A stretch of 59,252 bases of DNA from a virus. A model generated the notes under the pieces. That model was not told where the DNA came from and did no database searches. It worked only from the letters and a program-made list of their open reading frames with translations. The DNA lies in IMG/VR virus record IMGVR_UViG_3300042975_000012; one strand, written 5' to 3'. A program made the position numbers and the translations under genes. Numbering within the stretch: the first letter of the stretch is position 1; every line of letters begins with the position of its first letter. Positions 1 to 59,252 of the stretch are shown one piece after another.

Positions 1-211
1 AAATCTAATTTCCCTTCTTTGCTTTTCTTAAGCGTCTCTTCAAGAGCCTGCGAGCGCCGACTTAGCTCATAGACCTCACCTTTGAACCGCTCTTTGTAAT
101 CAGAACTCAGAATAAGCGGAACAATAGTCTTCCAATCGGTTGGATAAGCCATAATAGATTCCTTTCAATCTAAAATATAAACTCAAAAATGCCCTCCGGA
201 GGAAAAAATAG
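1..211. repeat. Terminal overlap copy 1, identical to 59042..59252 (circularly closing contig or short direct terminal repeat)
   Basis: Both ends compared base by base, 211/211 identical. 1..152 (-) merely duplicates the 5' part of CDS 58936..59193. Unique length 59041 bp. Confidence 0.95.
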
Positions 212-338
212 GAGCGCCGCGATGCATGACCCCATGTGATTTTTTCGGACCCCTCCCCCCCATATCAAATATGAGAATGAAATTCGGAATGAGGGAGTCT
301 GAGACCATCACATAGAGTCATAATGGGTATATATTTAA

Positions 339-590
339 TTATTTAATTTCAACTTTGGTATAGAGACCAAGCACATTCATATCAATTATCTCATCGATTG
401 CTCGTTGAATCTCTTTATCATTCTCAATTTCACTAAGTTCATCACTTGTGTTTGAGATTCTATCTAAGTAACTACAAGTATTGTAACCTTTAATCACTGT
501 ATCAAATGTGTTCCATTCATCGAACTGTGTTATAGGATTATAAGGATTGTCAACTGTAGTAAGAGCATAACTTGTCATGATGTTAATCAC
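339..590 (-). CDS. Hypothetical small acidic protein (83 aa)
   Basis: ORF on the coding strand between the RNAP-like gene and the packaging module. No motif recognised. Weak RBS, so the start may be M1 or M5. Confidence 0.5.
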   Translation of the reverse strand: MINIMTSYALTTVDNPYNPITQFDEWNTFDTVIKGYNTCSYLDRISNTSDELSEIENDKEIQRAIDEIIDMNVLGLYTKVEIK

Positions 591-932
591 TTACTGTATC
601 AAACATAGTGATTGATACTAATAGTTTGCATACTAACAACCAACAATCATATAGCAATATTAATAGTAACAATAAAGCTGTAGTAAATCAATAGTAAAAT
701 AAAGCTATATGTTATGTAGTTAGTAATGAATAGTAGTATAAGATAGTATGCATGGAACCATATAGGAACTATCATAGTACATAGATACTAAATAGGAATA
801 GTTGGTATACTGTTCCATGCATACTAAGTAGGAGTATCATACTATAACCATGATACGACAATAGAATGGTGGCTAATAAGTATCTCGATTATAGTGTTGG
901 GTATTATTAACTGGATAGTATAGTAGTACTAT
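591..932. other. 342-bp non-coding A+T-rich region saturated with TAGTA/ATACTA words
   Basis: No ORF on either strand. Stops in all frames. Lies between the RNAP-like gene and the last gene before the packaging module. Confidence 0.7.
744..826. repeat. Perfect 15-bp inverted repeat tagtatgcatggaac / gttccatgcatacta with 53-bp spacer
   Basis: Arms at 744..758 and 812..826 read directly and are exact reverse complements. Confidence 0.9.
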
Positions 933-3869
933 CTAATCATTGATACGGGCTATAGTTGATGCACTAACCTCCAACATGTCAGCGATGTCCGCCTGAGTAT
1001 AACCATTAGCCAACATAGACTTAGCTCTGGCTATCTTAGCATCACTCAGTCCTTGAGACTGATGGGGCATGGATAGTTCAGTAAGCTTATCTACATTAGC
1101 ATTGGCTACTATCTCTTTCATCATGTTGTTTGTAATAGCACCCGCCTGTATTGCTTCCCATTCAAGAGGGGTAATAGGATTATCTTTAGACCCTATATCT
1201 CTCTTAGATGCCCCTACATCTACACGAGCCTGGGCTAGGCATTGACCACGAAGTTTGCTCTTATGCTCACTATCCATGTTCTTGTTAGCCTCTAACTTTG
1301 TTTTATATACGGCATACCCGAGTGACTGTGCCTGCCGTTCAAGGGGCTTCTTGGAATAGGCCACCTTAATCTTAGCCCGTAGGCTTTCCACCTGGGGGGC
1401 ATACTTCTTAGCAGACTGGGGGGAGTATGTTAACTTAAGGGTGGGGTCTATCATAGCGAGACGGGCCTCGTTACCTAGAGCCTTTAACTTATTAGCATGC
1501 TCGGCATAGATGTTCTCTATAGGATAGTTTCCTTTAGAGATGAGGGTACGAGCATCTGTTGCTTCAGCCATCTTAGAGGACTTAGTCATACGTGTTATAG
1601 TACGTCCAGTCTTCTCCATAATAACTCTACCAGTCTTAGGGTTAATACGATCTGTCTTACGAAGCTCATCATAGGTAGAACCAGTATTACGATAGATGTA
1701 ACGTCCAGTCTTGGGATCTATAGGACCAACTGTCTTATAGTAGATCTTCTTACCAGTACGAGAATCTATCTTACCATCTGTCTCATTAACTTTCTGCAAT
1801 CGACGTTCAGGAATGAGGACCTGAGATTTTGCTTTAGAGATAAGAGTAGATGAACCATGCTTTGTTTTACCATTGGCACCAAGTCCATTATCCTGATACT
1901 CATTCTGAAGACTCTTGATATTAAGTTCAGTCTTAGCTCTACGATAATCAAGATTATGCTTGACCGCATCAATAACAACCATAGAATACTTAGTAGCTCG
2001 AGTTAGTTCCTCGGGACTGGCACCCTTGATTGTCATATCAGTAATAAGATTAGACGCGATACCCATTTCTTTCTGTTTAAACTTATCACCCATTGGTTTA
2101 GCTTTATAAACAGAAACTTTCTTTCCAGTCTTATCGGTTGTGTGACCGATAATAGGATTCGGATATGCATCTGATGGGTCAAAGTTCTTCAGTCCAGGTA
2201 GAGCAGGAGCAGTACGAAGGCCACGGTTGCCACCTTTGTTTGGAACTACAACTACAGAGTCACCATCGAAATCAGCACCAGAAAGCCGCTCAGCCACCTT
2301 ATGATTAATCCCCACCATATCTTTAGGATTCTTACCAACAGCTGCTATAGCAGGCTTAAACGTGTTATTAACAGTAAGTGTAGGAATCTCAAAGATACCA
2401 CCATGTGGGTAGCGAATAAGATTAACTACTTCACCATTCTGATAACCGGGTGCATATATTTCATTCTCCTTCATAGTGGGGAATGGAAGAATAACACGCT
2501 GACTTTGTCTTGGTAGAGCAGCAGCTTTCAAATGCACGGCATCCGAATCACAAGAATTTGAGAAGTTCTCTAACAATTTCTTTTTGATAACAGGATTTGT
2601 TAGTGAATTTATCTCATCAAATTGTGCACGCTTAATATCATAAGCTAATCCCAACTGACGTTTAGCTAAGACACTAGACTGTTTAGACAATACCTGTGAT
2701 GATATAGCTCGATGCCAATCACCCCAAGTACCTTCATCATTCACCTTATTCACTACAGCAAGATGGTCTTTACCATTCTTATCTTTGTAATGATATTGAC
2801 CGCCAGCCATGATAGTCGCACCGAATGGATTAGACATATCAATATCGCCAGCATCAGTCTTCTTCATAGGCTTGAGAACAGAACTATCTTTTCCACCAAG
2901 CATAGGAGTACCCTTATGCTTATTGGTATTGAATATAACATCGACACCAGGTGGGAAGTCAGCAGGGTCACCATACATGGCCATACCCTTAAGATAGTGG
3001 GTACCATCAACACCGATGCGAACCTGAGCATAATGGGATTTACCAAGTGATACATCGGCAACACCTGGTCTAATCTCCATTACACCATCTTTAGCTACGC
3101 CACCTTCTTCTGCATATCGAACTGATATACGCTTTGAAGATAAAGAAGTAGGAGGTTCAGCAGCCCAATAATCACCAGTACCATCTCTTTTATTAGTATG
3201 ACCGGGCAATGATATTTCATCTTGATGAGATATAACATCCTTATATGTAGTATCTGGTGGAGCAAGGACCTTTCGAGTGATAAACTTTCCAGGATTACCA
3301 AGTTCGGGAACCTTAACATAATGAACCGTATAACCTTGGTCCTTGAGCATGGTAATGGCTGAACTTAACTTGGTCGAAGATATCCCATATCCAACTTCAG
3401 TACCTTTACCGATGTCCAAATATGTTTTGGAATCGACATCAGCTTTGACTGCATCAACAGTCTTAGTGAGCTTGGCTTGCCTATCCTTATCATAAGGGAG
3501 CAGCATGTTGCGAACTGTACCACCAGAGACATTAAGTTGTTCAGCAATATTGTCAACCGAATATCCTTTAGCTTTCAGCTTAAGAACTTGATCGCGATTA
3601 TATTGCATCATATAATCTTTGCCAATAGTGGTGTTGTCCCGCAAATATGCGATAGGAACATCAAAATGTTCAGCTATTTGTTTCTCACTAAGACCCGATT
3701 TTTTCAAATCCTGAATCTGTTTATAAACGCCAGTATAATGTTGCGCAGCATCTTCACCAGACATCCAAGGAAATCTTCCAGAATGTGGAATAAGTCCTTC
3801 ATGCGGGCGCCCGGAATGTGCGATATAGTCATCTGACTCGTCTATCATATATAATTCGTCAGAAGTCAT
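933..3869 (-). CDS. Single-polypeptide two-barrel RNA polymerase candidate (YonO-like) with N-terminal and C-terminal HTH modules
   Basis: aa 484-545 VNLIRYPHGG...GINHKVAERLSGADFDGDSVVVVP matches the beta-prime catalytic DPBB (LNRAPTLHR...LHPLVxxAYNADFDGDQMAVHVP); DFDGD is encoded at 2259..2273. aa 284-320 GVDGTHYLKGMAMYGDPADFPPGVDVIFNTN resembles the beta DPBB (GRHGNKGV...EDMP...VDIVLNPL). HTH-like segments at aa 58-80, 101-123 and 955-977. ATG at 3869 has RBS AAGGA. Confidence 0.6.
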   Translation of the reverse strand: MTSDELYMIDESDDYIAHSGRPHEGLIPHSGRFPWMSGEDAAQHYTGVYKQIQDLKKSGLSEKQIAEHFDVPIAYLRDNTTIGKDYMMQYNRDQVLKLKAKGYSVDNIAEQLNVSGGTVRNMLLPYDKDRQAKLTKTVDAVKADVDSKTYLDIGKGTEVGYGISSTKLSSAITMLKDQGYTVHYVKVPELGNPGKFITRKVLAPPDTTYKDVISHQDEISLPGHTNKRDGTGDYWAAEPPTSLSSKRISVRYAEEGGVAKDGVMEIRPGVADVSLGKSHYAQVRIGVDGTHYLKGMAMYGDPADFPPGVDVIFNTNKHKGTPMLGGKDSSVLKPMKKTDAGDIDMSNPFGATIMAGGQYHYKDKNGKDHLAVVNKVNDEGTWGDWHRAISSQVLSKQSSVLAKRQLGLAYDIKRAQFDEINSLTNPVIKKKLLENFSNSCDSDAVHLKAAALPRQSQRVILPFPTMKENEIYAPGYQNGEVVNLIRYPHGGIFEIPTLTVNNTFKPAIAAVGKNPKDMVGINHKVAERLSGADFDGDSVVVVPNKGGNRGLRTAPALPGLKNFDPSDAYPNPIIGHTTDKTGKKVSVYKAKPMGDKFKQKEMGIASNLITDMTIKGASPEELTRATKYSMVVIDAVKHNLDYRRAKTELNIKSLQNEYQDNGLGANGKTKHGSSTLISKAKSQVLIPERRLQKVNETDGKIDSRTGKKIYYKTVGPIDPKTGRYIYRNTGSTYDELRKTDRINPKTGRVIMEKTGRTITRMTKSSKMAEATDARTLISKGNYPIENIYAEHANKLKALGNEARLAMIDPTLKLTYSPQSAKKYAPQVESLRAKIKVAYSKKPLERQAQSLGYAVYKTKLEANKNMDSEHKSKLRGQCLAQARVDVGASKRDIGSKDNPITPLEWEAIQAGAITNNMMKEIVANANVDKLTELSMPHQSQGLSDAKIARAKSMLANGYTQADIADMLEVSASTIARIND

Positions 3870-3886
3870 CAAGTATCCTTATGTAG

Positions 3887-4468
3887 TTATAAATCCAAAC
3901 CTTGGGTTGCTCGGATTTCTCGAATAAGTTTATCTTTAGAAATAATAGAGTCCATAAGATGTGCAATCTGGTCAACCGTAGGATGTTCTTCGCGAATCTG
4001 ATTGAACTGATAGATCCGAGTTGTGAATTTAAGAGCTCCCGGCTTAATATGGTATTCAAGACAGAACAATGCAGAGTAGATATACAGTTGCTCCATATGA
4101 CCATTAATCTTCAAACCGGTCTTTAAGTCCATAACAAGTAAATCATGTCGTTCAGGAATATAACGAATAGCATCTGCTGCACCAAAACAATATTCGGAAT
4201 AGAATAAGGTTACCTCCGATGCACAATCATAACGAAGTGAATCATTGACAAACATATTCAATGTCTGTTTTGTATTTGGTAACTTCTGACCCATCTTAAT
4301 AAGCATGGATGCTAGCTCATGTTGTTTGGTTCCATATTCCTTAGCTGCTTCTGAGTTGTACCAATCATAAAAGACAGCATCGTCCTTACCAGCCCATGTA
4401 TACTTACTAGGCGATAATATAGAATGTTTACCAGAAAGTTGCCCATGATAGTTAAATTCAAAAACCAT
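3887..4468 (-). CDS. PD-(D/E)XK nuclease, RecB/Cas4-like exonuclease
   Basis: Motifs GAADAI, VMDLKTG (D-x-K) and EQLYIYS (QxxxY). ATG at 4468 overlaps the upstream TGA. Confidence 0.55.
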   Translation of the reverse strand: MVFEFNYHGQLSGKHSILSPSKYTWAGKDDAVFYDWYNSEAAKEYGTKQHELASMLIKMGQKLPNTKQTLNMFVNDSLRYDCASEVTLFYSEYCFGAADAIRYIPERHDLLVMDLKTGLKINGHMEQLYIYSALFCLEYHIKPGALKFTTRIYQFNQIREEHPTVDQIAHLMDSIISKDKLIREIRATQGLDL

Positions 4469-4779
4469 CACAACACACCCTTATGATCAAAGTAATTACG
4501 AAGATCCATCAAGACTTGAGCTTCATTCTCTGGGTATATGAAAGATGCAAAAGCTCCAGTATCTTTAAAATGTTGAATATACCAATCCTGATTTGGTTGA
4601 TGGGGATCAGATGAGCTACGCTTCGCTTCGAGCATTGCAAAATATGGACCGACATAAATACTCAAGTCTGGAATGCCCTGAATATAATTAGGATCATTCT
4701 TTTCGACAAGACAATTTGGTATTAAATCCTCAATTCGTTCTATCAAATTCATTTGATAGTCGTTTTCAAGTCGAGCCAC
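4468..4779 (-). CDS. VRR-NUC-type nuclease (103 aa)
   Basis: GIPDLSIY...AMLEAKR is a PD...ExK signature with a downstream Q. GTG start with RBS AAAGGAA. Confidence 0.5.
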   Translation of the reverse strand: MARLENDYQMNLIERIEDLIPNCLVEKNDPNYIQGIPDLSIYVGPYFAMLEAKRSSSDPHQPNQDWYIQHFKDTGAFASFIYPENEAQVLMDLRNYFDHKGVL

Positions 4780-4813
4780 TTTTAGGTTCCTTTCGAAAAA
4801 ATGACAAATAAAG

Positions 4814-4850
4814 AGGGAGATGTGTGTTGTTTAAAACGGCGCATCTCCCT
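4814..4850 (-). terminator. Hairpin AGGGAGATG/CATCTCCCT plus T-rich tail directly downstream of a motif-A promoter
   Basis: 9-bp perfect arms at 4814..4822 and 4842..4850. The RC strand continues CTTTATTTGTCATTTTTT. Confidence 0.5.
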
Positions 4851-4854
4851 TTCT

Positions 4855-4879
4855 CTCTATTATACCCCATGTAATTTTT
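4855..4879 (-). promoter_or_regulatory. Motif A promoter-like element
   Basis: RC reads AAAAATTACATGGGGTATAATAGAG. Confidence 0.5.
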
Positions 4880-4884
4880 AGCGA

Positions 4885-4899
4885 ATATAGTGACTTTTT
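4885..4899 (-). promoter_or_regulatory. Motif B (AAAAAGTCACTATAT)
   Basis: RC reads AAAAAGTCACTATAT. One of 9-10 copies. Confidence 0.4.
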
Positions 4900-4910
4900 G
4901 AAAAAGGCTA

Positions 4911-5729
4911 TTATGCTGTTTTTTCGGGAAAAGCATCAGATTTCTTCATACGATAAATATGAAGTCCGTCCAATGTCTCATGTTTGTTATCAGCTAGTAC
5001 TGCATATACACGACTTGTACTAACATTAAAATGCTTGGCCAGTTCCATAGGTGAATAGAATATATCTTGTGTTTCTAAACAGACAATGACTGTATCTGCA
5101 TTATCGTTTGCTTCTTTCAAATATACGGTTCCTGGTTCGGGTTGATAAAGATTTGAGAATTTAAGATTCTGATGATTATCATCTCGGTATCCTATAGTTC
5201 TACTTGGATCATAAAAATAGAATGCTCCAAGAACCAAAGCAGCAACTTGAATAGCTTTACGAGTATTATCAATCTTTACATCAACATATGGAATATCTGG
5301 TTTTCTGGTAACATTATATAAAAATCGATGTTGCTCATCGTCCCATACATGACCATAATTGCTAATGTAATATCGAGGATACATAATATTTCGATATACC
5401 ATCTTTTTGAACTTCTCATCAGAAGCTCGTTTGTGAGTATCCAAATATTGATCTCCACTTTGTCCACTAATTTTGAACCAGTAGTTCTTTGGATTAATGG
5501 CAATACTATAGCCTTTTGCCGAACGAGCTCGTACCATGCCTTTATGAGGTCCTGAGGATATGACTGGGCATAGACCTTTGGCTCGACTATTGTATATGCC
5601 TTTGTTGAAGACACGGTACTTGTTACTTACCAGATATCCAGGTAAGATATCGTTTACATCGAGGTCGAGGAAGACTTCATCTTCCATACGTACTTCTGCA
5701 ATATCATCTAATACACTTGAATCATACAT
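4911..5729 (-). CDS. Free-standing homing-endonuclease-like protein (NUMOD4-type N-terminus, HNH/AP2-like middle, C-terminal HTH)
   Basis: YISNYGHVWD and LVSNKYRVFN (NUMOD4-like), GYRDDNHQNLKFSNL, C-terminal ELAKHFNVSTSRVYAVL. RBS AAAGGAG. Confidence 0.5.
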   Translation of the reverse strand: MYDSSVLDDIAEVRMEDEVFLDLDVNDILPGYLVSNKYRVFNKGIYNSRAKGLCPVISSGPHKGMVRARSAKGYSIAINPKNYWFKISGQSGDQYLDTHKRASDEKFKKMVYRNIMYPRYYISNYGHVWDDEQHRFLYNVTRKPDIPYVDVKIDNTRKAIQVAALVLGAFYFYDPSRTIGYRDDNHQNLKFSNLYQPEPGTVYLKEANDNADTVIVCLETQDIFYSPMELAKHFNVSTSRVYAVLADNKHETLDGLHIYRMKKSDAFPEKTA

Positions 5730-5784
5730 AATATGCTCCTTTTCTAGTATGATTTATACTACTTTTTGCTATAGGTATTAAGCG

Positions 5785-5838
5785 AAAATATAGTCCTTTT
5801 CAAAAAGTCACTATATTACGCCCACTTTTGTGGTCAAT
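5785..5838. promoter_or_regulatory. Back-to-back motif-B pair (imperfect minus copy, perfect plus copy) followed by a GCCCACTTTTGTGGTCA box
   Basis: aatatagtcctttt/caaaaagtcactatatt is a near-palindrome. The plus-oriented copy at 5803..5817 is opposite to all coding. Confidence 0.45.
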
Positions 5839-5960
5839 TTCAAAAACTTTTTATATGTGTTAAAACCCTATATATATTATTTTACTTAATAATTCTGTAA
5901 GTTTATAAAAAGGGGGTAATTTCTGGCCAAACTGGGCCTAAAAGGCCGTTTTTTGGCTCT

Positions 5961-6039
5961 AAAAGAGTATACTTGCGAGAGGAGTATACTTGCGAGAGCC
6001 CTTCTCGCAACTGTACTCTTCTCGCAAGTATACTCTTTT
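5961..6039. repeat. 79-bp composite palindrome: two direct copies of GAGTATACTTGCGAGA facing two inverted copies
   Basis: aaaagagtatacttgcgaga ggagtatacttgcgaga gccc ttctcgcaactgtactc ttctcgcaagtatactctttt. Candidate origin or operator. Confidence 0.85.
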
Positions 6040-6075
6040 AGCACCTTTTTTGACCATTTTAGTCTACAAAAAATT

Positions 6076-6112
6076 AAAAAGTCACTATATTTTGCCCACC
6101 TTTCTGGCCACT
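6076..6112 (+). promoter_or_regulatory. Second plus-oriented motif B plus GCCCACCTTTCTGGCCA box
   Basis: ttaaaaagtcactatattttgcccacctttctggcca is a direct repeat of the 5801..5838 unit. Confidence 0.45.
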
Positions 6113-6145
6113 TTTGCTCTAAATTGTATGTCCTTTCAACACAAA

Positions 6146-6170
6146 AATATAGGACTTTGTAAATCCTATA
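6146..6170. terminator. Bidirectional intrinsic terminator
   Basis: atatagga-ctttgtaaa-tcctatat, 8-bp stem flanked by an A-run upstream and a T8 run downstream. Confidence 0.7.
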
Positions 6171-6186
6171 TTTTTTTTCAAATCAA

Positions 6187-6477
6187 TTAGTTAGTTATTT
6201 CCAAGTAAGAGTTAATCTGAACGTATCTCACGAACTCACAACACTTTGCCATACCTTGCTTAATATAATTGATATCGTCTTCACTCACTAATGGATATAA
6301 ATCTAAAATCGTTTGACATTCGTTTACAGTCTTCTTGAATTCTTCAAGAATTCTAAAATACGTCTGCTTCGACGATTCAGCGATTTTATCACTACTGATT
6401 ACAGCCAACACCAATTCATTATTCCTTGTATTCAAAGTGTCCATAGTCTTGATAAGGTCCTGAATAGTTTCTTCCAT
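6187..6477 (-). CDS. Hypothetical protein (96 aa)
   Basis: The track ORF starts MKGIIM. The first ATG lies inside the conserved leader CTATGAAAGGAATTATCATG, so the real start is the second ATG at 6477. Confidence 0.6.
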   Translation of the reverse strand: MEETIQDLIKTMDTLNTRNNELVLAVISSDKIAESSKQTYFRILEEFKKTVNECQTILDLYPLVSEDDINYIKQGMAKCCEFVRYVQINSYLEITN

Positions 6478-6499
6478 GATAATTCCTTTCATAGTTATT

Positions 6500-6523
6500 C
6501 TTCATTATATACTATGTAAAAAA
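6500..6523 (-). promoter_or_regulatory. Motif A promoter-like element
   Basis: RC reads TTTTTTACATAGTATATAATGAAG, then the leader and RBS of 6187..6477. Confidence 0.6.
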
Positions 6524-6547
6524 TAAAGAACAACTATGAAATATTGG

Positions 6548-6640
6548 TCAGTATGCAACCATTCCAATTAATATAGACCCGGTTATGAGTGCTATATCTT
6601 TCCATGGAATTTCAGATTTTTCTTCTTTCTGGTCATCCAT
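6548..6640 (-). CDS. Small membrane peptide (30 aa)
   Basis: RBS AAAGGAGAATACT then ATG. MDDQKEEKSEIPWKDIALITGSILIGMVAY has a C-terminal TM. The longer track ORF runs through the promoter and hairpin. Confidence 0.4.
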   Translation of the reverse strand: MDDQKEEKSEIPWKDIALITGSILIGMVAY

Positions 6641-6662
6641 AGTATTCTCCTTTCTAAAAAAA

Positions 6663-6710
6663 AAGAAGTCTATACACATCGTACAGTCACGATGTCCCAT
6701 AAACTTCTTC
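6663..6710 (-). ncRNA. Leader hairpin cassette without twin repeats (outer stem plus inner ACATCGT/ACGATGT stem) followed by a T9 run
   Basis: The outer 5' arm is the GAAGAAGT of motif A. The inner 7-bp stem is perfect. Confidence 0.4.
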
Positions 6711-6729
6711 ATTATACAACATGTAAAAA
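6707..6729 (-). promoter_or_regulatory. Motif A promoter-like element
   Basis: RC reads TTTTTACATGTTGTATAATGAAG. Confidence 0.55.
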
Positions 6730-6775
6730 TGTATACTCGCTCATCCAAAAAGGGCCCTCACATGCCTCTGAGAAG

Positions 6776-6878
6776 CACATAAAGGGCCCTTAGAGCGACT
6801 TTTAGGGTAACTACGATAGATTATTCATGTTTACTATTTGAGGTCCTTACAACGAAACCTCGTATCTAGTAACTTTTT
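6776..6878 (-). repeat. Dispersed ~105-bp non-coding repeat, copy 1 (partner 10014..10118)
   Basis: Shared blocks cacataaagggcccttagagcgacttttagg, gatagattattcat and aacctcgtatctagtRactttt. Confidence 0.8.
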
Positions 6879-6879
6879 C

Positions 6880-7725
6880 CTAAAAATTAGGATTATCCTT
6901 GATTTCTTCATAATCGAATTTGTCTTCACAGTTATCATCGAGCTTTTTCAAATATACATCAGCGATAGGCATAGCTTTCTCTACAATATCATCAGACATA
7001 GTATCGACAACCACATCTATGAGATTTACAAGCATTGCCTTCAACGATTTACGGGCTTCAGCATTATCATAGGGATGTTTATTTTCGAGAACCCTTTCCG
7101 GATATCGTTCGATAGCATGGATAGTAAAAGAATCATGCTCGTTAAAAACCAAATCAAACGCAACGCGATTAGTACTATACAGTTTTTTGAAATATGCCAG
7201 ATATTCAGGGGCCTGTTTCTTTGCAGCGTTCTTTGCATCAACGAAATGTGTATAGTCATTATAATATTTCTTAAATGCTAGAGATACCACACTCCATTCA
7301 CAGTTTTTGTTGCAATATCGCATATTGATTTCACTCTTATATACGCCATCTCCGCAGTAAATGACGTTAGGTTCAGCTTTAATATCACGTTCCTGAATAG
7401 AGTCCACAGGCTCCGAACTTTCATAGCTGTTTTTAGTATCAATAAAATCTAAAGCCTGTTGAATTATTGTTTGTGGCGATTGCAGTGTAGTGTATTGGTT
7501 CGATATCATAAATTGTGGAGCTCGTCTATAAATTGCTATGGTATAGTGATCTTCAAACTTGATAACCGGACTGATATAATAATTTCTATAAGTAATAAAG
7601 AAATTTCTAAAATACTCTTTGTTGATGTTAATCCACTGTCTCGAATCTATCAATGCAATCGACTTTGATGTACGATTGCTAATATCTCTAAAATACTTAC
7701 AATCCGAAGCCATATTGTCTTTCAT
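6880..7725 (-). CDS. Hypothetical protein (281 aa)
   Basis: Long ORF on the coding strand. No motif recognised. Confidence 0.6.
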   Translation of the reverse strand: MKDNMASDCKYFRDISNRTSKSIALIDSRQWININKEYFRNFFITYRNYYISPVIKFEDHYTIAIYRRAPQFMISNQYTTLQSPQTIIQQALDFIDTKNSYESSEPVDSIQERDIKAEPNVIYCGDGVYKSEINMRYCNKNCEWSVVSLAFKKYYNDYTHFVDAKNAAKKQAPEYLAYFKKLYSTNRVAFDLVFNEHDSFTIHAIERYPERVLENKHPYDNAEARKSLKAMLVNLIDVVVDTMSDDIVEKAMPIADVYLKKLDDNCEDKFDYEEIKDNPNF

Positions 7726-7782
7726 TATATACTCCTCTATGATATCAATATGCTGTATGATGCGATTCGTAACAAAACATTA

Positions 7783-7956
7783 TTACAAACCCTTTTTATA
7801 TATGTTATTCTGCAAATCTATAAGCTGGGCTGTTGATACACTCATAAAGCCAATACCAAATCCAGAAGCGACGATTGTTGATAAACCATATGATTTATCT
7901 GACTTTTCGCTTGATTTTTCTTCAGAGTCCTGAGTATCAAAAATACCGGTATCCAT
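7783..7956 (-). CDS. Small hypothetical protein (57 aa), below the ORF-track cutoff
   Basis: RBS AAGGAAGACT then ATG at 7956. Acidic N-terminus, hydrophobic GFGIGFMSV segment. Translated by hand. Confidence 0.35.
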   Translation of the reverse strand: MDTGIFDTQDSEEKSSEKSDKSYGLSTIVASGFGIGFMSVSTAQLIDLQNNIYKKGL

Positions 7957-7977
7957 AGTCTTCCTTATATAAAAGAA

Positions 7978-8172
7978 TCAACGTTTAATTTTTCTAAAAA
8001 CCAATGCTATCATTTCTGAAATCATAGTCCATATAACAATGATAATATTAACGAGTAGTGTTATTACAAAAATCAAGATTGGTGCTATAACCTTAACTGC
8101 TAGATATACGAATAGTATACCAACATCATATATGTTCCTTTCTGATTGAAAAATATCTTTATTATTGTGCAA
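7978..8172 (-). CDS. Small membrane protein (about 64 aa, start uncertain)
   Basis: Strongly hydrophobic ORF. The annotated TTG start lies inside the upstream terminator tail, so the true start is unclear. Confidence 0.3.
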   Translation of the reverse strand: MHNNKDIFQSERNIYDVGILFVYLAVKVIAPILIFVITLLVNIIIVIWTMISEMIALVFRKIKR

Positions 8173-8177
8173 AACAA

Positions 8178-8196
8178 GAAGGCCATGTAGACCTTC
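8178..8196 (-). terminator. Intrinsic terminator with conserved CTACATGG apex
   Basis: RC reads GAAGGTCTACATGGCCTTC followed by TTGTTTT. Confidence 0.6.
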
Positions 8197-8213
8197 CTGT
8201 TTTCGATAGATTA

Positions 8214-8498
8214 CTAGTTTATTCTTATCAAATGACTTGTTGTCATATCTTCCTCTGATATGGCAATGGAACCTCCAGACAACTCCACCATAAGATTGAT
8301 AAGATCAGCAACCTTATTATAGATTTCAATGTCTTCAGAACTCGCCTCAACATAGAAGACCTTCCTTATATCGGAAGGCATCCATGAATTGGTGAATGCG
8401 TCAACAGCTCTATTATAAGCTTCTGCGTTCTCAATGGATAGCGGAATATGGATGTCGGTACCACACCATGAATACATCGGTTGTACTTTTTTGGTCAT
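8214..8498 (-). CDS. Hypothetical protein (94 aa)
   Basis: The MKGIIM artefact is removed. Real ATG at 8498 after the AAAGGAATTATC leader. Confidence 0.6.
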   Translation of the reverse strand: MTKKVQPMYSWCGTDIHIPLSIENAEAYNRAVDAFTNSWMPSDIRKVFYVEASSEDIEIYNKVADLINLMVELSGGSIAISEEDMTTSHLIRIN

Positions 8499-8517
8499 GA
8501 TAATTCCTTTCATAGTT

Positions 8518-8540
8518 CTTCATTATACACCATGTAAATA
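8518..8540 (-). promoter_or_regulatory. Motif A promoter-like element
   Basis: RC reads TATTTACATGGTGTATAATGAAG. Confidence 0.55.
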
Positions 8541-8577
8541 TTACAATAACCATCGAGTACGGATCTCTAATATAATT

Positions 8578-8913
8578 CTACTCAGTGGTTAGATTGACAA
8601 TCTCATCAACAATAGTAGAACTGAGTCGTTCCTCACTCAATTTTCCATATCGAGCGATATTATAATCCATCTTACTATTTGAGAATGTGATCTCCCACAT
8701 ATATGTATCCCTTGGATTATCCTCTGCAACTAGAACCTTCCAACTTCCCAATACATATGCCGAGTTTATAACAAAGAAAGAGTTTAGATTCATATGCTCT
8801 TGAACGTGTGTTCCATATGAATCCTCAACCACGAAAGATGGCTGAATATTGAGAATATAGTCTCTATAGGCCAACTCGATTGCCAGATTCTCTTTAATAT
8901 CATTTTGCTTCAT
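8578..8913 (-). CDS. Hypothetical protein (111 aa)
   Basis: ORF on the coding strand with RBS AAAGGATATAATA then ATG. Confidence 0.6.
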   Translation of the reverse strand: MKQNDIKENLAIELAYRDYILNIQPSFVVEDSYGTHVQEHMNLNSFFVINSAYVLGSWKVLVAEDNPRDTYMWEITFSNSKMDYNIARYGKLSEERLSSTIVDEIVNLTTE

Positions 8914-8933
8914 TATTATATCCTTTTATTGTT

Positions 8934-8958
8934 CTTCATTATGTATCATATGAATATT
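8934..8958 (-). promoter_or_regulatory. Degenerate motif A
   Basis: RC reads AATATTCATATGATACATAATGAAG. Confidence 0.35.
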
Positions 8959-8985
8959 CTATATTCCTCACTCACAAAAGGCCCC

Positions 8986-9363
8986 TCAGATGCGTTTGAA
9001 ATGTAGTCCTCCGGCATCTGGTTTGATACCATTTATCTGCTGTGATATGGTTGAAGAACTCAGATCAAGTGCTTCTGCTGCTTTGTTCTGTGATGAATAT
9101 ACGTCTCCTGTTTCCAGGCACTGTACCACCCATGAAGGCGGTCCCTGACGACTGGATTCAACGGTATAGTTCAATACACCATTATTGATGGCGGGACTAG
9201 CAACGTTTTGGCTACCCATATCGATATCACCCATGGATATGCGGTCATCAATAGTGTTTTTACCAAGAATATAAGCACAAACACCAACTGCTACAACTAC
9301 TCCAGCTCCAATATACCACCACTTATATTGCTTCCAATGCTTCTTTATGGGTTCCTTGTCCAT
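8986..9363 (-). CDS. Membrane-anchored NUMOD1-like HTH protein, paralog 1 of 5
   Basis: Basic N-terminus, TM WWYIGAGVVVAVGVCAYILG, C-terminus VVQCLETGDVYSSQNKAAEALDLSSSTISQQINGIKPDAGGLHF. Confidence 0.6.
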   Translation of the reverse strand: MDKEPIKKHWKQYKWWYIGAGVVVAVGVCAYILGKNTIDDRISMGDIDMGSQNVASPAINNGVLNYTVESSRQGPPSWVVQCLETGDVYSSQNKAAEALDLSSSTISQQINGIKPDAGGLHFKRI

Positions 9364-9392
9364 GATGATTCCTTTCTAAAAAAAAAAAAAAA

Positions 9393-9471
9393 GAAGCAGA
9401 GTTTTTCTTAAGTCCGCGCAATGCTAGGCTTAACAAGTCCGCGCAATGCCAGGCTTGATTGTCTCGGCTTC
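9393..9471 (-). ncRNA. Twin-repeat hairpin cassette E7b (putative structured RNA or attenuator)
   Basis: Outer arms gaagcagag/ctcggcttc. 22-nt direct repeats aagtccgcgcaatgcYaggctt at 9410..9431 and 9435..9456. The RC strand ends in a T14 run (9378..9392). Confidence 0.4.
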
Positions 9472-9491
9472 ATTATAAAAAGATCTCCTCT

Positions 9492-9544
9492 CAAGTACGT
9501 ATTAGCACAAATACTTGACAAGTGCGTATTAGCACAAACACTTG
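9492..9544 (-). ncRNA. Twin hairpins E7a: two adjacent 26-nt stem-loops with identical loops
   Basis: caagtA-cgtattagcacaaa-Tacttg and caagtG-cgtattagcacaaa-Cacttg. The only two differences between the copies are compensatory. Confidence 0.5.
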
Positions 9545-9549
9545 ATAAT

Positions 9550-9575
9550 CCTTTCACTATAGACTATGTATTTTT
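9550..9575 (-). promoter_or_regulatory. Motif A variant (-10 TATAGT)
   Basis: RC reads AAAAATACATAGTCTATAGTGAAAGG. Confidence 0.45.
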
Positions 9576-9970
9576 TACGCAGCCATACAAATGCGCTCAA
9601 AATGGAGACCTCCAGCATTATCTCTTAATCCGTTAAGAGTTTTAGATATATCGTTTGGTGAAACATTAAGCGCCTCTGCTGCTTTACTCTGTGACGAGAA
9701 TACCTCACCCGTTTCAAGACAGCGAACCACCCACGAAGGCGGTCCTTGTCTGTCGGCCTCGACAGTGTAGTTGAGAGTGCCAAGATTGACCATTTGCTGG
9801 GGATCGTGGTTATCATTGCCAACACTCATATCAACCTTGATGTTTGGCGTCTTTTGTCTAGTTAATACATATACTCCAACACCTACTACGACTCCAACCA
9901 CAACTCCTACTCCAACAGTAATATAGGTCTGCTTATACTTCTCCCAATGTATTTTGATTTTCTCGTTCAT
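9575..9970 (-). CDS. Membrane-anchored NUMOD1-like HTH protein, paralog 2 of 5
   Basis: TM ITVGVGVVVGVVVGVGVYVL. C-terminus VVRCLETGEVFSSQSKAAEALNVSPNDISKTLNGLRDNAGGLHF. Confidence 0.6.
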   Translation of the reverse strand: MNEKIKIHWEKYKQTYITVGVGVVVGVVVGVGVYVLTRQKTPNIKVDMSVGNDNHDPQQMVNLGTLNYTVEADRQGPPSWVVRCLETGEVFSSQSKAAEALNVSPNDISKTLNGLRDNAGGLHFERICMAA

Positions 9971-10013
9971 AATATTCCTTTCATTAAATAACCTCTAGAA
10001 TGCCCCTCAGACG

Positions 10014-10118
10014 CACATAAAGGGCCCTTAGAGCGACTTTTAGGATACCTGTGATAGATTATTCATATGTGCGTTCTAAGAGCCTTAGAACACAACCTCG
10101 TATCTAGTGACTTTTCAC
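10014..10118 (-). repeat. Dispersed ~105-bp non-coding repeat, copy 2 (partner 6776..6878)
   Basis: Same conserved blocks as copy 1. Contains the motif-B-like AAAAGTCACTAGATAC on the RC strand. Confidence 0.8.
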
Positions 10119-10191
10119 TAAATATACTCGGTTTTCGATCAAAAGCTCGACTCAATCAATACTCATAAGCGTTCCTTTCCATATAACAACA

Positions 10192-10725
10192 TCACTCAAA
10201 TATGCGAATCCATTTCGAGCTATTGAGATTCGTAGTCACTGTTGTTGCAAAATCATCAGGCCATGTATGATCGCTTTGCGCTTTCACACATTTTGCCATC
10301 AACTGTCCTTTATCATTGAATGCAGAATATACATGGTAGCCATGATCCGTGTAGATTCGAGATATACAAGTCGTTCCCAAATGGTTACCCGCCATTAAGA
10401 AGAATGCCATTTTGTCCATATCATTGGTTGGTATACATACCGTTTCGAATATATCCTGATCAATGGCATTATACACACTCCAAGTACCTATAGTTGCCGA
10501 TAGGCTCCGACGATGCTTGTCCGCATAATCAGGACTATCCAATGATGGCATCGGTCCAAAATAAATAGTATTGAAGGGTGGCTCATTCCTCTTGAATATA
10601 GTAGGATTATTAGTAATGGTCTCTGACAGAACATGCATAACATTTTGAATAATCATAGATACAGGTATATTTGTCGTCCTGCTAATTCGTTGAGAGAGTT
10701 CATTTGAATATGACAGTTTGGTCAT
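10192..10725 (-). CDS. Hypothetical protein (177 aa)
   Basis: ORF on the coding strand with RBS AAAGGAACAATT then ATG. Confidence 0.6.
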   Translation of the reverse strand: MTKLSYSNELSQRISRTTNIPVSMIIQNVMHVLSETITNNPTIFKRNEPPFNTIYFGPMPSLDSPDYADKHRRSLSATIGTWSVYNAIDQDIFETVCIPTNDMDKMAFFLMAGNHLGTTCISRIYTDHGYHVYSAFNDKGQLMAKCVKAQSDHTWPDDFATTVTTNLNSSKWIRIFE

Positions 10726-10737
10726 AATTGTTCCTTT

Positions 10738-10953
10738 CTATACTTCTAAAATAGTTTTCCATACACCATAATATACATCGGTATCTATAGAAAATGTAGC
10801 GGTCTCCTGACATTTCCTACAGGATACTGTTGCTTCGCTGTAGACGTTATCTATCTTATACATATCGATAATATGAATACTAGCATGTGGGTGATTGCAA
10901 GGCAGTTGCTGCTTTGCTTTGGTGTATAGTGTTTTTTCACAATCGTTCATCAT
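10738..10953 (-). CDS. Small Cys-rich protein (71 aa)
   Basis: C..H and CRKC pairs. ATGA overlap with the upstream gene. Confidence 0.5.
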   Translation of the reverse strand: MMNDCEKTLYTKAKQQLPCNHPHASIHIIDMYKIDNVYSEATVSCRKCQETATFSIDTDVYYGVWKTILEV

Positions 10954-11294
10954 ATTCTTAACTTCCCTGATACGTTAGTGTATTGACCGAATGGATTTTT
11001 ATTGTCTTTATCATTAATAGAATCAACACGTTTATTCCAAATATCAATCGCATTGTCGAGTATTTCATAAACGGTATATAGTTTACTATACTCATTATTA
11101 ATAGTAAGACAACCGTTTTCACATGCTAGTGTAATATCAACAATATCAACAGTAGCATCATTCCATGGTTGGTCTCTGGTAGATAGATCAAAATTATATA
11201 TTGGTACTTCATGACAATATGGACATGGATGCATCCTATGTATGAGTTCATTCAGAGGATTAAAACGTTTTGGTGTATGGTCTTCGTGCTCCAT
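10950..11294 (-). CDS. Lar-family-like zinc-ribbon protein (possible restriction alleviation)
   Basis: HPCPYCH ... CENGC ... AIDIWNKR matches the CPxC/CxxC/WNxR layout of Lar proteins. Real start is ATG 11294 behind AAAGGAGTTTATT; the track ORF extends upstream through a leader. Confidence 0.4.
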   Translation of the reverse strand: MEHEDHTPKRFNPLNELIHRMHPCPYCHEVPIYNFDLSTRDQPWNDATVDIVDITLACENGCLTINNEYSKLYTVYEILDNAIDIWNKRVDSINDKDNKNPFGQYTNVSGKLRI

Positions 11295-11406
11295 AATAAA
11301 CTCCTTTATATTTGGATATAACCCTTGACATGGAATTTCATAGTCTTTAATGTATCTATTGTTCCATTTTGTTGTTTGTTCATATCGTGTTCCTTTCACA
11401 AAAAAT

Positions 11407-11431
11407 ATAAAGCGCCATGTAGACGCTTTAT
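11407..11431 (-). terminator. Intrinsic terminator with CTACATGG apex
   Basis: RC reads ATAAAGCGTCTACATGGCGCTTTAT then ATTTTTT, running directly into the next RBS with no promoter between. Confidence 0.65.
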
Positions 11432-11645
11432 AGGTAATACTTACTTAAAAGTTTCTGGGAATTTCCCATATTTGCTATAATACTTCAGGAGTTTACGTCC
11501 TTGATACCTAAGCTTTGCATTTACCATCTATTCCTTGGTTTGATTCAAAGGATGTTCTGCATGTGCAATGTCCTTGCATATAAAGATGAACTTCTTGATA
11601 ATATTAGTTTCAGGCATGATAGTTCCTTTCAAAATTTACTTCTAT

Positions 11646-11669
11646 ATCATTATATAGTATGCAGTTTTT
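11646..11669 (-). promoter_or_regulatory. Motif A variant
   Basis: RC reads AAAAACTGCATACTATATAATGAT. Confidence 0.4.
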
Positions 11670-11682
11670 GAAAAAAAGAGAG

Positions 11683-11775
11683 GAAGAAGTTGTATAGTTT
11701 TTAAATCCTAAAGTTAGCCCAATTACTCACCATAGGTCACGAGCCTAATTACTCGTTTTTCTATACAACTTCTTC
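11683..11775 (-). ncRNA. Twin-repeat hairpin cassette E3
   Basis: Perfect 15-bp outer arms gaagaagttgtatag/ctatacaacttcttc. Repeats agccYaattactc at 11716..11728 and 11742..11754. Inner ccta/tagg pairing. T-run on the RC strand. Confidence 0.45.
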
Positions 11776-11795
11776 ATTATATGACATGTAAAAAA
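11772..11795 (-). promoter_or_regulatory. Motif A promoter-like element
   Basis: RC reads TTTTTTACATGTCATATAATGAAG. Confidence 0.55.
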
Positions 11796-11799
11796 TGTA

Positions 11800-11892
11800 T
11801 CACGAACAACTTGCACCAGTAATGTAGTATTCTTTATATGTATGTAAATGCTTCTTAATCTTATCAAGATTAGTTTGGTTGTTGTCATCCAT
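11800..11892 (-). CDS. Mini-ORF (30 aa)
   Basis: Motif B, then RBS GAGGAGTAATT, then ATG. MDDNNQTNLDKIKKHLHTYKEYYITGASCS, translated by hand. Confidence 0.3.
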   Translation of the reverse strand: MDDNNQTNLDKIKKHLHTYKEYYITGASCS

Positions 11893-11907
11893 AATTACTC
11901 CTCAATA

Positions 11908-11922
11908 ATATAGTGACTTTTT
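11908..11922 (-). promoter_or_regulatory. Motif B
   Basis: RC reads AAAAAGTCACTATAT, 17 nt before the ATG. Confidence 0.4.
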
Positions 11923-11928
11923 ATAAAA

Positions 11929-11953
11929 ATAAAGCGCCATGTAGACGCTTTAT
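11929..11953 (-). terminator. Intrinsic terminator with CTACATGG apex
   Basis: Identical sequence to 11407..11431. Confidence 0.65.
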
Positions 11954-11956
11954 CTT

Positions 11957-12190
11957 TTACTTAACTCGTTCAGTTATACCATTCTTCATAACTTGGTGTT
12001 CTCCAGTTTTAGTATTCACTAGATGATATGCACCCCCATCATCTACGTAGTCCTTAGTATTTTGCAGTGTATCATTGCTTCCTGCGAATGACAGCAGAAA
12101 ACCGATACAAGCAATAGCCCCAATACCGCATATAGTGTGGATGATTATCTTTACTAGTGAATCTTTTAGAGATTTCTTTGCCTTAGACAT
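11957..12190 (-). CDS. Small membrane protein (77 aa)
   Basis: TM IIIHTICGIGAIACIGFLLSFAG. RBS GAAAGGATTATC. Confidence 0.55.
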   Translation of the reverse strand: MSKAKKSLKDSLVKIIIHTICGIGAIACIGFLLSFAGSNDTLQNTKDYVDDGGAYHLVNTKTGEHQVMKNGITERVK

Positions 12191-12209
12191 GATAATCCTT
12201 TCTTAGTTG

Positions 12210-12233
12210 TTTCACTATACACCATGTAAAAAA
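12210..12233 (-). promoter_or_regulatory. Motif A variant (-10 TATAGT)
   Basis: RC reads TTTTTTACATGGTGTATAGTGAAA. Confidence 0.5.
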
Positions 12234-12257
12234 TAGAGCGCCATGTAGACGCTCTAT
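12233..12257 (-). terminator. Intrinsic terminator with CTACATGG apex
   Basis: RC reads ATAGAGCGTCTACATGGCGCTCTAT then TTTTTT. Confidence 0.65.
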
Positions 12258-12263
12258 AGTTTA

Positions 12264-12545
12264 TTAGTCTTCAGAAACAATATTATCTGAAATACGATTT
12301 ATCATATAGTCTTGATAGTCATCAACAAGTCCTTTATCGTTAAGAAATTCGTTAAAATCATTTATTTTTTCCTGCAATGATATATTATTCAACGTTAATC
12401 CGACTGCTGCTCCTGCGACAATTACACTTGGAATTGAAACTGCTGCAACAACAATAGTCTTTTTGTTTCTAGTATACCAATCAGAAATTTTAGATTTGAT
12501 CGATTTCTTATCTTCAACGACTGTAAATTCAATATTTTCCGACAT
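12264..12545 (-). CDS. Single-pass membrane protein (93 aa), paralog of 29251..29550
   Basis: Shared layout: basic segment, TM, then L..GL.DDY..Y.I..I. Confidence 0.55.
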   Translation of the reverse strand: MSENIEFTVVEDKKSIKSKISDWYTRNKKTIVVAAVSIPSVIVAGAAVGLTLNNISLQEKINDFNEFLNDKGLVDDYQDYMINRISDNIVSED

Positions 12546-12571
12546 GATAGATTCCTTTCATTAATCTATTA

Positions 12572-12595
12572 CTTCATTATAGCGTATGTAAAAAA
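12572..12595 (-). promoter_or_regulatory. Motif A promoter-like element
   Basis: RC reads TTTTTTACATACGCTATAATGAAG. Confidence 0.55.
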
Positions 12596-12610
12596 TATAC
12601 TGAGTGAAAA

Positions 12611-12635
12611 ATAGAGGACCATGTAGATCCTCTAT
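12611..12635 (-). terminator. Intrinsic terminator with CTACATGG apex
   Basis: RC reads ATAGAGGATCTACATGGTCCTCTAT then TTTT. Confidence 0.65.
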
Positions 12636-12662
12636 TTGTTAATTACTACTCTTGTCGTTATG

Positions 12663-12953
12663 TCATCCCAGTTTTGGAATAAAGCCAAACGCTTTTGTTC
12701 CGATAACGTTCTCCTTTTCGAAGTTCATAATAGTGCCAATAGCCATCAATGTTCCTGCAACACTTACCGATTTGATAGTGAGTTCTTTCAAGAAAGCTCT
12801 TTTATCTGCTTTCAATTTATAATACTTCATTATCTGATCAGTAATTCGTGCATACTCATCTGAGTCTGTTGGTTTCGTATCTAGTTCTTCGAACAGACGT
12901 TCGATTTCGTGATCAACGAACGATTGCTTTGTTCCAATATTAGGTAATTTCAT
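12663..12953 (-). CDS. Hypothetical protein (96 aa) with C-terminal hydrophobic segment
   Basis: Real start is MKLPNIG behind the conserved leader CTATGAAAGGAACATT. Confidence 0.55.
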   Translation of the reverse strand: MKLPNIGTKQSFVDHEIERLFEELDTKPTDSDEYARITDQIMKYYKLKADKRAFLKELTIKSVSVAGTLMAIGTIMNFEKENVIGTKAFGFIPKLG

Positions 12954-12971
12954 AATGTTCCTTTCATAGTT

Positions 12972-12994
12972 GTTCATTATAGCCGATGTAAAAA
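12972..12994 (-). promoter_or_regulatory. Motif A promoter-like element
   Basis: RC reads TTTTTACATCGGCTATAATGAAC. Confidence 0.5.
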
Positions 12995-13021
12995 TTATTC
13001 ATAATGTACAACCTACAAATA

Positions 13022-13390
13022 TCACGTTCTTAGCTTATGGAAATATACGAACAACTCTAGTTCTGCAATCATATCCTTGATATTTCCAGTTCGAAGTTCA
13101 CTCCAAATATTGCCAAGACCCAGCCAATCATTATCTTCAAGAAGTTTAAGCCCCGATTGGATCTGTGAAACATGAGTTACTAAATATGATGTCATTTCCA
13201 GATTGAGATGCTCGGCATACCACAATGCTTTCTTCAGATCTGTTTCAGGATACTCCTTATTCTGCCATCGATACAAATACTTAACCATACTACCAGTTGT
13301 GAAATCCATATATTTAGTAATTTCATAACACTCAATCGGTCCATCAGTATAGTGTGAAGGATGGTTTACGATGTCATTGACCTCCGACAT
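13022..13390 (-). CDS. DUF3310-like phage protein
   Basis: HPSHYTDGPIECYEI...GSMVKYLYRWQNK...DLKKALWYAEHL matches the DUF3310 signature recalled from memory. Confidence 0.5.
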   Translation of the reverse strand: MSEVNDIVNHPSHYTDGPIECYEITKYMDFTTGSMVKYLYRWQNKEYPETDLKKALWYAEHLNLEMTSYLVTHVSQIQSGLKLLEDNDWLGLGNIWSELRTGNIKDMIAELELFVYFHKLRT

Positions 13391-13498
13391 GTCATACTCC
13401 TTAGTGTAGTTTTCTAAACAGTAGATATAGCAAATTCAATCCACCTGTGCATACAGTTAATAGTAGATCGATTAAAAATCGTCCTAATCCATAATGTT

Positions 13499-13909
13499 TC
13501 ATAGTGTATTCTCCTTATTCATGAGATTTTGTATTTCTTCAACACTCATTGGTCGCATGAAAATATGCATGACTTTGAAATATCGATGAAGTTTCTTGGA
13601 ACTCTTGAGTCCATCTTTCTCATTAATAACCTGTTTAAGGAAATGATGTAATACAGCTTCGCCAATTTTCCCACCACGGATTTTTTGCTTAAGCGTATAT
13701 CGAGTAAGTTGCATAGATTCCTGTGGCGTATCAGTACGGTCTTTGATAATACCAATAACTACTCCAATAAATAGCATCAAAGCCGCTACACCGATAATAA
13801 ACAGCGATATACTACTATGCATGATTGCATATGCGAACATAACCACTACTCCAATGATATCAATGAACATCAGCGATATAAGTTCTATAAATCGGTCTTT
13901 ATTATACAT
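13499..13909 (-). CDS. Membrane protein (136 aa, two TM segments)
   Basis: Hydrophobic N-terminal half. TAATG overlap with the upstream gene. Confidence 0.55.
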   Translation of the reverse strand: MYNKDRFIELISLMFIDIIGVVVMFAYAIMHSSISLFIIGVAALMLFIGVVIGIIKDRTDTPQESMQLTRYTLKQKIRGGKIGEAVLHHFLKQVINEKDGLKSSKKLHRYFKVMHIFMRPMSVEEIQNLMNKENTL

Positions 13910-14100
13910 TATTGTTCCTTTTCTTGTATATATTGCTGCAAATATGTCAGATTTGAGGCAACAGTATTAATTAGATTCTCAGAATCCTTAAGTCGACGTT
14001 TCTCAAATACATCTGATGTATCGCCTTGTGCATCTCGTAATGCTTGTTTAAGGTTCATGACTTTCAGTTGAAGTTGTGATATAGTATTAAATGTAATCAT
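13909..14100 (-). CDS. Hypothetical coiled-coil protein (63 aa)
   Basis: ATG at 14100 overlaps the end of 14087..14371. The longer track ORF would overlap by 62 nt. Confidence 0.45.
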   Translation of the reverse strand: MITFNTISQLQLKVMNLKQALRDAQGDTSDVFEKRRLKDSENLINTVASNLTYLQQYIQEKEQ

Positions 14101-14371
14101 CGCCAAAAGTCTTTCTGATAAGCGTACGGATACTTCTATGAGATTCATGATTGTTAGCTCGCAGTTTCACGCTAGTCCATACTGCGTCGGAAACCGTTCG
14201 TGAATAATATGGTTTAATGTACTTCTTCGTCTTTCTATTACGAATAAGACCTATTGGATTTATCTCATAGTTTTCGAAATCTTCGATGACTCGCCATTCT
14301 CGATTATCATGATGTGCCATCAATTCCAAATATACATCTTTATCCACATTAAGTATCTGTTTGATCTTCAT
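14087..14371 (-). CDS. NUMOD4-only protein (homing-endonuclease DNA-binding module without nuclease)
   Basis: WRVIEDFENYEINPIGLIRNRKTKKYIKP. Confidence 0.4.
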   Translation of the reverse strand: MKIKQILNVDKDVYLELMAHHDNREWRVIEDFENYEINPIGLIRNRKTKKYIKPYYSRTVSDAVWTSVKLRANNHESHRSIRTLIRKTFGDDYI

Positions 14372-14694
14372 TGTACTCTCTCAGTGCTTAATTGAAGGAT
14401 CTTATGTTGACTCTTCAGATATACATGATAAAGTGTCGCGCTGTTGTACCTTATACTATAATGAACAATGTAGAATTCTCCATTATCCATTTGAAAAGAA
14501 AAAGACATAGCTTCTTTGGGCTTATCGTCGAGCATATAATCTTCAAATATATAATTGACATGACACTCGAATTGCGGATAAAAACTAATTAGTTGACGAA
14601 GTAGTGTATCTCTACGTTCTGTCTCTTTCTTTTCCCGCCATTCAGTTCGGTATAGACTTCTGTCTAATAATATGCTAGTCGGTCGAATCGCCAT
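14368..14694 (-). CDS. Hypothetical protein (108 aa)
   Basis: ORF translationally coupled to its neighbours. Confidence 0.55.
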   Translation of the reverse strand: MAIRPTSILLDRSLYRTEWREKKETERRDTLLRQLISFYPQFECHVNYIFEDYMLDDKPKEAMSFSFQMDNGEFYIVHYSIRYNSATLYHVYLKSQHKILQLSTERVQ

Positions 14695-14966
14695 TATAAA
14701 TCCTCCGGTGTATAAACTTCAGTCTTCATAACTTCAGTGACTGTAAATATATCATGTCTTTTGTTGTATTCAACGGATATAGCACGATTCTCGTAATCGA
14801 ATCGTGAATCATACTCTTTATAAACAATGAGCCATGCATTATCGTCAGTATTGAAAACTCGAACGTTATACATGTCCTTACAGAACTGTTGTTTATCAAG
14901 ATAATGGTGATGTGGATTATGGTTGCATAGATACTGATATGCTGCTTCAAGAATCAATACGTCCAT
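14694..14966 (-). CDS. Hypothetical protein (90 aa), tandem paralog of 14947..15273
   Basis: MDVLILEAAYQYL.../MDDLVLAAVYSYM... and shared ...LFTVQEI/IFTVTEV... Confidence 0.55.
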   Translation of the reverse strand: MDVLILEAAYQYLCNHNPHHHYLDKQQFCKDMYNVRVFNTDDNAWLIVYKEYDSRFDYENRAISVEYNKRHDIFTVTEVMKTEVYTPEDL

Positions 14967-15273
14967 GGTCTCTTCCTTCGGTATAATCTTCTATAAGTTC
15001 GGCTGTTGAATAAGTAGTTGATGGTAGAATTTCCTGAACTGTGAACAAGTCATTGTTCATATGAGAAAGATAAGTCACACAGAAAGTTCTAATAACGCCA
15101 TTCTGAGATCCTACGACTTCATAGTCATTGTAGAAACATAACCATTCATCATGGTCTATTTCTCGAATTTTTACCACTTGCTTGAAATAATCAAATGGCA
15201 CATCTCGAGAATATCCATAATTATCACTACTATTCATATAACTATAAACAGCAGCCAATACCAAGTCATCCAT
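14947..15273 (-). CDS. Hypothetical protein (108 aa), tandem paralog of 14694..14966
   Basis: See partner. RBS AAAGGAACAAATT. Confidence 0.55.
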   Translation of the reverse strand: MDDLVLAAVYSYMNSSDNYGYSRDVPFDYFKQVVKIREIDHDEWLCFYNDYEVVGSQNGVIRTFCVTYLSHMNNDLFTVQEILPSTTYSTAELIEDYTEGRDHGRIDS

Positions 15274-15289
15274 AATTTGTTCCTTTACA

Positions 15290-15304
15290 ATATAGTGACT
15301 TTTT
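15290..15304 (-). promoter_or_regulatory. Motif B
   Basis: RC reads AAAAAGTCACTATAT within TTTACAA...TTGTAAA flanks. Confidence 0.4.
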
Positions 15305-15317
15305 TGTAAAAAATAAA

Positions 15318-15412
15318 GAAGAAGTTGTAATGAATTTTATCCATTATCTCGCATACAATCACGCAAGATAAATCTCGCATACAATCACGCGATTTTTCAT
15401 TACAACTTCTTC
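15318..15412 (-). ncRNA. Twin-repeat hairpin cassette E1
   Basis: Perfect 17-bp outer arms gaagaagttgtaatgaa/ttcattacaacttcttc. 19-nt repeats atctcgcatacaatcacgc at 15346..15364 and 15372..15390. Inner ttatc/gataa pairing. RC tail TTTATTTTTT. Confidence 0.5.
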
Positions 15413-15432
15413 ATTATATGACATGTAAAAAA
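15409..15432 (-). promoter_or_regulatory. Motif A promoter-like element
   Basis: RC reads TTTTTTACATGTCATATAATGAAG. Confidence 0.55.
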
Positions 15433-15436
15433 TGTA

Positions 15437-15856
15437 CTAATTTCTCGAACCAAGGCCTATAATTTCAAAATGTTGACCTAGATAATCTGGTTTCGTTCCA
15501 TTGATAACTTTCGACAAATTAGCTCTGCTTACACCAAGATCTTCCGCAGCAGAACTAATACTATCCCAGATTTCACCCGTTTCAATGCATCGAACTATCT
15601 TAGATAGATGCCCTTGAAAATTGTTTTGGGTAATAGTTGAATTATTAATTATTGGAGAATTAGATATTGACTTTGCTTTAACGATCAGTTCTTGACCTGT
15701 ATCAGCAACATCAATCTTCTTTCCTATAATAATTCCAACTCCTATACTCAATGCAATCACTCCTGCTGAAATATAAACAGTCTTATACTGGTCGAAGTGG
15801 TCTCTAATTCTATCAAGTACAGAATCATACTCGTCTTCATCATTATTTTCAAACAT
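15437..15856 (-). CDS. Membrane-anchored NUMOD1-like HTH protein, paralog 3 of 5
   Basis: Acidic N-terminus, TM ISAGVIALSIGVGIIIG, C-terminus IVRCIETGEIWDSISSAAEDLGVSRANLSKVINGTKPDYLGQHF. Confidence 0.6.
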   Translation of the reverse strand: MFENNDEDEYDSVLDRIRDHFDQYKTVYISAGVIALSIGVGIIIGKKIDVADTGQELIVKAKSISNSPIINNSTITQNNFQGHLSKIVRCIETGEIWDSISSAAEDLGVSRANLSKVINGTKPDYLGQHFEIIGLGSRN

Positions 15857-15871
15857 AATTGTTCCTTTACA

Positions 15872-15886
15872 ATATAGTGACTTTTT
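15872..15886 (-). promoter_or_regulatory. Motif B
   Basis: RC reads AAAAAGTCACTATAT. Confidence 0.4.
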
Positions 15887-15899
15887 TGTAAAAAATAAA

Positions 15900-15980
15900 G
15901 AAGAAGTAGTAAATCCTAAGTCTCCCGCAATCGGGAAAAATAGGTAGCGTCCGCAATCGGATACAGTTTACTACTTCTTC
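15900..15980 (-). ncRNA. Twin-repeat hairpin cassette E2
   Basis: Perfect 14-bp outer arms gaagaagtagtaaa/tttactacttcttc. Repeats ccgcaatcgg at 15925..15934 and 15951..15960, each a mini-hairpin. Inner ccta/tagg pairing. Confidence 0.5.
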
Positions 15981-16000
15981 ATTATAGCGCATGTAAAAAA
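15977..16000 (-). promoter_or_regulatory. Motif A promoter-like element
   Basis: RC reads TTTTTTACATGCGCTATAATGAAG. Confidence 0.55.
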
Positions 16001-16004
16001 TGTA

Positions 16005-16412
16005 TTATTGTCGAGAGCCTACACCTAAGACTTCGAAATGCATTCCACCAGCGCTTTCACTATGTCCATTTATTACTTTTGAAATATCACTAGCTTTGAC
16101 ATCTAAGTCTTCTGCTGCTTCTCGAATACTAGGCCAGATTTCACCCGTTTCAATGCATCGAACTATCTTAGATAGATGCCCTTGAAAATTATTCTGAATC
16201 AAACTTCCGTTGTTGATAATAGCTTCTGTTGAATTGGATATAACATTTGTAGGAAGGTCGTGTGTATCAATCTTCTTTCCTATAATAATTCCAACTCCTA
16301 TACTCAATGCAATCACTCCTGCCGAAATATAAACAGTCTTATACTGGTCGAAGTGATCTTTGACTCTATCCAGTATAGAATCATACTCATCATCGTTATC
16401 ATTGTCAAACAT
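16005..16412 (-). CDS. Membrane-anchored NUMOD1-like HTH protein, paralog 4 of 5
   Basis: Real start is MFDNDNDDEY at 16412 behind AAAGGAACAATT. The N-terminal 50 aa are nearly identical to paralog 3. Confidence 0.6.
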   Translation of the reverse strand: MFDNDNDDEYDSILDRVKDHFDQYKTVYISAGVIALSIGVGIIIGKKIDTHDLPTNVISNSTEAIINNGSLIQNNFQGHLSKIVRCIETGEIWPSIREAAEDLDVKASDISKVINGHSESAGGMHFEVLGVGSRQ

Positions 16413-16427
16413 AATTGTTCCTTTACA

Positions 16428-16442
16428 ATATAGTGACTTTTT
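16428..16442 (-). promoter_or_regulatory. Motif B
   Basis: RC reads AAAAAGTCACTATAT. Confidence 0.4.
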
Positions 16443-16451
16443 GTAAAAAGT

Positions 16452-16472
16452 AAAGCACCATGTAGTGCTTTT
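16452..16472 (-). terminator. Intrinsic terminator with CTACATGG apex, about 75 nt downstream of a motif A
   Basis: RC reads AAAAGCACTACATGGTGCTTT then ACTTTTT. Confidence 0.6.
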
Positions 16473-16520
16473 AAATGTCCTCAATTGCTGTTAAGCGTCG
16501 GAGGGCAACCTTCCTATCTT

Positions 16521-16545
16521 CTTCATTATACAGTATGTAAAATTT
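16521..16545 (-). promoter_or_regulatory. Motif A promoter-like element
   Basis: RC reads AAATTTTACATACTGTATAATGAAG. Confidence 0.5.
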
Positions 16546-16548
16546 TTA

Positions 16549-16842
16549 CTATCGCCATGTGATGATATTATTATGTATCCGTTGGATATCGGAATCAGTC
16601 CATTCTGATAATTCGACATCATCCATCCAAGGATATGCAGACTTCAGTAACTCTGGAATATGACGCGTTGTCTTTTTACCGTCGATAACTATCATAACGA
16701 ATGGACCTTTTTTATTACGCCCTCGTGTATACATGGTCAACCGACGAACATCATGTTGTTTTGTTTCTGAATATACATTGCCATCCATATCGATGGTATA
16801 TCCGAAGCATTCCGGAATTGCTGCTGAATGTTCATATGACAT
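16549..16842 (-). CDS. NUMOD4-like small protein (97 aa)
   Basis: IPECFGYTIDMDGNVYS. TAATG overlap with the helicase gene. Confidence 0.4.
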   Translation of the reverse strand: MSYEHSAAIPECFGYTIDMDGNVYSETKQHDVRRLTMYTRGRNKKGPFVMIVIDGKKTTRHIPELLKSAYPWMDDVELSEWTDSDIQRIHNNIITWR

Positions 16843-18071
16843 TACTTCTCCTTAAATGTTATATCTTGTTTTCTAAGCCATAGTTTTTCATTGAACTTCT
16901 TCTTACCGGATATGGATTTGGCAATAGCTCGGTCAATTGGAGCTTTGCTTACTAATCGGAAATAGTATAGATCTATAAATGTTGTATTCATTCTATCTAT
17001 ACGTCCACAAGCCTGTTCCATAATCTTATATGAATAGTTCAACGAATAGAATATGACAGTATCGGTTGTAATACAATTCCATCCTTCGGCCCCTGCTGTA
17101 TACTGAACCAAGTATACCCATTTATCACCATCTAGGATAGGTTCGTGCTTCTCTCCATTCCATTCTGAATATGGAAAGCGAAGTCGTCGCATAAGGTCTC
17201 GTAATGCATTCAGCTCAAAGGTATAGTTATAGAATATGATGACTTTGTTGTGTTGCTTGAGTATAGTTGCAATGGCTTCTGTTCTGGATGTATCAGTATC
17301 TACTACTTTACGAAGGCCAGCCATAAGTCCAGAAACATTCTTATATGGTTTATTATTCCAAATATCAAACCGTTTCTTGCGAATGATATCGTATGTTGCC
17401 TTATCATAGTCAACTGGAATATCACATGTTATACGATTCGTATGTCGTGGAACTTTCATAGTTATTACAAGATGATCGATATAGAAGTCGAGAATGTTAG
17501 TATCAATATACCGTTCTATGACAGGATAGCGTATAGCTCGTCGATAGACAATATGATGCCATTCGAAGTCTGACTTGTTCTTGTAGAGATTGTTGGCGAT
17601 CATCACCGACATGTAGTCAGAATATGTATCGCCTGGTGTCGCTGATAACAGAATCCACGAATTTCCCTCCCGGGCAATTTTTATGAATGCTTTTGACCAA
17701 ACTCCATATCCAACAACTCGCTGTTCATCAAATATGAAGCATGAGTTCTTAATGTTCTCATATTTCTTTATATTATTCCAACTATCAACTGTCACATGGA
17801 CTTTTGTATGATCGTAGACGAAGGGAATGAGTTCTTCTTCCCAATCTAAAGTGTCACGTTTACGGACAGTCGTAATAATATAGAGGTCTTTGGGTGTCTT
17901 CATACAAACCGATTTGTGTGACTCATTGATAGGAACCGTACCTCCACCAATATAGTGATACCACCATAAAAGGGACGTACGGCTCTTACCACTTCCAACA
18001 CCACCAACAAGAATGTTACCAGATTTAATAGTCCGTGCGGCTTTAAGTTGTTCTGTGCTGAAATTAACCAT
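16842..18071 (-). CDS. Superfamily-2 DNA helicase
   Basis: Walker A GGVGSGKSRT, Walker B FIFDEQR, motif III SATPGD, motif VI QACGRIDR. Confidence 0.7.
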   Translation of the reverse strand: MVNFSTEQLKAARTIKSGNILVGGVGSGKSRTSLLWWYHYIGGGTVPINESHKSVCMKTPKDLYIITTVRKRDTLDWEEELIPFVYDHTKVHVTVDSWNNIKKYENIKNSCFIFDEQRVVGYGVWSKAFIKIAREGNSWILLSATPGDTYSDYMSVMIANNLYKNKSDFEWHHIVYRRAIRYPVIERYIDTNILDFYIDHLVITMKVPRHTNRITCDIPVDYDKATYDIIRKKRFDIWNNKPYKNVSGLMAGLRKVVDTDTSRTEAIATILKQHNKVIIFYNYTFELNALRDLMRRLRFPYSEWNGEKHEPILDGDKWVYLVQYTAGAEGWNCITTDTVIFYSLNYSYKIMEQACGRIDRMNTTFIDLYYFRLVSKAPIDRAIAKSISGKKKFNEKLWLRKQDITFKEK

Positions 18072-18250
18072 TAGGCAATATATAACCTATACTCATCGGG
18101 GTTTGTGTATTCGAATACGTATTTATTCAATACCCCTTTATCTACGGTAATGAATAATGAATTCTCTGTACGAGTTTCGATTCTAATACAGTTCGCAGCA
18201 AGGATCGGATAGATCTTTTCGAATACGGAAATAAGCTCATCGTGTGACAT
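18071..18250 (-). CDS. Small hypothetical protein (59 aa), just below the track cutoff
   Basis: ATG at 18250 and TAATG overlap with the helicase start. Fills an otherwise 182-bp gap. Translated by hand. Confidence 0.4.
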   Translation of the reverse strand: MSHDELISVFEKIYPILAANCIRIETRTENSLFITVDKGVLNKYVFEYTNPDEYRLYIA

Positions 18251-18253
18251 GCT

Positions 18254-18781
18254 TTAGTCCTTAATAAAAGTGCTCAACTCATCTTGTTGCCAAGATTCTG
18301 TAGGGCCTGTCTGGTGGTTATAGTGAGAATGAAGTCTAGGATCGCCATATACTACTTCACTTGGTGATTCAAGACGTTCGAAGGATAGCTGACCTATAGC
18401 CATTCCTTGGTGTAAATAGATATTAGTATTAGAAAGATTTTTTATTTCTAGAGTAATAGTTCCTTCGAACCCTGGATCGATGAATCCTGCGGTAACATGT
18501 GTCATAAGACCAAGTCGTCCAAGAGAAGACTTTCCCTCAAATCGACAGCACAAATATGCAGGGATTCGGACCTGCTCTACTGTTGAGCAAATCATAAAAT
18601 CCCCGGGCCAGAGTTTATATCTATTCCCGAGCTCTCCTTCAGCTTTACCACACTCATTCATCATAATAAAGCCACTGGCAAGATGCACATCATAGCTTGC
18701 CGGCTGAACGCAATCTACATTATATGGCTGAATAAGTTGGTCGTCTTCACACAGTTTTTTAATGTTCTGATATGGTAACAT
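18254..18781 (-). CDS. dcd: dCTP deaminase / dUTPase-superfamily enzyme
   Basis: QPASYDVHL ... GRLGLMTHVTAGFIDPGFEGTITLEIKN. Start at ATG 18781 behind AAGAAAGAGTAAT. Confidence 0.65.
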   Translation of the reverse strand: MLPYQNIKKLCEDDQLIQPYNVDCVQPASYDVHLASGFIMMNECGKAEGELGNRYKLWPGDFMICSTVEQVRIPAYLCCRFEGKSSLGRLGLMTHVTAGFIDPGFEGTITLEIKNLSNTNIYLHQGMAIGQLSFERLESPSEVVYGDPRLHSHYNHQTGPTESWQQDELSTFIKD

Positions 18782-18782
18782 A

Positions 18783-18965
18783 TTACTCTTTCTTAGAGCG
18801 CTGATAATCAATATTTTTTAAGGGTACAGATACAGTAAGAGCATCGATGTTAATCTTTTGAATAGATTGCCCAAAATCTATGAAGTTTTTTGCTACACCA
18901 CGAAGGGCATGCTGTAGTCCAACTACTGTTTCGATTTCGTATTCCAACAATATAGTAATCTCCAA
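18783..18965 (-). CDS. Hypothetical small protein (60 aa, TTG start, uncertain)
   Basis: ORF only. Non-ATG start and weak RBS. Confidence 0.3.
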   Translation of the reverse strand: MEITILLEYEIETVVGLQHALRGVAKNFIDFGQSIQKINIDALTVSVPLKNIDYQRSKKE

Positions 18966-19041
18966 TCCAATGGGGCCCCAGAATATAATCCAGAGCCCCT
19001 AATAGAATGTTATAGATTATAAGAGAATATCGTAGAATATA

Positions 19042-19593
19042 CTAGTCTAGTCCAACAAGACCATTATCCTGACGCTTCTTGATCTGTTCGAATTCAATAG
19101 TATCCATATGACCGGAATCACCCATATTTGCATACTTCTCTTCCAGATTACTTACCAGAACGTGGAAATATGCAAGTTCGAGCTTTGCTGCAACACCCTC
19201 AGTCTTATTGGGCATCAGCCAGTGATAGGTTCGAACATCTACATCAGCTTTTACAATACGAGCTCCATCAAGGGTTGCAACATTCGACTCCGTGATAGGG
19301 ATGGTCTTTCCATTGCGAACCTCGAAGATCTTCGGGTCAAATTGCGGATACTTGTCATTCCAACTAAAGCTGACCTTCAGCGTATACAGCGGTGGTTCAC
19401 CTTCATTCTTCGAAGGATGCTCTTTAACATTAAACCCGGCTTCTTCTGCCTGCTTGCGTTGGTCATCATTCAGTGTGATGTTGAAATATCGAGAACCTTC
19501 AGGGGCGTACATCGTCTTCGCACCTGAGAAGTTGCTCCAAATGGTCTCGACATTCTCGAAAGTCAGTGTCTTTTCGTCAAATCCGTTTGCCAT
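19042..19593 (-). CDS. Putative single-stranded DNA-binding protein (T7 gp2.5 / DUF2815-like)
   Basis: Position next to the replicase, beta-rich OB-like sequence and acidic C-terminal tail. Weak, from memory only. Confidence 0.35.
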   Translation of the reverse strand: MANGFDEKTLTFENVETIWSNFSGAKTMYAPEGSRYFNITLNDDQRKQAEEAGFNVKEHPSKNEGEPPLYTLKVSFSWNDKYPQFDPKIFEVRNGKTIPITESNVATLDGARIVKADVDVRTYHWLMPNKTEGVAAKLELAYFHVLVSNLEEKYANMGDSGHMDTIEFEQIKKRQDNGLVGLD

Positions 19594-19605
19594 AATATTG
19601 TTCCT

Positions 19606-22600
19606 TTACATAAATTGTTTGAGGGCTTGCTGTGCAGCAGTATCCTCAGTTGATGTTTTGCTATTAATGAAGTCATAAACTGTTTCCAGATTACAATTCT
19701 TCATATTATCTTGGATTGCCTGTTTTGCATCATCTGCCAATGAATCAAAATACGTCAAGTCAACAGCATCAATAGCACCGACACTTTTGACAACTTCTGC
19801 TTCATTCCAAATATAACCTTTGGTCCCAGATAGATAGTTGAACTTACCATCTCGTTTCGTCATCAGGTCTCCGCCAGTATGAGTATCCATAACTGGAACG
19901 AAGTTTCCTTCCTTTCCAACGAATCGAATCGGCTTTCCATCTTTGCAAATATAGACTGGTGTCTGGGCAGACTTATGTTGAAGCAAATCATCAAAGCTAT
20001 AGTCTTCATGAGAAAATAGAGTCTTGAAGACATATGGCTCTTGGAATTGCTTGCCTGTTGCAGACCATCGTACTGAATCATCTGAACTCTGTCGCATACC
20101 ATCGTCGCCAAGAGCAAGTTTAGAAATATAAACTGCTTTATTAACGATGCACATACGGTCATACACAGCCTCGAGTTCAAAATCATAACCATACTGATGG
20201 CCATAGTCAATGATAAACTGCGCAATCTTCGGGTCTGCATTTGCGACCTTGATTGAATCGGTCTTAATATGGACTACAGTATAGCCCATCGCTTCAACCT
20301 TTTCTGTCAGATCCATCATAAACAAAGCACCACGCTTTGCTACAATATTGTCTACATTTCGAGGATCACGAGCCTTATTGGGGAATCGAGCAGCAGTCAA
20401 TCCATAAATGGAATTGATTACTGTCTTCAAAGCTCCAACCAAGTCTTTTCGAATATCATTCCAATCTGGTGCATTGACAAACTTCATCAATTCACCATTA
20501 AGAATGGTCTTCAATTTTTCTGTATCATTGTGTTTTGCTGCAATACGAGCCTCCTTGATTTCTGCAAATCGCTTGGTGTATTTATCACCAAATAGATTCA
20601 AATTAATCAGGGATGAGGGATGCATACTGGCAATATCGAACAATCCGACATTGAAATATGTTCCTTCATTGACATATACTCGACCGCCTTCGCCAACAAC
20701 TTCACCTCGATATGTCGACACTCCCTTCTTGAATTCGTAACCCGGGAACATCTCCGAGAGGTCCGTGTATACGAATTGTTTTTGAGGAGCAGGATCATCA
20801 CCAAATATGAACGCTGTCGATAAGGTGTTCGTGGTATCATTGACAGTCTTTCCAGTAATATCCGCTAGAATCTGTCGCGCTTTGAAGTCGCCTTGCGTAG
20901 CATTCCATACAGCTTCGGTTGCCTGTACATCATTGCAGCAATAGTCGGTTACCTCTGTCCAATATTGTTTCGGTAAATCTTCGTCCCATGGGTATTGGTT
21001 TTCAACATGATGAATATCAAGTTTGAATTCCCACTTCTTCAGCGACATCTTGTTTCCTGCGGAACAATAATCATAGATATCTGTGTATGACAGATTATAT
21101 GCTTGTCCAAAGAAGCAATCTCTATCTTTGGTCTTGCTTGAATTGATAATTCGTTGCGACAACTCATAGAGACCTTTATTCGAATACCCCTGAGTCCACG
21201 CATACATAATATGATTATCGTATCTACGATTATTGAAACCTACAAGTTTGTAGTTGAATAGACGCTGCACTTCTTCCGGTTTGGGATTGATCATCCTAAC
21301 ACAATCAGGCAAACCTTGCTTTTTATAGCAGACGATGAATACATTCGGAAAGACCTCTACGTCGAAAAACACTATAGAATCTTCAGACTCTTTTTGCGCT
21401 TTCTCTGCTTCAATCATATCTCGTGATTTAAACTTCATATTGGTAACCATACTCAGGCAATATGGAGCTTGGTGCGTACTTCCTGTAGCAAAACTAATCA
21501 CATCGCGCTTCATATCAGATACATCATACGATACATCCGAATCGAATGCCTCATCCAATACTGTACAGATAAAACTAATATTGGGTGTTGTGTTAGGCCA
21601 AATCTCTTTCCTGAAAGCTTTGGCAATCAGATTACGAATATGCCGCTCATCTTTAATTTCTTTGTCAGATATCATTTCCTTTTCTTTCACCGGAAGTATT
21701 CCTTCTGGCATATTAGCGATAGGAATATCATTGCACTTAGTAAGTTTCCTACGAAGTGCAGCGTTTCCCCTATACACTTTTATCTCAACATCAGGTTTGA
21801 CTAGATGTGCGAGTAGAGCTGGATCACCATCATACCAATATGCAAGATGGACACCCGAACCTGATTTGCTATACTCGCCATTAGTCTTCAGATATTTTGA
21901 TGCCTCGCGAAGATTAAGAGTCAGATCTTTCTCACCACTTGAGTTCTTAATATCAAAATCCAATATGATGAGATTCTCTGGAACTTTCACATAGTGAAGT
22001 TGTCGTGTATCCAAGTCTAATAGTTTGGTAGTTACTCGATCCCATCGAATTCTAGGATATCCATCGGCATTGGTAAGCTGTGCAGGTTGGTTTGCCATGA
22101 CTTGGTCAAATATGGATTCCTGTTCAGTGAATTTCAACCAATCAGGAATGGTATCCTTCTCTACAATGACTTTGTCTTTATTCATAGCGAACTCTGCAAA
22201 TTTCTCATATCGGAATCCTTCATAATAGTTTCGAAGACGCTCACCATCAATCATCGTTCGCTTATAGAAGTTTTCGAAATATGACTTGAGTTCATCTTGG
22301 AAATATCCACGATTGCCTTTGTACTGATAGTTACCTGAATCACAGAAAGTCTGGTACATGTCCCAAACTTCAGCAAGAGTAACACCATCTTTGGTAAGAA
22401 AATAATCATAATTCTCACTGAGGAAGTTATAAATAAGATTAGTTTTCTCTTCCATTTGGATAGCTACATAATCAGCATATAGGTTCTCACCATAAGTATT
22501 GTATACGTCTATACAACGCTTGGCAATGGACCCATATTCGAAGGCAGTTTGGTTTATGAGTTCTTTATACTTAGTATAAGGAATCTTATTACCAGTTGGA

Positions 22601-23517
22601 TGAATATCAATAAGTCGACGACGCATACCACTTCGTGAATCTGTAAATTTCACAGGTTTATTCGTTCCCATGAACAACATGGTTCGGAATCGTATAGGAT
22701 ATCCAGATTTATACTTCTCATTCATCTGAATAGTCTCATGTGAAATAATCGAATTCAGTAATGTATTGTCTTCGATCCGTGACAAGTCACCATCCTGTTG
22801 AATAGCTACCAATGGGTTGCTCTTCAGTATCTCCAATGCAAACTGATTTGAAGAATTAGCTAGATTCTTCGCATTGAATACTGAAGTGTATCCATTGAAT
22901 AGCTTTTCAATCAAGTCCATAATTGTAGATTTACCAGTACCGGGATCACCATAAAAGACAAAGAACTTGTCGATGTATGCTGAATCGCCAACAAATATAG
23001 ACCCTATTGCCCATTCAATCTTCAGACGTTCGTCTTCGGAATATAGTGTCGACAAGAGTTGATCCCAAGATGGAATAGCATCGTCTTCCAAATTATAACT
23101 TAGTTTATGGGATGCCAGATCTTTTTCCGTCGTCACTTGGTCTTTGTAGGTGATTCGTTTGTCCAAGTCTTCGAAATTATCATCAAGCTGCTTGGTGTAA
23201 ATATTAAAATCATTCAGCAGATGAGTCTTCGCCGAAGCCATGGATTTTACAATAGCTAATGCTCCATCTTTATCCTTCGCTTCGAAGTCTAATTTGAAAT
23301 CCCACAATGCAGCATCGACCAGTCGAACCACATCATATTTATCAGTAGACCAAAGTCCTGACTTCTCATCATATACAGCATAGAACACTCCACCTTTGAC
23401 CATAAGGTCCGTCGCTCGTTTGTTTATGAAGTCTGGATAGATCTCATATTCATAACCTTCCGCACGAAGAGGACTCTTAGTGGAAAGTCTAGACTTTTTA
23501 ATATCAAAGAAATCCAA
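19606..23517 (-). CDS. Replicase fusion: D5_N/SF3 helicase, AEP primase-polymerase and family-B DNA polymerase with 3'-5' exonuclease
   Basis: Walker A GDPGTGKST (aa 189-197). AEP motifs ILDFDI (518-523) and SGSGVHLAYW (552-561). Exo I FFDVEV (717-722), Exo II FNNRRYD, Exo III YCCNDV. Pol A DIASMHPSS (961), Pol B KTVINSIYG (1031), Pol C HIKTDS (1083). TTG start behind AGAAAGGAACAGTC. Confidence 0.75.
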   Translation of the reverse strand: MDFFDIKKSRLSTKSPLRAEGYEYEIYPDFINKRATDLMVKGGVFYAVYDEKSGLWSTDKYDVVRLVDAALWDFKLDFEAKDKDGALAIVKSMASAKTHLLNDFNIYTKQLDDNFEDLDKRITYKDQVTTEKDLASHKLSYNLEDDAIPSWDQLLSTLYSEDERLKIEWAIGSIFVGDSAYIDKFFVFYGDPGTGKSTIMDLIEKLFNGYTSVFNAKNLANSSNQFALEILKSNPLVAIQQDGDLSRIEDNTLLNSIISHETIQMNEKYKSGYPIRFRTMLFMGTNKPVKFTDSRSGMRRRLIDIHPTGNKIPYTKYKELINQTAFEYGSIAKRCIDVYNTYGENLYADYVAIQMEEKTNLIYNFLSENYDYFLTKDGVTLAEVWDMYQTFCDSGNYQYKGNRGYFQDELKSYFENFYKRTMIDGERLRNYYEGFRYEKFAEFAMNKDKVIVEKDTIPDWLKFTEQESIFDQVMANQPAQLTNADGYPRIRWDRVTTKLLDLDTRQLHYVKVPENLIILDFDIKNSSGEKDLTLNLREASKYLKTNGEYSKSGSGVHLAYWYDGDPALLAHLVKPDVEIKVYRGNAALRRKLTKCNDIPIANMPEGILPVKEKEMISDKEIKDERHIRNLIAKAFRKEIWPNTTPNISFICTVLDEAFDSDVSYDVSDMKRDVISFATGSTHQAPYCLSMVTNMKFKSRDMIEAEKAQKESEDSIVFFDVEVFPNVFIVCYKKQGLPDCVRMINPKPEEVQRLFNYKLVGFNNRRYDNHIMYAWTQGYSNKGLYELSQRIINSSKTKDRDCFFGQAYNLSYTDIYDYCSAGNKMSLKKWEFKLDIHHVENQYPWDEDLPKQYWTEVTDYCCNDVQATEAVWNATQGDFKARQILADITGKTVNDTTNTLSTAFIFGDDPAPQKQFVYTDLSEMFPGYEFKKGVSTYRGEVVGEGGRVYVNEGTYFNVGLFDIASMHPSSLINLNLFGDKYTKRFAEIKEARIAAKHNDTEKLKTILNGELMKFVNAPDWNDIRKDLVGALKTVINSIYGLTAARFPNKARDPRNVDNIVAKRGALFMMDLTEKVEAMGYTVVHIKTDSIKVANADPKIAQFIIDYGHQYGYDFELEAVYDRMCIVNKAVYISKLALGDDGMRQSSDDSVRWSATGKQFQEPYVFKTLFSHEDYSFDDLLQHKSAQTPVYICKDGKPIRFVGKEGNFVPVMDTHTGGDLMTKRDGKFNYLSGTKGYIWNEAEVVKSVGAIDAVDLTYFDSLADDAKQAIQDNMKNCNLETVYDFINSKTSTEDTAAQQALKQFM

Positions 23518-23529
23518 GACTGTTCCTTT

Positions 23530-24051
23530 CTAGGACTCCTGTAGAATATAGGAAGCCATTTGGTCCCATAGTTCCATTTTAGTTCGGTCATGGCCATAGA
23601 TGGTGACTGGGAATAGACTCCCACTACCGGAATATGGATTGTAATTATGATTGAGTACATCATGAATCGTCTGTCTTACGACATATTGAGTATTAGGATA
23701 TTGAGACATGAACTCGTCTGTAAAATCCATAAACCCAAGATTATCAATCAAATCCCAGAAGAAGGGTCGAATATCATCTACTTCATGATCGAGAAGAGAT
23801 TGGTATTCTATCGTCTGGGATAAGATAATGATAAGTTCGAATACAGAAAATATAGGAGGCACTGTATCAGCATCTCGTGGGCATTCAGAAATGAATTCCT
23901 CTTGCAACCGCTGAATATCACCTTCTCTATTAGCATCCATAGTAATATCGTATGTAAAGGGGATACTGAATAGTATATCCATGAGACTCAAATATGAATT
24001 ATCGATTCTGTCTACTTTGTCATATAGCCACCTGAAATATGTTACGTTCAT
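23530..24051 (-). CDS. Hypothetical protein (173 aa)
   Basis: ORF on the coding strand. Confidence 0.55.
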   Translation of the reverse strand: MNVTYFRWLYDKVDRIDNSYLSLMDILFSIPFTYDITMDANREGDIQRLQEEFISECPRDADTVPPIFSVFELIIILSQTIEYQSLLDHEVDDIRPFFWDLIDNLGFMDFTDEFMSQYPNTQYVVRQTIHDVLNHNYNPYSGSGSLFPVTIYGHDRTKMELWDQMASYILQES

Positions 24052-24073
24052 ATAGCAATTACTATTCCTTATA

Positions 24074-24865
24074 TTATGCTAACGAATCTCCATATGTACA
24101 GGGCTTATATGAAATTTCGTAGTCGGTCATCAATCGTTCATTACGAACATAGATAATAGGCATTTCCTCCGAAATATAATTCAGGAATTCACTACCTACA
24201 ATTTTTTCGTAATTTTTCCTGCCCAGGAAGGGTGCATTACTCTCATCGGCAAGAACCTTGTCTTTAGCATACCAGCTATATGATAGCTTACTGTAGAGAT
24301 CATCTTCTTCATCAAAGAAGCTGTCATCTATCAAGTAAGGATCCACATTACTGGTTTCGTCTTCTTCTGTCACTTCAATATCCTCCTCGGATTCATCAGA
24401 CTCAGATCCATCAGACTCATATTCGTCGTCATGAACAACCACGTAATCTTTTTTCTCCTGAATAGGTATCTCAGTAACAGATGTGTCAGTTAATGTGTTT
24501 TGTTGATAGTCTTGAATATGCTCAAGCAATGTAGGAACATCAAGACCTTCTTTGTACATCATACTGATATATGCTTGTTCCTTACTCTTAAGCTCTTCAT
24601 ATTGAGTATGAATTTCTTCATATTTTTCTTGATAGTATCTGCGAGCCTTTGCCTCTTGCTTAGTAAGTTCAAGAGCATCTGACTCAACAGTCGCTACGTC
24701 TTTTCTGTTGTCCTGGTAATACGCCTTCATCTTGGCGATCTCTTCTTCAGCTTTATCTTGAGCTTTCTGTTCGAAGAAATTCTTTCCGATGAAAATACCA
24801 CCAGCGACACCAAAGGCCGCAGCAACCAATCCGGTTCCTACGGCCACTAGTGTTGTGTTTGCCAT
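24074..24865 (-). CDS. Membrane-anchored coiled-coil protein with acidic central tract (263 aa)
   Basis: N-terminal TM LVAVGTGLVAAAFGVAGGIFIG. DESEEDIEVTEEDE tract. Confidence 0.55.
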   Translation of the reverse strand: MANTTLVAVGTGLVAAAFGVAGGIFIGKNFFEQKAQDKAEEEIAKMKAYYQDNRKDVATVESDALELTKQEAKARRYYQEKYEEIHTQYEELKSKEQAYISMMYKEGLDVPTLLEHIQDYQQNTLTDTSVTEIPIQEKKDYVVVHDDEYESDGSESDESEEDIEVTEEDETSNVDPYLIDDSFFDEEDDLYSKLSYSWYAKDKVLADESNAPFLGRKNYEKIVGSEFLNYISEEMPIIYVRNERLMTDYEISYKPCTYGDSLA

Positions 24866-24868
24866 AAC

Positions 24869-25810
24869 TTAGTCCTTTGGCAGTCCATTGATGATAACAC
24901 CATCAACGTTGGGATCAATATAAATAGCAGCAGTATCAACGGTATCCAAATCAGACGTTACATTGATAGAGGGACGAAGCGTGATGTATCCGTCACCTTC
25001 AGGATCATCTTCAGTAGGCTTATACAGCCAACCAACGACGGCACCGGTTGAAGTATCTGCAAATCCAAGTGCATGATAGACCTGATTAAGGAAGACGTGC
25101 CCTTCAGTACGAAGCTTCTGGTTGTAGTAGTTCTCAACACCCTGAATGAAGGACATATTGTACTCATGATCATCATCCGAATAATTGGCGTTGGAAGAAT
25201 CAAACCACCGTGCATATACTGCTACAGGGGCATCCTTATCTACAACCTTAGTGGCTTCCTTCTTACCGGTTTCCTCATTCTTGATCTTCTCAGAACGAGC
25301 ACCCATGTAAATATCATTTTCTTTCTCTTCGCCCATAGACTTCTTGACACGAGAACGATATTCTTTGAAGGACTGATCAATTGCCGTATATGCTGCTGCA
25401 AGTGCAGCGTTGCGTTCTACAGAAATCTGCTGTCCTTTAATAGAACAGAAAACACCAATACCCATAGCCACTACTGCGGGCCAATACGTCTTAGCAAAAC
25501 CAACACCAGCAAGCATATAAAAATGCATTTTATCGTTAGTCGCATCTCTATCCGTATATGATGTCTTAGCTCCGTCAGGATATACAATGTTGAAGTCCTT
25601 GTCACGGAGCTTAATGCATTCTTGAATGCTCTCCAGATTCTCATCAAGCCTATCCTTGACATGGATAGCCTTTGGTGTTTCCTTGACTGCAAGAACCGTA
25701 CTGGCGATACTTGCTGCAATGCCCACACCGGTGAGAATTTGTGGTGCATTTTCCTTGAGTACGAAGCCTACCTTTGAGGCTGTCGCTACTACTGTTTCCT
25801 TGATACTCAT
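24869..25810 (-). CDS. Membrane protein (313 aa), paralog of 27613..28392
   Basis: Shared N-terminus ...APQILTGVGIAASIASTVLAVKETPKA vs ...LPVILTGVGVVGVVVTPVLAYKARPKV, and shared C-terminal ...LNxxYxxLGx...G...GW. Confidence 0.55.
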   Translation of the reverse strand: MSIKETVVATASKVGFVLKENAPQILTGVGIAASIASTVLAVKETPKAIHVKDRLDENLESIQECIKLRDKDFNIVYPDGAKTSYTDRDATNDKMHFYMLAGVGFAKTYWPAVVAMGIGVFCSIKGQQISVERNAALAAAYTAIDQSFKEYRSRVKKSMGEEKENDIYMGARSEKIKNEETGKKEATKVVDKDAPVAVYARWFDSSNANYSDDDHEYNMSFIQGVENYYNQKLRTEGHVFLNQVYHALGFADTSTGAVVGWLYKPTEDDPEGDGYITLRPSINVTSDLDTVDTAAIYIDPNVDGVIINGLPKD

Positions 25811-26019
25811 TGTTGTTCCTTTTCTGTTACATCGTTTGTCATATCGTAACTAAACTTATCTTCAGTAGGATTTCCGCTGAAGTTCTTAATATTACCATTT
25901 GAAATTAATGCCATAACCATTTGTCTAGAAATATCGCACTCATAATAATCTTTGAGTAGTTTACTAATACCAGTATCTGATAGACGTCTAGCAAATGCTT
26001 TGTCTTGTGCTTTACCCAT
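25807..26019 (-). CDS. Hypothetical protein (70 aa)
   Basis: ORF with ATGA coupling to the downstream gene. Confidence 0.5.
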   Translation of the reverse strand: MGKAQDKAFARRLSDTGISKLLKDYYECDISRQMVMALISNGNIKNFSGNPTEDKFSYDMTNDVTEKEQQ

Positions 26020-26032
26020 AAGAATATCCTTT

Positions 26033-26737
26033 CTAGCGATTCATTCCTGTGACGTTCAAAGGAATAGGTTGTGGCATGATAATAACATACGTTCCGTGAC
26101 TAGGACGTATCTTCATATCTCGAAGTTCTCCTGCATCAGTCCAGCCCCATTTATGGTCTTGATATTCGGTGTCGACCCCGATAAGACCATAGTAGTCTGC
26201 AACAGATACACTTCCTTCTTGATCGACTTGCGCCTGTAGCATGTCCATGACACGTTCGGCATCGACACGTTCTGCAAATTCAAATTCAGAGAATTTGAAC
26301 GCTTCGCGTTCTTGTCTAGATATAGTCTTGTTAACCGTTTGACTGGTTGCCGAATTGGGCCGTCCTGAATATGCAGAGGAGTATGCAGTATGACCTCCAC
26401 CTGTATATCCAGGACGGTAACCAATTCGTGAACGAGGCGAGTCGTTCCATAACAGGCGACTCATGCCAGTATCGATAAAGTCATAGACGAAATCTTTAAG
26501 ACGAGGTTTAACTACCTCATTCGTAAGACCTTTGCCTATCTCGAGAATGTCAGCTCTGAAGACCTTTGCTTTGTTCTTCTTCACAACTTTCCCGGTAACC
26601 ACTTTTTCGACAGGAGTTTTCTCTTCGCTCGGAGTCTCATTCGGCTTTTGTGATTCAGTTGGACGCGCATAATTAGTCTTGCGAGTCGTATCTGAATTTG
26701 ATTGAATATTGTCAAGGTCAAGCCTATGCTCTGCCAT
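26033..26737 (-). CDS. Hypothetical protein (234 aa)
   Basis: ORF on the coding strand. Confidence 0.55.
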   Translation of the reverse strand: MAEHRLDLDNIQSNSDTTRKTNYARPTESQKPNETPSEEKTPVEKVVTGKVVKKNKAKVFRADILEIGKGLTNEVVKPRLKDFVYDFIDTGMSRLLWNDSPRSRIGYRPGYTGGGHTAYSSAYSGRPNSATSQTVNKTISRQEREAFKFSEFEFAERVDAERVMDMLQAQVDQEGSVSVADYYGLIGVDTEYQDHKWGWTDAGELRDMKIRPSHGTYVIIMPQPIPLNVTGMNR

Positions 26738-26753
26738 GAGTCACCTTTTTGTG

Positions 26754-27269
26754 TTAGTTGTTTTCGTTCTTTGCTTTCAAATATGCTTCATAATCGGGAT
26801 CAGTAATGGTCGACACAGGATTCATCGAACCAGTATCAGATGCACTCTTCTCGAATCCCCGACGGACATTTTCCGGAACCACACCAAGGATAAATGTATT
26901 CAATGAATCCGGATTCTTGAAGAGTTCGGAAGTCAAAGCCTCCATCTCACCATTACCTCGGAAAATACCACGATAGTCAGGAGTCTTTACCAAAGCGTCT
27001 TCCATACGACGACCATATGCCGCAGAAATAAGACTGTCGATCGCTAGCATGGAACGCACAACCCTACTACTAGTCGTGCTCTCGATATCATCGAGACCCT
27101 TAATATCATCGGGTCGAGACGGCATATCACCCATACCCCTCAGTCCCGCCATGAATTCCTGATCGAGGAGGAGCTTGCCCCACTCATGCTCATTCAGACC
27201 AAAATACTCGGTCTTGGATTCCTGCATACCAGTGAAGATATTCTTGTAGTTGATGGTCTTCTTAATCAT
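26754..27269 (-). CDS. Hypothetical protein (171 aa)
   Basis: ORF on the coding strand. Confidence 0.55.
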   Translation of the reverse strand: MIKKTINYKNIFTGMQESKTEYFGLNEHEWGKLLLDQEFMAGLRGMGDMPSRPDDIKGLDDIESTTSSRVVRSMLAIDSLISAAYGRRMEDALVKTPDYRGIFRGNGEMEALTSELFKNPDSLNTFILGVVPENVRRGFEKSASDTGSMNPVSTITDPDYEAYLKAKNENN

Positions 27270-27300
27270 TATTATTCCTATCTATTTGTTATTATCAAAA

Positions 27301-27327
27301 TTTAGAGGACCGTGTAGGCCCTCTAAA
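27301..27327 (-). terminator. Intrinsic terminator with CTACACGG apex
   Basis: RC reads TTTAGAGGGCCTACACGGTCCTCTAAA then TTTTG. Confidence 0.6.
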
Positions 27328-27338
27328 TATAACTTAAA

Positions 27339-27536
27339 TTACTCTTCAGATTGCTCTGAATCTTTTTCTGCTTTACCTGCGGCGCGATCCAAATTGGTTA
27401 CGTCCTTCTTTGACAGATGCTTCAGTGTCACAGTTTCATGGCCAAATGCTTTGTCCATATACTTCTTTGATACCGAACCAGCTGCAAGACTGACTACACC
27501 AACGCTTACGCCGATAGCTAATGCTCCAAAATCCAT
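27339..27536 (-). CDS. Small membrane protein (65 aa)
   Basis: N-terminal TM FGALAIGVSVGVVSLAAG. Confidence 0.5.
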   Translation of the reverse strand: MDFGALAIGVSVGVVSLAAGSVSKKYMDKAFGHETVTLKHLSKKDVTNLDRAAGKAEKDSEQSEE

Positions 27537-27561
27537 TGTTACTCCTTTATAGTAGTTTGTG

Positions 27562-27586
27562 GTTCACTATAGCGCATGTAATTTTT
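27562..27586 (-). promoter_or_regulatory. Motif A variant embedded in an 11-bp-arm hairpin (ggttcactata/tatagtgaacc)
   Basis: RC reads AAAAATTACATGCGCTATAGTGAAC. Arms at 27561..27571 and 27590..27600. Confidence 0.45.
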
Positions 27587-27612
27587 GTACTATAGTGAAC
27601 CATCTAAATATA

Positions 27613-28392
27613 CTACAATCTATTCTCTGACTTGGGCAGGGTATTAAACTCCACCATGACCGCAGGTTTGACGTCTTCAGTAAGTATGCTGGAATATGAT
27701 ACTTGAAGCAACTTATCAGTCGTCCATCCGATATCATCACCAACGCCGATTGGCGCTAATCCCAGATAGTAATAGAAGTTGTTCAACGAACACCAACCAT
27801 CGCTATTAACCTCAAAGTTGACTTTATTCACTGCTGCATCAACTTTGTTCTGCGTCGATTTGAATTCCCTACTGGTATACCAATCAAAGAACCGCTCTTC
27901 ATCATCATCAGACCGAATATGATGCTTCTTATGTGGTTCGGGATTTTCTTCCTTCACCTTTTCTGCTACTTCTTCATCGATCTTAGCCCGTTGGTCCTTA
28001 TCAGGAACCACCTGATCTAGATGCTTTTTATATTCAGAAATAGCCGTTGTAGCAGTGCCATAGGCAGCCAAGAGTGCAGCCTTCTGCATACTAGAAGATA
28101 CATGTGCACCGATAATAGCACCTACAGTAATAACTCCTGAGATAGCCACGGGTGCCCATTTAGTCCACGTATATTTAATATATACAACCTTCTCCTTTGC
28201 TGGACTTTCAGCATTGGCGAAAGCTTCAATATATTCTTCTGAATTTTGAATAGCCTCGACTTTTGGTCGTGCCTTATATGCCAGAACTGGTGTGACCACA
28301 ACACCGACAACACCAACACCAGTTAATATAACTGGCAGGTGGTCGACTAAGGTTTTACCAATTTTATCTGTGACATCTTGTGTAGATGGCAT
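27613..28392 (-). CDS. Membrane protein (259 aa), paralog of 24869..25810
   Basis: See partner. Confidence 0.55.
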   Translation of the reverse strand: MPSTQDVTDKIGKTLVDHLPVILTGVGVVGVVVTPVLAYKARPKVEAIQNSEEYIEAFANAESPAKEKVVYIKYTWTKWAPVAISGVITVGAIIGAHVSSSMQKAALLAAYGTATTAISEYKKHLDQVVPDKDQRAKIDEEVAEKVKEENPEPHKKHHIRSDDDEERFFDWYTSREFKSTQNKVDAAVNKVNFEVNSDGWCSLNNFYYYLGLAPIGVGDDIGWTTDKLLQVSYSSILTEDVKPAVMVEFNTLPKSENRL

Positions 28393-28463
28393 ACTATTTC
28401 CTTTCGTGAAATTTAATGAAGATATGTATTTTGGGAATTAAACATCAACGCCCATTTCTACTT

Positions 28464-28488
28464 CTTCATTATAAGGTATGTATTTTTT
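28464..28488 (-). promoter_or_regulatory. Motif A promoter-like element
   Basis: RC reads AAAAAATACATACCTTATAATGAAG. Confidence 0.5.
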
Positions 28489-28496
28489 GTATTTTT

Positions 28497-28811
28497 TCAG
28501 ATTTTGATATGCTCATGATGACCAATATGGTCATAAATATCAACTGACGTTTTGGGATCTACGCCATAGTAGGTAAAGGTCACCACATATATTCGGTCAT
28601 CGCCAACAATATTGGTATTCAATAACGCTTTGACTTCATCACGAATATAACCCAAGAACTCAATACGAATATTCTCGATAGCGACATTCTTAACTGCTGA
28701 AGATAGAAGTTTATTTTCTTCGAATTCTTTGAGTAATAATTCTTTGACAACAACTTCGGGTGTTTTACCTTGTACCGGATTACTGTATGAATCATATATA
28801 TTAAATACCAT
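28497..28811 (-). CDS. Hypothetical protein (104 aa)
   Basis: Start MVFNIYD at 28811, with TAATG overlap with the upstream gene. Confidence 0.55.
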   Translation of the reverse strand: MVFNIYDSYSNPVQGKTPEVVVKELLLKEFEENKLLSSAVKNVAIENIRIEFLGYIRDEVKALLNTNIVGDDRIYVVTFTYYGVDPKTSVDIYDHIGHHEHIKI

Positions 28812-29056
28812 TATTCTTGTCCTTTGATATTGCAATCTATATAATTGTCAACTACATGACAATTATATAGAGTCTCAGATTTGTCCTTGTAACTAAATTT
28901 CTCACCGGGCGCATATACTCGAGAGTAATATACTTCATCGTAGTCGTGCGCTTTGCTAGTATACAGGAAAAGTAGGGTGACAGTTGCTAGCAACAAAACA
29001 ACCCATGTAACTACAATAGTAATGGCAAGCCCCATATATTTTTTTGTTGGTTTCAT
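28811..29056 (-). CDS. Small N-terminally anchored membrane protein, paralog of 29667..29912
   Basis: ...ITIVVTWVVLLLATVTLLFLY..DYDEVYYSRVYAPGEKFSYK...YNCHV...DCNIKG vs the partner. MKGIIM artefact removed. Confidence 0.55.
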   Translation of the reverse strand: MKPTKKYMGLAITIVVTWVVLLLATVTLLFLYTSKAHDYDEVYYSRVYAPGEKFSYKDKSETLYNCHVVDNYIDCNIKGQE

Positions 29057-29088
29057 GATTATTCCTTTCAAATCATTTGTGAAAATAT

Positions 29089-29178
29089 GAAGAACTAGTA
29101 TTTATTAATCCTAAATCACGCTGACTCACGCAAGATAGGTAACACGCTGACTCACGCATATCTAAATATTAGTTCTTC
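29089..29178 (-). ncRNA. Twin-repeat hairpin cassette E4
   Basis: 16-bp outer arms gaagaactagtattta/taaatattagttcttc (1 mismatch). 16-nt repeats cacgctgactcacgca at 29117..29132 and 29143..29158. Inner ccta/tagg pairing. Confidence 0.45.
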
Positions 29179-29199
29179 ATTATAAGACATGTAATTTTT
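29175..29199 (-). promoter_or_regulatory. Motif A promoter-like element
   Basis: RC reads AAAAATTACATGTCTTATAATGAAG. Confidence 0.55.
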
Positions 29200-29220
29200 G
29201 CAATTTTACAAAGGCGAAAT

Positions 29221-29245
29221 ATACAGGACCGTGTAGGTCCTGTAT
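29221..29245 (-). terminator. Intrinsic terminator with CTACACGG apex
   Basis: RC reads ATACAGGACCTACACGGTCCTGTAT then ATTTCGCC; weak T tail. Confidence 0.5.
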
Positions 29246-29250
29246 ATCTT

Positions 29251-29550
29251 TTAAAAAGTCTTTACATCTTTTAGTTCCGTATTGATTTTATCAATAACAT
29301 ACTTACGATAATCATCTTCAAGACCTGTATTCAGAATAAAATCTTTTACGGAATCATATTGCACTTTTGTATTAATATAATGAGATCCAGCCATAATTGC
29401 TCCAACTGTTCCAGCGGTCACTATTACGCATAGTGCTGTTGCTTCAGCTGTTACTTTTATGGATTGTTCATTAGTTTTATACCAAGTTGCAAATTTATTC
29501 TTAAAAGATACTTTTTCTTTTTGATCTTCAATTTGAGTATTGTCAGTCAT
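29251..29550 (-). CDS. Single-pass membrane protein (99 aa), paralog of 12264..12545
   Basis: MKGNIM leader artefact removed. See partner. Confidence 0.55.
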   Translation of the reverse strand: MTDNTQIEDQKEKVSFKNKFATWYKTNEQSIKVTAEATALCVIVTAGTVGAIMAGSHYINTKVQYDSVKDFILNTGLEDDYRKYVIDKINTELKDVKTF

Positions 29551-29585
29551 GATATTTCCTTTCATAGAAATTTATAATGATAGTA

Positions 29586-29609
29586 CTTCATTATAAGGTA
29601 TGTAATTTC
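29586..29609 (-). promoter_or_regulatory. Motif A promoter-like element
   Basis: RC reads GAAATTACATACCTTATAATGAAG. Confidence 0.5.
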
Positions 29610-29666
29610 TATAGTTATCGATATCAATATTGAGGACTATGGGATTATCCGAATATAGTATTCGTA

Positions 29667-29912
29667 TTAACGACTAGTACCTTTCATATTGCAATCAAGG
29701 TTTTCTTTGGTGACTGTACAGTTAAACAAAGTGTCTGCACCATTTCGAAAGCTGAACTTCTCACCAGGTTCATATGTACGATGGTAATATACCGAATCAT
29801 AATCATTACTTTTATCTAAATATAGGTATGCCAGCGTAGCGGTTGAGCCAAGCAGTACAATCCATGTTACGATGAGAGTGATTGCCGTAGTGATATATTT
29901 ATTGTTTTTCAT
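29667..29912 (-). CDS. Small N-terminally anchored membrane protein, paralog of 28811..29056
   Basis: See partner. Confidence 0.55.
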   Translation of the reverse strand: MKNNKYITTAITLIVTWIVLLGSTATLAYLYLDKSNDYDSVYYHRTYEPGEKFSFRNGADTLFNCTVTKENLDCNMKGTSR

Positions 29913-29988
29913 CTTTATTTCTGCCTTTCAATATTACAAATGACATGATCTTCAGTTACTTTACTAATATATTATATGTAAAAATAAT

Positions 29989-30077
29989 GAAGAACTAGTA
30001 AAAGATATCCTTAAAATGCATTAATACGCATAATAAGGGGAAGCGTTAATACGCTTGGTCCCAATTACTAGTTCTTC
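29989..30077 (-). ncRNA. Twin-repeat hairpin cassette E5
   Basis: Perfect 13-bp outer arms gaagaactagtaa/ttactagttcttc. Repeats gcRttaatacgc at 30018..30029 and 30043..30054. Inner cctta/taagg pairing. Confidence 0.5.
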
Positions 30078-30097
30078 ATTATAGAATATGTAAAAAA
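30074..30097 (-). promoter_or_regulatory. Motif A promoter-like element
   Basis: RC reads TTTTTTACATATTCTATAATGAAG. Confidence 0.55.
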
Positions 30098-30101
30098 TAA
30101 T

Positions 30102-30201
30102 GAAGAATTAGTAATTCCTAAAATATCCTCAAAATACGTCTGAGACGCGTTATGAGGGGGGGCGTCTGAGACGCGCGGTCCTAAAGGATTACTAATTCTT
30201 C
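30102..30201 (-). ncRNA. Twin-repeat hairpin cassette E6 (directly upstream of E5 in transcription order)
   Basis: 17-bp outer arms gaagaattagtaattcct/aggattactaattcttc (1 bulge). Palindromic repeats cgtctgagacgcg at 30137..30149 and 30163..30175. Inner cctca/tgagg pairing. Confidence 0.5.
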
Positions 30202-30222
30202 ATTATAAGACATGTAATTTTT
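30198..30222 (-). promoter_or_regulatory. Motif A promoter-like element
   Basis: RC reads AAAAATTACATGTCTTATAATGAAG. Confidence 0.55.
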
Positions 30223-30226
30223 GTAC

Positions 30227-30637
30227 TCAGCCTGATGTAAGACCCAAAGCTTTGAAGTGTAATCCATTAGTACTTTCTTTGTGTCCGTTTATAACTTTGG
30301 ATATATTATTAATAGGAATACCCAAATCTTCAGCTGCCTCAGTTATGCTAGACCAAATTTGACCCGTTTCAATACATTGTACAATCTTTCGCTGTCGACC
30401 AGTAAAAGTATTATTTATTATGGTCGAATTATCTCCCGAAACCGTAAAGATTTTAATTTTAGACTCAACGTTATCTTCGACGTTAATTGTTGGGATGGTT
30501 TTTTGATGTTCATTCAAATGAAAATAGATGCCAATACCAACAATAACTATGGCACCGATACTCAAGCAATAATCTTTCCAATGCTCTTGAAAATGAGTCG
30601 TAACTTTATCTATAGTTGTTTCTGTTTTCTCATCCAT
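30227..30637 (-). CDS. Membrane-anchored NUMOD1-like HTH protein, paralog 5 of 5
   Basis: TM LSIGAIVIVGIGIYF. C-terminus IVQCIETGQIWSSITEAAEDLGIPINNISKVINGHKESTNGLHF. MKGIIM artefact removed. Confidence 0.6.
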   Translation of the reverse strand: MDEKTETTIDKVTTHFQEHWKDYCLSIGAIVIVGIGIYFHLNEHQKTIPTINVEDNVESKIKIFTVSGDNSTIINNTFTGRQRKIVQCIETGQIWSSITEAAEDLGIPINNISKVINGHKESTNGLHFKALGLTSG

Positions 30638-30668
30638 AATAATTCCTTTCAATATAATAGATAAAAAA

Positions 30669-30752
30669 AAGAAGATGTTGTAAGGAGTGACGAACTCTTA
30701 CAACAGCGGTTTCGTTTAGGAAACTACATTCGCATCACACTGTTATCTTCTT
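30669..30752 (-). ncRNA. Leader hairpin cassette E8 (two different inner hairpins, no twin repeat) followed by a T8 run
   Basis: Outer aagaagat/atcttctt. Inner gttgtaag/cttacaac (8 bp) and gtttc/gaaac. Confidence 0.4.
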
Positions 30753-30774
30753 CATTATAGAGTATGTATTTTTT
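30750..30774 (-). promoter_or_regulatory. Motif A promoter-like element
   Basis: RC reads AAAAAATACATACTCTATAATGAAG. Confidence 0.55.
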
Positions 30775-30797
30775 GTACTTTTGTAGCAAACAAAAAA

Positions 30798-30820
30798 TGA
30801 AGTGCTTTGTAAACACTTCA
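30798..30820 (-). terminator. Intrinsic terminator (loop TTTACAAAG shared with 6146..6170)
   Basis: tgaagtg-ctttgtaaa-cacttca. The RC strand is followed by TTTTTTG. Confidence 0.6.
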
Positions 30821-30871
30821 CTTTCTCTTAATATTACTATTAAGAATCACATATTATTACACAAATAATAT

Positions 30872-31066
30872 TCAAGACACCTTTCGTAACAAACTCACGA
30901 TCTGATGTGTACATGCAGCATGCCCAACATTATAGCCTAGGGTAAACGTAACGATTCCTACTACACCTAAGATTTTAAATGCTAGTTTGCGGTCTGCTCT
31001 TTTATTCACATCGTTGAGTTCATCTTCAAAAAAGAAATCTTTCGATTCATTTGTATGATTATCCAT
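30872..31066 (-). CDS. Small membrane protein (64 aa)
   Basis: MKGIIM artefact removed. C-terminal TM FKILGVVGIVTFTLGYNVG. Confidence 0.55.
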   Translation of the reverse strand: MDNHTNESKDFFFEDELNDVNKRADRKLAFKILGVVGIVTFTLGYNVGHAACTHQIVSLLRKVS

Positions 31067-31092
31067 GATAATTCCTTTCATAGTTGATACTA

Positions 31093-31116
31093 TTTCATTA
31101 TAGGGTATGTAAAAAA
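31093..31116 (-). promoter_or_regulatory. Motif A promoter-like element
   Basis: RC reads TTTTTTACATACCCTATAATGAAA. Confidence 0.5.
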
Positions 31117-31118
31117 TA

Positions 31119-31147
31119 AAAGGCTATGTAATTTCTACATAGCCCTT
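31119..31147 (-). terminator. Intrinsic terminator after the lysis-proximal small genes
   Basis: aaggctatgta-atttc-tacatagcc(c)tt, 11-bp stem with T-rich tail on the RC strand. Confidence 0.55.
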
Positions 31148-31152
31148 TATTC

Positions 31153-31383
31153 TTATTCTTCAGTTTTATCTACTACAGTAAATGTAATAACAGACTCTTT
31201 GACAATATCTTCTGGAGCTATAGGAGACATAAGATGAATATATTTTTCTCCATTTTCAGTCTTCTTTATCTCCATGACACCATACGTCTTTCGACGACGA
31301 TGTCGTTCCATAAGCATCTGTATGATAGCAATGAATATACATACACCTATCAACATGCCAATAGCGAACCGGATATCAATCAT
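31153..31383 (-). CDS. Small membrane protein (76 aa)
   Basis: N-terminal TM FAIGMLIGVCIFIAIIQMLM. Confidence 0.55.
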   Translation of the reverse strand: MIDIRFAIGMLIGVCIFIAIIQMLMERHRRRKTYGVMEIKKTENGEKYIHLMSPIAPEDIVKESVITFTVVDKTEE

Positions 31384-31405
31384 AGGGTGTTCCTTTCAAT
31401 TGCTA

Positions 31406-31534
31406 CTACCATATAAATAATAGTAGACAGATAACGAGTGTCATCAGGAATGTATCAAGACCGACTAGGCATACAAAAACCCAATCTGTACCAAACGATA
31501 GTCTATTCTTAGTATGTTGTGGTTTATACGTCAT
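31406..31534 (-). CDS. Small membrane peptide (42 aa), below the track cutoff
   Basis: ATGA overlap with the holin stop. C-terminal TM LMTLVICLLLFIW. Translated by hand. Confidence 0.35.
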   Translation of the reverse strand: MTYKPQHTKNRLSFGTDWVFVCLVGLDTFLMTLVICLLLFIW

Positions 31535-31860
31535 TCTGCTGGTACCTCAGGCTTGGTAGGTGTGTCTACCCGTCCGATATTGAGAAGCGAATCCAACCAC
31601 TTATCAGTAATCCCAACTGCCCGGAATGCTGCATAAAATGTTTGTACGCCACCAATCACGGCAAATACAACAGTGACTGCATCTCCCGGAGATTCGGGAA
31701 TACCTCCAATAAAGCCACTGATAATACCTGCTACAACACTAACAATAATGCTGACGATACGTGCTGTATTGCCACTCATGGCCTTTGTCTTAATAGCTTG
31801 AACCAAAAATGGAATAAGTACAGCGGAAATAACAGCTGCCGCTGCTTGAATAACAGTCAT
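31531..31860 (-). CDS. Holin (multi-TM, 109 aa)
   Basis: Three hydrophobic segments. Lies immediately downstream of the endolysin and membrane-protein genes. Confidence 0.6.
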   Translation of the reverse strand: MTVIQAAAAVISAVLIPFLVQAIKTKAMSGNTARIVSIIVSVVAGIISGFIGGIPESPGDAVTVVFAVIGGVQTFYAAFRAVGITDKWLDSLLNIGRVDTPTKPEVPAE

Positions 31861-32352
31861 CTACTTCTCCTTTTCTTCTTTCTTTACTACGTGAACTACT
31901 TCAGGACGATAGTCCCAGTCATTATTTTCCAATCGATGTCCATAGTTTTCGGTGAGCTGATTAAGGCGCACGCGGCCACTTCCGTTTCCACCAGCCTTGA
32001 TATATTGATCACCAACATCAAGTAGATGCTCATGATGTTCACGGCTTCTAGGATCGAGAAATAGTTCGGCACGCCAATCAGCTAGCCGAATACTATCGAC
32101 GGCTGTAATGGATTTTTCCAGTAGTTCTTTAATTTCTTTCTCCATGGATCTAAAGGTCTCATGTTCAAGTGCAGCTTTATCAAAAAGCTCTTGATATTCT
32201 TGTAGTTTCTTCTTATTGGACTCAATATCATCTCCGGTACGTTTGACCATCAATGTCATGAGACCTGTAACAATAATAGTTACCGAAACCAATACGACGA
32301 TGATAACATCGGCCCACCACGGAATACTCTCTGGTAAATCTGGAAAATTCAT
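31861..32352 (-). CDS. N-terminally anchored membrane protein in the lysis cassette (163 aa)
   Basis: TM WWADVIIVVLVSVTIIVTGLMTLMV then a coiled-coil. Sits between lysin and holin. Confidence 0.5.
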   Translation of the reverse strand: MNFPDLPESIPWWADVIIVVLVSVTIIVTGLMTLMVKRTGDDIESNKKKLQEYQELFDKAALEHETFRSMEKEIKELLEKSITAVDSIRLADWRAELFLDPRSREHHEHLLDVGDQYIKAGGNGSGRVRLNQLTENYGHRLENNDWDYRPEVVHVVKKEEKEK

Positions 32353-32367
32353 TACCCATCTTTCCGA

Positions 32368-33408
32368 TTAAAAAGGATTAGATGGTGCGATCTTGATCTG
32401 AAGACGATCCATTGGTTCGCCAAGCATTCCAGCAAAATCATCGAAACCATCAACGGAATTACCATCATCACATGCTACATCGAGCCATCCGGAACGAGCA
32501 GTCGTCTGCGAACGGTAATATGCTTGCTGGAATCCCTCACCATTAGGTGTAGTATAATACAGCTGAACACCATCAATAGCTCGTCCGGGGATACCGGCAC
32601 AACCGTTTACAGTATCGTTCCTATCACCCTTAGTGACCCAATCCTCCCAGTCACCTCCGAGAATATGAGCACGATATTTGAGCGAACCATGATCTACCTT
32701 CGCATAGAACAGGTCATGCTGACCATTTGGCGTTCCAGCAAAGCCATCTTCGCCACCACCGAAGTTCGTAACTTCGTTATTCCAAGGCCCATTGAGGTCT
32801 CGCAAGGCATAGCGAACAGTAGCCGTCGTCACTGGTCCTGCGGGCTTAGCCACTGGTGCAGGCGCAGGCGCACTCGGCGTTGCTACTTCCGGAGCCTTGC
32901 CACTCTGCATAGCATCATACCACGCCTGTGCACGGGCCATATACTGGTCCCGCTGACTACCCTCAATAGATGCCGGGCATGCCGTAGACGTGAAATGACT
33001 ATGTGGGAAGACATTAACCATCCATGTCGGACGGCCGAGGCCATAGTACTTGCAGATAGCGGCAGTCAGATGTGCACCATTTTCAAGTGTCGCATCAGAA
33101 ATACGCCAAGGACTGTTTGACACATCGGCATGTTCAATGGCGATGGAAGTCGTATTGGCATCCCAATCGCCCGAGTTCCAAGACGTATCCCAGTCATTGA
33201 CCAGTTGACCAATACGACCGTTGACATCAACCTGATACTGTGCCGAAGCCTCTCTAGACTGCCAGACATTGAAGCAATCCTGAATCGAGAGGTTGCCTCC
33301 GTTATGGTGGAGGATTACCTTATTGATCTCGGCACCACCTCGACCTGGTGTGAAATGCACGCCGATGATCTTGTTTTCGTCAGCTTGTAGCTGTTCCCAA
33401 TTTTCCAT
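32368..33408 (-). CDS. Endolysin: N-acetylmuramoyl-L-alanine amidase (amidase_2/PGRP-like) with three C-terminal ChW-type repeats
   Basis: N-terminus VILHHNGG...IEHA...HSHFTSTACP (Zn-amidase layout), Ala/Pro linker, then three repeats of Y(R/A)..(x)..W..(W)V..G....G..G..(I/M)D.(L/V)Q(I/L). Confidence 0.7.
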   Translation of the reverse strand: MENWEQLQADENKIIGVHFTPGRGGAEINKVILHHNGGNLSIQDCFNVWQSREASAQYQVDVNGRIGQLVNDWDTSWNSGDWDANTTSIAIEHADVSNSPWRISDATLENGAHLTAAICKYYGLGRPTWMVNVFPHSHFTSTACPASIEGSQRDQYMARAQAWYDAMQSGKAPEVATPSAPAPAPVAKPAGPVTTATVRYALRDLNGPWNNEVTNFGGGEDGFAGTPNGQHDLFYAKVDHGSLKYRAHILGGDWEDWVTKGDRNDTVNGCAGIPGRAIDGVQLYYTTPNGEGFQQAYYRSQTTARSGWLDVACDDGNSVDGFDDFAGMLGEPMDRLQIKIAPSNPF

Positions 33409-33432
33409 AATAAATTCCTTGCGATTTTGACG

Positions 33433-33726
33433 TTAATTGCCTTGAGTAGGATCCGTGGTAGTAGGTTTCGTCGGATCATTGGACTTCTAGGTGATAATGG
33501 AATCAAGTCCTGGAAGATCCAATAGGTTAACCTGCTTGTCCAGTTGTGTGGTGAGATCCGTGAAGATCACATGTGTGGAGTCCTTAGTGCTATACACGGC
33601 CTTGAGATTATAAGGACGGATACACCAGGTCTCAAGATCGCCATTACGGTTGTCAAATACGAATCACAGCCGTAACAGCTCGTACACCATAGTTCCCGGT
33701 ACCGGGCGTAGATCTAATTGTGCCAT
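33433..33726 (-). pseudogene. Small late ORF interrupted in frame by TGA (33664..33666) and TAG (33487..33489)
   Basis: RBS AAAGGAATAATA then ATG at 33726. MAQLDLRPVPGTMVYELLRL * FVFDNRNGDLETWCIRPYNLKAVYSTKDSTHVIFTDLTTQLDKQVNLLDLPGLDSIIT * KSNDPTKPTTTDPTQGN *, codon by codon by hand. Confidence 0.5.
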
Positions 33727-33840
33727 TATTATTCCTTTGTAGATTTAGCAGTGCAACTAGCAAAATATTCCTTTCTGATGGTGCCTAGCGAACCGTCCGA
33801 CGTTCCCATTCGACTTTTTCGTATCCGTAGTTCATGGTGG

Positions 33841-36009
33841 TTACATGGCGAATATGCGGAAATACCGTCCTAATGGCTTCTTCGGATAGAAGAGGGACCA
33901 CTTGCCATCGTTTTGGGAGAATAATTCAGGTTTAGTGCCGTAATCGCGTGAGTAGAGTTGCGCGGCAAGATCGACTCTACTGTCATCCACATACACCATC
34001 TGCGAGGAAACCATGTTACCAATGCCTGTCGATGGCATGGGAAAGTTCATCGACCAGGAGTCCATGAGCGTGCCGTCTGTCCTCTTGGCGAGCATGTCGA
34101 GGTGGTATTCCTTGCCGACACCGTTGGTGCGCACGTACGTTTCGACAAGATACCATCCGCGTATCATACTGAAATTGAATGTTCCTTCCAGATAACCGGG
34201 TCCACTGTTAGATACGCCGGACCAACTGTTTTCCCAGTTGAACACGCATCTTTTCTTCGACCTTAAATCATAATAGTTAGAATATATTTCAGCTGCATCT
34301 CCGGTAATTGGGTCAACCTGATAGATGTCTTTCGCCACAATATCAACGCGGTAATCACCATTGGGGTTTACATAGGCCTTCACGGCGGCATAGTTGCCAT
34401 TGGCTGTTCCGTCGATAGCCATGAGTGAGGCCATCTGCCCATCTTTACCTGAGTGCACGTCGACTCTTGCAGCATTTTTGCCGATTATCCCCTTGTCCAT
34501 GTTCGATGCTAAGGTACCACTACTGCCATCACCGTTATCAAACGAGGCGAGTTGAATGCTTGCCCCCGAGGGAGTTTTGGAGTCAGTAACTCCAGAAGTG
34601 ACTATTGTGCCCGTATATTTCGTGCCGGTCCGTGTTCCATGCGTACCACCAATAAATGGGGACTTGTCAGAAGAGTGGCTTTCGAACGCCACATACCCGT
34701 CAACGTCGACATACTGCGGGTCATCAATGTTGTTGTAGTCATTATCGATTATGACTCGTGAAACAGACGGGTCGCCTGAATAGAATTTTCCGATCATCGC
34801 GACGTTACCGGTCGTGGCATCTATTTCAAAAGTCATCGAGCCATTGGCATCATATCCCTTGATTCCGGAACTGTCCATTTTCACTCGAGCACCACTAGAG
34901 GCAGTCTGGAACAGTCCTGATGTAACGATTGCAGCAGCCACGCTACTCACGTCCAGCTTGTCTCCGGTAATGGTTTTCGCAGCGATAATCTCATTTGCCA
35001 TGAGAACGTAGTCAACGAACGCACTACCGTTCCACATTTGGATTCCCGTGACCTGCTTCGAACTGTTCAACTGGAACCATAGGTCACCAGGCACAAGTCC
35101 ATTATGTTCTGGTTCACTGCTTGCGGGGAATATTTTGTTCTTCCCATCAGCAGTGGTCTGTGCGTTTTTTGCGGCTGCTTGAGCCTTATCTAAGGCGGTA
35201 GCCAGTACCGAAGCTCCAGCAGGTGCATACATGGTTGTGGCTATGGATGACAAGGCTACCGAGAACGCCCAAATACCAGCTCCACCAAGAGCGTTGGAAT
35301 ACATTACATCGACGATATGATTTCCCTTGGCGAAGGATATGGTTACCGGATCATTCTTAGTATATTGGGCACACTCGAAGACATTAACGCCATCGACATA
35401 GATGCGGGATCCATCATCATGAGAATACGTAAATGTCCATGTTGTATCTGCACTGAATGATACTAAAGTCCTGATTAAACCGTAACTGTAATTAACCGCT
35501 TTTGTGAGAATGTCACCAGTACCATCGTCCTGATACTTCGTGTATGAAGCTGCTAATGGTGCTATCAGCGAATATGATGGGAGCGTCTGGACGCTCGAGC
35601 CATTCGCCGCAGGAAATATAGCACAGAGCCAACTATTTGGTTTAGTCGTATCTAACAAAGAGGGAAGAGCTGCAAATATGGCCCGATTAGCAGATGTCTG
35701 TGCATTATTAGCCGTATCATAAGCACTAGTGGCTTTATTATACGCTGCCTTTGCCGCTTCATAGTTGCTCGATTTAGATGGAGTGCTCCAGTCAAATGAT
35801 CCATCGCTGAATACCGTAAGGAATGATATATATACAGTATTTGATGAATTATATGTAGGCTCGGCATTAGTCCAGCCTCCAGTTGGTGGATTCGTTGTTG
35901 GTGTTGCCGGAGCACTTGCCGTATTCGACTGAGTAATGTAATACGGTAATACCATTGCCACATCGTTTAATGTTGCGACTGTGACATCATCGCGTGCCTT
36001 TACTACCAT
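33841..36009 (-). CDS. Tail fibre / receptor-binding protein with PA14-like carbohydrate-binding segment
   Basis: N-terminal P.GGW...P......Y motif shared with neighbouring tail genes. TWTFTYSHDDGSRIYVDGVNVFE resembles PA14. Position distal to Tal. Confidence 0.55.
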   Translation of the reverse strand: MVVKARDDVTVATLNDVAMVLPYYITQSNTASAPATPTTNPPTGGWTNAEPTYNSSNTVYISFLTVFSDGSFDWSTPSKSSNYEAAKAAYNKATSAYDTANNAQTSANRAIFAALPSLLDTTKPNSWLCAIFPAANGSSVQTLPSYSLIAPLAASYTKYQDDGTGDILTKAVNYSYGLIRTLVSFSADTTWTFTYSHDDGSRIYVDGVNVFECAQYTKNDPVTISFAKGNHIVDVMYSNALGGAGIWAFSVALSSIATTMYAPAGASVLATALDKAQAAAKNAQTTADGKNKIFPASSEPEHNGLVPGDLWFQLNSSKQVTGIQMWNGSAFVDYVLMANEIIAAKTITGDKLDVSSVAAAIVTSGLFQTASSGARVKMDSSGIKGYDANGSMTFEIDATTGNVAMIGKFYSGDPSVSRVIIDNDYNNIDDPQYVDVDGYVAFESHSSDKSPFIGGTHGTRTGTKYTGTIVTSGVTDSKTPSGASIQLASFDNGDGSSGTLASNMDKGIIGKNAARVDVHSGKDGQMASLMAIDGTANGNYAAVKAYVNPNGDYRVDIVAKDIYQVDPITGDAAEIYSNYYDLRSKKRCVFNWENSWSGVSNSGPGYLEGTFNFSMIRGWYLVETYVRTNGVGKEYHLDMLAKRTDGTLMDSWSMNFPMPSTGIGNMVSSQMVYVDDSRVDLAAQLYSRDYGTKPELFSQNDGKWSLFYPKKPLGRYFRIFAM

Positions 36010-36015
36010 AAAATA

Positions 36016-37041
36016 TCAAGCCTCCAATTGTGCAGTATACGTTGCCTTGTCCGTAACATCCCCAGAATCAATGGTCAGGGTCGCTCCAGAAGAGACTGAA
36101 GTTGTTCCACCATCGCGATACCACTTAATGGTTCCCAAAGCCGTAATTTGAGCGGCTGTAAGTTCACTACCGGAACGATATACATGCGCTGTGAGAACCG
36201 TCTGAATTGCCGAATTCTTAAATATCAGACCATTAGAACTAGTGATGGCCATGGTTATGGCATCAGCACCATCATTACCATTTCGGCCAACAGAATATGA
36301 AGTATACGTTGTGTTATCAGTATACGTATGAATCGTTCTAGTCCACAGCCACTGTCCCTCAGGAACCGATGGAATGGTTGAACTCCATGTTCCAGTCGGA
36401 ACGGTCGATCCGGATGCTCCGGCCTGATAGGTAATAACACTATTGCTTATACCCTTACCGTTATTTCCGGCATCGCCTTTAGCCCCCATTTGGCCTACGG
36501 AATATGCGGTCGAACTGGAGCCATCAGTATACGAGATTACAGTACGAGTCCACAGATACTGTCCTCCGGAAACGGAAGGTATGGATGTACCCCAAGCTCC
36601 TGTAGGAGTGGTCGTACCAGAGGAGCTTGCCTGATAAGTAATGTTATTTCCGCTAATACCTTTACCAGCATTACCAGTGGTTCCGGTAAAGGCAATTCCA
36701 ATGGAGAATGTCTTATGCAGAATAATATCAGAACCAATGTGAACTGGAATATCAATATTGGCAGCGGACACAAACGATGTGGTTGCAGTAAATGTCAATG
36801 TCGGAGAGATGGCATTTGTATCTTTAGTAACCGTGATGCCCGTAGGAAGTGTGATTTCGGACAAGGTTACCGAGCAGGCAATGGGATTAGCGCCCTGCAT
36901 AGCCACGATAGTAGTCGTCGTATTTCCAGCCTTGGCCGTTGTAGTAGTACCGGGAAATACATACGCCTCTGACGTTAGAATGACACTATAGGCATCGGTT
37001 ACATCGACAATAGTTACTTGATCTGCTGTTATTTGAGCCAT
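36016..37041 (-). CDS. Tail fibre/baseplate protein with two tandem ~62-aa repeats
   Basis: GKGIS.N.ITYQA..SG.T.PTG.W...IPSV..GQ.LWTRT...YTD....T.YSVG occurs twice. Confidence 0.5.
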   Translation of the reverse strand: MAQITADQVTIVDVTDAYSVILTSEAYVFPGTTTTAKAGNTTTTIVAMQGANPIACSVTLSEITLPTGITVTKDTNAISPTLTFTATTSFVSAANIDIPVHIGSDIILHKTFSIGIAFTGTTGNAGKGISGNNITYQASSSGTTTPTGAWGTSIPSVSGGQYLWTRTVISYTDGSSSTAYSVGQMGAKGDAGNNGKGISNSVITYQAGASGSTVPTGTWSSTIPSVPEGQWLWTRTIHTYTDNTTYTSYSVGRNGNDGADAITMAITSSNGLIFKNSAIQTVLTAHVYRSGSELTAAQITALGTIKWYRDGGTTSVSSGATLTIDSGDVTDKATYTAQLEA

Positions 37042-37054
37042 GATTTAATCCCTT

Positions 37055-38776
37055 TCACCCCTCTAAATTACATTGAAATACGGTTTTTGTATCTACATCG
37101 CTAGGGGTAATAGTTAATGTAAATCCAGAATTTGATAATTTGGAATCATCCAACGCTATGGTAAGAAAATCCTCATCATCCGGTCCTTTATAAGACCATT
37201 GAAGATATGCTCCAGAACCAAAGACATTCTTCAAAACATTCGAATCAGTTATAATATTTGGACCATAAAATACAGTAACTGTCAGTATGGTCGAAATCTC
37301 ATTGTTCTTGAATACAAGTCCTCTGGAACTGTCTATACGCATTACAGATGCGCTGTTTCCAGTCAGCATGACAGGATCGCTTATAGAGCTTATTCCATCG
37401 CCATACTGTGTAGTGACTCGTTGCCAAATATACATTCCAGCTAGAAGACTTGGCCTAGTAATAGACCAGCCATCTTCAGGAGGATCTGTCATTGAAAGAC
37501 TGGAAGCATACTCATAAATAGTACTGACTATTGCTTTACTACTCAAGTCCTTGACATTGGCATCTATGGATGCAGTCTTGTCGATAGCGGAATTGATCGA
37601 GTTGTTAAGACTCTTCAAATATCCTGACTGCTGTCCAGTCAGAGTATCGTATGAAGTTCCAAGAGTATACTCGGTACGTGACGGATCAGTCAAGTTCACA
37701 TCTACTGCCGTGACCATCAGATATTCGTCAACGCCATGGGGCTTTGAACGAATACGAACTGCCTGACCGACATTCAGGTGATGATATTCTGACATATATA
37801 GAGAAAGATCCACTGCTTTAACGGTAATGGTTAGAGACGGTGAAATAAGCTTGAGCAGAGCCGGAACCGCACGCTGTAGCAATGTCGCGGCGTCTTTAGT
37901 GTTGGAGTCGTCCCATATATATTCGCGATATCCATAACGAGCTCTCGCTGATTCACTATAAATGATATCGCCATACTTGACTATGTCGCTATTATACTGC
38001 GTTACACCATCGGGAAGCGAAGATATAGTAGTCGGAGGAATCTTCACATCAGAAGGTTCATTCTCCAAACGATCACGAGCTCCACCTTTGGGATACAGCG
38101 CGGTGTACTGGTCTTTTGTATCAACAACCTTGGTGAAATCAGTAAGGTTCTCTCCAAAATCTATAATCTGGTCATTCATATCATGAACATCGGCATACAG
38201 ATTAAGAGTCTTGGTACCTTTGTTCTCATAGGTCAATGTCAGATATGCGCCATACTTATCTAGGATCTCGCTTTTCAACTCGGCAAAGGTCGTTGCCGTA
38301 GAGTCTGAATCACGAAACCTATAATTCTCAAAATATGATCCCTGATTTACTCCTACCTTGAAGTCCTTTCGGGAATCCATTACATGAGCATTATGCTGAT
38401 CTATAAGCCACTGAAAATACTGGGAGCCATCAGTCGGAGCTACAATGCTTCCATTCTCTGACACCGTGGAATATGGTCGAATATGAGTATCACTCAAAAA
38501 ATCAAGCGCACTGACACAGGATATCTTATGGAAACGATTGAAGTCCTCGGTTATGGAGTCTATTACTCCCTCAAAGATCTTTTCATCATTAGAATACAGA
38601 TAGACTGTATCAGCGCGTTCGGCCAAGATGCTATACAGCGGATGTTTTATTGATATCGTGAAGTCCAGATATGATGGAACATTCACAGACTGCTGTGACA
38701 TTGAGGCATCCATAATCCTTTCGTCGTCGCTGTATGCATCGAACAATATCTTATCGCCATATAGCATCTTGTACAT
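37055..38776 (-). CDS. Tail-associated lysin-like / tail tip protein (Tal, prophage tail endopeptidase family-like)
   Basis: Size and position after Dit. The N-terminal region resembles the siphovirus Tal N-domain. C-terminus has the GW...P....YIWQR..T.YGDG motif. Confidence 0.5.
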   Translation of the reverse strand: MYKMLYGDKILFDAYSDDERIMDASMSQQSVNVPSYLDFTISIKHPLYSILAERADTVYLYSNDEKIFEGVIDSITEDFNRFHKISCVSALDFLSDTHIRPYSTVSENGSIVAPTDGSQYFQWLIDQHNAHVMDSRKDFKVGVNQGSYFENYRFRDSDSTATTFAELKSEILDKYGAYLTLTYENKGTKTLNLYADVHDMNDQIIDFGENLTDFTKVVDTKDQYTALYPKGGARDRLENEPSDVKIPPTTISSLPDGVTQYNSDIVKYGDIIYSESARARYGYREYIWDDSNTKDAATLLQRAVPALLKLISPSLTITVKAVDLSLYMSEYHHLNVGQAVRIRSKPHGVDEYLMVTAVDVNLTDPSRTEYTLGTSYDTLTGQQSGYLKSLNNSINSAIDKTASIDANVKDLSSKAIVSTIYEYASSLSMTDPPEDGWSITRPSLLAGMYIWQRVTTQYGDGISSISDPVMLTGNSASVMRIDSSRGLVFKNNEISTILTVTVFYGPNIITDSNVLKNVFGSGAYLQWSYKGPDDEDFLTIALDDSKLSNSGFTLTITPSDVDTKTVFQCNLEG

Positions 38777-38779
38777 GAG

Positions 38780-39235
38780 TTACTTCCACCTACCTATTAC
38801 ATAGCATCCGACCCAAGGATTCATATCGTGATTGTCCCAATCAACAATGAATATTCGAGCTGGTATAGATGTTGAAGCCGTCGTAACTGTTGAAATATAA
38901 GAGCCACGATATGCCATTTGGTTATCACCATTAAAGGTGAATGACTCAAACGGATGCTGAACAAAGTTAAACGGGAATGCCGGAAGCTGAATGTCAGGGC
39001 TTCGATATGATCCATCCGGAAGTTTCCAATTCATCTTCAAAAGACCACAGTTATGGTCAGCGATAGTGCATTCTGCCCTACCGGACTTCCACTTTGTATA
39101 ATACCATTCTCCAGCTGTACCTTGTGCAACTACATAATCAACACCAAGGGTATCAAGCTTTGCAAAGTTGTCATTAATTATCTTCGGAGATACATAATCA
39201 CTCTCGTTGATAATATCCAATCCAAGATTTCCCAT
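38780..39235 (-). CDS. Baseplate-associated hypothetical protein (151 aa)
   Basis: ORF between Dit and Tal. N-terminal IINDNFAKLD motif is common in fibre-associated proteins. Confidence 0.45.
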   Translation of the reverse strand: MGNLGLDIINESDYVSPKIINDNFAKLDTLGVDYVVAQGTAGEWYYTKWKSGRAECTIADHNCGLLKMNWKLPDGSYRSPDIQLPAFPFNFVQHPFESFTFNGDNQMAYRGSYISTVTTASTSIPARIFIVDWDNHDMNPWVGCYVIGRWK

Positions 39236-40150
39236 TTATAGATCCTTCCAATCATACTGAAATATAACACTAGTCTCTGGGACAGTATTAACTCGAAAAT
39301 CAATTTCCGTCCATTTTGTTGTGGCCAAATCAGTCCAGCGTTTGGTTGTCATTAGTTCTTTCCATGATCTCGGAGCATTTGGTGTGTCATAGTTGAGTCG
39401 CTGAATATCATCCCAGCGTTTATTTTTGGCATCACCCCAAGTCATAGCCAAAGTCGTTCCTTCTGCAAGTTCGGACCATACAACACTATTCAGTTCATAA
39501 CTGTTTATATAAATATTGTTATAGCCTTCTTCGAACAGCACATCATTAAGCCTATAGGATCCACCACCAAAACGAGTTACCTTATTATTGAATTGAACAC
39601 TGCATGGACGTGTGCATTCGATAACGGGATGCACCTTCTTGCGACCGGAGGGAAGTCGGAACATCTTACCACCGGTAGCATTCAAACGGAAAGTCATTCT
39701 ACCCTTGGATTTATAAGGATCGGCATCCACTTTTATCTTGAAGGAGCCAAGGATCCCGGATGAATATGCCTCATGAGAGTTTTCCTCTATGGTAAACCGT
39801 CCATGATATATATATCCGGGATCCATGGTAAGTCTATAATCGAAGGCTCTGCCATGAATATAGTTACTTACCTCAGTCTTTCGCTCTTCGAATGTGCGCT
39901 CATCCTCCAAATCAGGAACCACCATAGTGAATTCCTGATTTCGATTCTTGTAGGCAGTATCACCCATAAGGGCTTCCGTCAGATCAATATTGCCATCACC
40001 ACCGGGGATATCAACCGAATAAGTCTTTGGCTCCGGTGGATCAAGCGTATACCCATCCAATAGAATAAGCTGGAAGCGGACAGTCAGATCCACTTCAGTT
40101 CCATCTTTTATCAGGATAATCCGATTATCCGGATAATTAGGATAACTCAT
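39236..40150 (-). CDS. Distal tail protein (Dit)
   Basis: About 300 aa, immediately after the tape measure with a 4-nt overlap. Confidence 0.55.
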   Translation of the reverse strand: MSYPNYPDNRIILIKDGTEVDLTVRFQLILLDGYTLDPPEPKTYSVDIPGGDGNIDLTEALMGDTAYKNRNQEFTMVVPDLEDERTFEERKTEVSNYIHGRAFDYRLTMDPGYIYHGRFTIEENSHEAYSSGILGSFKIKVDADPYKSKGRMTFRLNATGGKMFRLPSGRKKVHPVIECTRPCSVQFNNKVTRFGGGSYRLNDVLFEEGYNNIYINSYELNSVVWSELAEGTTLAMTWGDAKNKRWDDIQRLNYDTPNAPRSWKELMTTKRWTDLATTKWTEIDFRVNTVPETSVIFQYDWKDL

Positions 40151-43100
40151 CTGACTTCTCCCCTTCTGCTAAATGTTCCGAGTTTCTGATTCATGGGCTT
40201 TGCCAATTTACTAGCCACCTTGTCGCCATCCATATAGACACCAAGTTCCTGATTCTCGATGGCCTTTTGGTACTCAGCCATATTGTCATTAAGAGAATCC
40301 AATTTAGATATCATTCGAGAATTCGTATCAACCATTTGGTTCTGATAACTGGCTAGAGCTGTAACTCGAGGATCAACATACTTGACATCAGGAATAGAAA
40401 TATGGCCCTTCAACAAAGACACTCCACTATTTGCCATCATACTGCTAATAGAATTAGTATCCCTCTTGAATCCGGTCATATCATATATCGGAGAAACAGT
40501 AGGACTCATAGAAGTTCCGCTGTTCTTCATAGCGTCTTTCAATGAACCCAGAGCTTGTTCACCCATGGTAGTTGCGGCATCTGTCACCAAACCGATTGAT
40601 TCGGTTTCACCATTAGCCATGCCTTCGCCAACAAAGTGTCCGATTTTGAAGGCTTTCTTCGATGGCGAATGTTCGTCGGTTGCTGCCTTGGCAGCGGCTA
40701 TGGCTTGAGCACCCATACTAGCAGCAGCACTGATTGCAGCATTACTACCTGCTGAAATACCATTGGCGAAGCCTTCCGCAACATACTGTCCTGCATCAAA
40801 GAATCCTCCATAGTATCCTCGCAATTCCGAAACTGCCCCAGCAAGATGCTGAGTAGCAGCTCCAGCGAGATTGCCACCACCAGTACGCACACCATTAACA
40901 AGGTTATCCATAAGAGCCTTGCCATGTGCATAATACTGGCTATTGTAGGATGCAATAGTCTGCAATGCATTACCCAGAGCTGATTGTATTCCAGTATTCA
41001 TGGGAAGCAGAGCAAGCGGTATACTCAGAGCAAACTGAAGCACCACCATCTGTAGACCTTGGAATGCATTACGTATACCACTCGAACCAGATACTACAGC
41101 TGCCTGTGCAGAAAACATTTGACTAGTGATACCGAAACTCATCATAACCATTGCCAGGGGAATCATAGCAGAATAGACATTAACCATCGCGGCTGTCTGT
41201 CCAAGAGATGCAACTATAGCACTTCCGCCAGCCATAACGGCCGCTGCTGCTAGCGAGAACTCAACGAAGATATTGGCACCCATACCTGAGAAACCTACAG
41301 AAATAGAAGTCTTCAGGTTTTGCGCTGCAATACTCAATTGAACTGATACTGAATTAAGGATAGTGATAAGGCTGGTAAATACTGAAGACAGATTGACTGT
41401 AGCATTGCCAACAGCGATTGTCATCGCGTTTATTCCTAAATCTCCGGCAGAAGATATAGAGGCCTTAAAGGACCCCAATACCGAACCATCAATACTCGCT
41501 AGTGTAGAAACAAAGGTTTTGAGTTTCTCTACTCCTGCATTTGCAGTATCCAATGACCACCAAGCAATAGTACTAAGACCCGCCATAACAGTTCTTAGTG
41601 TCGTTGTAATCGTAGTAAGAGCTGGCATATTCTGTGTATTCAAACTACCAAGACTATTGTAGTCTGTGACAAAGGTTTTGAGCTTAGCCATAGGTCCTGC
41701 GGTATCAATACCAGACAATCCAGCCAGACTACTGGCAATTTTACGCAAACCTTCAGACAAAGTCGTAGCCGAAGCTCCAAAACTCTTTCCGACTTCGAAT
41801 CCACTAACAGCATTCTTAAGACTGGAAAGATCGTTCGATATCGTAGTGACTCCCTGAACATTAGCCCATTGTGCTACAGCAGTCGCCAAGCTTTTAAGCG
41901 GCGATACAATAGTCGATATAGCCGATCCAGCAGCACCAAGAGTTCCGAAACCTTCTACACCAGACTTTATTGCTGTAAGCCCGGAACGCAAAGAATCCGG
42001 AACAGTTATTGCCGACCATGCCGAGACAGAAGTTGCGAGACTAGCTAAGGGCTGTACAATGCTAGTCATTGCTCCACCAGAAGTTACACCAGCAAATTCC
42101 TTCACACCACCTGCAATATCTGTCAGACTAGACTTGAGACCATTCGGTACAGAAACACCATTCCACTTCTGAATAGCGCCAGCCAAAGAACCTAGTGGTC
42201 CAACGATCGAGTCAAGATTTCCACCAGTAAGGAACTGACCTTGGAATGCAGCGACACCGTTTTTAATGTCCCATAGACCTTGTTTGAAGTTAGCTGGTAC
42301 AGAAACACCATTCCACTTCTGAATAGCGCCAGCCAAAGAACCTAGTGGTCCAACGATCGAGTCAAGATTTCCACCAGTAAGGAACTGACCTTGGAATGCA
42401 GCGACTCCATTCTTAATGTCCCATAGACCTTGTTTGAAGTTAGCTGGTACAGAAACACCATTCCACTTCTGAATAGCGCCAGCCAAAGAACCTAGTGGTC
42501 CAACGATCGAGTCAATGTTTCCGCCAGTAAGGAACTGACCTTGGAATGCAGCGACTCCATTCTTAATGTCCCACAGACCTTGCTTGAAGTTAGCTGGTAC
42601 AGAAACACCATTCCACTTCTGAATAGCGCCAGCCAAAGAACCTAATGGTCCAACGATCGAGTCAATGTTTCCGCCAGTAAGGAACTGACCTTGGAATGCA
42701 GCAACACCATTCTTAATGTCCCACATACCTTGCTTGAAGTTAGCTGGTACAGAAACACCATTCCACTTCTTAATAGCGCCAGCCAAAGAACCTAGTGGTC
42801 CAACGATCGAGTCAATGTTTCCGCCAGTAAAGAACTGACCTTGGAATGCAGCAACACCGTTTTTAATGTCCCATAGACCTTGTTTAAGACCGGCAGGGAT
42901 AGTGACTGTAGACCATTTCTTCAGCGCATCTGCTAGTTCACCCAATGGCCCAACAATATTACCAAGGTTCCATCCAGATGTAAATTGTAAACTAAAAGCA
43001 CCAATACCATCTTTAACATCGTAAAGAGTCTGCTTAAAACCATCGGGAATGGAGATATTGGTCCACTTTTTCAGTGCTTCTGGGAGTTGAGTAAGAGGCC

Positions 43101-46100
43101 CAACGATATTACCTAGGTTAAAACCAGAAGTAAATTGAAGGTTAAAGGCTCCCATAGCATCACTGATACCCTTAAGCTTATCCTTAAGTCCATCAGGAAT
43201 CTTGACATTCTGCCATTTTGACAATGCATCAGGAAGTTTACTAATAGGATCAACAATGTTGTTGAGATTGAAGCCAGAAGTAAATTGCATACTGAATGCG
43301 CCAATGCCATCCTTCAGATCCCATAGTCCTTGCTTAAGACCAGCAGGGAATTTAACGCCATTCCACTTGGAAAGAGCGGAAGAAAGGTCGCCTATAGGTC
43401 CTACAATATTATTTAGGTTCATGCCCGAAGTGAATTGCAGAAGGAATGGTTGTATTCCTTCCGCAAGATCATTCAGACCCTTCTTAAGACCTGAAGGGAA
43501 TTTTACACCTTCCCATTTCTTCACAGAATCAGCAAGTTTTCCTACAGCAGGTGCTGCAACTGCAAGACTATCAGATCCCAAACCGGTGAAGAGGAAGTGA
43601 CGAAGACCACTAGCAAGATCTGAGAGCGACTTCTTAAGTTCACCCGGAACTTTAACTTTAGACCACTTCTGAATTGAATCAGCAAGTGTACCAAGAGGTT
43701 CTGCAACCTTAGCAATGGATAGGGAACCTATAATACTAAGAGTATTCAGGAATGTACCGCCTGCGATGACAGCAAGTGCCCCACCCATTGCAGTGAGACC
43801 TTTCTTAATATCATCCCAAGAATAGGAAGCGAAATCACCAAGTGCATCTGCAAGTTTGCTAAGAGACTGAACCGATAGCAAGATAGATGCTGCACCGACC
43901 AGCCCTAATACATTAGTAAGATAACCAAGAACACCAGATACAACACCAAGTTCCAAAAGTGCGGCACCAATACCAACAAGACCTTTTTCAATTTCATCCC
44001 AAGAAAGTTTACCTACAACTTTCAAAGCATCAGCTATTTGAGCAAGAGATTGAACAGCAATAAAAATCGAAGCTGCACCGAGAAGACCACTCATACCCGA
44101 GAGCTTTCCAAGCGCACCAGAGACAATTCCCATTTCAGCAAGTACGCCACCAAGACCGACAAGTCCCGACTTAATACTATCCCATGAAATCTTTCCTACA
44201 ATAGTAAGAGCACTTCCGATATCAGCAAGCGATTGCGATACTATAAATAAGTCAACAGAAGCTAATAATGACTTAAATCCAGAGACCTTACCAAGAAGTT
44301 TCATAACTAGGGTCATTTCGATCATAACACCACCGAAAGCAACAAGACCTTGTCCAATTTCATCCCAAGATAACTTAGCAACGGTTTGTAATGCGGCACC
44401 AATCTTTTCAAGAGTAGATGCAACAATAACCATACTTACTGCACCAGCTAATCCATTTAATCCATCAACTTTAGAAAGACTCTTCAGTACAGATTTCATA
44501 ATACCTAGAGTTGTTACAACTCCGGTTAATCCTTTACCAATTTCTTCCCAAGATAGTTTTGCTACTTCGAGTAGCGCATCACCAATCTTGCTAAGAGTTT
44601 GTGCCATTATGACCATACTTAAGGCACCGGCAAGATTAGAGAAACCATTATTCTTTGCTAGACTCTTCATGGCCAAAGTCATTGTAGTAAGAGCACCAAC
44701 AATTCCAGCCAAGCCTTTTTCTATACTATCCCATGACAACATAGACACCTGTGTAAGCGCTTTACCTATGCTAGTCAATGTTTGCGCAAGAATAAGCATG
44801 GAAATTGAACCTACTAGAGACTGTGTTCCGTTATTCTTCGCCAAACTTTTCATAACGAGTGCCATCGTACCCATGACGCCGATGATTCCAACCAGACCTT
44901 TTTCTATACCATCCCAAGAAAGAGCTGAAAGTTGAACCATAACATTGCCAAGTTTTACCAAGCTATAGGCCATGGCAAGCATAGCAAAACTAGTAGTTAA
45001 TCCAACCCGTGTACCACTCATAAGTTTCAGTACAGCACCAAGGGATATCATCATCCCGATTGCACCAGAAAGACCCTTGCCGATTCCTTCCCACGACAAA
45101 GAAGCAAGAGTAGAAAGAGCCGACGAGAGCATCTGAATAGCCTTTGCCAAGGCAATGAGCATGACGCCAGACTTAAGAGAAGAAACAACAAGATCGGTCC
45201 TGGTCAAGAACTTAGCAAGTGAACCAATGAGTACCTTGATAGCTATAAGACCTTTAGCTATACCTTGAATATCAAGTTCTGCTATCTTCTTCATGGCATC
45301 TGCAAGTTTATTGATAGCTGTTGCAAGCAATAATAGGGTAATACCTGCTTGAATAAGACCCTTACCACTAAATCCTGTGAGAATAGCGGTAATAGATTTC
45401 AGCCCTTTAGATAGCATTCCAAACATTGCAGCCATAGCGACAAGCGATGTCACTGTCTTTTGAATATCTATCTCAGATATAGTTTTTAATGAATAAGCAA
45501 GAATACCAATGGCACCGGCTATCATCAATAAAGTACCAGCTTTGATACCTTGTGTGAAAGCCTTCAATGAATCTGATACTTCATTGAGAATTGTCTTAAA
45601 TATAGAAGCAGATTTCTTAGCGTCTTCTAGAGTCTCTTTTCCACCAGTGAACAGGTCTTTGACTTTATCAACAATACCACCGACATTCTTAATGAGGTCA
45701 TATACTTTCTTAAGGATGGCAAGGACTCCACCTCCGGCTGCAACTTTAAACACATCACCCAAAGAGATAGATACATTAGACCCTATCCAACTGAAAGCCT
45801 TAGTGACTACATTCTTAATAGTTCCTAATGCGGCACCAATTTTCTCTCCAGCGGTAGAAATAGCATGTTCGAGTACGGTAAGAAAATCAAATGATCCAGC
45901 ACTCTTGGCCAATTGCGAAACAAAATCAGAAACGGCACTAGTAATATGTTTAATAATACCAATTATTGGTGAAAGGCTTCCAAAACCTTTAGTAATACCC
46001 GTTCCAAACGCACGAACAACCTCTGTTACAGTACGAATTACTTTACCAACAATTTGAAGAGCTGAGATAAAGAGGTCTATAGATTTTACCGAAGAGGGAA

Positions 46101-47529
46101 TGACATGCGGCATGAGTTTCGAGAATACATAAGAAATAGCATCTCTGACCAATCCCAATGGAGACAGAATATCAGCTACAGCAGTACGAAGACGATGCAT
46201 TTGGTCAGAACTTAGAGTAATAGCCTTGACAAAATCATGAAAACCTTTAGTAAGATTGAACAATTGCTGTGAGGTAATGGCTGGGAATATATCATGGAAG
46301 CCTTCTTTGAGTGGCGTCAAATATGACAACACCATTGAAATAGAGTCAGTAAGTGATCCGAAGAGCTCTTTACGGCCTCCTAAATCACCCCAACCCTTAA
46401 TGATATCATTACGAGCATTAGCTGAATCACTCACTAACTTACCAAGAATAAGGCTCAAAGAAGTCCAGGATTCACGAGCTTCTTCGAAATCGCCAAATAT
46501 ATTCTGGAAGGTATTGGTCCAACCCGAACCTACAGCTTCTTTCAACGTGTCCATTAACTGAGAGAACGTCTTGACTTTAGTTGCTGCGTCACCAGCAGTC
46601 TTTGCCATATCGGCAATAGCTTTAGCTTCTTGCTGGGTATAACCCTGACTTACCAAAGATTTAATGGTATTGTTGTAGTCCTGTGCAGAGTCAACAGAAA
46701 GCTGGAACTGATTCAACGTGTCCGTCAATACCTTAGTGGTAAGCCATCCTTCAGACAATGATTCACGGAACGAGCCTTTGGCTGCAATAGCAGCTTTTGC
46801 ACCGGTCTTAAGATGTTCAGAAGTTCGAATCAATGCATTCTGAAATACTTCGCCACCCATACCGGCATTGACAACAGAATTCCAATCCATCAACTTTACA
46901 GTGCCAGAAGCAATCGCCTGTGACAACTGATACATAGCTGTAGAAGCTTGTTGCGAATTTGAACCTGAAACAGCAGCAAGATTAGCAATACCTTTGATAG
47001 ACTCGCTAGAAGTTTTAAGATCGACACCAGCAGCTGTAAAAGTACCAATGTTTTGAGTCATTTCCGTAAAGTTGTAAATAGTTTTATCGGCATAGGTATT
47101 CAAATCGGCTAGAGATGCATTGACATCCTTTATTGTTGAGCCCTTACTTGCAGTATTTGCCAAGATCGTTTGAACAGCATTCATCTGAGTTTCATACTCA
47201 TGGAAGCCATCCATAATAGGTGCAATAGTCAGCGATTTTAGTACTGATGCTCCAGTACTTACAGCTTTACCGGCAATGTTTGAAAGGGCTCCGATAGCAA
47301 CCAATCGCAGAGTATTAAATTTCTCACTAACTTGATTCACTGAATTCTGGATCGATGCAAGATCTACATTTTTAGCTGATTTGCTAACATCATCAAGCCC
47401 AGATTTAGCGTCTTTCATTTGAAGAGTTGAAGATAGTTTTCTTAAAGTAGAAACTACACGATTCGCACCATTCTGAAGGTCGGAATCATTAAGTCCAAGA
47501 CTTATGATTCGGTCATCAAGATTGCTCAT
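40147..47529 (-). CDS. Tape measure protein (2460 aa)
   Basis: Very long Ala/Gly/Ser/Leu-rich ORF between the chaperone pair and Dit, with internal repeat arrays. Confidence 0.9.
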   Translation of the reverse strand: MSNLDDRIISLGLNDSDLQNGANRVVSTLRKLSSTLQMKDAKSGLDDVSKSAKNVDLASIQNSVNQVSEKFNTLRLVAIGALSNIAGKAVSTGASVLKSLTIAPIMDGFHEYETQMNAVQTILANTASKGSTIKDVNASLADLNTYADKTIYNFTEMTQNIGTFTAAGVDLKTSSESIKGIANLAAVSGSNSQQASTAMYQLSQAIASGTVKLMDWNSVVNAGMGGEVFQNALIRTSEHLKTGAKAAIAAKGSFRESLSEGWLTTKVLTDTLNQFQLSVDSAQDYNNTIKSLVSQGYTQQEAKAIADMAKTAGDAATKVKTFSQLMDTLKEAVGSGWTNTFQNIFGDFEEARESWTSLSLILGKLVSDSANARNDIIKGWGDLGGRKELFGSLTDSISMVLSYLTPLKEGFHDIFPAITSQQLFNLTKGFHDFVKAITLSSDQMHRLRTAVADILSPLGLVRDAISYVFSKLMPHVIPSSVKSIDLFISALQIVGKVIRTVTEVVRAFGTGITKGFGSLSPIIGIIKHITSAVSDFVSQLAKSAGSFDFLTVLEHAISTAGEKIGAALGTIKNVVTKAFSWIGSNVSISLGDVFKVAAGGGVLAILKKVYDLIKNVGGIVDKVKDLFTGGKETLEDAKKSASIFKTILNEVSDSLKAFTQGIKAGTLLMIAGAIGILAYSLKTISEIDIQKTVTSLVAMAAMFGMLSKGLKSITAILTGFSGKGLIQAGITLLLLATAINKLADAMKKIAELDIQGIAKGLIAIKVLIGSLAKFLTRTDLVVSSLKSGVMLIALAKAIQMLSSALSTLASLSWEGIGKGLSGAIGMMISLGAVLKLMSGTRVGLTTSFAMLAMAYSLVKLGNVMVQLSALSWDGIEKGLVGIIGVMGTMALVMKSLAKNNGTQSLVGSISMLILAQTLTSIGKALTQVSMLSWDSIEKGLAGIVGALTTMTLAMKSLAKNNGFSNLAGALSMVIMAQTLSKIGDALLEVAKLSWEEIGKGLTGVVTTLGIMKSVLKSLSKVDGLNGLAGAVSMVIVASTLEKIGAALQTVAKLSWDEIGQGLVAFGGVMIEMTLVMKLLGKVSGFKSLLASVDLFIVSQSLADIGSALTIVGKISWDSIKSGLVGLGGVLAEMGIVSGALGKLSGMSGLLGAASIFIAVQSLAQIADALKVVGKLSWDEIEKGLVGIGAALLELGVVSGVLGYLTNVLGLVGAASILLSVQSLSKLADALGDFASYSWDDIKKGLTAMGGALAVIAGGTFLNTLSIIGSLSIAKVAEPLGTLADSIQKWSKVKVPGELKKSLSDLASGLRHFLFTGLGSDSLAVAAPAVGKLADSVKKWEGVKFPSGLKKGLNDLAEGIQPFLLQFTSGMNLNNIVGPIGDLSSALSKWNGVKFPAGLKQGLWDLKDGIGAFSMQFTSGFNLNNIVDPISKLPDALSKWQNVKIPDGLKDKLKGISDAMGAFNLQFTSGFNLGNIVGPLTQLPEALKKWTNISIPDGFKQTLYDVKDGIGAFSLQFTSGWNLGNIVGPLGELADALKKWSTVTIPAGLKQGLWDIKNGVAAFQGQFFTGGNIDSIVGPLGSLAGAIKKWNGVSVPANFKQGMWDIKNGVAAFQGQFLTGGNIDSIVGPLGSLAGAIQKWNGVSVPANFKQGLWDIKNGVAAFQGQFLTGGNIDSIVGPLGSLAGAIQKWNGVSVPANFKQGLWDIKNGVAAFQGQFLTGGNLDSIVGPLGSLAGAIQKWNGVSVPANFKQGLWDIKNGVAAFQGQFLTGGNLDSIVGPLGSLAGAIQKWNGVSVPNGLKSSLTDIAGGVKEFAGVTSGGAMTSIVQPLASLATSVSAWSAITVPDSLRSGLTAIKSGVEGFGTLGAAGSAISTIVSPLKSLATAVAQWANVQGVTTISNDLSSLKNAVSGFEVGKSFGASATTLSEGLRKIASSLAGLSGIDTAGPMAKLKTFVTDYNSLGSLNTQNMPALTTITTTLRTVMAGLSTIAWWSLDTANAGVEKLKTFVSTLASIDGSVLGSFKASISSAGDLGINAMTIAVGNATVNLSSVFTSLITILNSVSVQLSIAAQNLKTSISVGFSGMGANIFVEFSLAAAAVMAGGSAIVASLGQTAAMVNVYSAMIPLAMVMMSFGITSQMFSAQAAVVSGSSGIRNAFQGLQMVVLQFALSIPLALLPMNTGIQSALGNALQTIASYNSQYYAHGKALMDNLVNGVRTGGGNLAGAATQHLAGAVSELRGYYGGFFDAGQYVAEGFANGISAGSNAAISAAASMGAQAIAAAKAATDEHSPSKKAFKIGHFVGEGMANGETESIGLVTDAATTMGEQALGSLKDAMKNSGTSMSPTVSPIYDMTGFKRDTNSISSMMANSGVSLLKGHISIPDVKYVDPRVTALASYQNQMVDTNSRMISKLDSLNDNMAEYQKAIENQELGVYMDGDKVASKLAKPMNQKLGTFSRRGEVR
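41840..43700 (-). repeat. Array of about 13 tandem 150-bp (50-aa) units inside the tape measure gene
   Basis: KW..V..P..LK..L.D...G...F..QF.(S/G)G.N...IVGPL..L..A motif. The KW codons recur every 150 bp from about 41861 to 43661. Confidence 0.75.
42146..42895 (-). repeat. Five near-identical 150-bp tandem copies (core of the 50-aa array)
   Basis: ggtacagaaacaccattccacttc recurs at 42146, 42296, 42446, 42596 and 42746. Adjacent copies differ by about 3 nt. Confidence 0.95.
43750..45130 (-). repeat. Array of about 8 tandem 180-bp (60-aa) hydrophobic units inside the tape measure gene
   Basis: LSW(D/E).I.KGL.G..G......... motif. The SW(D/E) codons recur every 180 bp from 43808 to 45073. Confidence 0.7.
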
Positions 47530-47906
47530 AATGCTCTCAATTCTTTCTCAAGGTCTGATGCTAAAGTATCAAAAAGTGGTTTAATTGAAGGATTAATGTA
47601 ATCATATCCCGGAACATAACCACCAGTTCCTGTGCCGTGGCCATATTGAATGAGAAGTGCTATATGACGACCTTCATTTACATTAGAATTAGTCCAATGA
47701 ATAATGCATGAGCCAATAGATTTTTTTACTTCATAGTTCCAAGAATTAGCGGTCCGACCAGTTCTGGTTGGTGTAGCAGCTTGAAGTAAAGATACCCCTT
47801 TGCTCCCATATTTATTAAGAATAGCGGTATACTTACGCTGTCGGATAGCCATGAGAAACTTTTCGGTCTTGTTAAAATTTCCAGAAACCCGTACTGTGAT
47901 TCCCAC
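47526..47906 (-). CDS. Tail assembly chaperone extension (gpT-like position, -1 frame relative to 47909..48463; may also initiate at GTG)
   Basis: ORF is in the -1 frame of the preceding gene and begins 2 nt after its TAG. ATGA overlap with the tape measure start. Confidence 0.45.
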   Translation of the reverse strand: MGITVRVSGNFNKTEKFLMAIRQRKYTAILNKYGSKGVSLLQAATPTRTGRTANSWNYEVKKSIGSCIIHWTNSNVNEGRHIALLIQYGHGTGTGGYVPGYDYINPSIKPLFDTLASDLEKELRAL

Positions 47907-47908
47907 GT

Positions 47909-48463
47909 CTACCCCTTAGAATTATATTTTGCCAATCGTCGTTCATTCTCTTCACGATAGAAGGTTGCTAGATCTTTCTTAGACATAGTTTGATTATTAT
48001 TACGATTGGCAAAAACTTGAATAAGAGCCAATAACCTAGGTAGTGGCCAAGTTTCACACTCTTTCCAAATATGGAAAGTAATCATATCATAGTACAAGTC
48101 TTCGGAAGTGGTAATAGAAGACTTCGATTTAATATTAGAATTCTTTTTACCAATAGCTGCTCGTAAATCATAGAACTTCTTGGCAGTCATCGGCCGTTCA
48201 ATATACTTAGAAAAATCTTCAAGATTCTTTTGAGACATATACTTAAGATTATCTGGGTCGTAGTCGTTAAGAATGCACTGCTCGATGTAAGATAGTGTCT
48301 GTTCAGAATTAAGATCTGTTGAAAAAAACGGAACTTCCCAAATAGACTCCCATTTTGACAAAGAAAGCAACGAGTGTTCAAGCTTCAAATCACAGATTGG
48401 GATATCGGTGAATCTACTCGTAGCATCATCATACCCTTCTCGATTAATGTGCATAATAAACAT
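47909..48463 (-). CDS. Tail assembly chaperone (gpG-like position)
   Basis: Position between the major tail and tape measure genes. Ends AAG GGG TAG. Confidence 0.45.
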   Translation of the reverse strand: MFIMHINREGYDDATSRFTDIPICDLKLEHSLLSLSKWESIWEVPFFSTDLNSEQTLSYIEQCILNDYDPDNLKYMSQKNLEDFSKYIERPMTAKKFYDLRAAIGKKNSNIKSKSSITTSEDLYYDMITFHIWKECETWPLPRLLALIQVFANRNNNQTMSKKDLATFYREENERRLAKYNSKG

Positions 48464-48538
48464 AATGATCCAATCTGTTTATATAAACGAGAAAGCCCCC
48501 AATCAAGTTGGAGGCTCCCTTGCTCATGTAAACTATTA

Positions 48539-48694
48539 CTACGGTTTTTCAGTAATAGTAAGAGTTAGTGCAGGAGAAGTAACACCATCAACCGTTGCGG
48601 TGATGTTAGTAGTTCCAGCTGCAACACCCGTTACAAGACCAGTACTACTAACTGTAGCCTTACTGGTATCGCTCGAATTCCATGTAGTAGCCAT
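48539..48694 (-). CDS. Stand-alone C-terminal half of a Big_2 Ig-like domain (51 aa)
   Basis: MATTWNSSDTSKATVSSTGLVTGVAAGTTNITATVDGVTSPALTLTITEKP, translated by hand. Matches the W.SS....A.V...G.V..V..G...ITA consensus. Confidence 0.45.
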   Translation of the reverse strand: MATTWNSSDTSKATVSSTGLVTGVAAGTTNITATVDGVTSPALTLTITEKP

Positions 48695-48788
48695 TAGTAA
48701 TTTACCCTACCTTCCAATTGAAGTGTTTTACCTACTGTGAGTTGTGTCGGAACAGTACCACCGTTAGAGGTGGTTATTGAAACCGACT

Positions 48789-49460
48789 TCACACTTTTTT
48801 TACTAGCGTAAGAACCTCATTCGGGAGAGGCAAATATGCAGACTTCTCAGCAGATCCATAAATAGCATTTTCCAGATTAGTCAGATTACATAGTGTCGAA
48901 TCGAAAGTAATAGTAGACAGACTCTTCAAAGGCTTCGTCAAGCCCGGAACAGTGATACCATCAACTGAAACAGGTGTGGTCTTGTATTCCCATGAGAAGG
49001 TGATGGCATCGGGAGAATCGTTTTCGGATTCATACTTCTTTTCTGATGGCGAAGCAGTAGCCCCGTAAATCAGATGAAGTTTATATCCAAAAGCATCATC
49101 CACATCATTGCCCTTTTCTGTACGATAGGCAAGACCAAAGGTACGACGAGATTGCTGTCCGAAACTGACACCCGGAATTACTTCCACGGTACCATCACAA
49201 GCTGCAAACTCCGGAGGATACATATAGGCTTCAATAGTACCACCAAAGGTTTCGGCAGTACGGAAAGAAGCATACTTAATATTGTCAGCATACAGGTCTT
49301 TTGCTTCAGCGCCATCAGGCGAATCAGTAACACCGGTAATACCATTCCAAGCAATACCGGTGTCATACTTTCCGGTATTGCTGATGGGAAACAGAACAGC
49401 CTTAGATGCACCAAGCTCGTATTCACGAGTACCAGTAGCATCAAAAATAAGCTTAGCCAT
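48789..49460 (-). CDS. Major tail (tube) protein
   Basis: 223 aa, position upstream of the chaperones. G.TGVTDSPDGAE..DLYADN.KY motif is typical of siphovirus tube proteins. Confidence 0.65.
   Translation of the reverse strand: MAKLIFDATGTREYELGASKAVLFPISNTGKYDTGIAWNGITGVTDSPDGAEAKDLYADNIKYASFRTAETFGGTIEAYMYPPEFAACDGTVEVIPGVSFGQQSRRTFGLAYRTEKGNDVDDAFGYKLHLIYGATASPSEKKYESENDSPDAITFSWEYKTTPVSVDGITVPGLTKPLKSLSTITFDSTLCNLTNLENAIYGSAEKSAYLPLPNEVLTLVKKV
48795..48801 (-). promoter_or_regulatory. Candidate -1 slippery heptamer A_AAA_AAA at the end of the major tail gene
   Basis: Zero frame GTA AAA AAA GTG TGA. The -1 frame continues SVKSVSITTSNGGTVPTQLTVGKTLQLEGRVNY (N-terminal half of Big_2). Confidence 0.45.
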
Positions 49461-49470
49461 TATTTACTCC

Positions 49471-49779
49471 TTAAAAGTAAACTGTGAAAACTGTATGATA
49501 TACGTTTTCATTAATAAATCTTGTATTGAATTTAGTAAGAGGCATAGATGTCAGTTCATCGATAATCTGTTGATTTGGTGACCTAGTCGTCATATAAGTA
49601 ACTGAATATCTATGCTTAAGCCTATAGGTGACGTTATCAGCATTAAGTTTCTGAATATCGTCAAGATGATATACAACACAAGGGTATTGAATAGTAGAAC
49701 CAGCAGATGGTTGGTAGTAGACCTTGTCAGTCCCCAGTATAGTGACCAACTTCTGATGAAGTTTCTCCCGAGTAGCCAT
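49471..49779 (-). CDS. Head-tail joining / tail completion protein (102 aa)
   Basis: Position between the capsid and tube genes only. Confidence 0.35.
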   Translation of the reverse strand: MATREKLHQKLVTILGTDKVYYQPSAGSTIQYPCVVYHLDDIQKLNADNVTYRLKHRYSVTYMTTRSPNQQIIDELTSMPLTKFNTRFINENVYHTVFTVYF

Positions 49780-50092
49780 TCCACCTACTTCCTACTTCTA
49801 ATATCAAACGATGCTCCTTGACCTCAAGAGATGTCACAGTCCAAGCAACGTTAGACCATCGAACATACCGAATTTCAGTATAATGATCTTGAACATAAGC
49901 ATCCATAAGAATCGAAATCTGGTGATTCAACTTAATATCCACATTAGGGGTTTCTGTAGAATTCACCAGATTTCGAGACTTACGTATGATATCACCATAG
50001 GAAGCATGTTCGGTATAAACAGGTTCGTGTATTCCAATTTCTGGTTCGTCGTACCCAGTAAGGTATCCGACGTTGCCGTAGAACTTTGTCAT
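49727..50092 (-). CDS. Head-tail joining protein (121 aa; start could be 50101 or 50143)
   Basis: Position. ATG 50092 follows TAGGAGAAATGTTTAGT. Confidence 0.35.
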   Translation of the reverse strand: MTKFYGNVGYLTGYDEPEIGIHEPVYTEHASYGDIIRKSRNLVNSTETPNVDIKLNHQISILMDAYVQDHYTEIRYVRWSNVAWTVTSLEVKEHRLILEVGSRWNGYSGETSSEVGHYTGD

Positions 50093-50246
50093 ACTAAACA
50101 TTTCTCCTATTTTGATGGTTTCTATAATAATGTCAGAAACCAAAGAATGGAGCTCTATTGAACTTGAGTCTTGAGCTGTAGAGTCTTTCCAACTTCAAGA
50201 GTCGCCGGAGCAACGCCGCCATCAGAGGCGGTTATTGACACCGACG

Positions 50247-52334
50247 TTACGCTTTTGGGAGTTCAAGCGTCATAACACCCTTGAGCTTCGTCTCGGCACC
50301 AGACATGCGGCCTTCCATCAGATACTTATGCTGATTGAAGTCAATGTCGAATTGATTGAAACTGGTAATGTTGCCACCCTTATCGGTACCAACATTGTAA
50401 TCTGCAAGATTCGTAACGAAGCCAAACAGCGGCTGGTCCTTCTTCGCATCATTAGTGTTGCCATCGAAGTTCTTACGGACATAGCCATCAAGCTGATCCA
50501 TAGGAATAATTTCCTTAACACCAATAGCATCAGCAAGAGCCGCCATGTTAGGATACAGACGATGACCAATCTTATCACGAGCGGTAAGAATACGGAGAAT
50601 AGTCTTACGACCGACAAACATCGAAGGCGAACCAGTTCCACGCATATCGGACATGCGAACCGTGACGTCGTCAATAAACTTGTTCAACCAAGCGGTCTTG
50701 GTGTCATCGTCATCAGAAGCCTTCGGCAGAGCATCGACCGAAAGTGCAATACGATACGCCTCATTCTCCGAAACCAAAGGACGAATATGAGTCGGATTGA
50801 CCTTATCGGGAGAAGTAGCTTCTCGACCATCACCCAACGTGATTGCCAAACCAATTTCCTGATTCAGCTTAAGACGCATGTTATTCCACAGAGTAGGAAC
50901 AATGTCAAAATTATCGGCCAAGTCGACCAAGTCATCCTGATCGAGTTTCTGCTTCGCATAAATAGTCGTAGGAGTAGTCTCGCGACCCTTAAGATCATAC
51001 CACTGCTCAAACTTCATATTACCAGTCAGGTAACCACGAGCACGAACCTTATCGACATCCTTCTCAGTGAGATCATCGCCGAGATCATAGGACACAGTCT
51101 TGATTCGAGCAAACGGACTCTTGGAAACACCGGCAAGAACAGCCTGTACCCAAGATTCATCCGAATCAACAACCTGCATACCACCAACAAGCTTAGCCTC
51201 GGGGAACAGAAGCTTCAGGCTGCTATAGGTACCAAACCCATACTTGTTAACACCAGTAGGATCTCCTGAAATGGCACCAGTCTTCGCAGTCTTTGCGCCA
51301 TACCCATCACCAGCAATGGAAGAATCGGCAGTATCAAAAGCATGTGCCAACGTCGAATCCGAGTTGTTAGCCACTTCATCAGCAAGCGCCTCCATGAAGT
51401 GGCCCTGGAAAGAACCACGCCGAGCAGCAACGAATGCGTTGTGCATCAAACTATTACGTTCCTGCATGTCGACTCGAGACGTCTCGCCGTTACTCTCAAA
51501 AGCATTGTGTTTCAATGAATTTCCTTCGCTAAAAGCATTCTTGGCCACAAGAATGGTTGGTTCATCATCATCAGAGAAAGCAGAATGCTTGATCTTATCC
51601 TCACCATCCCCATAAGTATCATTAGTATCATTAGTATCATTAGTATCATCTGGCTCTTCATCGAGAGCCATGCCCACTAGGGCATTTACAACTTCACGCT
51701 GCTTATCAGACATGGTATCGAGAACATCCTGAATGGTCTCTTCCTTGCCATCATCTTCGGTTGCCTGGTTATTACCCATTTTAGTATCCTTCACTGCTTT
51801 TTTTGACGGGTTTTCTTTTGTATCTTTTTGCGACGAGATCGCGCTGTCATAAGAATGCTCCAAATATGAATTTTCATCACCGGAATAAATAATGGCAGTA
51901 TCATCAAGCTCTTCATCAAAACCATCGCTATGAGCGATAGCAACATTCATGATAGAAGCTTTAGGATTCGCACCAGCCAAACACAAACTGACTTCACGAA
52001 TTACTCCATGAAGAACTTCATTTCCATGACTCACTAGTTTATTAGCAAAGATGGAAAGTGAAGAATAATCTCCATGGGCAAGTTGTTTTCGAACATTCTT
52101 TGCTCGAGGAGTATCATTAAGATATCCCTCGCATTCAACGCCATCCGGTTTATTATGTAGTACTACATTACCAAGAACATTATCTGGATTATTATGGTCA
52201 TGCATCCACACAAGTGGAACTTTCTGACCATCATTATCCTTAAAGGCATCTTGTCGAATAATTCGACCATCTGCACACTCAACATCATTCTTGGTAGCAT
52301 AGCCAATGAAGTCTGGTTTTATACTTCCTGACAT
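50247..52334 (-). CDS. Prohead protease (HK97/S78-like) fused through an acidic linker to an HK97-fold major capsid protein
   Basis: N-terminus KVPLVWMHDHNNPDNVLG...SLSIFAN...IREVSLCLAGANPKA is the prohead protease signature. Acidic D/E/T/N linker. C-terminal ~330 aa is capsid-like and in the capsid position. Confidence 0.7.
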   Translation of the reverse strand: MSGSIKPDFIGYATKNDVECADGRIIRQDAFKDNDGQKVPLVWMHDHNNPDNVLGNVVLHNKPDGVECEGYLNDTPRAKNVRKQLAHGDYSSLSIFANKLVSHGNEVLHGVIREVSLCLAGANPKASIMNVAIAHSDGFDEELDDTAIIYSGDENSYLEHSYDSAISSQKDTKENPSKKAVKDTKMGNNQATEDDGKEETIQDVLDTMSDKQREVVNALVGMALDEEPDDTNDTNDTNDTYGDGEDKIKHSAFSDDDEPTILVAKNAFSEGNSLKHNAFESNGETSRVDMQERNSLMHNAFVAARRGSFQGHFMEALADEVANNSDSTLAHAFDTADSSIAGDGYGAKTAKTGAISGDPTGVNKYGFGTYSSLKLLFPEAKLVGGMQVVDSDESWVQAVLAGVSKSPFARIKTVSYDLGDDLTEKDVDKVRARGYLTGNMKFEQWYDLKGRETTPTTIYAKQKLDQDDLVDLADNFDIVPTLWNNMRLKLNQEIGLAITLGDGREATSPDKVNPTHIRPLVSENEAYRIALSVDALPKASDDDDTKTAWLNKFIDDVTVRMSDMRGTGSPSMFVGRKTILRILTARDKIGHRLYPNMAALADAIGVKEIIPMDQLDGYVRKNFDGNTNDAKKDQPLFGFVTNLADYNVGTDKGGNITSFNQFDIDFNQHKYLMEGRMSGAETKLKGVMTLELPKA
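50253..50259 (-). promoter_or_regulatory. Candidate -1 slippery heptamer C_CCA_AAA at the end of the capsid gene
   Basis: Zero frame CTC CCA AAA GCG TAA. The -1 frame continues SVTSVSITASDGGVAPATLEVGKTLQLKTQVQ and stops at 50155..50157. Confidence 0.4.
51615..51650 (-). repeat. 9-bp microsatellite (agtatcatt x4) encoding DTN repeats in the protease-capsid linker
   Basis: Read directly. Encodes DDTNDTNDTNDTY. Confidence 0.9.
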
Positions 52335-52382
52335 ATGTCTCCTTAAATTTTTTTTACCATTTTGACATTATTACTAGGAATT

Positions 52383-53657
52383 CTATGCTGGTGTATCCGG
52401 TCCTTCCTCTTTAATTGGAGTAGAAGAATCTTGTGTCTCATCAATGCCATGAGTAGACTTATCTAGAGGCATATTAGGATTGATGAGAGAGTTTGCAGCA
52501 TCGGACTGTACAGCCTTCTTAAGAAGGACAGCACGAGCTTCATTACCAGTAAGAATTTGATTACGAATCATCTTATCAAAGACATCACCAAGGTCCTTGA
52601 TAGATACTAAGGCGAATGGATCTTGGAAGTACTTGATTCGTTGGCCACTATTATAAGCTCGGGTGGTCAAGAATGCAAATTCAAGACCCTGAGTTATAAC
52701 AGACAGAATTGGTTCGATTGTTCGATGCTGATAATTTTGGATGACATCAGTGCTTGCTGAACCATTCATAATTTCAGGAGTGATGCCAAGTTCTGTATAC
52801 AAATTAGTCATCAATGTGGCAACTTGGGGTGCGATAGCATTCCCAAGCGGTCGATTTAACTGAGTAATTTTATCAGAGCTTGAAGCATAAGCAACACCAT
52901 ACTTATTGGAATTAAGTTGGTCTGTAAGAAGTTTTATCTTCTTTCCAGCTTCTCGTTCCAAAGCATCAGAGCGAACATTGAATGGGAACTGCATAATAAT
53001 GTCAAGTTTATTAGCACCGATTGATTCATCATACTGGTCCATTAATGTCAACTTACGAAGAAGTCGTGTTACCGTTGAATTATTCTCATTCATTACTGAA
53101 TAAAAAGGATTCTCAAGTATAGCAACCTTATTCTTAGCGAATACCAAATCTTCGAAATTACCACTTCGATCATTATACAAGTTAAGTCTAACATGCTGTG
53201 GTAGCCATTCAACGATTCTACCAATACGCATAGATTGAATATCAAACGACGATTCGCCGCCGTGAGTATTCACTTCACTGGTAGTATCAATAGGCGCAAT
53301 AGCAACATTTCCTTCATCAAACAAGGAAAGAACTAAATCTTGAATAAAAGCTTGAGATGTCTGATCTACATTAGGACGTAATGTAAGACAACGATTTAAC
53401 GATGATGGAATGTCACCAGAATAATTGTCATACTCATCTAGTTGTACATGTCTGAAATCCTGTATAGCACAATCCAATGCTATACGATTATAGATTGCTG
53501 CAATAATAGACCGCTCACGAGTACTAGCTCGTCCTTCTTGATATGGGGCATAACCAGAAGCCCCATAATCGTAAAAAGAAGAATTAGTGTCAGTCGGCGA
53601 CTTATTTTTGAATGCGTTCCAAGCATTCTTAAGTCTATCGGTTAAAGGTTCTGTCAT
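52383..53657 (-). CDS. Portal protein
   Basis: About 425 aa between TerL-side genes and the protease-capsid gene. ATG 53657 forms an ATGA overlap with the upstream stop; the track start 53681 is a TTG. Confidence 0.65.
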   Translation of the reverse strand: MTEPLTDRLKNAWNAFKNKSPTDTNSSFYDYGASGYAPYQEGRASTRERSIIAAIYNRIALDCAIQDFRHVQLDEYDNYSGDIPSSLNRCLTLRPNVDQTSQAFIQDLVLSLFDEGNVAIAPIDTTSEVNTHGGESSFDIQSMRIGRIVEWLPQHVRLNLYNDRSGNFEDLVFAKNKVAILENPFYSVMNENNSTVTRLLRKLTLMDQYDESIGANKLDIIMQFPFNVRSDALEREAGKKIKLLTDQLNSNKYGVAYASSSDKITQLNRPLGNAIAPQVATLMTNLYTELGITPEIMNGSASTDVIQNYQHRTIEPILSVITQGLEFAFLTTRAYNSGQRIKYFQDPFALVSIKDLGDVFDKMIRNQILTGNEARAVLLKKAVQSDAANSLINPNMPLDKSTHGIDETQDSSTPIKEEGPDTPA

Positions 53658-54205
53658 ACGATACCCTGTTTCTTCAACCAACTAGTAGCTCGTTGCCGAT
53701 TTTGAAAGTTTTTGACAGTACGATAAGCCTGTTGTCCATAAAAAGAGGTTAATTTAGCAGCTCGCTTAGCAGTACGTGCTGCTCCTTGTGGATTATGAAT
53801 TGCATAAGAAGCACCTATAATAGCAGCGGCAGTACCACCTTGAATTGCTGCGGTTTTTAGCCGTCTATTGATGCGATGACGTGTTTCCTTATGCACTTGT
53901 TTCTTGTGCTCTCGGTCTCCTATAGCAATAGCATTAGAATTATCTTGTTTTGCCATAGCTTGGTCATAAGCTTTTTTATACGTTGGTGATCTTTTAGAAC
54001 GAGCAGCTACCTGATTTGTAATTAGTTTACGACGTGTTCCAGCAGTATCGCCATACATAAACTTAGCTTTTTGGGTCTCTTTGGCATCTTTCTTTGCATC
54101 ACGAACGTCTTTTCTACGACCCCACTTCATACCAGGAACACCGAAATGTTCAAGATATTCAGATTCAGTCATAGCAACGAAGTCAGTACCTTCTAGTTCG
54201 TACAT
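53654..54205 (-). CDS. MKWG-family paralog A (183 aa): conserved N-terminal module, very basic middle, hydrophobic C-terminal helix
   Basis: MYELEGTDFVAMTESEYLEHFGVPGMKWGRRK... Confidence 0.6.
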   Translation of the reverse strand: MYELEGTDFVAMTESEYLEHFGVPGMKWGRRKDVRDAKKDAKETQKAKFMYGDTAGTRRKLITNQVAARSKRSPTYKKAYDQAMAKQDNSNAIAIGDREHKKQVHKETRHRINRRLKTAAIQGGTAAAIIGASYAIHNPQGAARTAKRAAKLTSFYGQQAYRTVKNFQNRQRATSWLKKQGIV

Positions 54206-54208
54206 AAG

Positions 54209-54745
54209 TTACCTTCCTATTCCGATAAGAGTAGTATTAATAGTATGACCATATTTCTTGTAACGAGAATAGGCTTTACCGGGAGTGGTATTCATAACAC
54301 CGTGTACAACTTTACCACTCATTCGAGAAGTAAATTGCATACCATTTTTAACTGCTTGTGGGTGTCCCATTAAATAAGAATTTACCTTTAATGCAGCAAG
54401 CCCACCAATTATACGTAAAGCCGATTTAGCTAGGTCTCTATTATTTTCTAAACGTGCTGCTTCTTTTTGAGATACCTGTGCTTTACCATGAAGTTTGCGT
54501 CTAGCATTATACAGGTTAGCATTAGCTTGACGTGATTTACCAAAAGTTGTTTTTCCTACTGTTAAAAGTACATCACTAGCTTTTTTAGCTCGCTTGGCTT
54601 TTTTATAAGCTTTCTTGTTTGCAGAGTGCTCGGCTCGTTCTGCTTTTGACTTTCGTACACCCCACTTCATACCAGGAACACCGAAATGTTCAAGATATTC
54701 AGATTCGGTCATAGCAACGAAGTCAGTACCTTCAAGTTCGTACAT
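54209..54745 (-). CDS. MKWG-family paralog B (178 aa)
   Basis: MYELEGTDFVAMTESEYLEHFGVPGMKWGVRK... The first ~90 nt are about 97% identical to paralog A. Confidence 0.6.
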   Translation of the reverse strand: MYELEGTDFVAMTESEYLEHFGVPGMKWGVRKSKAERAEHSANKKAYKKAKRAKKASDVLLTVGKTTFGKSRQANANLYNARRKLHGKAQVSQKEAARLENNRDLAKSALRIIGGLAALKVNSYLMGHPQAVKNGMQFTSRMSGKVVHGVMNTTPGKAYSRYKKYGHTINTTLIGIGR

Positions 54746-54757
54746 ACAAAATATCCT

Positions 54758-56518
54758 TTAAAAATTTTCACGATGCAGTTTGAATGCAATAAAAGCATCC
54801 ATCATCGCAGAAACGGAATCTATCTTCTGAGAATATCGCTCTTTAGATAGTTTTAAATTACCATTTAAATCTTGTAATGCTACAGAATTACCCATCGTAA
54901 AAGTCATAATATCTTGGTCGAAGACAAGTTTACGTTCTTCGGCAAGATGTTTAAGTTCTCCTAACGGAACGGATTCCGTTTTAGAACCTTGAATAACTTT
55001 CTCAATATCGAAATCACCATTATCAGCAATCCAACGTTTTAGGAACTCAGGAGCATTATAAGGATCATATCCAACACAACGAACATCATACTTAGCTTCA
55101 TTAATAATAAAGTTATCAAGATCTTCGTATACTGTTTCCATATCAAGAATATCAGAATCCATGATAATCATAGAGCCATCTTTGATAAATCCATTATACT
55201 TAAGTCTCATTCCTAAAGGTAACTGATTAAGAGTAAGACTTGTAATGTAAACTCTAGTCTTCACGCCAAAGGTGTTTTCGCCCAAAGGAAACAAAAAAGT
55301 AAACGCGCAAAAGTCATCGCCACGAGATAGATCGACACCCATAGCACATGGCATACCGTCAAAGTTCTGTTCTCTATGAGGAAGTGTTTCTTCATAAGTG
55401 AAGAAATATGTATACCCTTCCATTGGTAAATTAAAACGTTTTGCTAGAATATCATTGCGAGCAGATGGATTATTATTAGCTCGCTTGACGTCGATGGCAT
55501 AAGTATCATAACTTACAGTCTTGCCAAGATTAGGATTAGCCTTGATCCAAAGTTCAGGATGTTTAATCTCTTCTTTATCATCTAACTGATAATACCAGAT
55601 TGAAACTCCGGGATCTTCATACTCACCCTTTAATATATTGGCAAGTTCAAGTTTTATGGTATCACCGACACCATTACGAACAGTGCCTTCAGAAGAAGTT
55701 GCGATTATGAGATAATCATCATTCTCATCGGCACCTTGTTTTTTAGAAGCACCCTGCTCAAGTGCAGAAATAACATCTTCCTTAATATCACCAGATAGCC
55801 ATTCGTCAACTGTCGCCACTTTAAGTCTTAAACCCTGAAGTTTATCGATTCGCATAGGTCGCACTTCAAGCAAAGAGTTTGTTGCAAAATTCTGAACACC
55901 CTTTTTGGTTGAAGCAAGCATCGGTCGATTGTCTCGATTGCCAGTTGTATTATTTAACGAGCCCATAGTCATGAGTTTAAACAAAGGACCGGGAACGCGA
56001 GACAATGCGGTTCTAAATGGTGCCATTACTTCATCTGCTTGATTCATCGTTGGCGCGGTAGTTATTTGGTGTGTTGTTTCGCGATTGATGATTAGTTCAT
56101 AGCCCTGCCATGCATAATCATACATGGACTTAGCTGCACCTCGAGGAATGATAAGATATTGCTTACGAGTAAGTCGTTTCTTGATAAGTTTAATCTCGAT
56201 ATGATATCCACGAGAAGACTCATCAGGAACTGGTACTTCACGTTTGATAAAATAATACCAACCAATAACCTGTTCGGCCCACAACTTAAAAGTAAAAAGC
56301 AAAGTCAAAGGCGAACCATCAGTAAGTACTAATTCACTTTCGCAGAATTTGATCCAACCATTAATGGCTTTGTCATCGTAATAAAAGCGAGGATCAGCGA
56401 TAAGTTTATCGATACGATTCATTTCGAGTTCGATATTTTTACAAACTGGAATTTCACCAGATAGCACAGCATCTCGAAATTGCCCATAATAAATAGGAAC
56501 GGCACTATTACTCAGCAT
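54758..56518 (-). CDS. terL: Terminase large subunit
   Basis: 586 aa. Walker-A-like IIPRGAAKS, Walker-B-like KVATVDEW, nuclease-domain GVDLSRGDD. RBS GGAGGG. Confidence 0.8.
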   Translation of the reverse strand: MLSNSAVPIYYGQFRDAVLSGEIPVCKNIELEMNRIDKLIADPRFYYDDKAINGWIKFCESELVLTDGSPLTLLFTFKLWAEQVIGWYYFIKREVPVPDESSRGYHIEIKLIKKRLTRKQYLIIPRGAAKSMYDYAWQGYELIINRETTHQITTAPTMNQADEVMAPFRTALSRVPGPLFKLMTMGSLNNTTGNRDNRPMLASTKKGVQNFATNSLLEVRPMRIDKLQGLRLKVATVDEWLSGDIKEDVISALEQGASKKQGADENDDYLIIATSSEGTVRNGVGDTIKLELANILKGEYEDPGVSIWYYQLDDKEEIKHPELWIKANPNLGKTVSYDTYAIDVKRANNNPSARNDILAKRFNLPMEGYTYFFTYEETLPHREQNFDGMPCAMGVDLSRGDDFCAFTFLFPLGENTFGVKTRVYITSLTLNQLPLGMRLKYNGFIKDGSMIIMDSDILDMETVYEDLDNFIINEAKYDVRCVGYDPYNAPEFLKRWIADNGDFDIEKVIQGSKTESVPLGELKHLAEERKLVFDQDIMTFTMGNSVALQDLNGNLKLSKERYSQKIDSVSAMMDAFIAFKLHRENF

Positions 56519-56533
56519 TATGAGCTATCCCTC

Positions 56534-56971
56534 CTATAGATGCTTATGACTCCTATGCACTGCTGCTATACCACGAGTTATACCTCGTGCAGCAGTAGAG
56601 AATCCAGTTGCTACACCTTTATCGATATTAGAAGACATATACTTGGCTCCTCGTTGTGCATAAATATTAACAGCTGCTGTAACTGTTGCGGCTAGAAGCA
56701 TTGTAGGAATCTGATATGCTACATTTGAAACAGCACTTCTATGATTTGTTTTGTAATTATTAGATTGGGAAGCGTAATTATTTTCAAGATTCATACGAGT
56801 TGTAGCTCGTTGGAGTTCTTCATTTGAAAGTTCTGATGCTTTCTTCTTTCGAACATTTCGCACAAAGTCAGATTCAGAGTTAGAAGAACGCTTCTTACGT
56901 ACTCCCCACTTCATACCAGGAACACCGAAATGTTCAAGATATTCAGATTCGGTCATAATATTGGAATGCAT
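56534..56971 (-). CDS. MKWG-family paralog C (145 aa; start may be M6 at 56956)
   Basis: MHSNIMTESEYLEHFGVPGMKWGVRKK... Confidence 0.6.
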   Translation of the reverse strand: MHSNIMTESEYLEHFGVPGMKWGVRKKRSSNSESDFVRNVRKKKASELSNEELQRATTRMNLENNYASQSNNYKTNHRSAVSNVAYQIPTMLLAATVTAAVNIYAQRGAKYMSSNIDKGVATGFSTAARGITRGIAAVHRSHKHL

Positions 56972-56989
56972 TATATCATCTTTCCATAC

Positions 56990-57643
56990 TTAATTAGCTA
57001 CATCAGTTGGTAATTCGGGAAAAGTCTGTTCTAAAGCTTCTTCTAAATCATCAGATGGGTCTGACGTTAAATCAGAATGCTCGATATGATCTATGTCATA
57101 CTCCATATTAGTGAGACCACCCCATACATCGTCTTCGGACTCAGCTTTAGTAGCCTCATGTGTAACTTTAAATCCGTTCTTCTCATAAATATGACGTGTA
57201 TCTGGTGAGTTTCCAGGAACTTCTAGTGTAAGTTTTTTGAACCCATTAATTTTACCATAAGTTATTGCTGATTTAAATACAGCTCCTGCATAACCTTTTC
57301 CTCGTTGACTGGGATTAATACCCAACCATACAAGATTGAGTTCGCCATTTCCCACATCTGCAACAGATGTATCGCCAACTTTTTTACCATTATGCGATAT
57401 AGACATATTATGACAACCAAGAAACTTTTTCATCTTCTTATCTGAAAATGAATTAACGAAAGATGCTAGTCGTCCACTACGTTCTTCAGTTACTCTGAGT
57501 TTTTCGCCATGCTTAGTTGTCACTGAAAAATCAGCTAATTTACGATTTCGAATAGTATCATAGCGTTTCTTACGTACGCCCCATTTCATACCCCGAACGC
57601 CGAAGTGTTCCAAGTATTCGCTCTCAGTCATCAAACTAGACAT
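56990..57643 (-). CDS. MKWG-family paralog D fused to a GNAT acetyltransferase domain
   Basis: MSSLMTESEYLEHFGVRGMKWGVRKK... then LGINPSQRGKGYAGAVF...LEVPGNSPDTRHIYEKNGF (GNAT motif A). Start ATG 57643 behind GGAGGCTGAAC. Confidence 0.6.
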   Translation of the reverse strand: MSSLMTESEYLEHFGVRGMKWGVRKKRYDTIRNRKLADFSVTTKHGEKLRVTEERSGRLASFVNSFSDKKMKKFLGCHNMSISHNGKKVGDTSVADVGNGELNLVWLGINPSQRGKGYAGAVFKSAITYGKINGFKKLTLEVPGNSPDTRHIYEKNGFKVTHEATKAESEDDVWGGLTNMEYDIDHIEHSDLTSDPSDDLEEALEQTFPELPTDVAN

Positions 57644-58013
57644 GTTCAGCCTCCGAATCATCTGAAGTAGTGGTGTTTCGAAGTGAACCCTCAGTTAGTA
57701 AGCGCCACTCATACTCTTTAATTTGGTCTTGAAGAGCATTGACTACAAAAGAATTCTGTGGTGGGTCAAATATAAGTCGAACATTCATATAAATGTATGT
57801 TTTAATAGCTTCATAGTCAACCATCTCTGTTGAGAAATCAGACCATTGAGTTTTATCATCTGTAATAGAGAATGCTTTCTCTGGTCCAACACCAAGCTGT
57901 CGAAGTTTAAAGAAGACACTATTGATATGAAGAATGATGTCTTGATCAAATACATCATACTCTGCTGGAAGACCCAGCAATTTTTTAATATCTGTTAAAA
58001 TGCTGTTGTCCAT
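57636..58013 (-). CDS. Head-tail connector / gp6-like DNA packaging protein
   Basis: N-terminal ILTDIKKLLGLPAEYDVFDQDIILHINSVF pattern is typical of gp6-like connectors. Confidence 0.4.
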   Translation of the reverse strand: MDNSILTDIKKLLGLPAEYDVFDQDIILHINSVFFKLRQLGVGPEKAFSITDDKTQWSDFSTEMVDYEAIKTYIYMNVRLIFDPPQNSFVVNALQDQIKEYEWRLLTEGSLRNTTTSDDSEAEHV

Positions 58014-58021
58014 AATAATCC

Positions 58022-58450
58022 TTATGCCCAGATACTAGTGTCTCCAGGATGACGTTCTAAGGTTGGTTGTTGTATGAGTTTCTCATTACCATAGTGAATT
58101 GCTTCATGTGTAATATGACTTACACAAATTAAGAATTCAGGATTAAGAATTGAGGGATCTCTATTAAGAATTTGCTCTTGTGTAATTGGATTCATATGAT
58201 GAATAAAAATCTTATGATAAAGCTCGTGTCCCTCAATCCCTAAATCACAGCCATCATCTCGAAGAATAACCTGTTGACGAACTTGTCGCCATTCAGGAGA
58301 GGTGTAAAAAGATTGATTCAGATATCGACTTCCACCGAAGGTTTCTGAAGCTACTCGACCATTGAGTTGCAAATATTGAAAACGTTCTAAAAAGGTAGAT
58401 AACTTAGAAAGCTCAGTATAGGTCTTCGTTTGGGTTATAGCATTCAACAT
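58022..58450 (-). CDS. HNH endonuclease (packaging-associated)
   Basis: WRQVRQQVILRDDGCDLG...IHHMNPIT...NPEFLICVSHITHEAIH. Adjacent to the terminase genes. Confidence 0.7.
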   Translation of the reverse strand: MLNAITQTKTYTELSKLSTFLERFQYLQLNGRVASETFGGSRYLNQSFYTSPEWRQVRQQVILRDDGCDLGIEGHELYHKIFIHHMNPITQEQILNRDPSILNPEFLICVSHITHEAIHYGNEKLIQQPTLERHPGDTSIWA

Positions 58451-58784
58451 CGCCCTCCACAGCAGATTGAGTTGGTGAATAATCCATTAATGCTTGTTTT
58501 ACATCAGCTACAAGTTTTCCAATATTCTCTTCTTGACCCATGGCAGAAACTTTTGCCGATGCAAGTTCAGATTCTTTCTTAATTCGTTCTGATTCAAGTT
58601 TTGCTCGTTCAGTTCCAAGTTTAAGAAAATGAGAGATAACTAATGGCGAAGCAGTTCCTTCACGCATTTGCTTTTCTGCTACATCCATTGCGAGCGCAGT
58701 CAATTGCTCTTCTCGAGCTTCACTGCTTTTTACAGGTGGAAATCGAGTATCTATCGGTGTATCGAATTTTGCTTTCTTGGGCAA
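58413..58784 (-). CDS. Putative terminase small subunit / packaging accessory protein (TTG start)
   Basis: First gene of the packaging block. MREGTASPLVISHFLKLG..ERAKLE pattern recalled from TerS-like proteins. RBS AAGGAGTAATC. Confidence 0.35.
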   Translation of the reverse strand: MPKKAKFDTPIDTRFPPVKSSEAREEQLTALAMDVAEKQMREGTASPLVISHFLKLGTERAKLESERIKKESELASAKVSAMGQEENIGKLVADVKQALMDYSPTQSAVEGDVECYNPNEDLY

Positions 58785-58804
58785 GATTACTCCTTGACAA
58801 ATCT

Positions 58805-58929
58805 AAACCATCCAGTGCATACAAGAGTGTACAACAATATCAAAGAAGCAAATACCTGAAAGGAACGGAAAGAGTATTTGCTAATGGGGAGTGATAATGT
58901 TGCACACTCGTGTATGCACTGGATGGTTT
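58805..58929 (-). repeat. Long imperfect inverted repeat (31-nt arms, 29/31 paired) enclosing a second 8-bp hairpin, just upstream of the terS-like gene
   Basis: Arms at 58805..58835 and 58899..58929. Inner gcaaatac/gtatttgc at 58848..58855 and 58874..58881. Confidence 0.85.
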
Positions 58930-58935
58930 ATGGTT

Positions 58936-59193
58936 TTACAAAGAAATATCTTCTAACTTTGCACGAAGTTCAAGAACTTCCAAATATTCTTTCATAGACT
59001 TAAGTTGTTTCTCAAGAGCAGCAGTTCCAGACTTCAACTCGAAATCTAATTTCCCTTCTTTGCTTTTCTTAAGCGTCTCTTCAAGAGCCTGCGAGCGCCG
59101 ACTTAGCTCATAGACCTCACCTTTGAACCGCTCTTTGTAATCAGAACTCAGAATAAGCGGAACAATAGTCTTCCAATCGGTTGGATAAGCCAT
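58936..59193 (-). CDS. Hypothetical coiled-coil protein (85 aa)
   Basis: ORF with RBS AAAGGAATCTATT. Its 5' part lies in the terminal overlap. Confidence 0.55.
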   Translation of the reverse strand: MAYPTDWKTIVPLILSSDYKERFKGEVYELSRRSQALEETLKKSKEGKLDFELKSGTAALEKQLKSMKEYLEVLELRAKLEDISL

Positions 59194-59252
59194 AATAGAT
59201 TCCTTTCAATCTAAAATATAAACTCAAAAATGCCCTCCGGAGGAAAAAATAG
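59042..59252. repeat. Terminal overlap copy 2 (identical to 1..211)
   Basis: See copy 1. Confidence 0.95.

Follow-up and report, generated by a model that had tools for sequence, protein, structure and literature searches.

The window, a 59,252-nucleotide stretch of viral DNA, represents a single genome unit whose ends overlap by 211 bp. It keeps the synteny of an endonuclease gene, a Cas4-like exonuclease gene, the gene for a single-chain polymerase, and a small PHROG 4303 ORF, after which the genome ends (Table 1). The nuclease pair (3887..4779, minus strand) matched PHROG 93 and PHROG 3953. This nuclease-polymerase gene order is common to phages 1706, CHPC971, Circum, Scap1, and ReqiPepy6, and many IMG/VR contigs end within a few hundred bases of the polymerase gene. 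While the ORF listing opens the polymerase at a TTG, the true start is likely the ATG at 3869, which gives 978 aa (933..3869), because a ribosome-binding site (AAGGA-N6-ATG) is found there. The residue numbering of the original prediction fits the 979-aa frame and, for the end coordinate given there, runs one residue high. The prediction also placed the gene just ahead of the packaging and structural module, which is true across the joined genome ends, but only there. The polymerase operon and the late genes are separated by a terminator-like palindrome, CCTCCGGAGG, with a T-run behind it.

Judged by its sequence, the polymerase belongs with Lactococcus phage 1706 gp75 and the actinophage HTH/RdRP proteins, which typify its family (PHROG 4291, “RNA-dependent RNA polymerase”; E = 0, 1031.6 bits, aa 24-976 against profile positions 14-903 of 909). 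We found 250 full-length homologues in sequenced phages (tblastn, at least 80% coverage), and the family comprises 1135 clusters at 50% identity. No close DNA relative of this phage was present among sequenced phages, and the nearest proteins are metagenomic (98-75% identity). Homology to the 1706 gp75/actinophage family is full length, with 35-45% identity over 97-100% of the protein and an identical domain order (HTH-HTH, two-barrel core, HTH), and it takes in clusters AM, AU, BI, DJ, CC, and others as well as Faecalibacterium phage FP_oengus. There, too, the right genome end holds the gene, with the endonuclease and exonuclease genes ahead of it and the PHROG 4303 ORF behind it, and a promoter-like element upstream is shared. 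This phage differs from the 1706-type phages in its own flavour of a multi-copy motif (TATAAT-GAAGAA) and in a 342-nt AT-rich spacer after the polymerase gene, which is iteron-like, rich in TACTAT repeats, and absent from relatives. The hosts of the siphovirus lineage that carries such polymerases range from Lactococcus and gut/oral Firmicutes to Streptomyces, Arthrobacter, Gordonia, and Rhodococcus.

The original prediction implied more novelty than there is, as publications and database annotations already cover the family, the DxDGD motif, and the HTH domains at its termini. Earlier papers described this motif as well as the HTH domains at either end of the protein (Koert et al. 2021; Ruprich-Robert and Thuriaux 2010, for phage 1706), a published HHpred search with the family alignment gave 95.7% to the RdRP Pfam model, and phage 1706 was listed among the YonO-like families (Ruprich-Robert and Thuriaux 2010). 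The protein family is thus known and flagged in databases, and of an uncharacterised kind: we found no biochemical assay of any PHROG 4291-type member in the literature. What we add is a promoter-like motif in ~20 copies, its multi-copy recurrence in 1706 and ReqiPepy6 and its position upstream of the polymerase operon in ~25 distant relatives, and a hint of virion delivery from the “structural protein” label of the 1706 homologue.

Table 1. Features of the polymerase locus and copies of the promoter-like motif.
Feature	Position	Strand	Details
Single-chain two-barrel polymerase gene	933..3872	minus	979 aa from TTG at 3872 (ORF listing)
C-terminal HTH, aa 941-977	942..1052	minus	HTH_38 4.8e-10, Sigma70_r4 5e-5, HTH_3 2e-4
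Conserved helical pair after catalytic barrel, aa 596-660	1893..2087	minus	MGxxSNLITDMTIKGA...MVVIDAxKHNL
Second (beta-prime-like) barrel, aa ~455-545	2238..2510	minus	invariant R487-x-P489-H490 and S-G-A-D534-F-D536-G-D538; pLDDT about 90
DFDGD metal-binding signature	2259..2273	minus	read directly; invariant in 42 homologues
First (beta-subunit-like) barrel region, aa ~245-320	2913..3140	minus	invariant YAQVRIxVDGTHYLKGMAMY and FNTNK
Second HTH, aa 95-124, sigma region 4/LuxR-like, robust	3501..3590	minus	HTH_23 3.4e-10, HTH_7 7e-10, Sigma70_r4_2 1e-8, GerE 5e-8
First HTH-like unit, aa 53-80	3633..3716	minus	weak Pfam matches: DUF7626 0.002, HTH_SB 0.08
Conserved N-terminal peptide, aa 19-41	3750..3818	minus	H-x-G...HSGR(Y/F)PWxSGE; region modelled disordered
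Cas4/RecB-like exonuclease gene, upstream in polymerase operon	3887-4471	minus	PHROG match
Endonuclease gene, upstream in polymerase operon	4468-4779	minus	PHROG match
Leader hairpin and U-rich tract, between operon promoter and endonuclease start	4775..4852	minus	RNA fold -20.8 kcal/mol
Promoter-like element of nuclease-polymerase operon	4834..4894	minus	TTCGCtaaaaATTACATGGGGTATAATAGAGAG
Eleven co-oriented copies, TTTACAT-N4-TATAAT-GAAGAA	6498..16541	minus	5' (high-coordinate) ends: 6520, 6727, 8538, 8954, 11792, 12230, 12592, 12992, 15429, 15997, 16541
Eight further copies, subtype TACAAAAATTACAT-N4-TATAATGAAGAA	27560..31113	minus	5' (high-coordinate) ends: 27582, 28484, 29195, 29606, 30094, 30218, 30770, 31113

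Two-barrel core and HTH modules

Direct reading of the translation bore out the predicted ADFDGD sequence and the placement of DFDGD. The segments quoted in support of the two barrels, VNLIRYPHGG...GINHKVAERLSGADFDGDSVVVVP and RIGVDGTHYLKGMAMYGDPADFPPGVDVIFNTN, are both present, but the first begins at aa 483 and not at 484. Across 20 and 42 diverse homologues (the latter set spanning 46-93% identity), R487, P489, H490, D534, D536, and D538 are invariant, as are R285, K295, G296, K318, D262, and D311 in the first barrel. The likeness to beta-prime, originally called almost residue for residue, is a match in motif order only: 47 residues separate R-x-P from the first Asp, as compared to 35 in E. 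coli beta-prime. The His that was noted 10 residues before the first Asp is indeed there (H524), but its column holds H, P, S, or A and is not conserved in the family. Behind the catalytic barrel, the helical pair (modelled at 596-615 and 620-639) carries the invariant residues M603, G604, N608, L609, D612, M613, D635, K638, and H639 (20 sequences). Of the eight residues universal to two-barrel polymerases (Ruprich-Robert and Thuriaux), three fall in the beta-like barrel, namely two Lys and an Asp; the invariant candidates for this Lys/Lys/Asp set are R285, K295, K318, K334, D262, and D311.

Sequence links from the core to characterised enzymes were weak. PDB searches with the polymerase returned HTH proteins only, and the sole Pfam match on the core, RdRP PF05183, covered only aa 525-644 and stayed below threshold (11.5 bits vs a cut-off of 23.8; E 0.11). 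The AlphaFold model of the whole protein was poor (pTM 0.38), whereas the core-only model of aa 235-665 reached a pLDDT of 84.9 and a pTM of 0.77, with first-barrel strands at aa 249-252, 264-267, 281-288, 292-299, and 312-315 (pLDDT >90). In Foldseek searches against the PDB, this core model matched QDE-1 (E 2.2e-7 to 1.8e-6, TMq 0.43-0.44, about 540 aligned columns), RDR2 (E 1.6e-5), and Thermus phage P74 gp62 (E 3.2e-5), all with a probability of 1.0 over about 450-560 columns. Overall, the QDE-1/RDR2 matches (E 2e-7 to 4e-4; roughly 400-560 aligned columns) covered both barrels, and the first barrel region lies inside the QDE-1 alignments. Beta-prime/Rpb1-type chains were matched locally (E 0.003-0.1, probability 0.96-0.99, ~145 columns, rmsd 3-6 A), and a structural search of BFVD returned other phage “RdRP” entries, nudivirus/poxvirus RNAP subunits, and, weakly, crAss-like proteins (E 0.05). 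The model matches and the invariant signature residues together support the prediction that both double-psi beta-barrels and an intact DxDGD reside in one chain, with QDE-1, RDR2, and P74 gp62 as the nearest folds. In the model, the catalytic core (aa ~235-665) runs from a beta-like barrel through connector helices to a beta-prime-like barrel, which has the invariant R-x-P and ADFDGD.

This core is flanked by HTH modules, in tandem on the N-terminal side and single on the C-terminal side. Three HTH modules had been predicted, among which those at aa 95-124 and at the C terminus are robust, whereas the first, at aa 53-77, gave only weak Pfam matches. Helices 42-58 and 63-69 are modelled around this first unit, which forms a tandem repeat with the second HTH in profile matches to designed helical repeats, and the C-terminal HTH is modelled as three short helices (944-955, 960-967, and 971-978). 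The N-terminal peptide contains the invariant residues H19, G21, S31, G32, R33, S38, and G39 (20 sequences), in a region of low confidence (aa 1-40, pLDDT 24-40 in the whole-protein model).

Could the protein be an inactive relic that serves only as a DNA-binding regulator or virion component? SEA-PHAGES annotators name it “helix-turn-helix DNA-binding domain protein,” and its HTH domains are the only ones to exceed Pfam thresholds. Yet, the catalytic triad, R-x-P, and many core residues are invariant down to 46% identity, and about 1,100 clusters retain the architecture. Because such invariance and retention form a pattern of purifying selection, we favour an active enzyme and regard a relic as highly improbable.

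A repeated promoter-like motif

The promoter-like element of the polymerase operon occurs at the same position in 24 relatives (consensus CTCGCAnGnAAAACATnGnnTATAATAGAAGGGA), with a locus GC of 0.31-0.59 and hosts from Lactococcus to Streptomyces. The leader hairpin that follows it is unusually stable (z = -3.2; 0 of 200 shuffles equally stable), and a comparable hairpin/T-run can be read from the sequences of relatives. In all, ~20 copies of TTACAT-N4-TATAAT-GAAGAA, co-oriented throughout, stand ahead of early/middle genes and of the polymerase operon. Across the whole window, 18 matches were found at up to three mismatches, vs 0.06 expected, all on the minus (coding) strand, and for many copies the TATAAT ends 22-30 nt from a start codon. 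The original prediction spoke of two unrelated promoter motifs; we instead find one family with two upstream subtypes, next to a terminator-hairpin family and RBS repeats.

Related phages carry the same design. Phage 1706 has multiple copies of the ACA(T/C)-N4-TATA(A/G)T-RRA architecture (12 vs 0.16 expected), as does Rhodococcus phage ReqiPepy6 (14 vs 0.00 expected, plus the operon copy). Motif conservation runs on downstream of TATAAT, and in promoters of single-subunit phage polymerases conservation likewise extends downstream.

Possible roles of the polymerase

We consider it probable that this roughly 978-residue, single-subunit, two-barrel enzyme is the phage's own RNA polymerase, guided by its HTH modules and reading the repeated motif. 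It would be DNA-dependent, its sigma-region-4-like HTH modules would stand in for a sigma factor in promoter finding, and the ~20 co-oriented (TACA-N5)-TTACAT-N4-TATAAT-GAAGAA copies would be its best candidate promoters. The host polymerase is also a possible reader, because the core TATAAT is the universal sigma-70 -10 hexamer. As the motif stands on the polymerase's own operon, either host recognition or pre-made enzyme would therefore be needed. More speculatively, the virion may bring along a few polymerase copies, which would begin transcription with no help from the host enzyme, as suggested by the 1706 homologue (orf75, 35% identical to this protein), which was deposited as a structural protein. 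GenBank EU081845 gives this label to only 11 ORFs; it is repeated in the ReqiPepy6 record and does not appear in the current RefSeq. In this similarly speculative step, transcription of the late module, for which we identified no promoter, would come either from read-through over the joined ends of the genome or from another polymerase. More tentatively still, a widespread siphovirus lineage might carry a virion-delivered, sigma-independent two-barrel polymerase whose fused tandem HTH read a ~30 bp promoter, (T)CGCA-N6-7-ACA(T/C)-N4-TATA(A/G)T-RRA, conserved across bacterial phyla; we see this as possible but doubtful.

The motifs may alternatively be host sigma-A promoters, perhaps aided by a phage factor, with the polymerase made early/middle by the host enzyme and then transcribing a promoter-less late module (packaging/structure/lysis), starting near the joined ends or reading across them. 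Several observations fit such an arrangement. The polymerase operon has the same motif as other non-structural genes, so that the simplest case is a host enzyme reading all of them, and TATAAT equals the sigma-70 -10 consensus. Furthermore, the 27-kb structural module (32-59 kb) contains no motif copies. After end joining, the polymerase gene lies directly upstream of the packaging genes, as yonO does in SPbeta, whose late genes are transcribed by YonO (PMC5467207). However, the motif has neither a canonical -35 hexamer at 16-18 bp nor an extended -10 (TGn), and two-hexamer sigma-70 sites are at chance level in 1-17 kb (85 vs 77 ± 10). Its non-sigma parts (ACAT at -20..-17, TCGCA near -30, and RRA after the hexamer) are conserved between Firmicute phages and those of high-GC Actinobacteria. 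The terminator-like palindrome and T-run, moreover, separate the polymerase operon from the late genes, and the 1706 homologue is labelled structural. We judge late-gene transcription after host-driven expression to be unlikely.

A further alternative is that the enzyme is not a transcriptase, and instead primes replication or recombination-dependent replication with RNA, or copies RNA as its database name implies. The gene is always linked to replication/recombination genes (helicase, SSAP, endonuclease, and Cas4-like exonuclease), the closest solved folds, QDE-1 and RDR2, belong to enzymes that copy RNA or single-stranded DNA (PMC9508822), and the TACTAT-rich spacer after the gene is reminiscent of iterons. 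That spacer is, however, lacking in relatives, the phage already has a primase-polymerase fusion of its own (PHROG 4210, with primase-domain matches), and RNA copying would meet no known need of a dsDNA siphovirus. Three sequence-specific DNA-binding modules and a family-wide promoter-like motif are better suited to promoter-directed transcription, and a priming or RNA-copying role appears quite improbable to us.

For this window alone, the polymerase is ordinary, being one more member of its family. The wider interest lies in the scarcity of experimental models for single-subunit two-barrel RNA polymerases (YonO, crAss-like gp66, and P23-45 gp64/gp96), which inform the evolution of the cellular multisubunit enzyme and of a minimal transcription machine. 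The PHROG 4291-type family is far more abundant than these, with about 1,100 clusters and hundreds of cultured phages with tractable hosts, and its function can be tested via the candidate promoter, its conservation from Firmicute to actinobacterial phages, and the virion hint in the databases. If the reading of a virion-delivered, sigma-independent enzyme were true, early/middle transcription would be independent of the host enzyme, and the protein would be the first among two-barrel polymerases whose own chain includes sigma-like promoter recognition. Should its function be borne out, a compact promoter-specific polymerase without partner proteins would be of biotechnological interest.

Comparison with known polymerases

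The term “YonO-like,” used in the original prediction, holds at the class level but finds no statistical support in profile-profile comparison: with hhalign, the family profile gave a Prob of 0.7% against YonO and of 0.4% (E 0.16) against a 20-sequence YonO profile, and YonO was absent from the top 50 BFVD matches. The sole hhalign alignment with the YonO profile is the in-register catalytic region (RxPH / DxDGD / G..SN.IT), in which the post-barrel helical segment pairs with YonO IGEISNNITK. YonO is also a single chain of about 100 kDa in the same superfamily, with these motifs in the same order and register, and yonO is directly upstream of the SPbeta terminase/portal operon, much as the present gene is just upstream of the packaging/structural operon after end joining. 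YonO comes from a temperate phage of about 134 kb, and no HTH Pfam domains are recorded for its family, while the present family always carries HTH domains.

QDE-1 of Neurospora and plant RDR2 share the DxDGD loop and the single chain, but they are only 10-14% identical to this core, have no HTH modules, and act in RNA silencing and not in phage gene expression. Closer in biology are the siphovirus single-subunit two-barrel polymerases of the Thermus phages, i.e., the non-virion P23-45 gp64/P74-26 gp62 and the tape-measure-fused gp96. Each of these reads its own conserved promoter motif, and the virion-borne one starts infection (PMC10770324). They differ from the present protein in lacking HTH domains, in having no detectable sequence similarity, and in their promoters, and, compared to gp96, virion association is here hinted at only by the database label of a homologue. 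In concept, the proposed scheme also resembles that of crAss-like phi14:2 gp66 and of phage N4, where the polymerase is delivered with the DNA and early genes are transcribed from phage-specific promoters. The gp66 enzyme is two-barrel too, but far larger and encoded inside a structural block, and the N4 virion polymerase has a T7-like fold; neither carries sigma-4-like HTH modules. Among the comparisons with YonO, gp66, and gp64/gp96, the present family is the only one with sigma-4-like HTH domains fused at both ends.

The polymerase family and its signature residues

The candidate single-chain RNA polymerase was assigned as a whole protein to PHROGs family 4291, "RNA-dependent RNA polymerase" (E = 0, 1031.6 bits). 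Full-length homologues with 35 to 45% identity were found by tblastn in 250 phage genomes, including phages of Arthrobacter, Gordonia, Streptomyces, Rhodococcus, Microbacterium, Curtobacterium, Lactococcus (the 1706 group), and Faecalibacterium, as well as human oral or gut siphoviruses; their annotations read "HTH DNA-binding domain protein" or "RNA-dependent RNA polymerase." No close relative at the DNA level was found among sequenced phages. In large protein collections, a word-indexed search returned at least 8000 homologous clusters, while an exhaustive search with the core only gave 1135 clusters at 50% identity (651 at E ≤ 1e-30), with the core at a constant position, i.e., approximately residues 220 to 660 within proteins of 900 to 1050 aa.

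Ruprich-Robert and Thuriaux (2010) placed the phage 1706 protein among five YonO-like families, and Koert et al. (bioRxiv 842583, 2021) tied the actinophage/Lactococcus/Faecalibacterium group to the RdRP Pfam model by HHpred, described its DxDGD loop and its N- and C-terminal HTH domains, and proposed RNA polymerase activity for it; promoters go unmentioned there. Our literature search found no published assay of any protein of PHROG 4291. Because the family had already been described, the finding correctly rediscovers a known but uncharacterized family in another genome. Its moderate importance stems from the whole family, the candidate promoter, and the link to the virion, and not from any oddity of the gene.

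A ribosome-binding site in AAGGATACTTGATG lies six bases ahead of an ATG at 3869, so the product probably starts there and measures 978 aa; residue numbers throughout follow the 979-aa frame of the original prediction. All peptides quoted in that prediction were found in the ORF, and the coding position of DFDGD (2259..2273) was borne out. Across two alignments, with 20 and 42 homologues (46 to 93% identical to the query core), we found R487, P489, H490, D534, D536, and D538 to be invariant, together with a first-barrel block of Y281, Q283, R285, K295, G296, D311, and K318. That a core with this signature should be an inactive relic is unlikely. The second barrel had been described as matching bacterial beta-prime almost residue for residue, with a His ten residues ahead of the first Asp; the residue at this position, however, varies across the family, and only the order of the motifs agrees, since R-x-P and DFDGD are 47 residues apart here and 35 residues apart in E. 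coli beta-prime.

HTH domains were the only Pfam domains in the protein. Of the three HTH modules proposed, those at aa 95-124 and 941-977 proved robust, whereas the one at aa 53-77 was weak. An invariant peptide, H-x-G...HSGR(Y/F)PWxSGE, lies in an N-terminal stretch that is disordered in the AlphaFold model, and may serve in interactions or in packaging.

Predicted fold of the core

Neither the protein nor a profile of 20 sequences retrieved anything from PDB sequences beyond HTH proteins and designed repeats, and the sole Pfam match of the core, RdRP, fell below threshold (E = 0.11). Using hhalign, we obtained no significant match to YonO, the SPbeta polymerase, either as a single sequence or as a family profile; with the profile, the catalytic region alone aligned, in register and without statistical support. 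AlphaFold modeling of the entire protein gave a mediocre result (pLDDT 67.7, pTM 0.38) and yielded weak Foldseek matches only, topped by RNA polymerase large subunits and RDR2. This weakness was due to the poor whole-protein model, and remodeling of the core alone (aa 235-665, 42-sequence alignment) solved the problem (pLDDT 84.9, pTM 0.77). In the structure search, the core model supported the expected two-barrel fold: It matched QDE-1 (E = 2.2e-7 to 1.8e-6, prob 1.0, TMq 0.44), RDR2 (E = 1.6e-5), gp62, the non-virion RNA polymerase of Thermus phage P74-26 (E = 3.2e-5), and beta-prime/Rpb1-type chains (~145 columns at 3 to 6 Å). Matches in BFVD were other phage "RdRP" entries and RNA polymerase subunits of nudiviruses and poxviruses, and YonO was absent from the best 50.

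The core-model matches and the invariant signature together support a predicted two-barrel polymerase core. The proposed YonO-like identity accordingly stands at the level of the class, but not as a significant sequence match to YonO itself. A primase or RNA-dependent RNA polymerase role, the latter being the activity in the family's name, is unlikely.

The promoter-like motif and its candidate reader

The window contains 18 copies of TTTACAT-N4-TATAAT-GAAGAA with up to three mismatches (0.06 expected), all on the coding strand, and ~20 once weaker copies are counted. They are limited to 4.8 to 16.5 kb and 27.5 to 31.1 kb, many of them 22 to 30 nt ahead of start codons, and fall into two upstream subtypes, TACATTTTTTACAT at 6 to 16.5 kb and TACAAAAATTACAT at 27.5 to 31 kb; a variant precedes the operon of endonuclease, Cas4-like exonuclease, and polymerase. 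The copies bear a second TACA approximately nine bases upstream, with no -35 hexamer at 16 to 18 bp and no TGn. Between 1 and 17 kb, two-hexamer sigma-70 sites occur at chance level and terminators are enriched. A second, unrelated promoter motif, which had also been proposed, was not found among the repeats of the window; apart from the motif above, these comprise terminator hairpins, RBS-plus-start repeats, repeats in the tape measure gene, and ends of paralogous genes.

Seven terminator-like hairpins make up a family with a conserved loop (on the minus strand, AAAGCGTCTACATGGCGCTTT and then a T-run), and several merge straight into the TTTTTACAT of the next motif copy, forming terminator-promoter cassettes. 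The hairpin in the operon leader (-20.8 kcal/mol, z = -3.2) may be an attenuator; relatives have a comparable hairpin/T-run arrangement after the conserved operon element. A scan of the whole window against Rfam gave no match. A head-to-head pair combines minus-strand TTCTTCATTAT...TTTACATATTCTATAATGAAGAA with a weaker plus-strand mirror copy. Together with other plus-strand look-alikes at 15301 and 15883, it may reflect divergent or antisense transcription, although the minus strand carries all long ORFs. Downstream of several motif copies, segments of 147 to 200 nt recur; these may represent small genes that are paralogous or else long leaders that are conserved.

A related element, CTCGCAnGnAAAACATnGnnTATAATAGAAGGGA, was found as a single copy upstream of the polymerase-ending operon in 24 relatives, directly preceding the endonuclease in most of them, with a search pattern that left out the TCGCA element and position; these loci range in GC content from 0.31 to 0.59, and phages infecting Lactococcus, Rhodococcus, Arthrobacter, and Streptomyces are among them. 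Two distant genomes repeat this architecture many times. Phage 1706 carries 12 copies of TTTTACA-N5-TATAGTAGA (0.16 expected) at 24 to 46.5 kb, all past the structural module. Rhodococcus phage ReqiPepy6, for which the whole genome was scanned with a narrower pattern only, carries 14 copies of TCGCA-N6-ACAC-N4-TATAATGA (0.00 expected) at 38.9 to 48.8 kb, the operon copy being additional. All copies in both phages lie on the coding strand. Other recurrent words were set aside: ATATTTGG, TTATATTC, TGATATTT, and similar k-mers from 80 related loci lie in coding sequence with unconserved flanks and are codon-usage artifacts, and TGCCAGTTTT-type repeats in relatives, judged from k-mers alone, resemble 3' halves of terminator hairpins.

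Because the motif is common to phages whose hosts are Firmicutes and phages whose hosts are high-GC Actinobacteria, and is conserved past the hexamer on its downstream side, a conserved reader encoded by the phages accounts for it more readily than host sigma factors do. We infer that the HTH-bearing polymerase is the obvious candidate for this reader. The main rival, which concerns the mechanism only, is a scheme like that of YonO: The TATAAT motifs would be read by the host enzyme and the late module by the phage enzyme. The TATAAT core itself would suit the host enzyme.

A hint that the polymerase may travel in the virion comes from phage 1706 as first deposited in GenBank (EU081845), where the homologue, orf75, is called "structural protein," a label given to 11 ORFs, the rest being "unknown" or "putative ...". 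The ReqiPepy6 record repeats the label, and RefSeq later renamed the 1706 homologue. Should virion proteomics lie behind the label, the phage could inject the enzyme, which could then initiate from its own promoters; this would also settle why the polymerase's own operon bears the motif. As a speculation, the N-terminal HSGR(Y/F)PWGSGE peptide of a virion-borne enzyme could be a packaging or ejection signal.

Genome layout and ends

The window is one siphovirus genome unit with genes read on the minus strand.

Coordinates of features in the window
Feature	Position	Strand	Remarks
HNH endonuclease, large terminase, portal, protease-capsid fusion, tail genes, endolysin	59 to 32 kb	minus	
Small-gene cluster	31 to 27.5 kb	minus	
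Replication block	27 to 17 kb	minus	primase-polymerase fusion, SSAP, dCTP deaminase, helicase
Further small genes, then endonuclease, Cas4-like exonuclease, polymerase, small PHROG 4303 ORF		minus	after replication block
Polymerase ORF	933..3872	minus	979 codons
Invariant N-terminal peptide	3750-3818		aa 19-41
Motif variant of nuclease-polymerase operon	4853-4875	minus	
Leader hairpin and U-rich tract	4775-4852	minus	between operon promoter-like element and endonuclease start
Terminator-like hairpins	11402-11438, 11924-11960, 12228-12264, 12606-12642, 16445-16481, 27297-27333, 29216-29252		
Head-to-head motif pair	30055-30121		
Repeated segments	15455-15601, 16023-16169, 30242-30388; 15710-15910, 16266-16466		
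AT-rich non-coding spacer	591-932		between polymerase stop and PHROG 4303 ORF
Inverted repeat	58790-58935	minus	between first ORF after cos and PHROG 4259 ORF
Tape measure repeats	42115-43014, 43774-44920		reported 150-nt copy boundaries overlap
Common 5' segments of terminase-flanking ORFs	54105-54206, 54645-54746, 56889-56990, 57564-57640		

The 342-nt spacer contains ~17 TACTAT/TAGTAT-type hexamers (ACTAT 11 observed, ~1 expected) and could hold iterons, binding sites, or promoters; it is lacking in relatives, where the small ORF follows the polymerase immediately. The long imperfect inverted repeat, read from the sequence, has arms AAACCATCCAGTGCATACA...TGTATGCACTGGATGGTTT and an inner pair AGCAAATAC/GTATTTGCT. 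Within the tape measure gene (2460 aa), there are five tandem 150-nt repeats, 72 to 92% identical to the reference copy, and a 49-nt segment occurs six times at intervals of 183 nt or multiples thereof. Four ORFs around the large terminase gene have in common a 5' segment of 77 to 88 nt, and with 73 to 98% identity between these segments we regard their N-termini as paralogous; the scanned ORFs 56534-56971 and 56990-57661 matched several PHROGs of unknown function, one with an acetyltransferase-like region.

The window ends are identical over 211 bases (1-211 = 59042-59252). We rejected a true direct terminal repeat: The repeat cuts through an ORF starting at 151/59192 and is therefore an assembly overlap. 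Beside it, at ~190-300, lies a G-rich element, GGGGGGAGGGGTC...CATCGCGGCGCTCC, followed by a palindrome, CCTCCGGAGG, and a T-run. This element is kept in distant relatives and coincides with the physical right end of the linear genome of Lactococcus phage CHPC971; it is the probable cos site. Since the conserved element coincides with the CHPC971 right end, the polymerase gene lies ~0.7 kb from the right cos end. The gene had been placed just ahead of the packaging module, which holds after the ends are joined but not otherwise. In SPbeta, yonO lies directly upstream of the terminase and portal genes.

Follow-up and report, generated by a model that had tools for sequence, protein, structure and literature searches.

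Type III toxin-antitoxin loci comprise a promoter, tandem near-identical structured repeats, a terminator, and an ORF. The known antitoxin units of such loci span 34 to 45 nt and are released as single units through cleavage by the toxin, and CRISPR repeats span 28 to 37 nt. The put RNA of phage HK022 is made of two hairpins and acts in cis on the polymerase, with the result that terminators downstream are suppressed. Another phage factor, p16.7 of phi29, ties phage DNA to the membrane.

The locus described here, called E7, lies on the minus strand of a 59,252-nt stretch of viral DNA, which was analyzed as a whole and is referred to below as the window. It carries two successive domains, E7a and E7b, each with a pair of near-identical repeats, and is flanked by two genes for NUMOD-like proteins. 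In the literature searched for the promoter string, the twin hairpins, and this lineage's YonO-like polymerase, such cassettes are not described. On balance, E7 is probably a non-coding RNA gene, and neither a protein-binding DNA site nor a coding region, wherein a two-domain closed transcript represents a larger family of hairpin cassettes.

Layout and probable transcription of the E7 locus

Reading the minus strand recovers all of the elements that had been described for this region. The features are as follows.

9575..9970, minus strand: upstream gene, encoding a predicted membrane-anchored NUMOD1-like DNA-binding protein of 131 aa (Pfam I-HmuI_NUMOD-like, E 1e-5)
9577-9575, minus strand: stop codon TAA of ORF 9970..9575
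9556..9570, minus strand: promoter-like site of E7a, TACATAGTCTATAGT, composed of TACAT (9570-9566), AGTC, and TATAGT (9561-9556)
9477..9555, minus strand: E7a domain, from the putative +1 G at 9555 (MFE fold, orthologue pairs, and covariance model)
9555-9547 with 9485-9477, minus strand: 9-bp closing stem of E7a, GAAAGGAUU with GAUCUUUUU, around both hairpins
9544-9519, minus strand: E7a hairpin 1, CAAGTG-TTTGTGCTAATACG-CACTTG, 26 nt
9518, minus strand: single T between hairpins 1 and 2
9517-9492, minus strand: E7a hairpin 2, CAAGTA-TTTGTGCTAATACG-TACTTG, 26 nt
9477-9468, minus strand: TATAATGAAG, matching the promoter consensus in the -10/+1 core but not in the upstream half; overlaps the 3′ closing-stem arm of E7a
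9393..9471, minus strand: E7b domain (closing stem and two repeat copies)
9471-9463 with 9401-9393, minus strand: closing stem of E7b, 5′ arm GAAGCCGAG and 3′ arm CTCTGCTTC (RNA CUCUGCUUC), 8 of 9 pairs
9456-9435 and 9431-9410, minus strand: 22-nt copies AAGCCTRGCATTGCGCGGACTT of E7b
9457-9434 and 9432-9409, minus strand: extended E7b copies (C/U)AAGCCURGCAUUGCGCGGACUU(G/A)
9378..9392, minus strand: U15 tract directly 3′ of the E7b closing stem, with which it forms an intrinsic-terminator-like 3′ end
9361..9376, minus strand: RBS GAAAGGA (9376-9370) and ATG (9363-9361) of ORF 9363..8986
8986..9363, minus strand: downstream gene, 125 aa, with a TM helix and a NUMOD1-like DNA-binding domain

As the original prediction had stated, the twin 26-nt hairpins of E7a differ at exactly two positions, and these are compensatory, wherein the sixth outer pair is changed from G-C to A-U. 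The twin 22-nt copies of E7b likewise lie within an enclosing stem, and the RBS of the NUMOD1-like gene comes straight after the T run, which is 15 nucleotides in length rather than the 14 first reported. The promoter-like site of E7a and the closing stem of E7a itself are additions to that description. The observation is thus confirmed, and the first interpretation of E7 is partly supported.

The promoter consensus of this genome is TACA-N6-TACAT-N4-TATAAT, followed directly by GAAGAAG. With a matrix trained on 14 clear canonical sites, the promoter-like site of E7a, which starts 5 nt past the stop codon of ORF 9970..9575, ranks 22nd among 118,428 positions. Its TACAT and TATA(A/G)T elements are conserved in six of seven aligned relatives, and the cassette in L164 is without a promoter of its own. 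The string TATAATGAAG occurs as 15 exact copies in the window, all on the minus strand (0.33 expected), and four of these run straight into an RBS. The copy at E7b, which had been proposed to launch this domain, fits that role poorly: it offers the TATAAT-GAAG core with no upstream TACAT and ranks 8967th. It probably represents an internal promoter that is weak or vestigial. Because the E7b site lacks the upstream half, and because the second of two tandem cassettes in relatives is often promoterless (L164 and L179), E7a and E7b more likely belong to a single transcription unit, with one RNA of ~175 nt as the probable product. A phage-specific promoter adjoining the upstream stop codon, presumably read by the phage's own polymerase, would initiate transcription at G 9555, and the transcript would pass through E7a and E7b to end at U15 about 175 nt on. 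From these sites a candidate promoter, (T)TACAY-N4-TATAAT followed by GA(G/A)A, can be proposed for the polymerase of these phages, which is YonO/RdRP-like and has helix-turn-helix domains.

The closing helix of E7b lies directly before the U tract and so appears to double as an intrinsic terminator. All other homopolymers in the window are shorter than the U15 tract. On the minus strand it is followed in length by T runs of 9 and 8 nt, both at cassette terminators, and all three lie between a cassette and an RBS. The T run of E7a sits within its closing stem; a proper U tail is found in the L164, L179, and L159 versions. Only 13 nt are counted from the U15 tract to the start of the RBS-to-ATG stretch, a gap too short for a promoter. 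A 9-bp stem around a 61-nt insert is unusual for an intrinsic terminator, and the E7b stem with U15 was not listed by a consensus terminator scan. Moreover, hairpin-dependent termination by multisubunit polymerases relies on a flap domain that is missing from YonO-type polymerases (PMC5467207), which makes termination by the phage enzyme uncertain. Termination and antitermination had both been put forward for this site. Its reading as a terminator is reasonable, but comparison gives no support to a regulated switch for the NUMOD-like gene.

Base pairing in the E7a and E7b domains

The 179-nt E7 RNA has an MFE of -48.8 kcal/mol (z = -2.64), and none of 200 shuffled sequences was as stable. Taken alone, hairpins 1 and 2 of E7a fold at -8.3 kcal/mol (z -2.9) and -6.4 kcal/mol (z -2.7), respectively. 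Each hairpin has a 6-bp outer stem (CAAGUG/CACUUG in hairpin 1), a 2-nt UU bulge on the 5′ side, a 4-bp inner helix of U.G, G-C, U-A, and G.U pairs, and a CUAA tetraloop. The 14-nt loops are identical, as was originally noted, but they are not unstructured, given that they form this inner helix and tetraloop and that the inner helix covaries in relatives. The repeats are spaced 27 nt apart with 25 of 27 bases identical. A purine-rich AGAGGA in the E7a domain is unpaired in the MFE fold.

The compensated difference between the copies had been taken as a sign that stem pairing is selected. This is borne out by an alignment (A4) of nine distinct orthologous cassettes from related uncultured phages, wherein all 261 pair cells hold standard pairs and six pairs have changed on both sides. 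When the partners were slid by 1 to 3 columns as a control, only 26 to 64% were paired. Within hairpin 1, pairs 14-35, 21-30, and 22-29 covary. Pair 44-59, which is the hairpin 2 pair that differs in the window, is G-C in six orthologues, G.U in two, and A-U in one. The closing stem keeps all nine of its pairs in the nine orthologues, with exchanges between G-C and G.U. Among relatives the G-CUAA-U apex does not vary and the unpaired bulge hardly does, whereas the stems drift. A consensus from RNAalifold, with a different first hairpin and broken pairs, was rejected in favor of the twin-hairpin structure, which fits better and is 100% paired. A likeness of the E7a apex to 16S rRNA (GCTAATACCG) was also set aside, as it is not kept in relatives, in which only GCUAAU is constant. 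RNA pairing in the E7a twin hairpins is under selection.

The two copies also evolve in concert, differing at 0 to 3 positions within a genome and at 3 to 6 positions between haplotypes. Recent slippage, instead of a requirement for two equal sites, could account for such near-identity.

The fold of E7a depends on the strand. Its structure includes seven G.U pairs, and the folding energy is -22.1 kcal/mol for the sense strand but -11.8 kcal/mol for the antisense strand. A covariance model gives 101.4 bits in the window and 94 to 109 bits across sense strand matches, whereas antisense matches in relatives reach 17 to 19 bits. This strand specificity of the twin-hairpin fold indicates that it acts as RNA.

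Single hairpins of E7b are not unusually stable (z -0.75 and -0.5), and the fold of this domain is ambiguous between two local hairpins (-20.2 kcal/mol) and one long hairpin formed between the copies (-25.1 kcal/mol). E7b has no strand asymmetry, with no G.U pairs and values of -23.9 kcal/mol for the sense and -25.5 kcal/mol for the antisense strand. Its extended copies are spaced 25 nt apart, are identical at 22 of 24 positions, and carry an extra compensated difference in their flanks, C...G in copy 1 and U...A in copy 2. The domain is kept in L165 and L178, in which the closing stem has lost its mismatch (C-G/U.G and A-U) and the T tracts are T9 and T7, respectively.

Hairpin cassettes in this genome and in related phages

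E7 is one of 11 (about ten) promoter-to-terminator hairpin cassettes in this genome. Their common design consists of a phage promoter, first transcribed bases that pair with the bases just before a U-tract, and an enclosed cargo of one to four near-identical hairpins spaced 23 to 27 nt apart. Every closing stem detected by the scan begins precisely with the G that follows TATAAT and stops just before a T-rich tail. E7 has the promoter in E7a, the closing stem with T-rich tail in E7b, and at least two near-identical hairpins at 23- to 27-nt spacing. Exactly two copies at a fixed spacing of 25 to 27 nt are present in eight of the 11 cassettes of the window.

Six more twin cassettes (at 30201, 30077, 29178, 15980, 15412, and 11775), all with a repeat spacing of 25 to 27 nt, have fold z-scores of -3.9 to -8.4. 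Common to all six are a closing stem, hairpin 1, and a covarying helix of the CCUA/UAGG type on which hairpin 2 sits. This helix, which joins the linker to a motif after the repeat, is absent from E7, whose linkers of only 1 nt (E7a) and 3 nt (E7b) mark it as a subtype of the family.

Relatives were obtained by protein search and contig look-ups. A total of 13 E7a-type cassettes are present on 11 contigs; their order and number vary, and all 13 are twinned. They precede different genes (Thy1-like, a 105-aa protein, a 302-aa protein, and NUMOD-like), swap order, become duplicated, and can end a unit with their own U tract (L164 and L179). Other relatives carry three (L172/L173), four (L174), or two (L175) copies, and cargo turnover is fast between close relatives. 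Homologues of the upstream gene in related phages almost always have a hairpin cassette directly after them. This arrangement is seen with a twin-repeat cassette in L159-L165, L174, L178-L179, and Arthrobacter phage Qui, as well as in L172 with a cassette of the single-hairpin type. L172 also has a true tRNA-Lys gene immediately before a hairpin cassette. What looks like a cassette within the L172 homologue itself falls in the part of its coding sequence that specifies the TM segment and was discarded as a probable coincidence.

The cassette design is deeply conserved, and as judged from sequence it extends across the siphovirus lineage with a YonO/RdRP-like RNA polymerase bearing helix-turn-helix domains. 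This polymerase is encoded by some 250 phages in GenBank. Qui, at about 85,754-85,861 of its record, has the same promoter, a closing stem of 15 positions (14 paired), and twin repeats 26 nt apart, with the cassette and U tract directly after its NUMOD-like gene. The same promoter and closing stem recur in Lactococcus phage P092, whose cassettes at about 23,606-23,690 and 23,994-24,078 enclose a tRNA-like cargo that scores 39 and 44 bits with the Rfam tRNA model (gathering score 29). The cassettes lie in the early accessory region, which in relatives holds an Acb2/Tad1-like gene.

Searches for known RNAs and further copies were negative within their scope. Rfam 15 gave nothing at or above the gathering threshold in the whole window. 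The best sub-threshold match to E7a, Chlorobi-RRM (RF01697), is at chance level (15.5 bits compared with a gathering threshold of 45 bits, E = 1.5). ARAGORN and Rfam identified no tRNA in the window cassettes. A nucleotide search of positions 8900-10000 against GenBank phages gave no match, exact 14- to 15-nt patterns for the E7a loop and E7b repeat gave only chance matches in IMG/VR, none in a hairpin context, and a search of IMG/VR for related loci with the 131-aa protein confirmed no relative. No antisense target of the hairpins above chance was found within the phage. Complementarity of 8 to 9 nt between the apex of E7a and the cassette 30077 hairpins is at the level of chance.

Possible roles of E7 and comparison with known systems

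In the reading of E7 as a non-coding RNA gene, the first nine bases of each domain would pair with its last nine and enclose one hairpin, in two copies, as cargo. Both ends of the E7 RNA would be locked in helices, as they are in stable RNAs. We tentatively suggest, with somewhat less than even confidence, that the product is an abundant, nuclease-resistant small RNA that shows two identical hairpins to a partner with two sites, for example a dimeric protein. The conserved G-CUAA-U apex of E7a and its UU bulge resemble a recognition surface. Candidate partners would be a host factor titrated by the RNA as a decoy or the adjacent membrane-anchored NUMOD-like proteins. In cis, the chances are roughly even that the terminator limits read-through into the downstream gene for a membrane-anchored NUMOD-like protein, which has no promoter of its own. 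Attenuation of read-through at U15 is likely, as a side effect.

It is conceivable, albeit unlikely, that E7 is instead a cis leader with a regulated terminator or antiterminator, wherein the twin hairpins modify the polymerase, in the manner of the HK022 put RNA, or bind a factor and thereby decide whether U15 is passed into the NUMOD-like gene. Such a leader would account for the order of parts (two hairpins one base apart, a strong terminator-like site, and an RBS, with no promoter between) and for the placement of the three strongest T runs, each between a cassette and an RBS. However, most family members carry their hairpins inside the closing stem of the terminator rather than upstream of it, several cassettes have a further promoter-like site before the next gene, and the hairpin sequences differ between cassettes such that one factor could not read them all. 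E7a-type cassettes in relatives also precede different genes or end the unit. The varied downstream genes, the order swaps, and the duplications, along with the tRNA-like cargo in homologous cassettes of P092, point to a small-RNA gene rather than to a gene-specific leader. If the RNA acted against host defense, it could mimic a type III antitoxin array, a CRISPR repeat, or a nuclease substrate to titrate a host protein, and the cassettes would amount to a library of decoys. The succession of promoter, tandem structured repeats, terminator, and ORF is indeed that of type III toxin-antitoxin loci, and a decoy would be compatible with one to four copies per cassette, concerted evolution, fast cargo turnover, the location in an early region that holds an Acb2/Tad1-like gene in relatives, and the tRNA-like cargo of P092. 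We nevertheless consider this improbable. Units of 23 to 27 nt fall short of both antitoxin units and CRISPR repeats, the neighboring proteins match no ToxN/AbiQ-like or other defense family, and ORF 9363..8986 has no PADLOC or Pfam toxin match. No host copy of the E7a hairpin emerged when CAAGTG-N5-GCTAAT-N3-CACTTG was sought in 185,579 species genomes (GTDB, one per species) and in JGI metagenomes, wherein four unrelated single chance matches were obtained; this search demanded the exact outer stem and apex and is a weak test. A scan of genome collections with the E7a pattern likewise revealed no CRISPR array and one chance match.

A role of the repeats as DNA, wherein they are binding or anchoring sites for the membrane-anchored NUMOD1-like proteins and the hairpins are incidental, would give meaning to their neighborhood. 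The C-terminal domain of the flanking proteins is confidently modeled, and in the model of the upstream protein it best matches 8b6e (a DNA-binding protein), I-HmuI, and I-TevI. Four of the five NUMOD-like paralogues in the window, and many homologues in relatives, directly precede a cassette, of the twin-repeat type for those in the window. Other observations speak against a DNA site, however. Differences are compensated within each hairpin and not across the CACTTG-T-CAAGTG palindrome at the junction, invariant G.U pairs make the structure strand-specific, and the distance from CAAGTG to CACTTG varies (14, 12, or 11 bases among cassettes of the E7a locus). We rejected the idea that the E7a haplotype tracks the neighboring protein, because L159 and L164 share hairpins while their NUMOD-like proteins are 81% and 58% identical to that of the window; in L163, an identical cassette follows an unrelated gene. 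A DNA site is therefore quite improbable. We regard it as very unlikely that E7 lacks a function, such that the hairpins are filler that holds the terminator arms close and the copies arose by recent slippage. A plain UUCG tetraloop hairpin does serve as cargo in some relatives (single in L160 and L161, twin in L164), and copy number varies, with a single-hairpin cassette at 6710 in the window. Filler would nonetheless not be expected to hold two copies at 25- to 27-nt spacing in eight of 11 cassettes, to keep the twin state in 13 of 13 E7a-type occurrences, to preserve the apex and nearly preserve the bulge while the stems drift, or to retain the twin design in the distant phage Qui. Finally, two micro-proteins might be encoded, by a 17-codon ORF in E7a that begins with GTG 7 nt after GAAAGGA and by a 21-codon ORF in E7b that begins with the ATG within TATAATG. 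Both reading frames are uninterrupted in the window and are preceded by an appropriately spaced SD-like sequence, and the 27-nt spacing of E7a is a multiple of three. This coding explanation has scarcely any chance of being correct and was rejected, because relatives keep the structure while the ORFs are broken. A 1-nt deletion in both hairpins of L179 leaves the fold intact but yields GTG TTG TGC TAA, and the E7b ORF of L178 reads GTG AAG TAG. Residue changes follow the compensatory bases and are radical (R/C/H and V/A/T), and other cassettes have spacings of 23 to 26 nt.

If the small-RNA reading is true, a widespread siphovirus lineage (phages of Arthrobacter, Streptomyces, Gordonia, and Lactococcus, and members in gut and oral viromes) spends ~10 promoters per genome on small structured RNAs. 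The structural evidence is unusually clear, with compensatory changes both between copies in one genome and between genomes. More speculatively, and with a low probability in our estimation, the cassettes might constitute a new class of phage RNA effectors, in which a self-closing, nuclease-resistant scaffold with exchangeable multi-copy cargo captures two-site partners, as a modular and fast-evolving repertoire driven by the YonO-like polymerase of the lineage. In that event, the partner would be a host defense or RNA-processing protein, or else the NUMOD-like proteins, which would then be RNA-guided or RNA-tethered. Cultured members with the same design (Qui and P092) make the partner of the hairpins, and the need for two equal copies, directly testable.

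Several described systems resemble E7 in part. Among them are the type III antitoxin arrays (ToxI, AntiQ, CptI, and TenpI), which likewise have a promoter, tandem near-identical units, a terminator, and an ORF reached by read-through only, and whose units are uniform within a locus, differ between loci, and vary in copy number. In contrast to these arrays, the E7 family has simple hairpins of 23 to 27 nt held within a stem of the 5′ and 3′ ends, the downstream ORF does not resemble the endoribonucleases of the ToxN, AbiQ, CptN, or TenpN families, and ~10 cassettes per genome precede unrelated genes. CRISPR repeats and mini-arrays, with repeats of 28 to 37 nt and spacers of ~30 nt, differ from the E7 units of 22 to 26 nt with 1 to 3 nt between them. 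In the HK022 put RNA, too, two adjacent hairpins immediately follow a phage promoter and precede a terminator, and the stems of E7a are supported by covariation; only this two-hairpin shape is common to both. The put hairpins are not copies of one another, whereas E7-family hairpins lie mostly inside the terminator stem, their cargo varies by cassette and can be tRNA-like, and the sequence of E7 gives no indication of read-through control.

Chlorobi-RRM (RF01697), the only Rfam model with a full-length match to E7a, has two similar hairpins side by side, an arrangement that suggests a two-site partner, although its sequence, context, and organisms are unrelated to E7a. As in intrinsic terminators, the stem of E7b (8 of 9 pairs) ends directly at U15, but its "loop" is a 61-nt structured insert rather than ~3 to 8 nt, and its 5′ arm would be the first transcribed sequence. 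Among phage stable RNA and tRNA genes (the T4 tRNA cluster, species 1 and 2 RNAs, and early-terminated leader RNAs), the cargo is not a repeated hairpin, and the window cassettes have no tRNA match. Like E7, however, these RNAs are short, structured, promoter-proximal, and encoded in the early region, with paired ends, and the tRNA-like cargo of P092 is held in the same cassette scaffold.

Anatomy and conservation of the E7 region

The E7 region (window 9378-9575, minus strand) consists of two closed domains, E7a and E7b, with two copies of a hairpin in each. A promoter-like site lies on its 5' side, and on its 3' side is the tail that most strongly resembles a terminator in this genome. All elements described in the original prediction were found on the minus strand. 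The T run comprises 15 T residues (9392-9378) rather than 14, and no longer homopolymer exists in the genome. What had been described as 14-nt loops in the twin E7a hairpins (9544-9519 and 9517-9492) folds into a UU bulge, a 4-bp helix and a CUAA tetraloop. E7a is closed by a 9-bp stem of its own, and the promoter-like site in front of it adjoins the upstream gene's stop codon. The E7b copies exhibit a second compensated difference in a flanking pair (C...G versus U...A), and the 179-nt E7 RNA outperforms all 200 shuffled sequences in folding (z = -2.64). An 11-mer of E7a hairpin 1, GTGTTTGTGCT, recurs in the same sense at window 9274-9284, where the downstream gene encodes its TM segment, probably by chance because relatives do not keep it.

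A protein search with the 131-aa product of the upstream gene yielded relatives at 43-81% identity in public assemblies, and their contigs (designated by L numbers) were compared. The 13 E7a-type cassettes present in 11 contigs represent nine distinct sequences, on which covariation was scored for the named structure of closing stem and two hairpins (seven sequences in a first pass). Selected pairing in the E7a hairpins, as originally proposed, is borne out by this alignment: all pair cells (261/261) are standard, six pairs have changed on both sides, and pairing falls to 26-64% when the partners are slid by 1-3 columns. At the pair distinguishing the two window copies, six sequences have G-C, two have G.U and one has A-U, a series that is the path expected for an RNA helix. 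The apex G-CUAA-U is invariant and the bulge nearly so. Copies differ at 0-3 positions within a genome versus 3-6 between haplotypes, and therefore evolve in concert.

The structure of E7a is strand-specific. It includes seven G.U pairs, folds at -22.1 kcal/mol in the sense orientation versus -11.8 in the antisense, and is scored by its covariance model at 94-109 bits versus 17-19 bits. E7 is shown by these data to be a selected, structured RNA element of the sense strand. With the same model, the locus's second cassettes are also recovered, at 19-38 bits. They have the CAAGUG/CACUUG stem base in common but differ at the apex (UUCG, GUAUU or, in E7b, AUUGC), and are therefore paralogous cassettes.

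E7b is conserved in L165 and L178 at all but five positions. Two of the changes restore pairing at the one mismatch in the closing stem, and another converts the C.A mismatch of copy 1 to U-A. Its T run is 15, 9 and 7 nucleotides long in the window, L165 and L178, respectively. Because the unit is a near-palindrome, E7b can fold either as two local hairpins (-20.2 kcal/mol) or as one long hairpin (-25.1 kcal/mol), and it shows no strand asymmetry.

Each domain also contains a micro-ORF with an SD-like sequence in front. Coding of micro-proteins was rejected, since the E7a frame is broken in L179 by a 1-nt deletion in both hairpins that leaves the fold intact, and the E7b frame encounters a stop at codon 3 in L178. 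Amino-acid changes in these frames merely track compensatory base changes.

After the second cassette, three relatives carry a conserved extra element, ATTGCGATGTCCGTATTCTGGGTGACAGATACCATCGGAAC plus a CUACAUGG-loop terminator, which is absent from the window:
L159 10570-10640
L163 10565-10640
L165 7890-7960

The promoter motif and the cassette family

The motif TATAATGAAG occurs 15 times in the window, always on the coding strand, versus 0.33 copies expected by chance. Aligned sites yield the consensus TACA-N6-TACAT-N4-TATAAT followed by GAAGAAG, which is restricted to two accessory-gene regions. Four sites lead straight into a ribosome-binding site and gene, which is promoter behavior; at the remaining sites a cassette comes next.

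Promoter-motif sites in the window (minus strand)
TATAAT at 6509, 6716, 8527, 11781, 12581, 15418, 15986, 16530, 28473, 29184, 29595, 30083, 30207 and 30759
Variant sites at 12219, 12981, 27571 and 31102

When 118,428 positions were ranked with a matrix built from clear promoters, the E7a site came 22nd. The TATAATGAAG copy before E7b had been taken as a launch site for that domain, a proposal that now looks less likely: it ranks only 8967th because the upstream half of the promoter is absent. In L164 and L179 the second tandem cassette has no promoter, and only the last cassette has a U tail. The simplest reading is that E7 would be a single RNA of ~175 nt, extending from G 9555 to the U15 tract.

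In the cassettes, bases directly after TATAAT (such as GAAGAAGTTGTAATG) find their pairing partner 50-100 nt further downstream, in a segment (CATTACAACTTCTTC) whose end meets a T-rich tract, and the cargo between these arms is two near-identical hairpins. Hairpin sequence varies among window cassettes, spacing is constant at 25-27 nt, and the closing stems covary from cassette to cassette. For six of them RNAfold predicts a common architecture of closing stem, hairpin 1 and a short helix bearing hairpin 2 (z-scores of -3.9 to -8.4), and this short helix also covaries (CCUA/UAGG, CCUCA/UGAGG, CCUUA/UAAGG, UUAUC/GAUAA). E7a and E7b form a sub-type without it. E7 is a member of a conserved family of small-RNA cassettes, and none of the window cassettes matches an Rfam family or tRNA model.

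Two further recurring features were observed in the window. One is TTTTTTACAAAAAAGTCACTATATTG, which occupies the interval from a cassette terminator to the ribosome-binding site after it and may be a second promoter class. In addition, seven terminator-like hairpins followed by a T run have covarying stems and a conserved loop (CUACAUGG or CUACACGG, minus strand), which is unusual for plain terminators.

Other recurring features of the window
TTTTTTACAAAAAAGTCACTATATTG motif: 11882-11929, 15277-15330, 15846-15912, 16402-16468
Conserved-loop terminator-like hairpins: 11402-11438, 11924-11960, 12228-12264, 12606-12642, 16445-16481, 27297-27333, 29216-29252

The design extends beyond close relatives. 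Within the same frame of promoter and closing stem, L172 and L173 carry three hairpin copies at 26-nt spacing, L174 four and L175 two. The Arthrobacter phage Qui (L180) encodes a homologue of the upstream gene (gp172, 'membrane protein', 36% identity), directly 3' of which lies ATTTACACCGCGTATAAT, then GAGAACCCCTCGGGT...AGCTGAGGGGTTCTC-ATTATTTTTT, a cassette enclosing two copies of AACGATCATTGCGATAGTT spaced by 26 nt (L180 6398-6505; MN183282 about 85754-85861). By manual pairing, the hairpin apex C-AUUGC-G is common to the Qui cassette and E7b; in the RNAfold structure, the E7b apex has one additional inner pair and ends in an AUU triloop. Beyond this cassette, at L180 6520-6640, Qui has a second promoter and a further structured RNA with its terminator.

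Lactococcus phage P092 (L176) has at least eight copies of TTTTACATACCCTATAATGA, two of which begin cassettes that are located between small ORFs and have both a closing stem and a T9-10 tail. Their cargoes are unannotated tRNA-like elements (L176 3613-3679 and 4001-4067; NC_024203 about 23612-23678 and 24000-24066) that score 39.2 and 43.8 bits with the Rfam tRNA model, versus a gathering score of 29, and are not called by ARAGORN; the anticodon arm is apparently degenerate. In L172 a true tRNA-Lys gene immediately precedes the three-hairpin cassette. This breadth indicates that the cassette frame is a general small-RNA expression unit of the lineage.

L172 also includes a ~440-nt non-coding stretch after its NUMOD-like gene (10420-10860), with a single-hairpin cassette and then three repeats ending GTCAGGCC(G/A)CC. 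Within the TM-coding part of that gene (10100-10232), a promoter-consensus match, a 7-bp closing stem and a 24-nt-spaced repeat resemble a cassette, probably by coincidence.

Neighboring genes and the phage lineage

Five window paralogues, including the genes on both sides of E7, share an organization in which a short N-terminal segment precedes a single TM helix and the C-terminal domain is NUMOD1-like. The best matches of the modelled C-terminal domain are the DNA-binding proteins 8b6e, I-HmuI and I-TevI, and the paralogues are predicted to be membrane-anchored NUMOD1-like DNA-binding proteins, an architecture that we take to be reminiscent of phi29 p16.7.

Genes and leaders associated with cassettes in the window
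NUMOD1-like paralogues, minus strand: 9970..9575, 9363..8986, 30637..30227, 16412..16005, 15856..15437
30-aa paralogue remnant: 11892..11800
Shorter TM-only relatives: 29550..29251, 12545..12264
Structured leader pair, minus strand: 9971-10135, 6762-6887

A twin-hairpin cassette lies directly 3' of four of the five paralogues, and the same adjacency holds for homologues in close relatives and in Qui. The homologue in L172 is followed by a single-hairpin cassette and that in L171 by none; cassette 15412 has an identical copy in L163 after an unrelated gene, and E7a haplotypes are independent of the divergence of the neighboring protein. The link between gene and cassette is suggestive, not strict. 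No toxin or defence family match was found among the neighboring proteins. The leaders, upstream of ORF 9970..9575 and near 6760, are 82% identical (hairpins on CUCUAAGG/CCUUAGAG-type arms, fold z -3.3), and in L159, L161, L163, L164 and L165 this element is likewise found ahead of the homologous gene.

At 59,252 bp, the window most likely represents an entire phage genome, because a perfect 211-bp direct repeat is present at both ends (1-211 = 59042-59252), reflecting either terminal redundancy or assembly overlap of a circular contig. All long ORFs are on the minus strand. By its proteins the phage is a siphovirus, encoding a terminase, a portal protein, a head protease fused to capsid protein, a tail endopeptidase and a 2460-aa tape-measure-like protein, along with a 1303-aa primase-polymerase. 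Within the tape-measure-like gene, a 150-nt unit is repeated five times in tandem (72-92% identity to the reference copy), and there is also a 183-nt repeat series (window 42115-43014 and 43774-44920). Four genes around the terminase have paralogous N-termini, their first 25 codons (MTESEYLEHFGVPGMKWG...) being nearly identical (54105-54181, 54645-54721, 56889-56965, 57564-57640).

The last gene encodes a 979-aa YonO/RdRP-like RNA polymerase that has helix-turn-helix domains at both ends and is 35-45% identical to counterparts in ~250 GenBank phages from Arthrobacter, Gordonia, Streptomyces, Lactococcus and human-associated viromes; no DNA-level similarity to any GenBank phage was found. This lineage has been described as common to phages of Actinobacteria and Firmicutes in a preprint (10.1101/842583) that does not mention promoters, terminators, hairpins or repeats. 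The promoter core is also present in Qui, P092 and the oral 'Siphovirus contig89', and the motif is a candidate promoter for the polymerase of this lineage with its two HTH domains. The phage's own enzyme probably reads it, given conservation across very different hosts. The promoter of YonO itself is not known (PMC5467207).

Possible roles and relation to known RNAs

We propose that E7 RNA would accumulate as a distinct and stable molecule, its 5' and 3' ends both held in helices. Transcription would mostly stop at U15, and the downstream gene, which lacks a promoter of its own, would consequently receive read-through only. The duplicated hairpins might jointly engage a partner having two binding sites. 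An invariant apex and a nearly invariant bulge amid drifting stems fit a recognition surface, and fast cargo turnover among close relatives, with an early accessory-gene location, fits an interaction under conflict. The search for a partner was negative: pattern searches of host genomes and metagenomes recovered no copy of the E7a motif beyond single chance hits, and no antisense target of the hairpins was found within the phage.

Regulated antitermination, the role envisaged originally, would place control at the terminator-like tail and is unlikely; the genes downstream of E7-type cassettes differ among relatives. That the RNA acts as a decoy, with its hairpins mimicking a host RNA, appears decidedly unlikely, as these searches recovered no host copy. 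Binding of the NUMOD-like proteins at the DNA level would accord with their predicted domain. For E7a, however, compensation between differing copies occurs inside each hairpin and never spans the CACTTG-T-CAAGTG junction. Neither a DNA palindrome nor an extended fold between copies is favored by this pattern, and we consider such binding very unlikely. Neutral filler is highly improbable.

It is conceivable, though doubtful, that the cassettes are a new type of modular RNA effector. Their parts are familiar, namely a small phage RNA, a terminator and tandem RNA repeats, and the combination corresponds to no Rfam 15 family and to no description found in the literature searched. In this combination, a self-closing scaffold starting at +1 of a phage-specific promoter encloses two to four homogenised copies of a cargo hairpin at fixed spacing; it has about ten units per genome and is conserved from the phages of Actinobacteria to those of Firmicutes.

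Follow-up and report, generated by a model that had tools for sequence, protein, structure and literature searches.

Direct repeats placed between a promoter and a terminator and accompanied by a protein gene are found in type III toxin-antitoxin systems (ToxIN, AbiQ, CptIN), in which the antitoxin repeats are 34-45 nt long. The cassettes described here have the same order of promoter, direct RNA repeats, terminator and gene. However, their repeat period is only 25-27 nt, and their conserved partner gene is located upstream and encodes a membrane-anchored helix-turn-helix (TM-HTH) protein rather than a ToxN-type RNase. In the downstream position, where the array of a ToxIN-type system is followed by the ToxN, AbiQ or CptN endoribonuclease gene, the cassettes have heterogeneous and interchangeable genes. 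The lambda nut/boxB and HK022 put sites are nascent-RNA hairpins acting on the transcribing polymerase, and the cassettes may be regarded as analogous in being short hairpins near early promoters that occur more than once per genome. Nevertheless, they possess no boxA, GNRA-like loop or N-like protein, and in contrast to nut and put their hairpins come in pairs, lie within a terminator-like closing stem and differ from site to site.

Short inverted-repeat units adjoining the gene for an HTH DNA-binding protein are also known from sopC-sopB, parS-parB and the operator autorepression of I-TevI, and the HTH associated with the cassettes is of the same I-TevI/I-HmuI type. Unlike these centromere and operator repeats, the cassettes look like a structured, self-terminating transcription unit with covariation at the RNA level, and the associated protein is membrane-anchored. 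The latter feature recalls p16.7 of Bacillus phage phi29, a membrane-anchored DNA-binding protein which arranges the phage DNA at the membrane and has neither sequence specificity nor partner repeats. Both proteins are encoded in an early or accessory region of a phage and combine a membrane helix at the N-terminus with a linker and a small nucleic-acid-binding domain (~50-60 residues) at the C-terminus, but no match in sequence or fold was found between TM-HTH and p16.7. Finally, TFIIIA recognises both an internal site of the 5S RNA gene and the transcript of that gene. The candidate sites in the cassettes would similarly be part of the transcribed region of a small-RNA gene and so be present in both DNA and RNA, although the proteins are unrelated and TFIIIA belongs to another domain of life. 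A search of the literature found no paper describing either these RNAs or the TM-HTH family.

Anatomy and covarying structure of the twin-hairpin cassettes

The analysed stretch of viral DNA (IMGVR_UViG_3300042975_000012; 59,252 nt, hereafter the window) contains eight confirmed cassettes, and all cassettes and genes are on the minus strand. In each of them TATAAT is followed, from the very next base, by a body of ~80-100 nt that is enclosed by a long closing stem (P1) and contains two copies of a cassette-specific unit; a T-run follows in all but E7a. The positions and layout proposed in the initial annotation hold for E1-E6 and E7b, as does the copy-to-copy period of 25-27 nt (measured as 26, 26, 26, 26, 25, 26, 27 and 25 nt). 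E7a, which had been placed at 9492..9544, is indeed present, but it extends from 9555 to 9477.

The RNA body of E1 (15412->15318, 95 nt) comprises a P1 of 17 bp (GAAGAAGTTGTAATGAA/TTCATTACAACTTCTTC), a first hairpin of 7 bp and a second one of 12 bp including UUAUC/GAUAA (MFE -41.5 kcal/mol, z -7.9; 82.2 bits with the covariance model). Its twin copies (15390-15372 and 15364-15346; period 26) are identical (GCGTGATTGTATGCGAGAT), and the T-run TTTATTTTTT occupies 15308..15317. The E2 body (15980->15900, 81 nt) has a P1 of 14 bp (GAAGAAGTAGTAAA/TTTACTACTTCTTC), hairpin 1 and a CCUA/UAGG helix around hairpin 2 (MFE -37.3 kcal/mol, z -7.9; 89.3 bits). Here, copy 1 (15951..15960, CCGATTGCGG) is a hairpin with an AUUG loop, and copy 2 (15922..15935, CCCGATTGCGGGAG; period 26) is the same hairpin extended by one base pair, with CCGATTGCGG itself at 15934-15925. 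The same T-run as in E1 (TTTATTTTTT, 15890..15899) directly follows the 3' arm, and motif B together with the ribosome-binding site of the next gene is found at 15859..15889 (ACAAAAAAGTCACTATATTGTAAAGGAAC); its AAGTCACTATATT occurs exactly seven times in the window.

The other cassettes are E3 (11683..11775, twins GAGTAATTAGGCT and GAGTAATTGGGCT), E4 (29089..29178, twin TGCGTGAGTCAGCGTG), E5 (29989..30077, twins GCGTATTAACGC and GCGTATTAATGC) and E6 (30102..30201, twin CGCGTCTCAGACG). E6 and E5 form a tandem pair of complete promoter-RNA-T-run units, in which the T-run of E6 merges with the promoter of E5 and E6 has no gene of its own. E7a (9477..9555) has a short closing stem (GAAAGGAU/AUCUUUUU) with two abutting 27-nt hairpins inside, and E7b (9393..9471) has the closing stem GAAGC/GCUUC, the twin AAGCCTRGCATTGCGCGGACTT and then a T-run. 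The T-runs after the 3' arm of P1 read CTCTCTTTTTTT in E3, ATTATTTTT in E5 and E6 and TTTTTTTT in E7b, whereas E4 has only ATATTTTCAC. A further promoter-like element is present between most cassettes and the next gene.

Every repeat copy is a small hairpin of its own. The repeats had been described as lying in an interior loop; instead, they are hairpins on three-way junctions, and this fold was obtained for six cassettes. RNAalifold, run on an unguided MAFFT alignment of nine cassettes, gave a consensus of P1, hairpin 1 and the CCUA/UAGG helix around hairpin 2. Against dinucleotide shuffles, z-scores ranged from -4.4 to -8.6 for E1-E6 and were -3.1 for E7a and -1.8 for E7b. In the model-based alignment, 88.4% of the cells pair, versus 37-56% if the partners are slid, and changes on both sides were seen in 10 of the 20 pairs; none of 500 shuffles reached the observed values. 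The helix around copy 2 exists in five covarying variants, and differences between the two copies within a cassette are compensatory as well (CAAGUG/CACUUG vs CAAGUA/UACUUG; C..G vs U..A). The covariation is strong and supports the outer stem, the two hairpins and the short helix inside, which bears out the proposal of a selected single-stranded structure displaying two like sequences.

Contrary to the initial view, the repeats of different cassettes resemble one another. They share a loose consensus (GCGUGAUUG/AUUG(C/G)G) with a recurrent AUUG(C/G)G loop motif, and the MAFFT consensus over the cassettes reads GCGTGATTnnGCG...ACCTAT.TTGCGTGATTG.GCGTG..TTAGGAT. No extra or antisense copy of any twin unit was found in the window with up to three mismatches allowed, which gives no indication of a base-pairing target in the phage itself.

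Rfam gave no match for the whole window at gathering thresholds, and with permissive filters (15250-16050 and 28900-30800) only chance-level ones (E 0.6-10, far under the gathering scores). The cassettes represent a new structured RNA family with clear covariation, absent from Rfam and tied to the functionally uncharacterised protein family phrog_27818, in phages whose hosts are Firmicutes-like as well as in those of actinobacteria.

Promoter A and the shared transcription frame

The motif in front of the cassettes had been taken for plain TATAAT. The fixed motif is longer, aTTTTTACATnnnnTATAAT|GAAgaA (promoter A), and differs from a simple -10 box of sigma-70. It is present in 20 copies, all on the minus strand, e.g., before E2 (15981..16008, ATACATTTTTTACATGCGCTATAAT; TATAAT at 15986-15981) and before E1 (15413..15440), where its upstream element and the stop codon of the TM-HTH gene overlap. 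Sigma-70 promoters have a -35 element 16-18 bp upstream and start ~7 nt past the -10 box. In promoter A, however, the conserved upstream element TTACAT lies 4 bp from TATAAT, and no -35 partner at sigma-70 spacing was found for any copy in a scan of 15200-16600. Furthermore, the 5' ends of tRNAs behind this promoter in relatives, as called by ARAGORN and Rfam, are located 1-2 nt past TATAAT.

Promoter A is common to the phage family encoding a YonO-like single-subunit RNA polymerase. In the window this enzyme (933..3872, minus strand, 979 aa, terminal HTH domains) matches phrog_4291 over its full length with 1031 bits and carries the DFDGD motif (bioRxiv 10.1101/842583). We regard it as a candidate reader of promoter A. 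As this uncharacterised polymerase with terminal HTHs is the signature gene of the family, promoter A offers a concrete candidate promoter for it together with short templates.

Judging from the geometry, transcripts made from TTTTTACATnnnnTATAAT would begin with the G of GAAGAA or with a base adjoining it. P1 would then form by pairing of the 13-17 nt at the 5' end with the 13-17 nt at the 3' end, and, with the U-run after it, would double as a terminator. The U-tract directly after a stem-loop is as expected for a terminator, whereas P1 is AT-rich and encloses a branched interior of 50-70 nt instead of being a short G+C-rich hairpin with a small loop; a terminator consensus scan skips P1 and calls an ordinary terminator at 16471-16452. 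Between the arms, the RNA would form two near-identical hairpins (one, three or four in some relatives), the second standing on the short covarying base helix, i.e. a three-way junction.

In IMG/VR relatives, the same promoter abuts tRNA and tRNA-like genes. Like the cassettes, these tRNA genes (e.g., tRNA-Met in L021) begin with GAAGAAG, which pairs with the terminal CTTCTTC in the acceptor stem, are directly followed by a T-run and may be arranged in tandem. Their interior, however, is a cloverleaf, whereas that of the cassettes is a three-way junction bearing two similar hairpins. ARAGORN and Rfam RF00005 found no tRNA or tmRNA in the window, and the same tools call tRNAs in the equivalent frame of the relatives. 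Lactococcus phage P118 and Arthrobacter phage Qui have the same promoter with closing-stem hairpins, too. We take the frame of promoter, stem, stem and T-run to be the means by which this family generally produces small stable RNAs, with tRNAs in relatives. Of the functions initially considered, discrete small RNAs of ~90-110 nt are the best supported, attenuators and decoys being less likely alternatives, and the presence of an own promoter and T-run, the E6/E5 tandem and the tRNAs in the same frame all point to them.

Coupling of the cassettes to TM-HTH genes

The cassettes normally lie directly after a gene for a membrane-anchored HTH protein of the homing-endonuclease type. E1 follows the gene at 15437..15856 (minus strand, as are all others), whose 139-aa product has one TM helix and a C-terminal I-HmuI/NUMOD-like HTH (PF22083; phrog_27818). 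E2 follows a 135-aa homologue (16005..16412, ATG at 16412), E7a and E7b a 131-aa one (9575..9970), and E6 and E5 a 136-aa one (30227..30637). The gene downstream of E7b (8986..9363, 125 aa) is the sole paralogue in the window without a cassette after it; a second such case was found in the relative L207. Conversely, an upstream HTH gene is missing for E3, E4, E1 in L198 and E2 in L164. Among close relatives, promoter and cassette are directly 3' of the TM-HTH gene in 11 of 12 cases. In a non-redundant set, a direct repeat of at least 12 nt lies within 230 nt downstream of 14 of the 21 TM-HTH ORFs, compared to 425 of 10090 other ORF ends (4%; Fisher p 6e-15).

The twin units change together. 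For E7a and its orthologues (L167, L197-L200), both copies are GUGCUAAUACG in the window, GCGCUAAUGCG in L167 and L199 and ACGCUAAUGUG in L197, L198 and L200, and the recognition helices of the proteins contain KT (window), LS (L167), YQ (L199) and CQ (L197, L198, L200). L199 has a different twin cassette first and E7a second, and an orthologue of E7b is present in L200. Physical linkage alone could account for this co-variation of helix and twins, the sample being small and phylogenetically related.

The idea that the repeats are sites for the HTH proteins gains strong contextual support from this linkage (14/21 vs 4%) and from its conservation in Qui, the binding itself being a prediction. 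We give roughly even chances to the reading that each cassette is a gene devoted to a small RNA, with twin hairpins that correspond to the HTH protein encoded next to it. In this view, the specificity of the gene-RNA pair would reside in the twins, both copies changing between phages in step with the recognition helix, and two copies of the protein, or a dimer, may recognise the twin units. More tentatively, and with clearly less than even probability, we propose an undescribed two-part module of phages with YonO-like RNA polymerases, in which a membrane-anchored HTH protein of the homing-endonuclease type and its cognate small RNA with two copies of a co-evolving hairpin form many orthogonal pairs per genome. 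The protein would read the gene and/or the transcript, and TTTTTACATnnnnTATAAT|G would be the promoter of the HTH-fused two-barrel polymerase, with the start right after TATAAT. A conserved gene-RNA pair usually reflects a real mechanism.

The best surviving alternative, to which we assign a probability of somewhat more than one in five, is that duplex DNA is what matters. The twins would be paired operators or centromere-like tethers for the membrane-anchored HTH protein encoded upstream, the outer stem would be the terminator of that upstream gene, and the inner helices would compact the loop. Repeated sites adjoining the gene of the putative binding protein are indeed what is found here, and the units are short inverted repeats 25-27 bp apart, resembling sites for a dimer. 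Furthermore, the C-terminal domain of the 131-aa TM-HTH protein was modelled with a pLDDT of ~94 as an I-HmuI/I-TevI-like domain, i.e. a homing-endonuclease DNA-binding module, and its best structural matches are 8b6e, I-HmuI (1u3e) and I-TevI (1i3j); a PDB sequence search gave a weak match to 8b6e only. This predicted duplex-DNA-binding fold favours recognition of DNA over RNA.

The strand asymmetry that would favour RNA is weak. Raw total stability differs between sense and antisense strands (-645 vs -545 kcal/mol), but we dropped this gap as a strong proof of RNA, as shuffles show that base composition accounts for much of it. G-U pairs in MFE folds number ~73-74 in sense and ~28-30 in antisense, with shuffles already giving 86 vs 54 (p ~0.03), and the consensus cells contain 21 G-U versus 8 A-C combinations (p ~0.01 against 1:1). 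After control for composition the asymmetry in favour of RNA is modest and suggestive. With the covariance model, scores were 41-89 bits in sense and no more than 28 bits in antisense.

Other observations speak against sites in duplex DNA. A dedicated consensus promoter would direct transcription across the sites, and E6 has no gene of its own; the inner helix of the CCUA/UAGG type with its covarying variants has no rationale at the DNA level. In the triple array of L198, the internal cassettes C1 and C2, both without a T-run, have retained a paired P1. Some hairpins (E4, C2) depend largely on G-U pairs, and those of the E4 type, pairing only through G-U, are not DNA palindromes. Likewise unexpected for operators or tethers are the absence of other copies of any unit in the genome and the use of the same frame for tRNAs in relatives.

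The cassettes could also be generic promoter-proximal devices, i.e. 5' stabilisers and/or leaky terminators tuning the downstream gene, with the twins as mere filler produced by local duplication or gene conversion. We consider this less probable still, at about one chance in seven. In its favour, at least three promoters (30753, 6710 and 4858; 16524 and 28467 are doubtful further cases) are followed by closing-stem hairpins without twins, and such twin-less hairpins also precede genes in P118. In Firmicutes, 5' stabilisers must begin at the 5' end, and P1 starts exactly at the predicted one. In L202, the inner unit has been duplicated to give four copies. However, filler leaves unexplained the strong cross-phylum linkage to TM-HTH genes, the recurrent loop motif and the pattern in E7b, whose two copies share the change of the inner segment but retain their individual closing pairs; nor does a tuning device explain E6 without a gene behind it.

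Modular reshuffling and distribution

Cassettes and genes are reshuffled between genomes that are 99% identical. L166 (98% identical) corresponds to the window without the 139-aa HTH gene and E1. Identical copies of E2 are present in L164, L166 and L193; in L164 a different promoter is fused to E2, and the gene behind E2 differs in L164 and L166. L198 has an interior identical to that of E1 in the genomic slot of E3 of the window. Homologous recombination at the promoter and motif B sequences, both of which are repeated, probably underlies this movement. Protein and twin unit would act together as a single accessory module, whose gain, loss and rearrangement would take place at these joints, which may also explain why metagenome contigs break here.

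Such turnover, with cassettes in fast-changing accessory regions that differ even among nearly identical phages, would also be compatible with RNA decoys or sponges against a host or rival-phage factor (e.g., a dimeric RNA-binding nuclease, a type III toxin, a CRISPR repeat-binding protein or a tRNA-targeting defence). Hypervariability is consistent with an arms race, and some tRNA-like RNAs in the frame of relatives have odd anticodon loops. Nevertheless, we hold decoys to be improbable, at one chance in ten. Judged by size and spacing, the period of 25-27 nt fits neither CRISPR nor type III antitoxin repeats, and the units (10-27 nt) leave no spacer-sized gaps. Searches with Pfam, PHROGs and PADLOC found no toxin, defence or cas-like neighbour, and decoys do not explain the linkage to TM-HTH genes either. 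Spread of selfish MITE-like elements within the genome is very improbable: the 80-100 bp length, the terminal inverted repeats ending in GAAGAA...TTCTTC, the copy number and the shifting between intergenic slots fit, but there are no target-site duplications and no transposase, the ends are always TATAAT (promoter) on one side and T-run on the other, the arms differ between copies yet remain complementary (indicating selection on pairing rather than a transposase site), and recombination at promoter A and motif B accounts for the movement.

A covariance model, as had been suggested, was built from the cassettes, but neither the 80 helicase relatives searched (1.1 Mb) nor phage P118 yielded a member, so the E-type family is confined to close kin, with distant relatives having their own versions. 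No close IMG/VR homologue of the 139-aa HTH protein was found, and a TM-HTH profile search of genome contigs revealed no relative. Megablast searches of GenBank phages with the 9-17 kb region and with the locus of a relative had no matches, nor did blastn with a tRNA-like cassette as query. The pattern TATAATGAAGAA-N50-80-GGAT-N5-30-TTCTTC had 25 matches in IMG/VR, which were all rejected as chance (coding or unstructured, no T-run, no twins). A stricter pattern had no match in metagenome contigs, the window's own included, so this phage is absent from that collection. Four scattered matches of the promoter pattern in genome contigs are probably due to chance. A strict hairpin-plus-twin scan of 163 loci returned the window cassettes and two chance matches only. 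A cassette-like sequence at position 10120 of L204 was rejected; it is within an HTH coding sequence and encodes a peptide repeat.

The TM-HTH/cassette arrangement is also present in L208 and in the cultured Arthrobacter phage Qui, which offers a directly testable system. Its gp172 is a TM-HTH protein (36% protein identity) with a cassette just downstream of its gene. The predicted RNA of ~105 nt would start at the G after TATAAT (about position 85,754 of NC_070877.1) and end in the ATTATTTTTT run. This cassette contains three CAUUGCG hairpins, two of which are twins with a period of 26.

Fold and covariation of the twin-repeat cassettes

In each of eight cassettes, all read on the minus strand, a unit specific to the cassette occurs twice inside a closing stem (P1): E1 (15412-15318), E2 (15980-15900), E3 (11775-11683), E4 (29178-29089), E5 (30077-29989), E6 (30201-30102), E7a (9555-9477) and E7b (9471-9393). 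The layout described in the initial annotation is correct in order and position when read on the coding strand, and the reported copy-to-copy period of 25-27 nt was measured in all eight (26, 26, 26, 26, 25, 26, 27 and 25 nt, in the order listed). RNAfold predicts three-way junctions for E1-E6 (z-scores of -4.4 to -8.6), with a P1 of 13-17 bp, hairpin 1 formed by the first repeat copy, and hairpin 2 formed by the second copy on top of a 4-5-bp base helix (variants CCUA/UAGG, UUAUC/GAUAA, CCUUA/UAAGG and CCUCA/UGAGG). E7a has a short closing stem around two abutting 27-nt hairpins. When nine cassettes (six window members plus three of the related genome L198) were aligned by MAFFT in unguided mode, RNAalifold returned four helices identical to those of RNAfold.

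The finding of a selected, covarying structure holds, and its support now exceeds what the first inspection could offer. In an alignment guided by covariance model R1, 88.4% of the cells contain standard pairs, versus 37-56% with partners slid by 1-3 columns; 10 of the 20 pairs have changed on both sides, and none of 500 shuffles attains the paired fraction or the covariation score seen in the alignment. This model scores the sense cassettes at 41-89 bits (reverse strand at most 28 bits). A search with the E-type model gave no hits in 80 phages whose helicases are ~50% identical (1.1 Mb in total), so that each lineage has its own cassette versions. The repeats had also been regarded as unrelated between cassettes, whereas the MAFFT alignment shows related interiors with a common consensus (GCGTGATTnnGCG...ACCTAT.TTGCGTGATTG.GCGTG..TTAGGAT); AUUG(C/G)G is found in hairpin loops of E1, E2, E3, E7b and distant relatives.

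An Rfam search gave no match even with permissive filters, a tRNA search of the window found none, and no toxin, defence or cas-like neighbours were found. A genome-wide search for the twin units gave no further copy and no antisense match. A Shine-Dalgarno-like (U)AGGAU is conserved just 3' of hairpin 2 in E1-E6 (e.g., 15913-15918 in E2), half buried in the CCUA/UAGG helix and with no start codon behind it; in E7a, this position is taken by an unpaired GAGGAG.

Promoter A and the phage RNA polymerase

The conserved, covarying, RNA-type fold extends from the end of a family-specific promoter to the T-run. This promoter A (consensus aTTTTTACATnnnnTATAAT, then GAAgaA) has 20 sites in the window, from 31096 to 4858, exclusively on the minus strand and confined to the two accessory regions, at 31.1-27.5 and 16.5-4.8 kb. 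It is followed either by a short leader directly to an RBS (GAAGAACTATGAAAGGAATTATCATG) or by a stem. The 5' arm of this stem starts from the G after TATAAT, and TTCTTC forms the end of the 3' arm; at most stem-bearing sites a T-run comes after the 3' arm. Closing stems without twins lie behind the promoters at 30753, 6710 and 4858.

The family-wide form of the motif is TTTTTACATnnnnTATAAT followed by GA (window, Lactococcus phage P118, Arthrobacter phage Qui and loci L001-L083). P118 possesses about ten copies of TTTTACATACCCTATAAT followed by GA, part of them continued by GAGAG...CTCTC stems and T-runs; in Qui, the motif is TCGCAGAATTTACACCGCGTATAAT followed by GAGA. A promoter-pattern scan of IMG/VR returned many 55-58-kb contigs in which TTCGCAGAAATTACATnnnnTATAAT directly precedes tRNA or tRNA-like genes with the acceptor stem GAAGAAG/CTTCTTC and a T-run immediately after; the tRNA 5' end is located 1-2 nt past TATAAT (ARAGORN, Rfam), and some of these contigs carry distant homologues of the window's replication proteins. 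The frame of promoter, stem...stem and T-run is common to cassettes and tRNA genes and is a device for small RNAs across the phage family. In L003, L055 and many other IMG/VR loci, framed tRNA-like genes with a 6-nt anticodon loop ('tRNA-???' in ARAGORN) are present beside a normal tRNA-Met. Two related loci (L202, 3367-3998; L203, 967-1598) contain three tandem micro-genes for membrane peptides of 43-47 aa, each with its own promoter A copy and terminator.

A sigma-70 start ~7 nt past the hexamer would cut off the acceptor strand and the 5' arm of P1. As, furthermore, the conserved upstream element is 4 bp from TATAAT (versus 17) and a sigma-70 promoter scan did not call the promoter A sites, we infer that the cassette RNAs start at or beside the G following TATAAT. 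The 4-bp spacing and the tRNA starts 1-2 nt after TATAAT misfit sigma-70 geometry and suggest that the polymerase encoded by the phage itself may use promoter A. The product of the genome's last gene (933-3872, minus strand, 979 aa) is a YonO/crAss-like single-subunit two-barrel RNA polymerase, with a full-length match to phrog_4291 (1031 bits), a DFDGD catalytic motif and an HTH domain at each end; the gene adjoins the structural module on the circular map. Genes for such polymerases have been noted as the signature of a supercluster that unites actinobacteriophages with Lactococcus and Faecalibacterium phages (bioRxiv 10.1101/842583).

Partner genes, module exchange and possible function

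Five paralogous genes of the window (9575-9970, 8986-9363, 16005-16412, 15437-15856 and 30227-30637, minus strand) encode TM-HTH proteins of 125-139 aa, in which a single transmembrane helix is combined with an I-HmuI/NUMOD-like HTH at the C-terminus (phrog_27818, no assigned function). A confident AlphaFold model of this C-terminal domain (pLDDT ~94) gave its best structural matches to a DNA-binding protein (8b6e) and to the domains with which I-HmuI and I-TevI bind DNA. Promoter A and a twin cassette lie directly behind four of the five genes, whose stop codons overlap the upstream element of the promoter, and this gene order recurs for 11 of 12 genes in close relatives (retrieved via helicase and HTH proteins). 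Among all loci compared, a direct repeat (≥12 nt, period 18-40, ≤230 nt downstream) follows 14 of 21 non-redundant TM-HTH ORFs versus 425 of 10,090 other ORF ends (odds ratio 45, p 6e-15, which overstates independence, as many of the 21 are related). In Qui, the promoter is directly behind gp172 (36% identical), and the cassette consists of an 11-bp P1, three hairpins, the P1 3' arm, ATTATTTTTT and the next promoter; all its hairpins contain CAUUGCG, and two of them form a twin pair, spaced 26 nt, whose flanks compensate. The same layout is found in a 51%-GC phage (L208); L204 has three-hairpin cassettes, and L202 four copies through a duplicated inner unit. The linkage of cassettes to this gene family is tight and ancient. 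E3 and E4 are located behind other small membrane-protein genes, no HTH gene is upstream of E1 in L198 or E2 in L164, and the TM-HTH genes at 8986-9363 and in L207 have no cassette.

The twins change in concert. Both copies of E7a are alike in each orthologue, with GUGCUAAUACG in the window, GCGCUAAUGCG in L167 and L199, and ACGCUAAUGUG in L197, L198 and L200; the recognition helices encoded upstream read, respectively, ..ISKTLNG, ..ISLSLNG and ..(I/V)SCQLNG, the CQ helix being shared by L197, L198 and L200. In E7b, the inner segment was swapped in both copies while the copy-specific closing pairs (C..G, U..A) were retained, and between-copy differences are often compensatory (e.g., CAAGUG/CACUUG versus CAAGUA/UACUUG). 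This fits a need for both hairpins to match one partner. It could also result from gene conversion, combined with the physical proximity of the cassette to the gene's 3' end.

Whole modules of TM-HTH gene plus cassette are exchanged as well, as genomes with 98-100% identical helicases (L164, L165, L166 and L193, compared with window 15330-16404) differ by them. The 139-aa HTH gene with E1 is missing from L166; in L164, another promoter is joined straight to E2, which precedes a 108-aa gene; in L198, the E1 interior occupies the slot of E3. The module joints are the repeated promoter and motif B (AAGTCACTATATT, 7 exact copies), and contigs of the window phage often end in this region. Motif B (ACAAAAAGTCACTATATTGTAAAGGAAC; 15277-15307, 15859-15889, 16415-16445, 11907-11919 and 4884-4896) lies between the cassette T-run and the next RBS, is one of the recombination joints and may be a second promoter class. 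In L198 (2835-3090), three tandem cassettes stand behind one TM-HTH gene; the first two have no T-run and the last two no TACAT element, so the array is probably a single transcript with three junction domains. In two of these three cassettes, the hairpins of a pair are no longer alike.

The cassettes constitute a structured RNA family that is new and has a conserved partner protein, assignable to two known kinds, phage small-RNA genes and repeat sites paired with an HTH gene. The units would be transcribed as discrete RNAs of ~80-110 nt ending at P1, and the twin hairpins would be what the neighbouring HTH protein recognises, acting as two copies or as a dimer. We consider the chances of this composite reading, with recognition on DNA and/or RNA, to be about even; that cassette and TM-HTH protein form a new type of protein-RNA module is a more tentative proposal. 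As candidate roles, the module may exclude rival phages, tether the phage's nucleic acid to the membrane or time the accessory genes.

The modelled partner fold argues for the reading of duplex DNA; conservation at the RNA level and a transcription unit of its own are arguments for a functional transcript. Strand asymmetry is only suggestive of RNA-level selection: in 16 of 21 cassettes the sense strand gives the better fold (in total -645 versus -545 kcal/mol, with 73 versus 28 G-U pairs), but the excess is modest (p ~0.03), because same-composition shuffles already give 86 versus 54 G-U pairs; the consensus helices have 21 G-U and 8 A-C cells (p ~0.01 against 1:1). Stronger arguments for a role of the transcript are the several covarying variants of the copy-2 base helix, which lack a DNA-level rationale, the retention of P1 in the first two cassettes of the L198 array, both without T-run, the E4-type hairpins that pair through G-U only, E6 as a complete unit without its own gene (the E5 promoter is directly next), and the tRNA frame. 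Both may hold, since one sequence is both gene and product. It is possible, though rather improbable, that the cassettes act as DNA sites alone. A ligand-free stabiliser or attenuator is unlikely, and still less likely are RNA decoys against a host factor. Selfish repeats are very improbable; no target-site duplications were found at the cassettes.

Genome context and further repeats

The 59,252 bases are a complete siphovirus-type phage genome with all genes on the minus strand (terminase, portal, prohead protease, Prophage_tail protein, amidase, primase-polymerase and helicase, among others); a DNA-level search of GenBank phages found no close relative. The exact 211-bp terminal direct repeat (1-211 and 59042-59252) is either a true terminal redundancy or a circular-assembly overlap. 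The tape-measure-like ORF 40147-47529 (2460 aa) contains five 150-bp tandem repeats (42115-43014) and a run of repeats with a 183-bp period (43774-44920). Repeats of 77-88 nt (54105-57640) are common to small paralogous genes (53654-54205, 54209-54745 and 56990-57661) flanking the large terminase gene on both sides.

A ~90-bp palindrome (5950-6045) in a 450-bp gap without genes comprises four copies, two direct and two inverted, of GAGTATACTTGCGAGAG; motif B occurs on the plus strand only twice, at 5805-5817 and 6079-6091, and these two copies flank the palindrome, which may be either an origin or a divergent control region. Finally, seven ordinary G+C-rich terminators (11402-11438, 11924-11960, 12228-12264, 12606-12642, 16445-16481, 27297-27333 and 29216-29252) have a common stem and a conserved loop, CUACAUGG/CUACACGG on the sense strand, such loop conservation being unusual for terminators.
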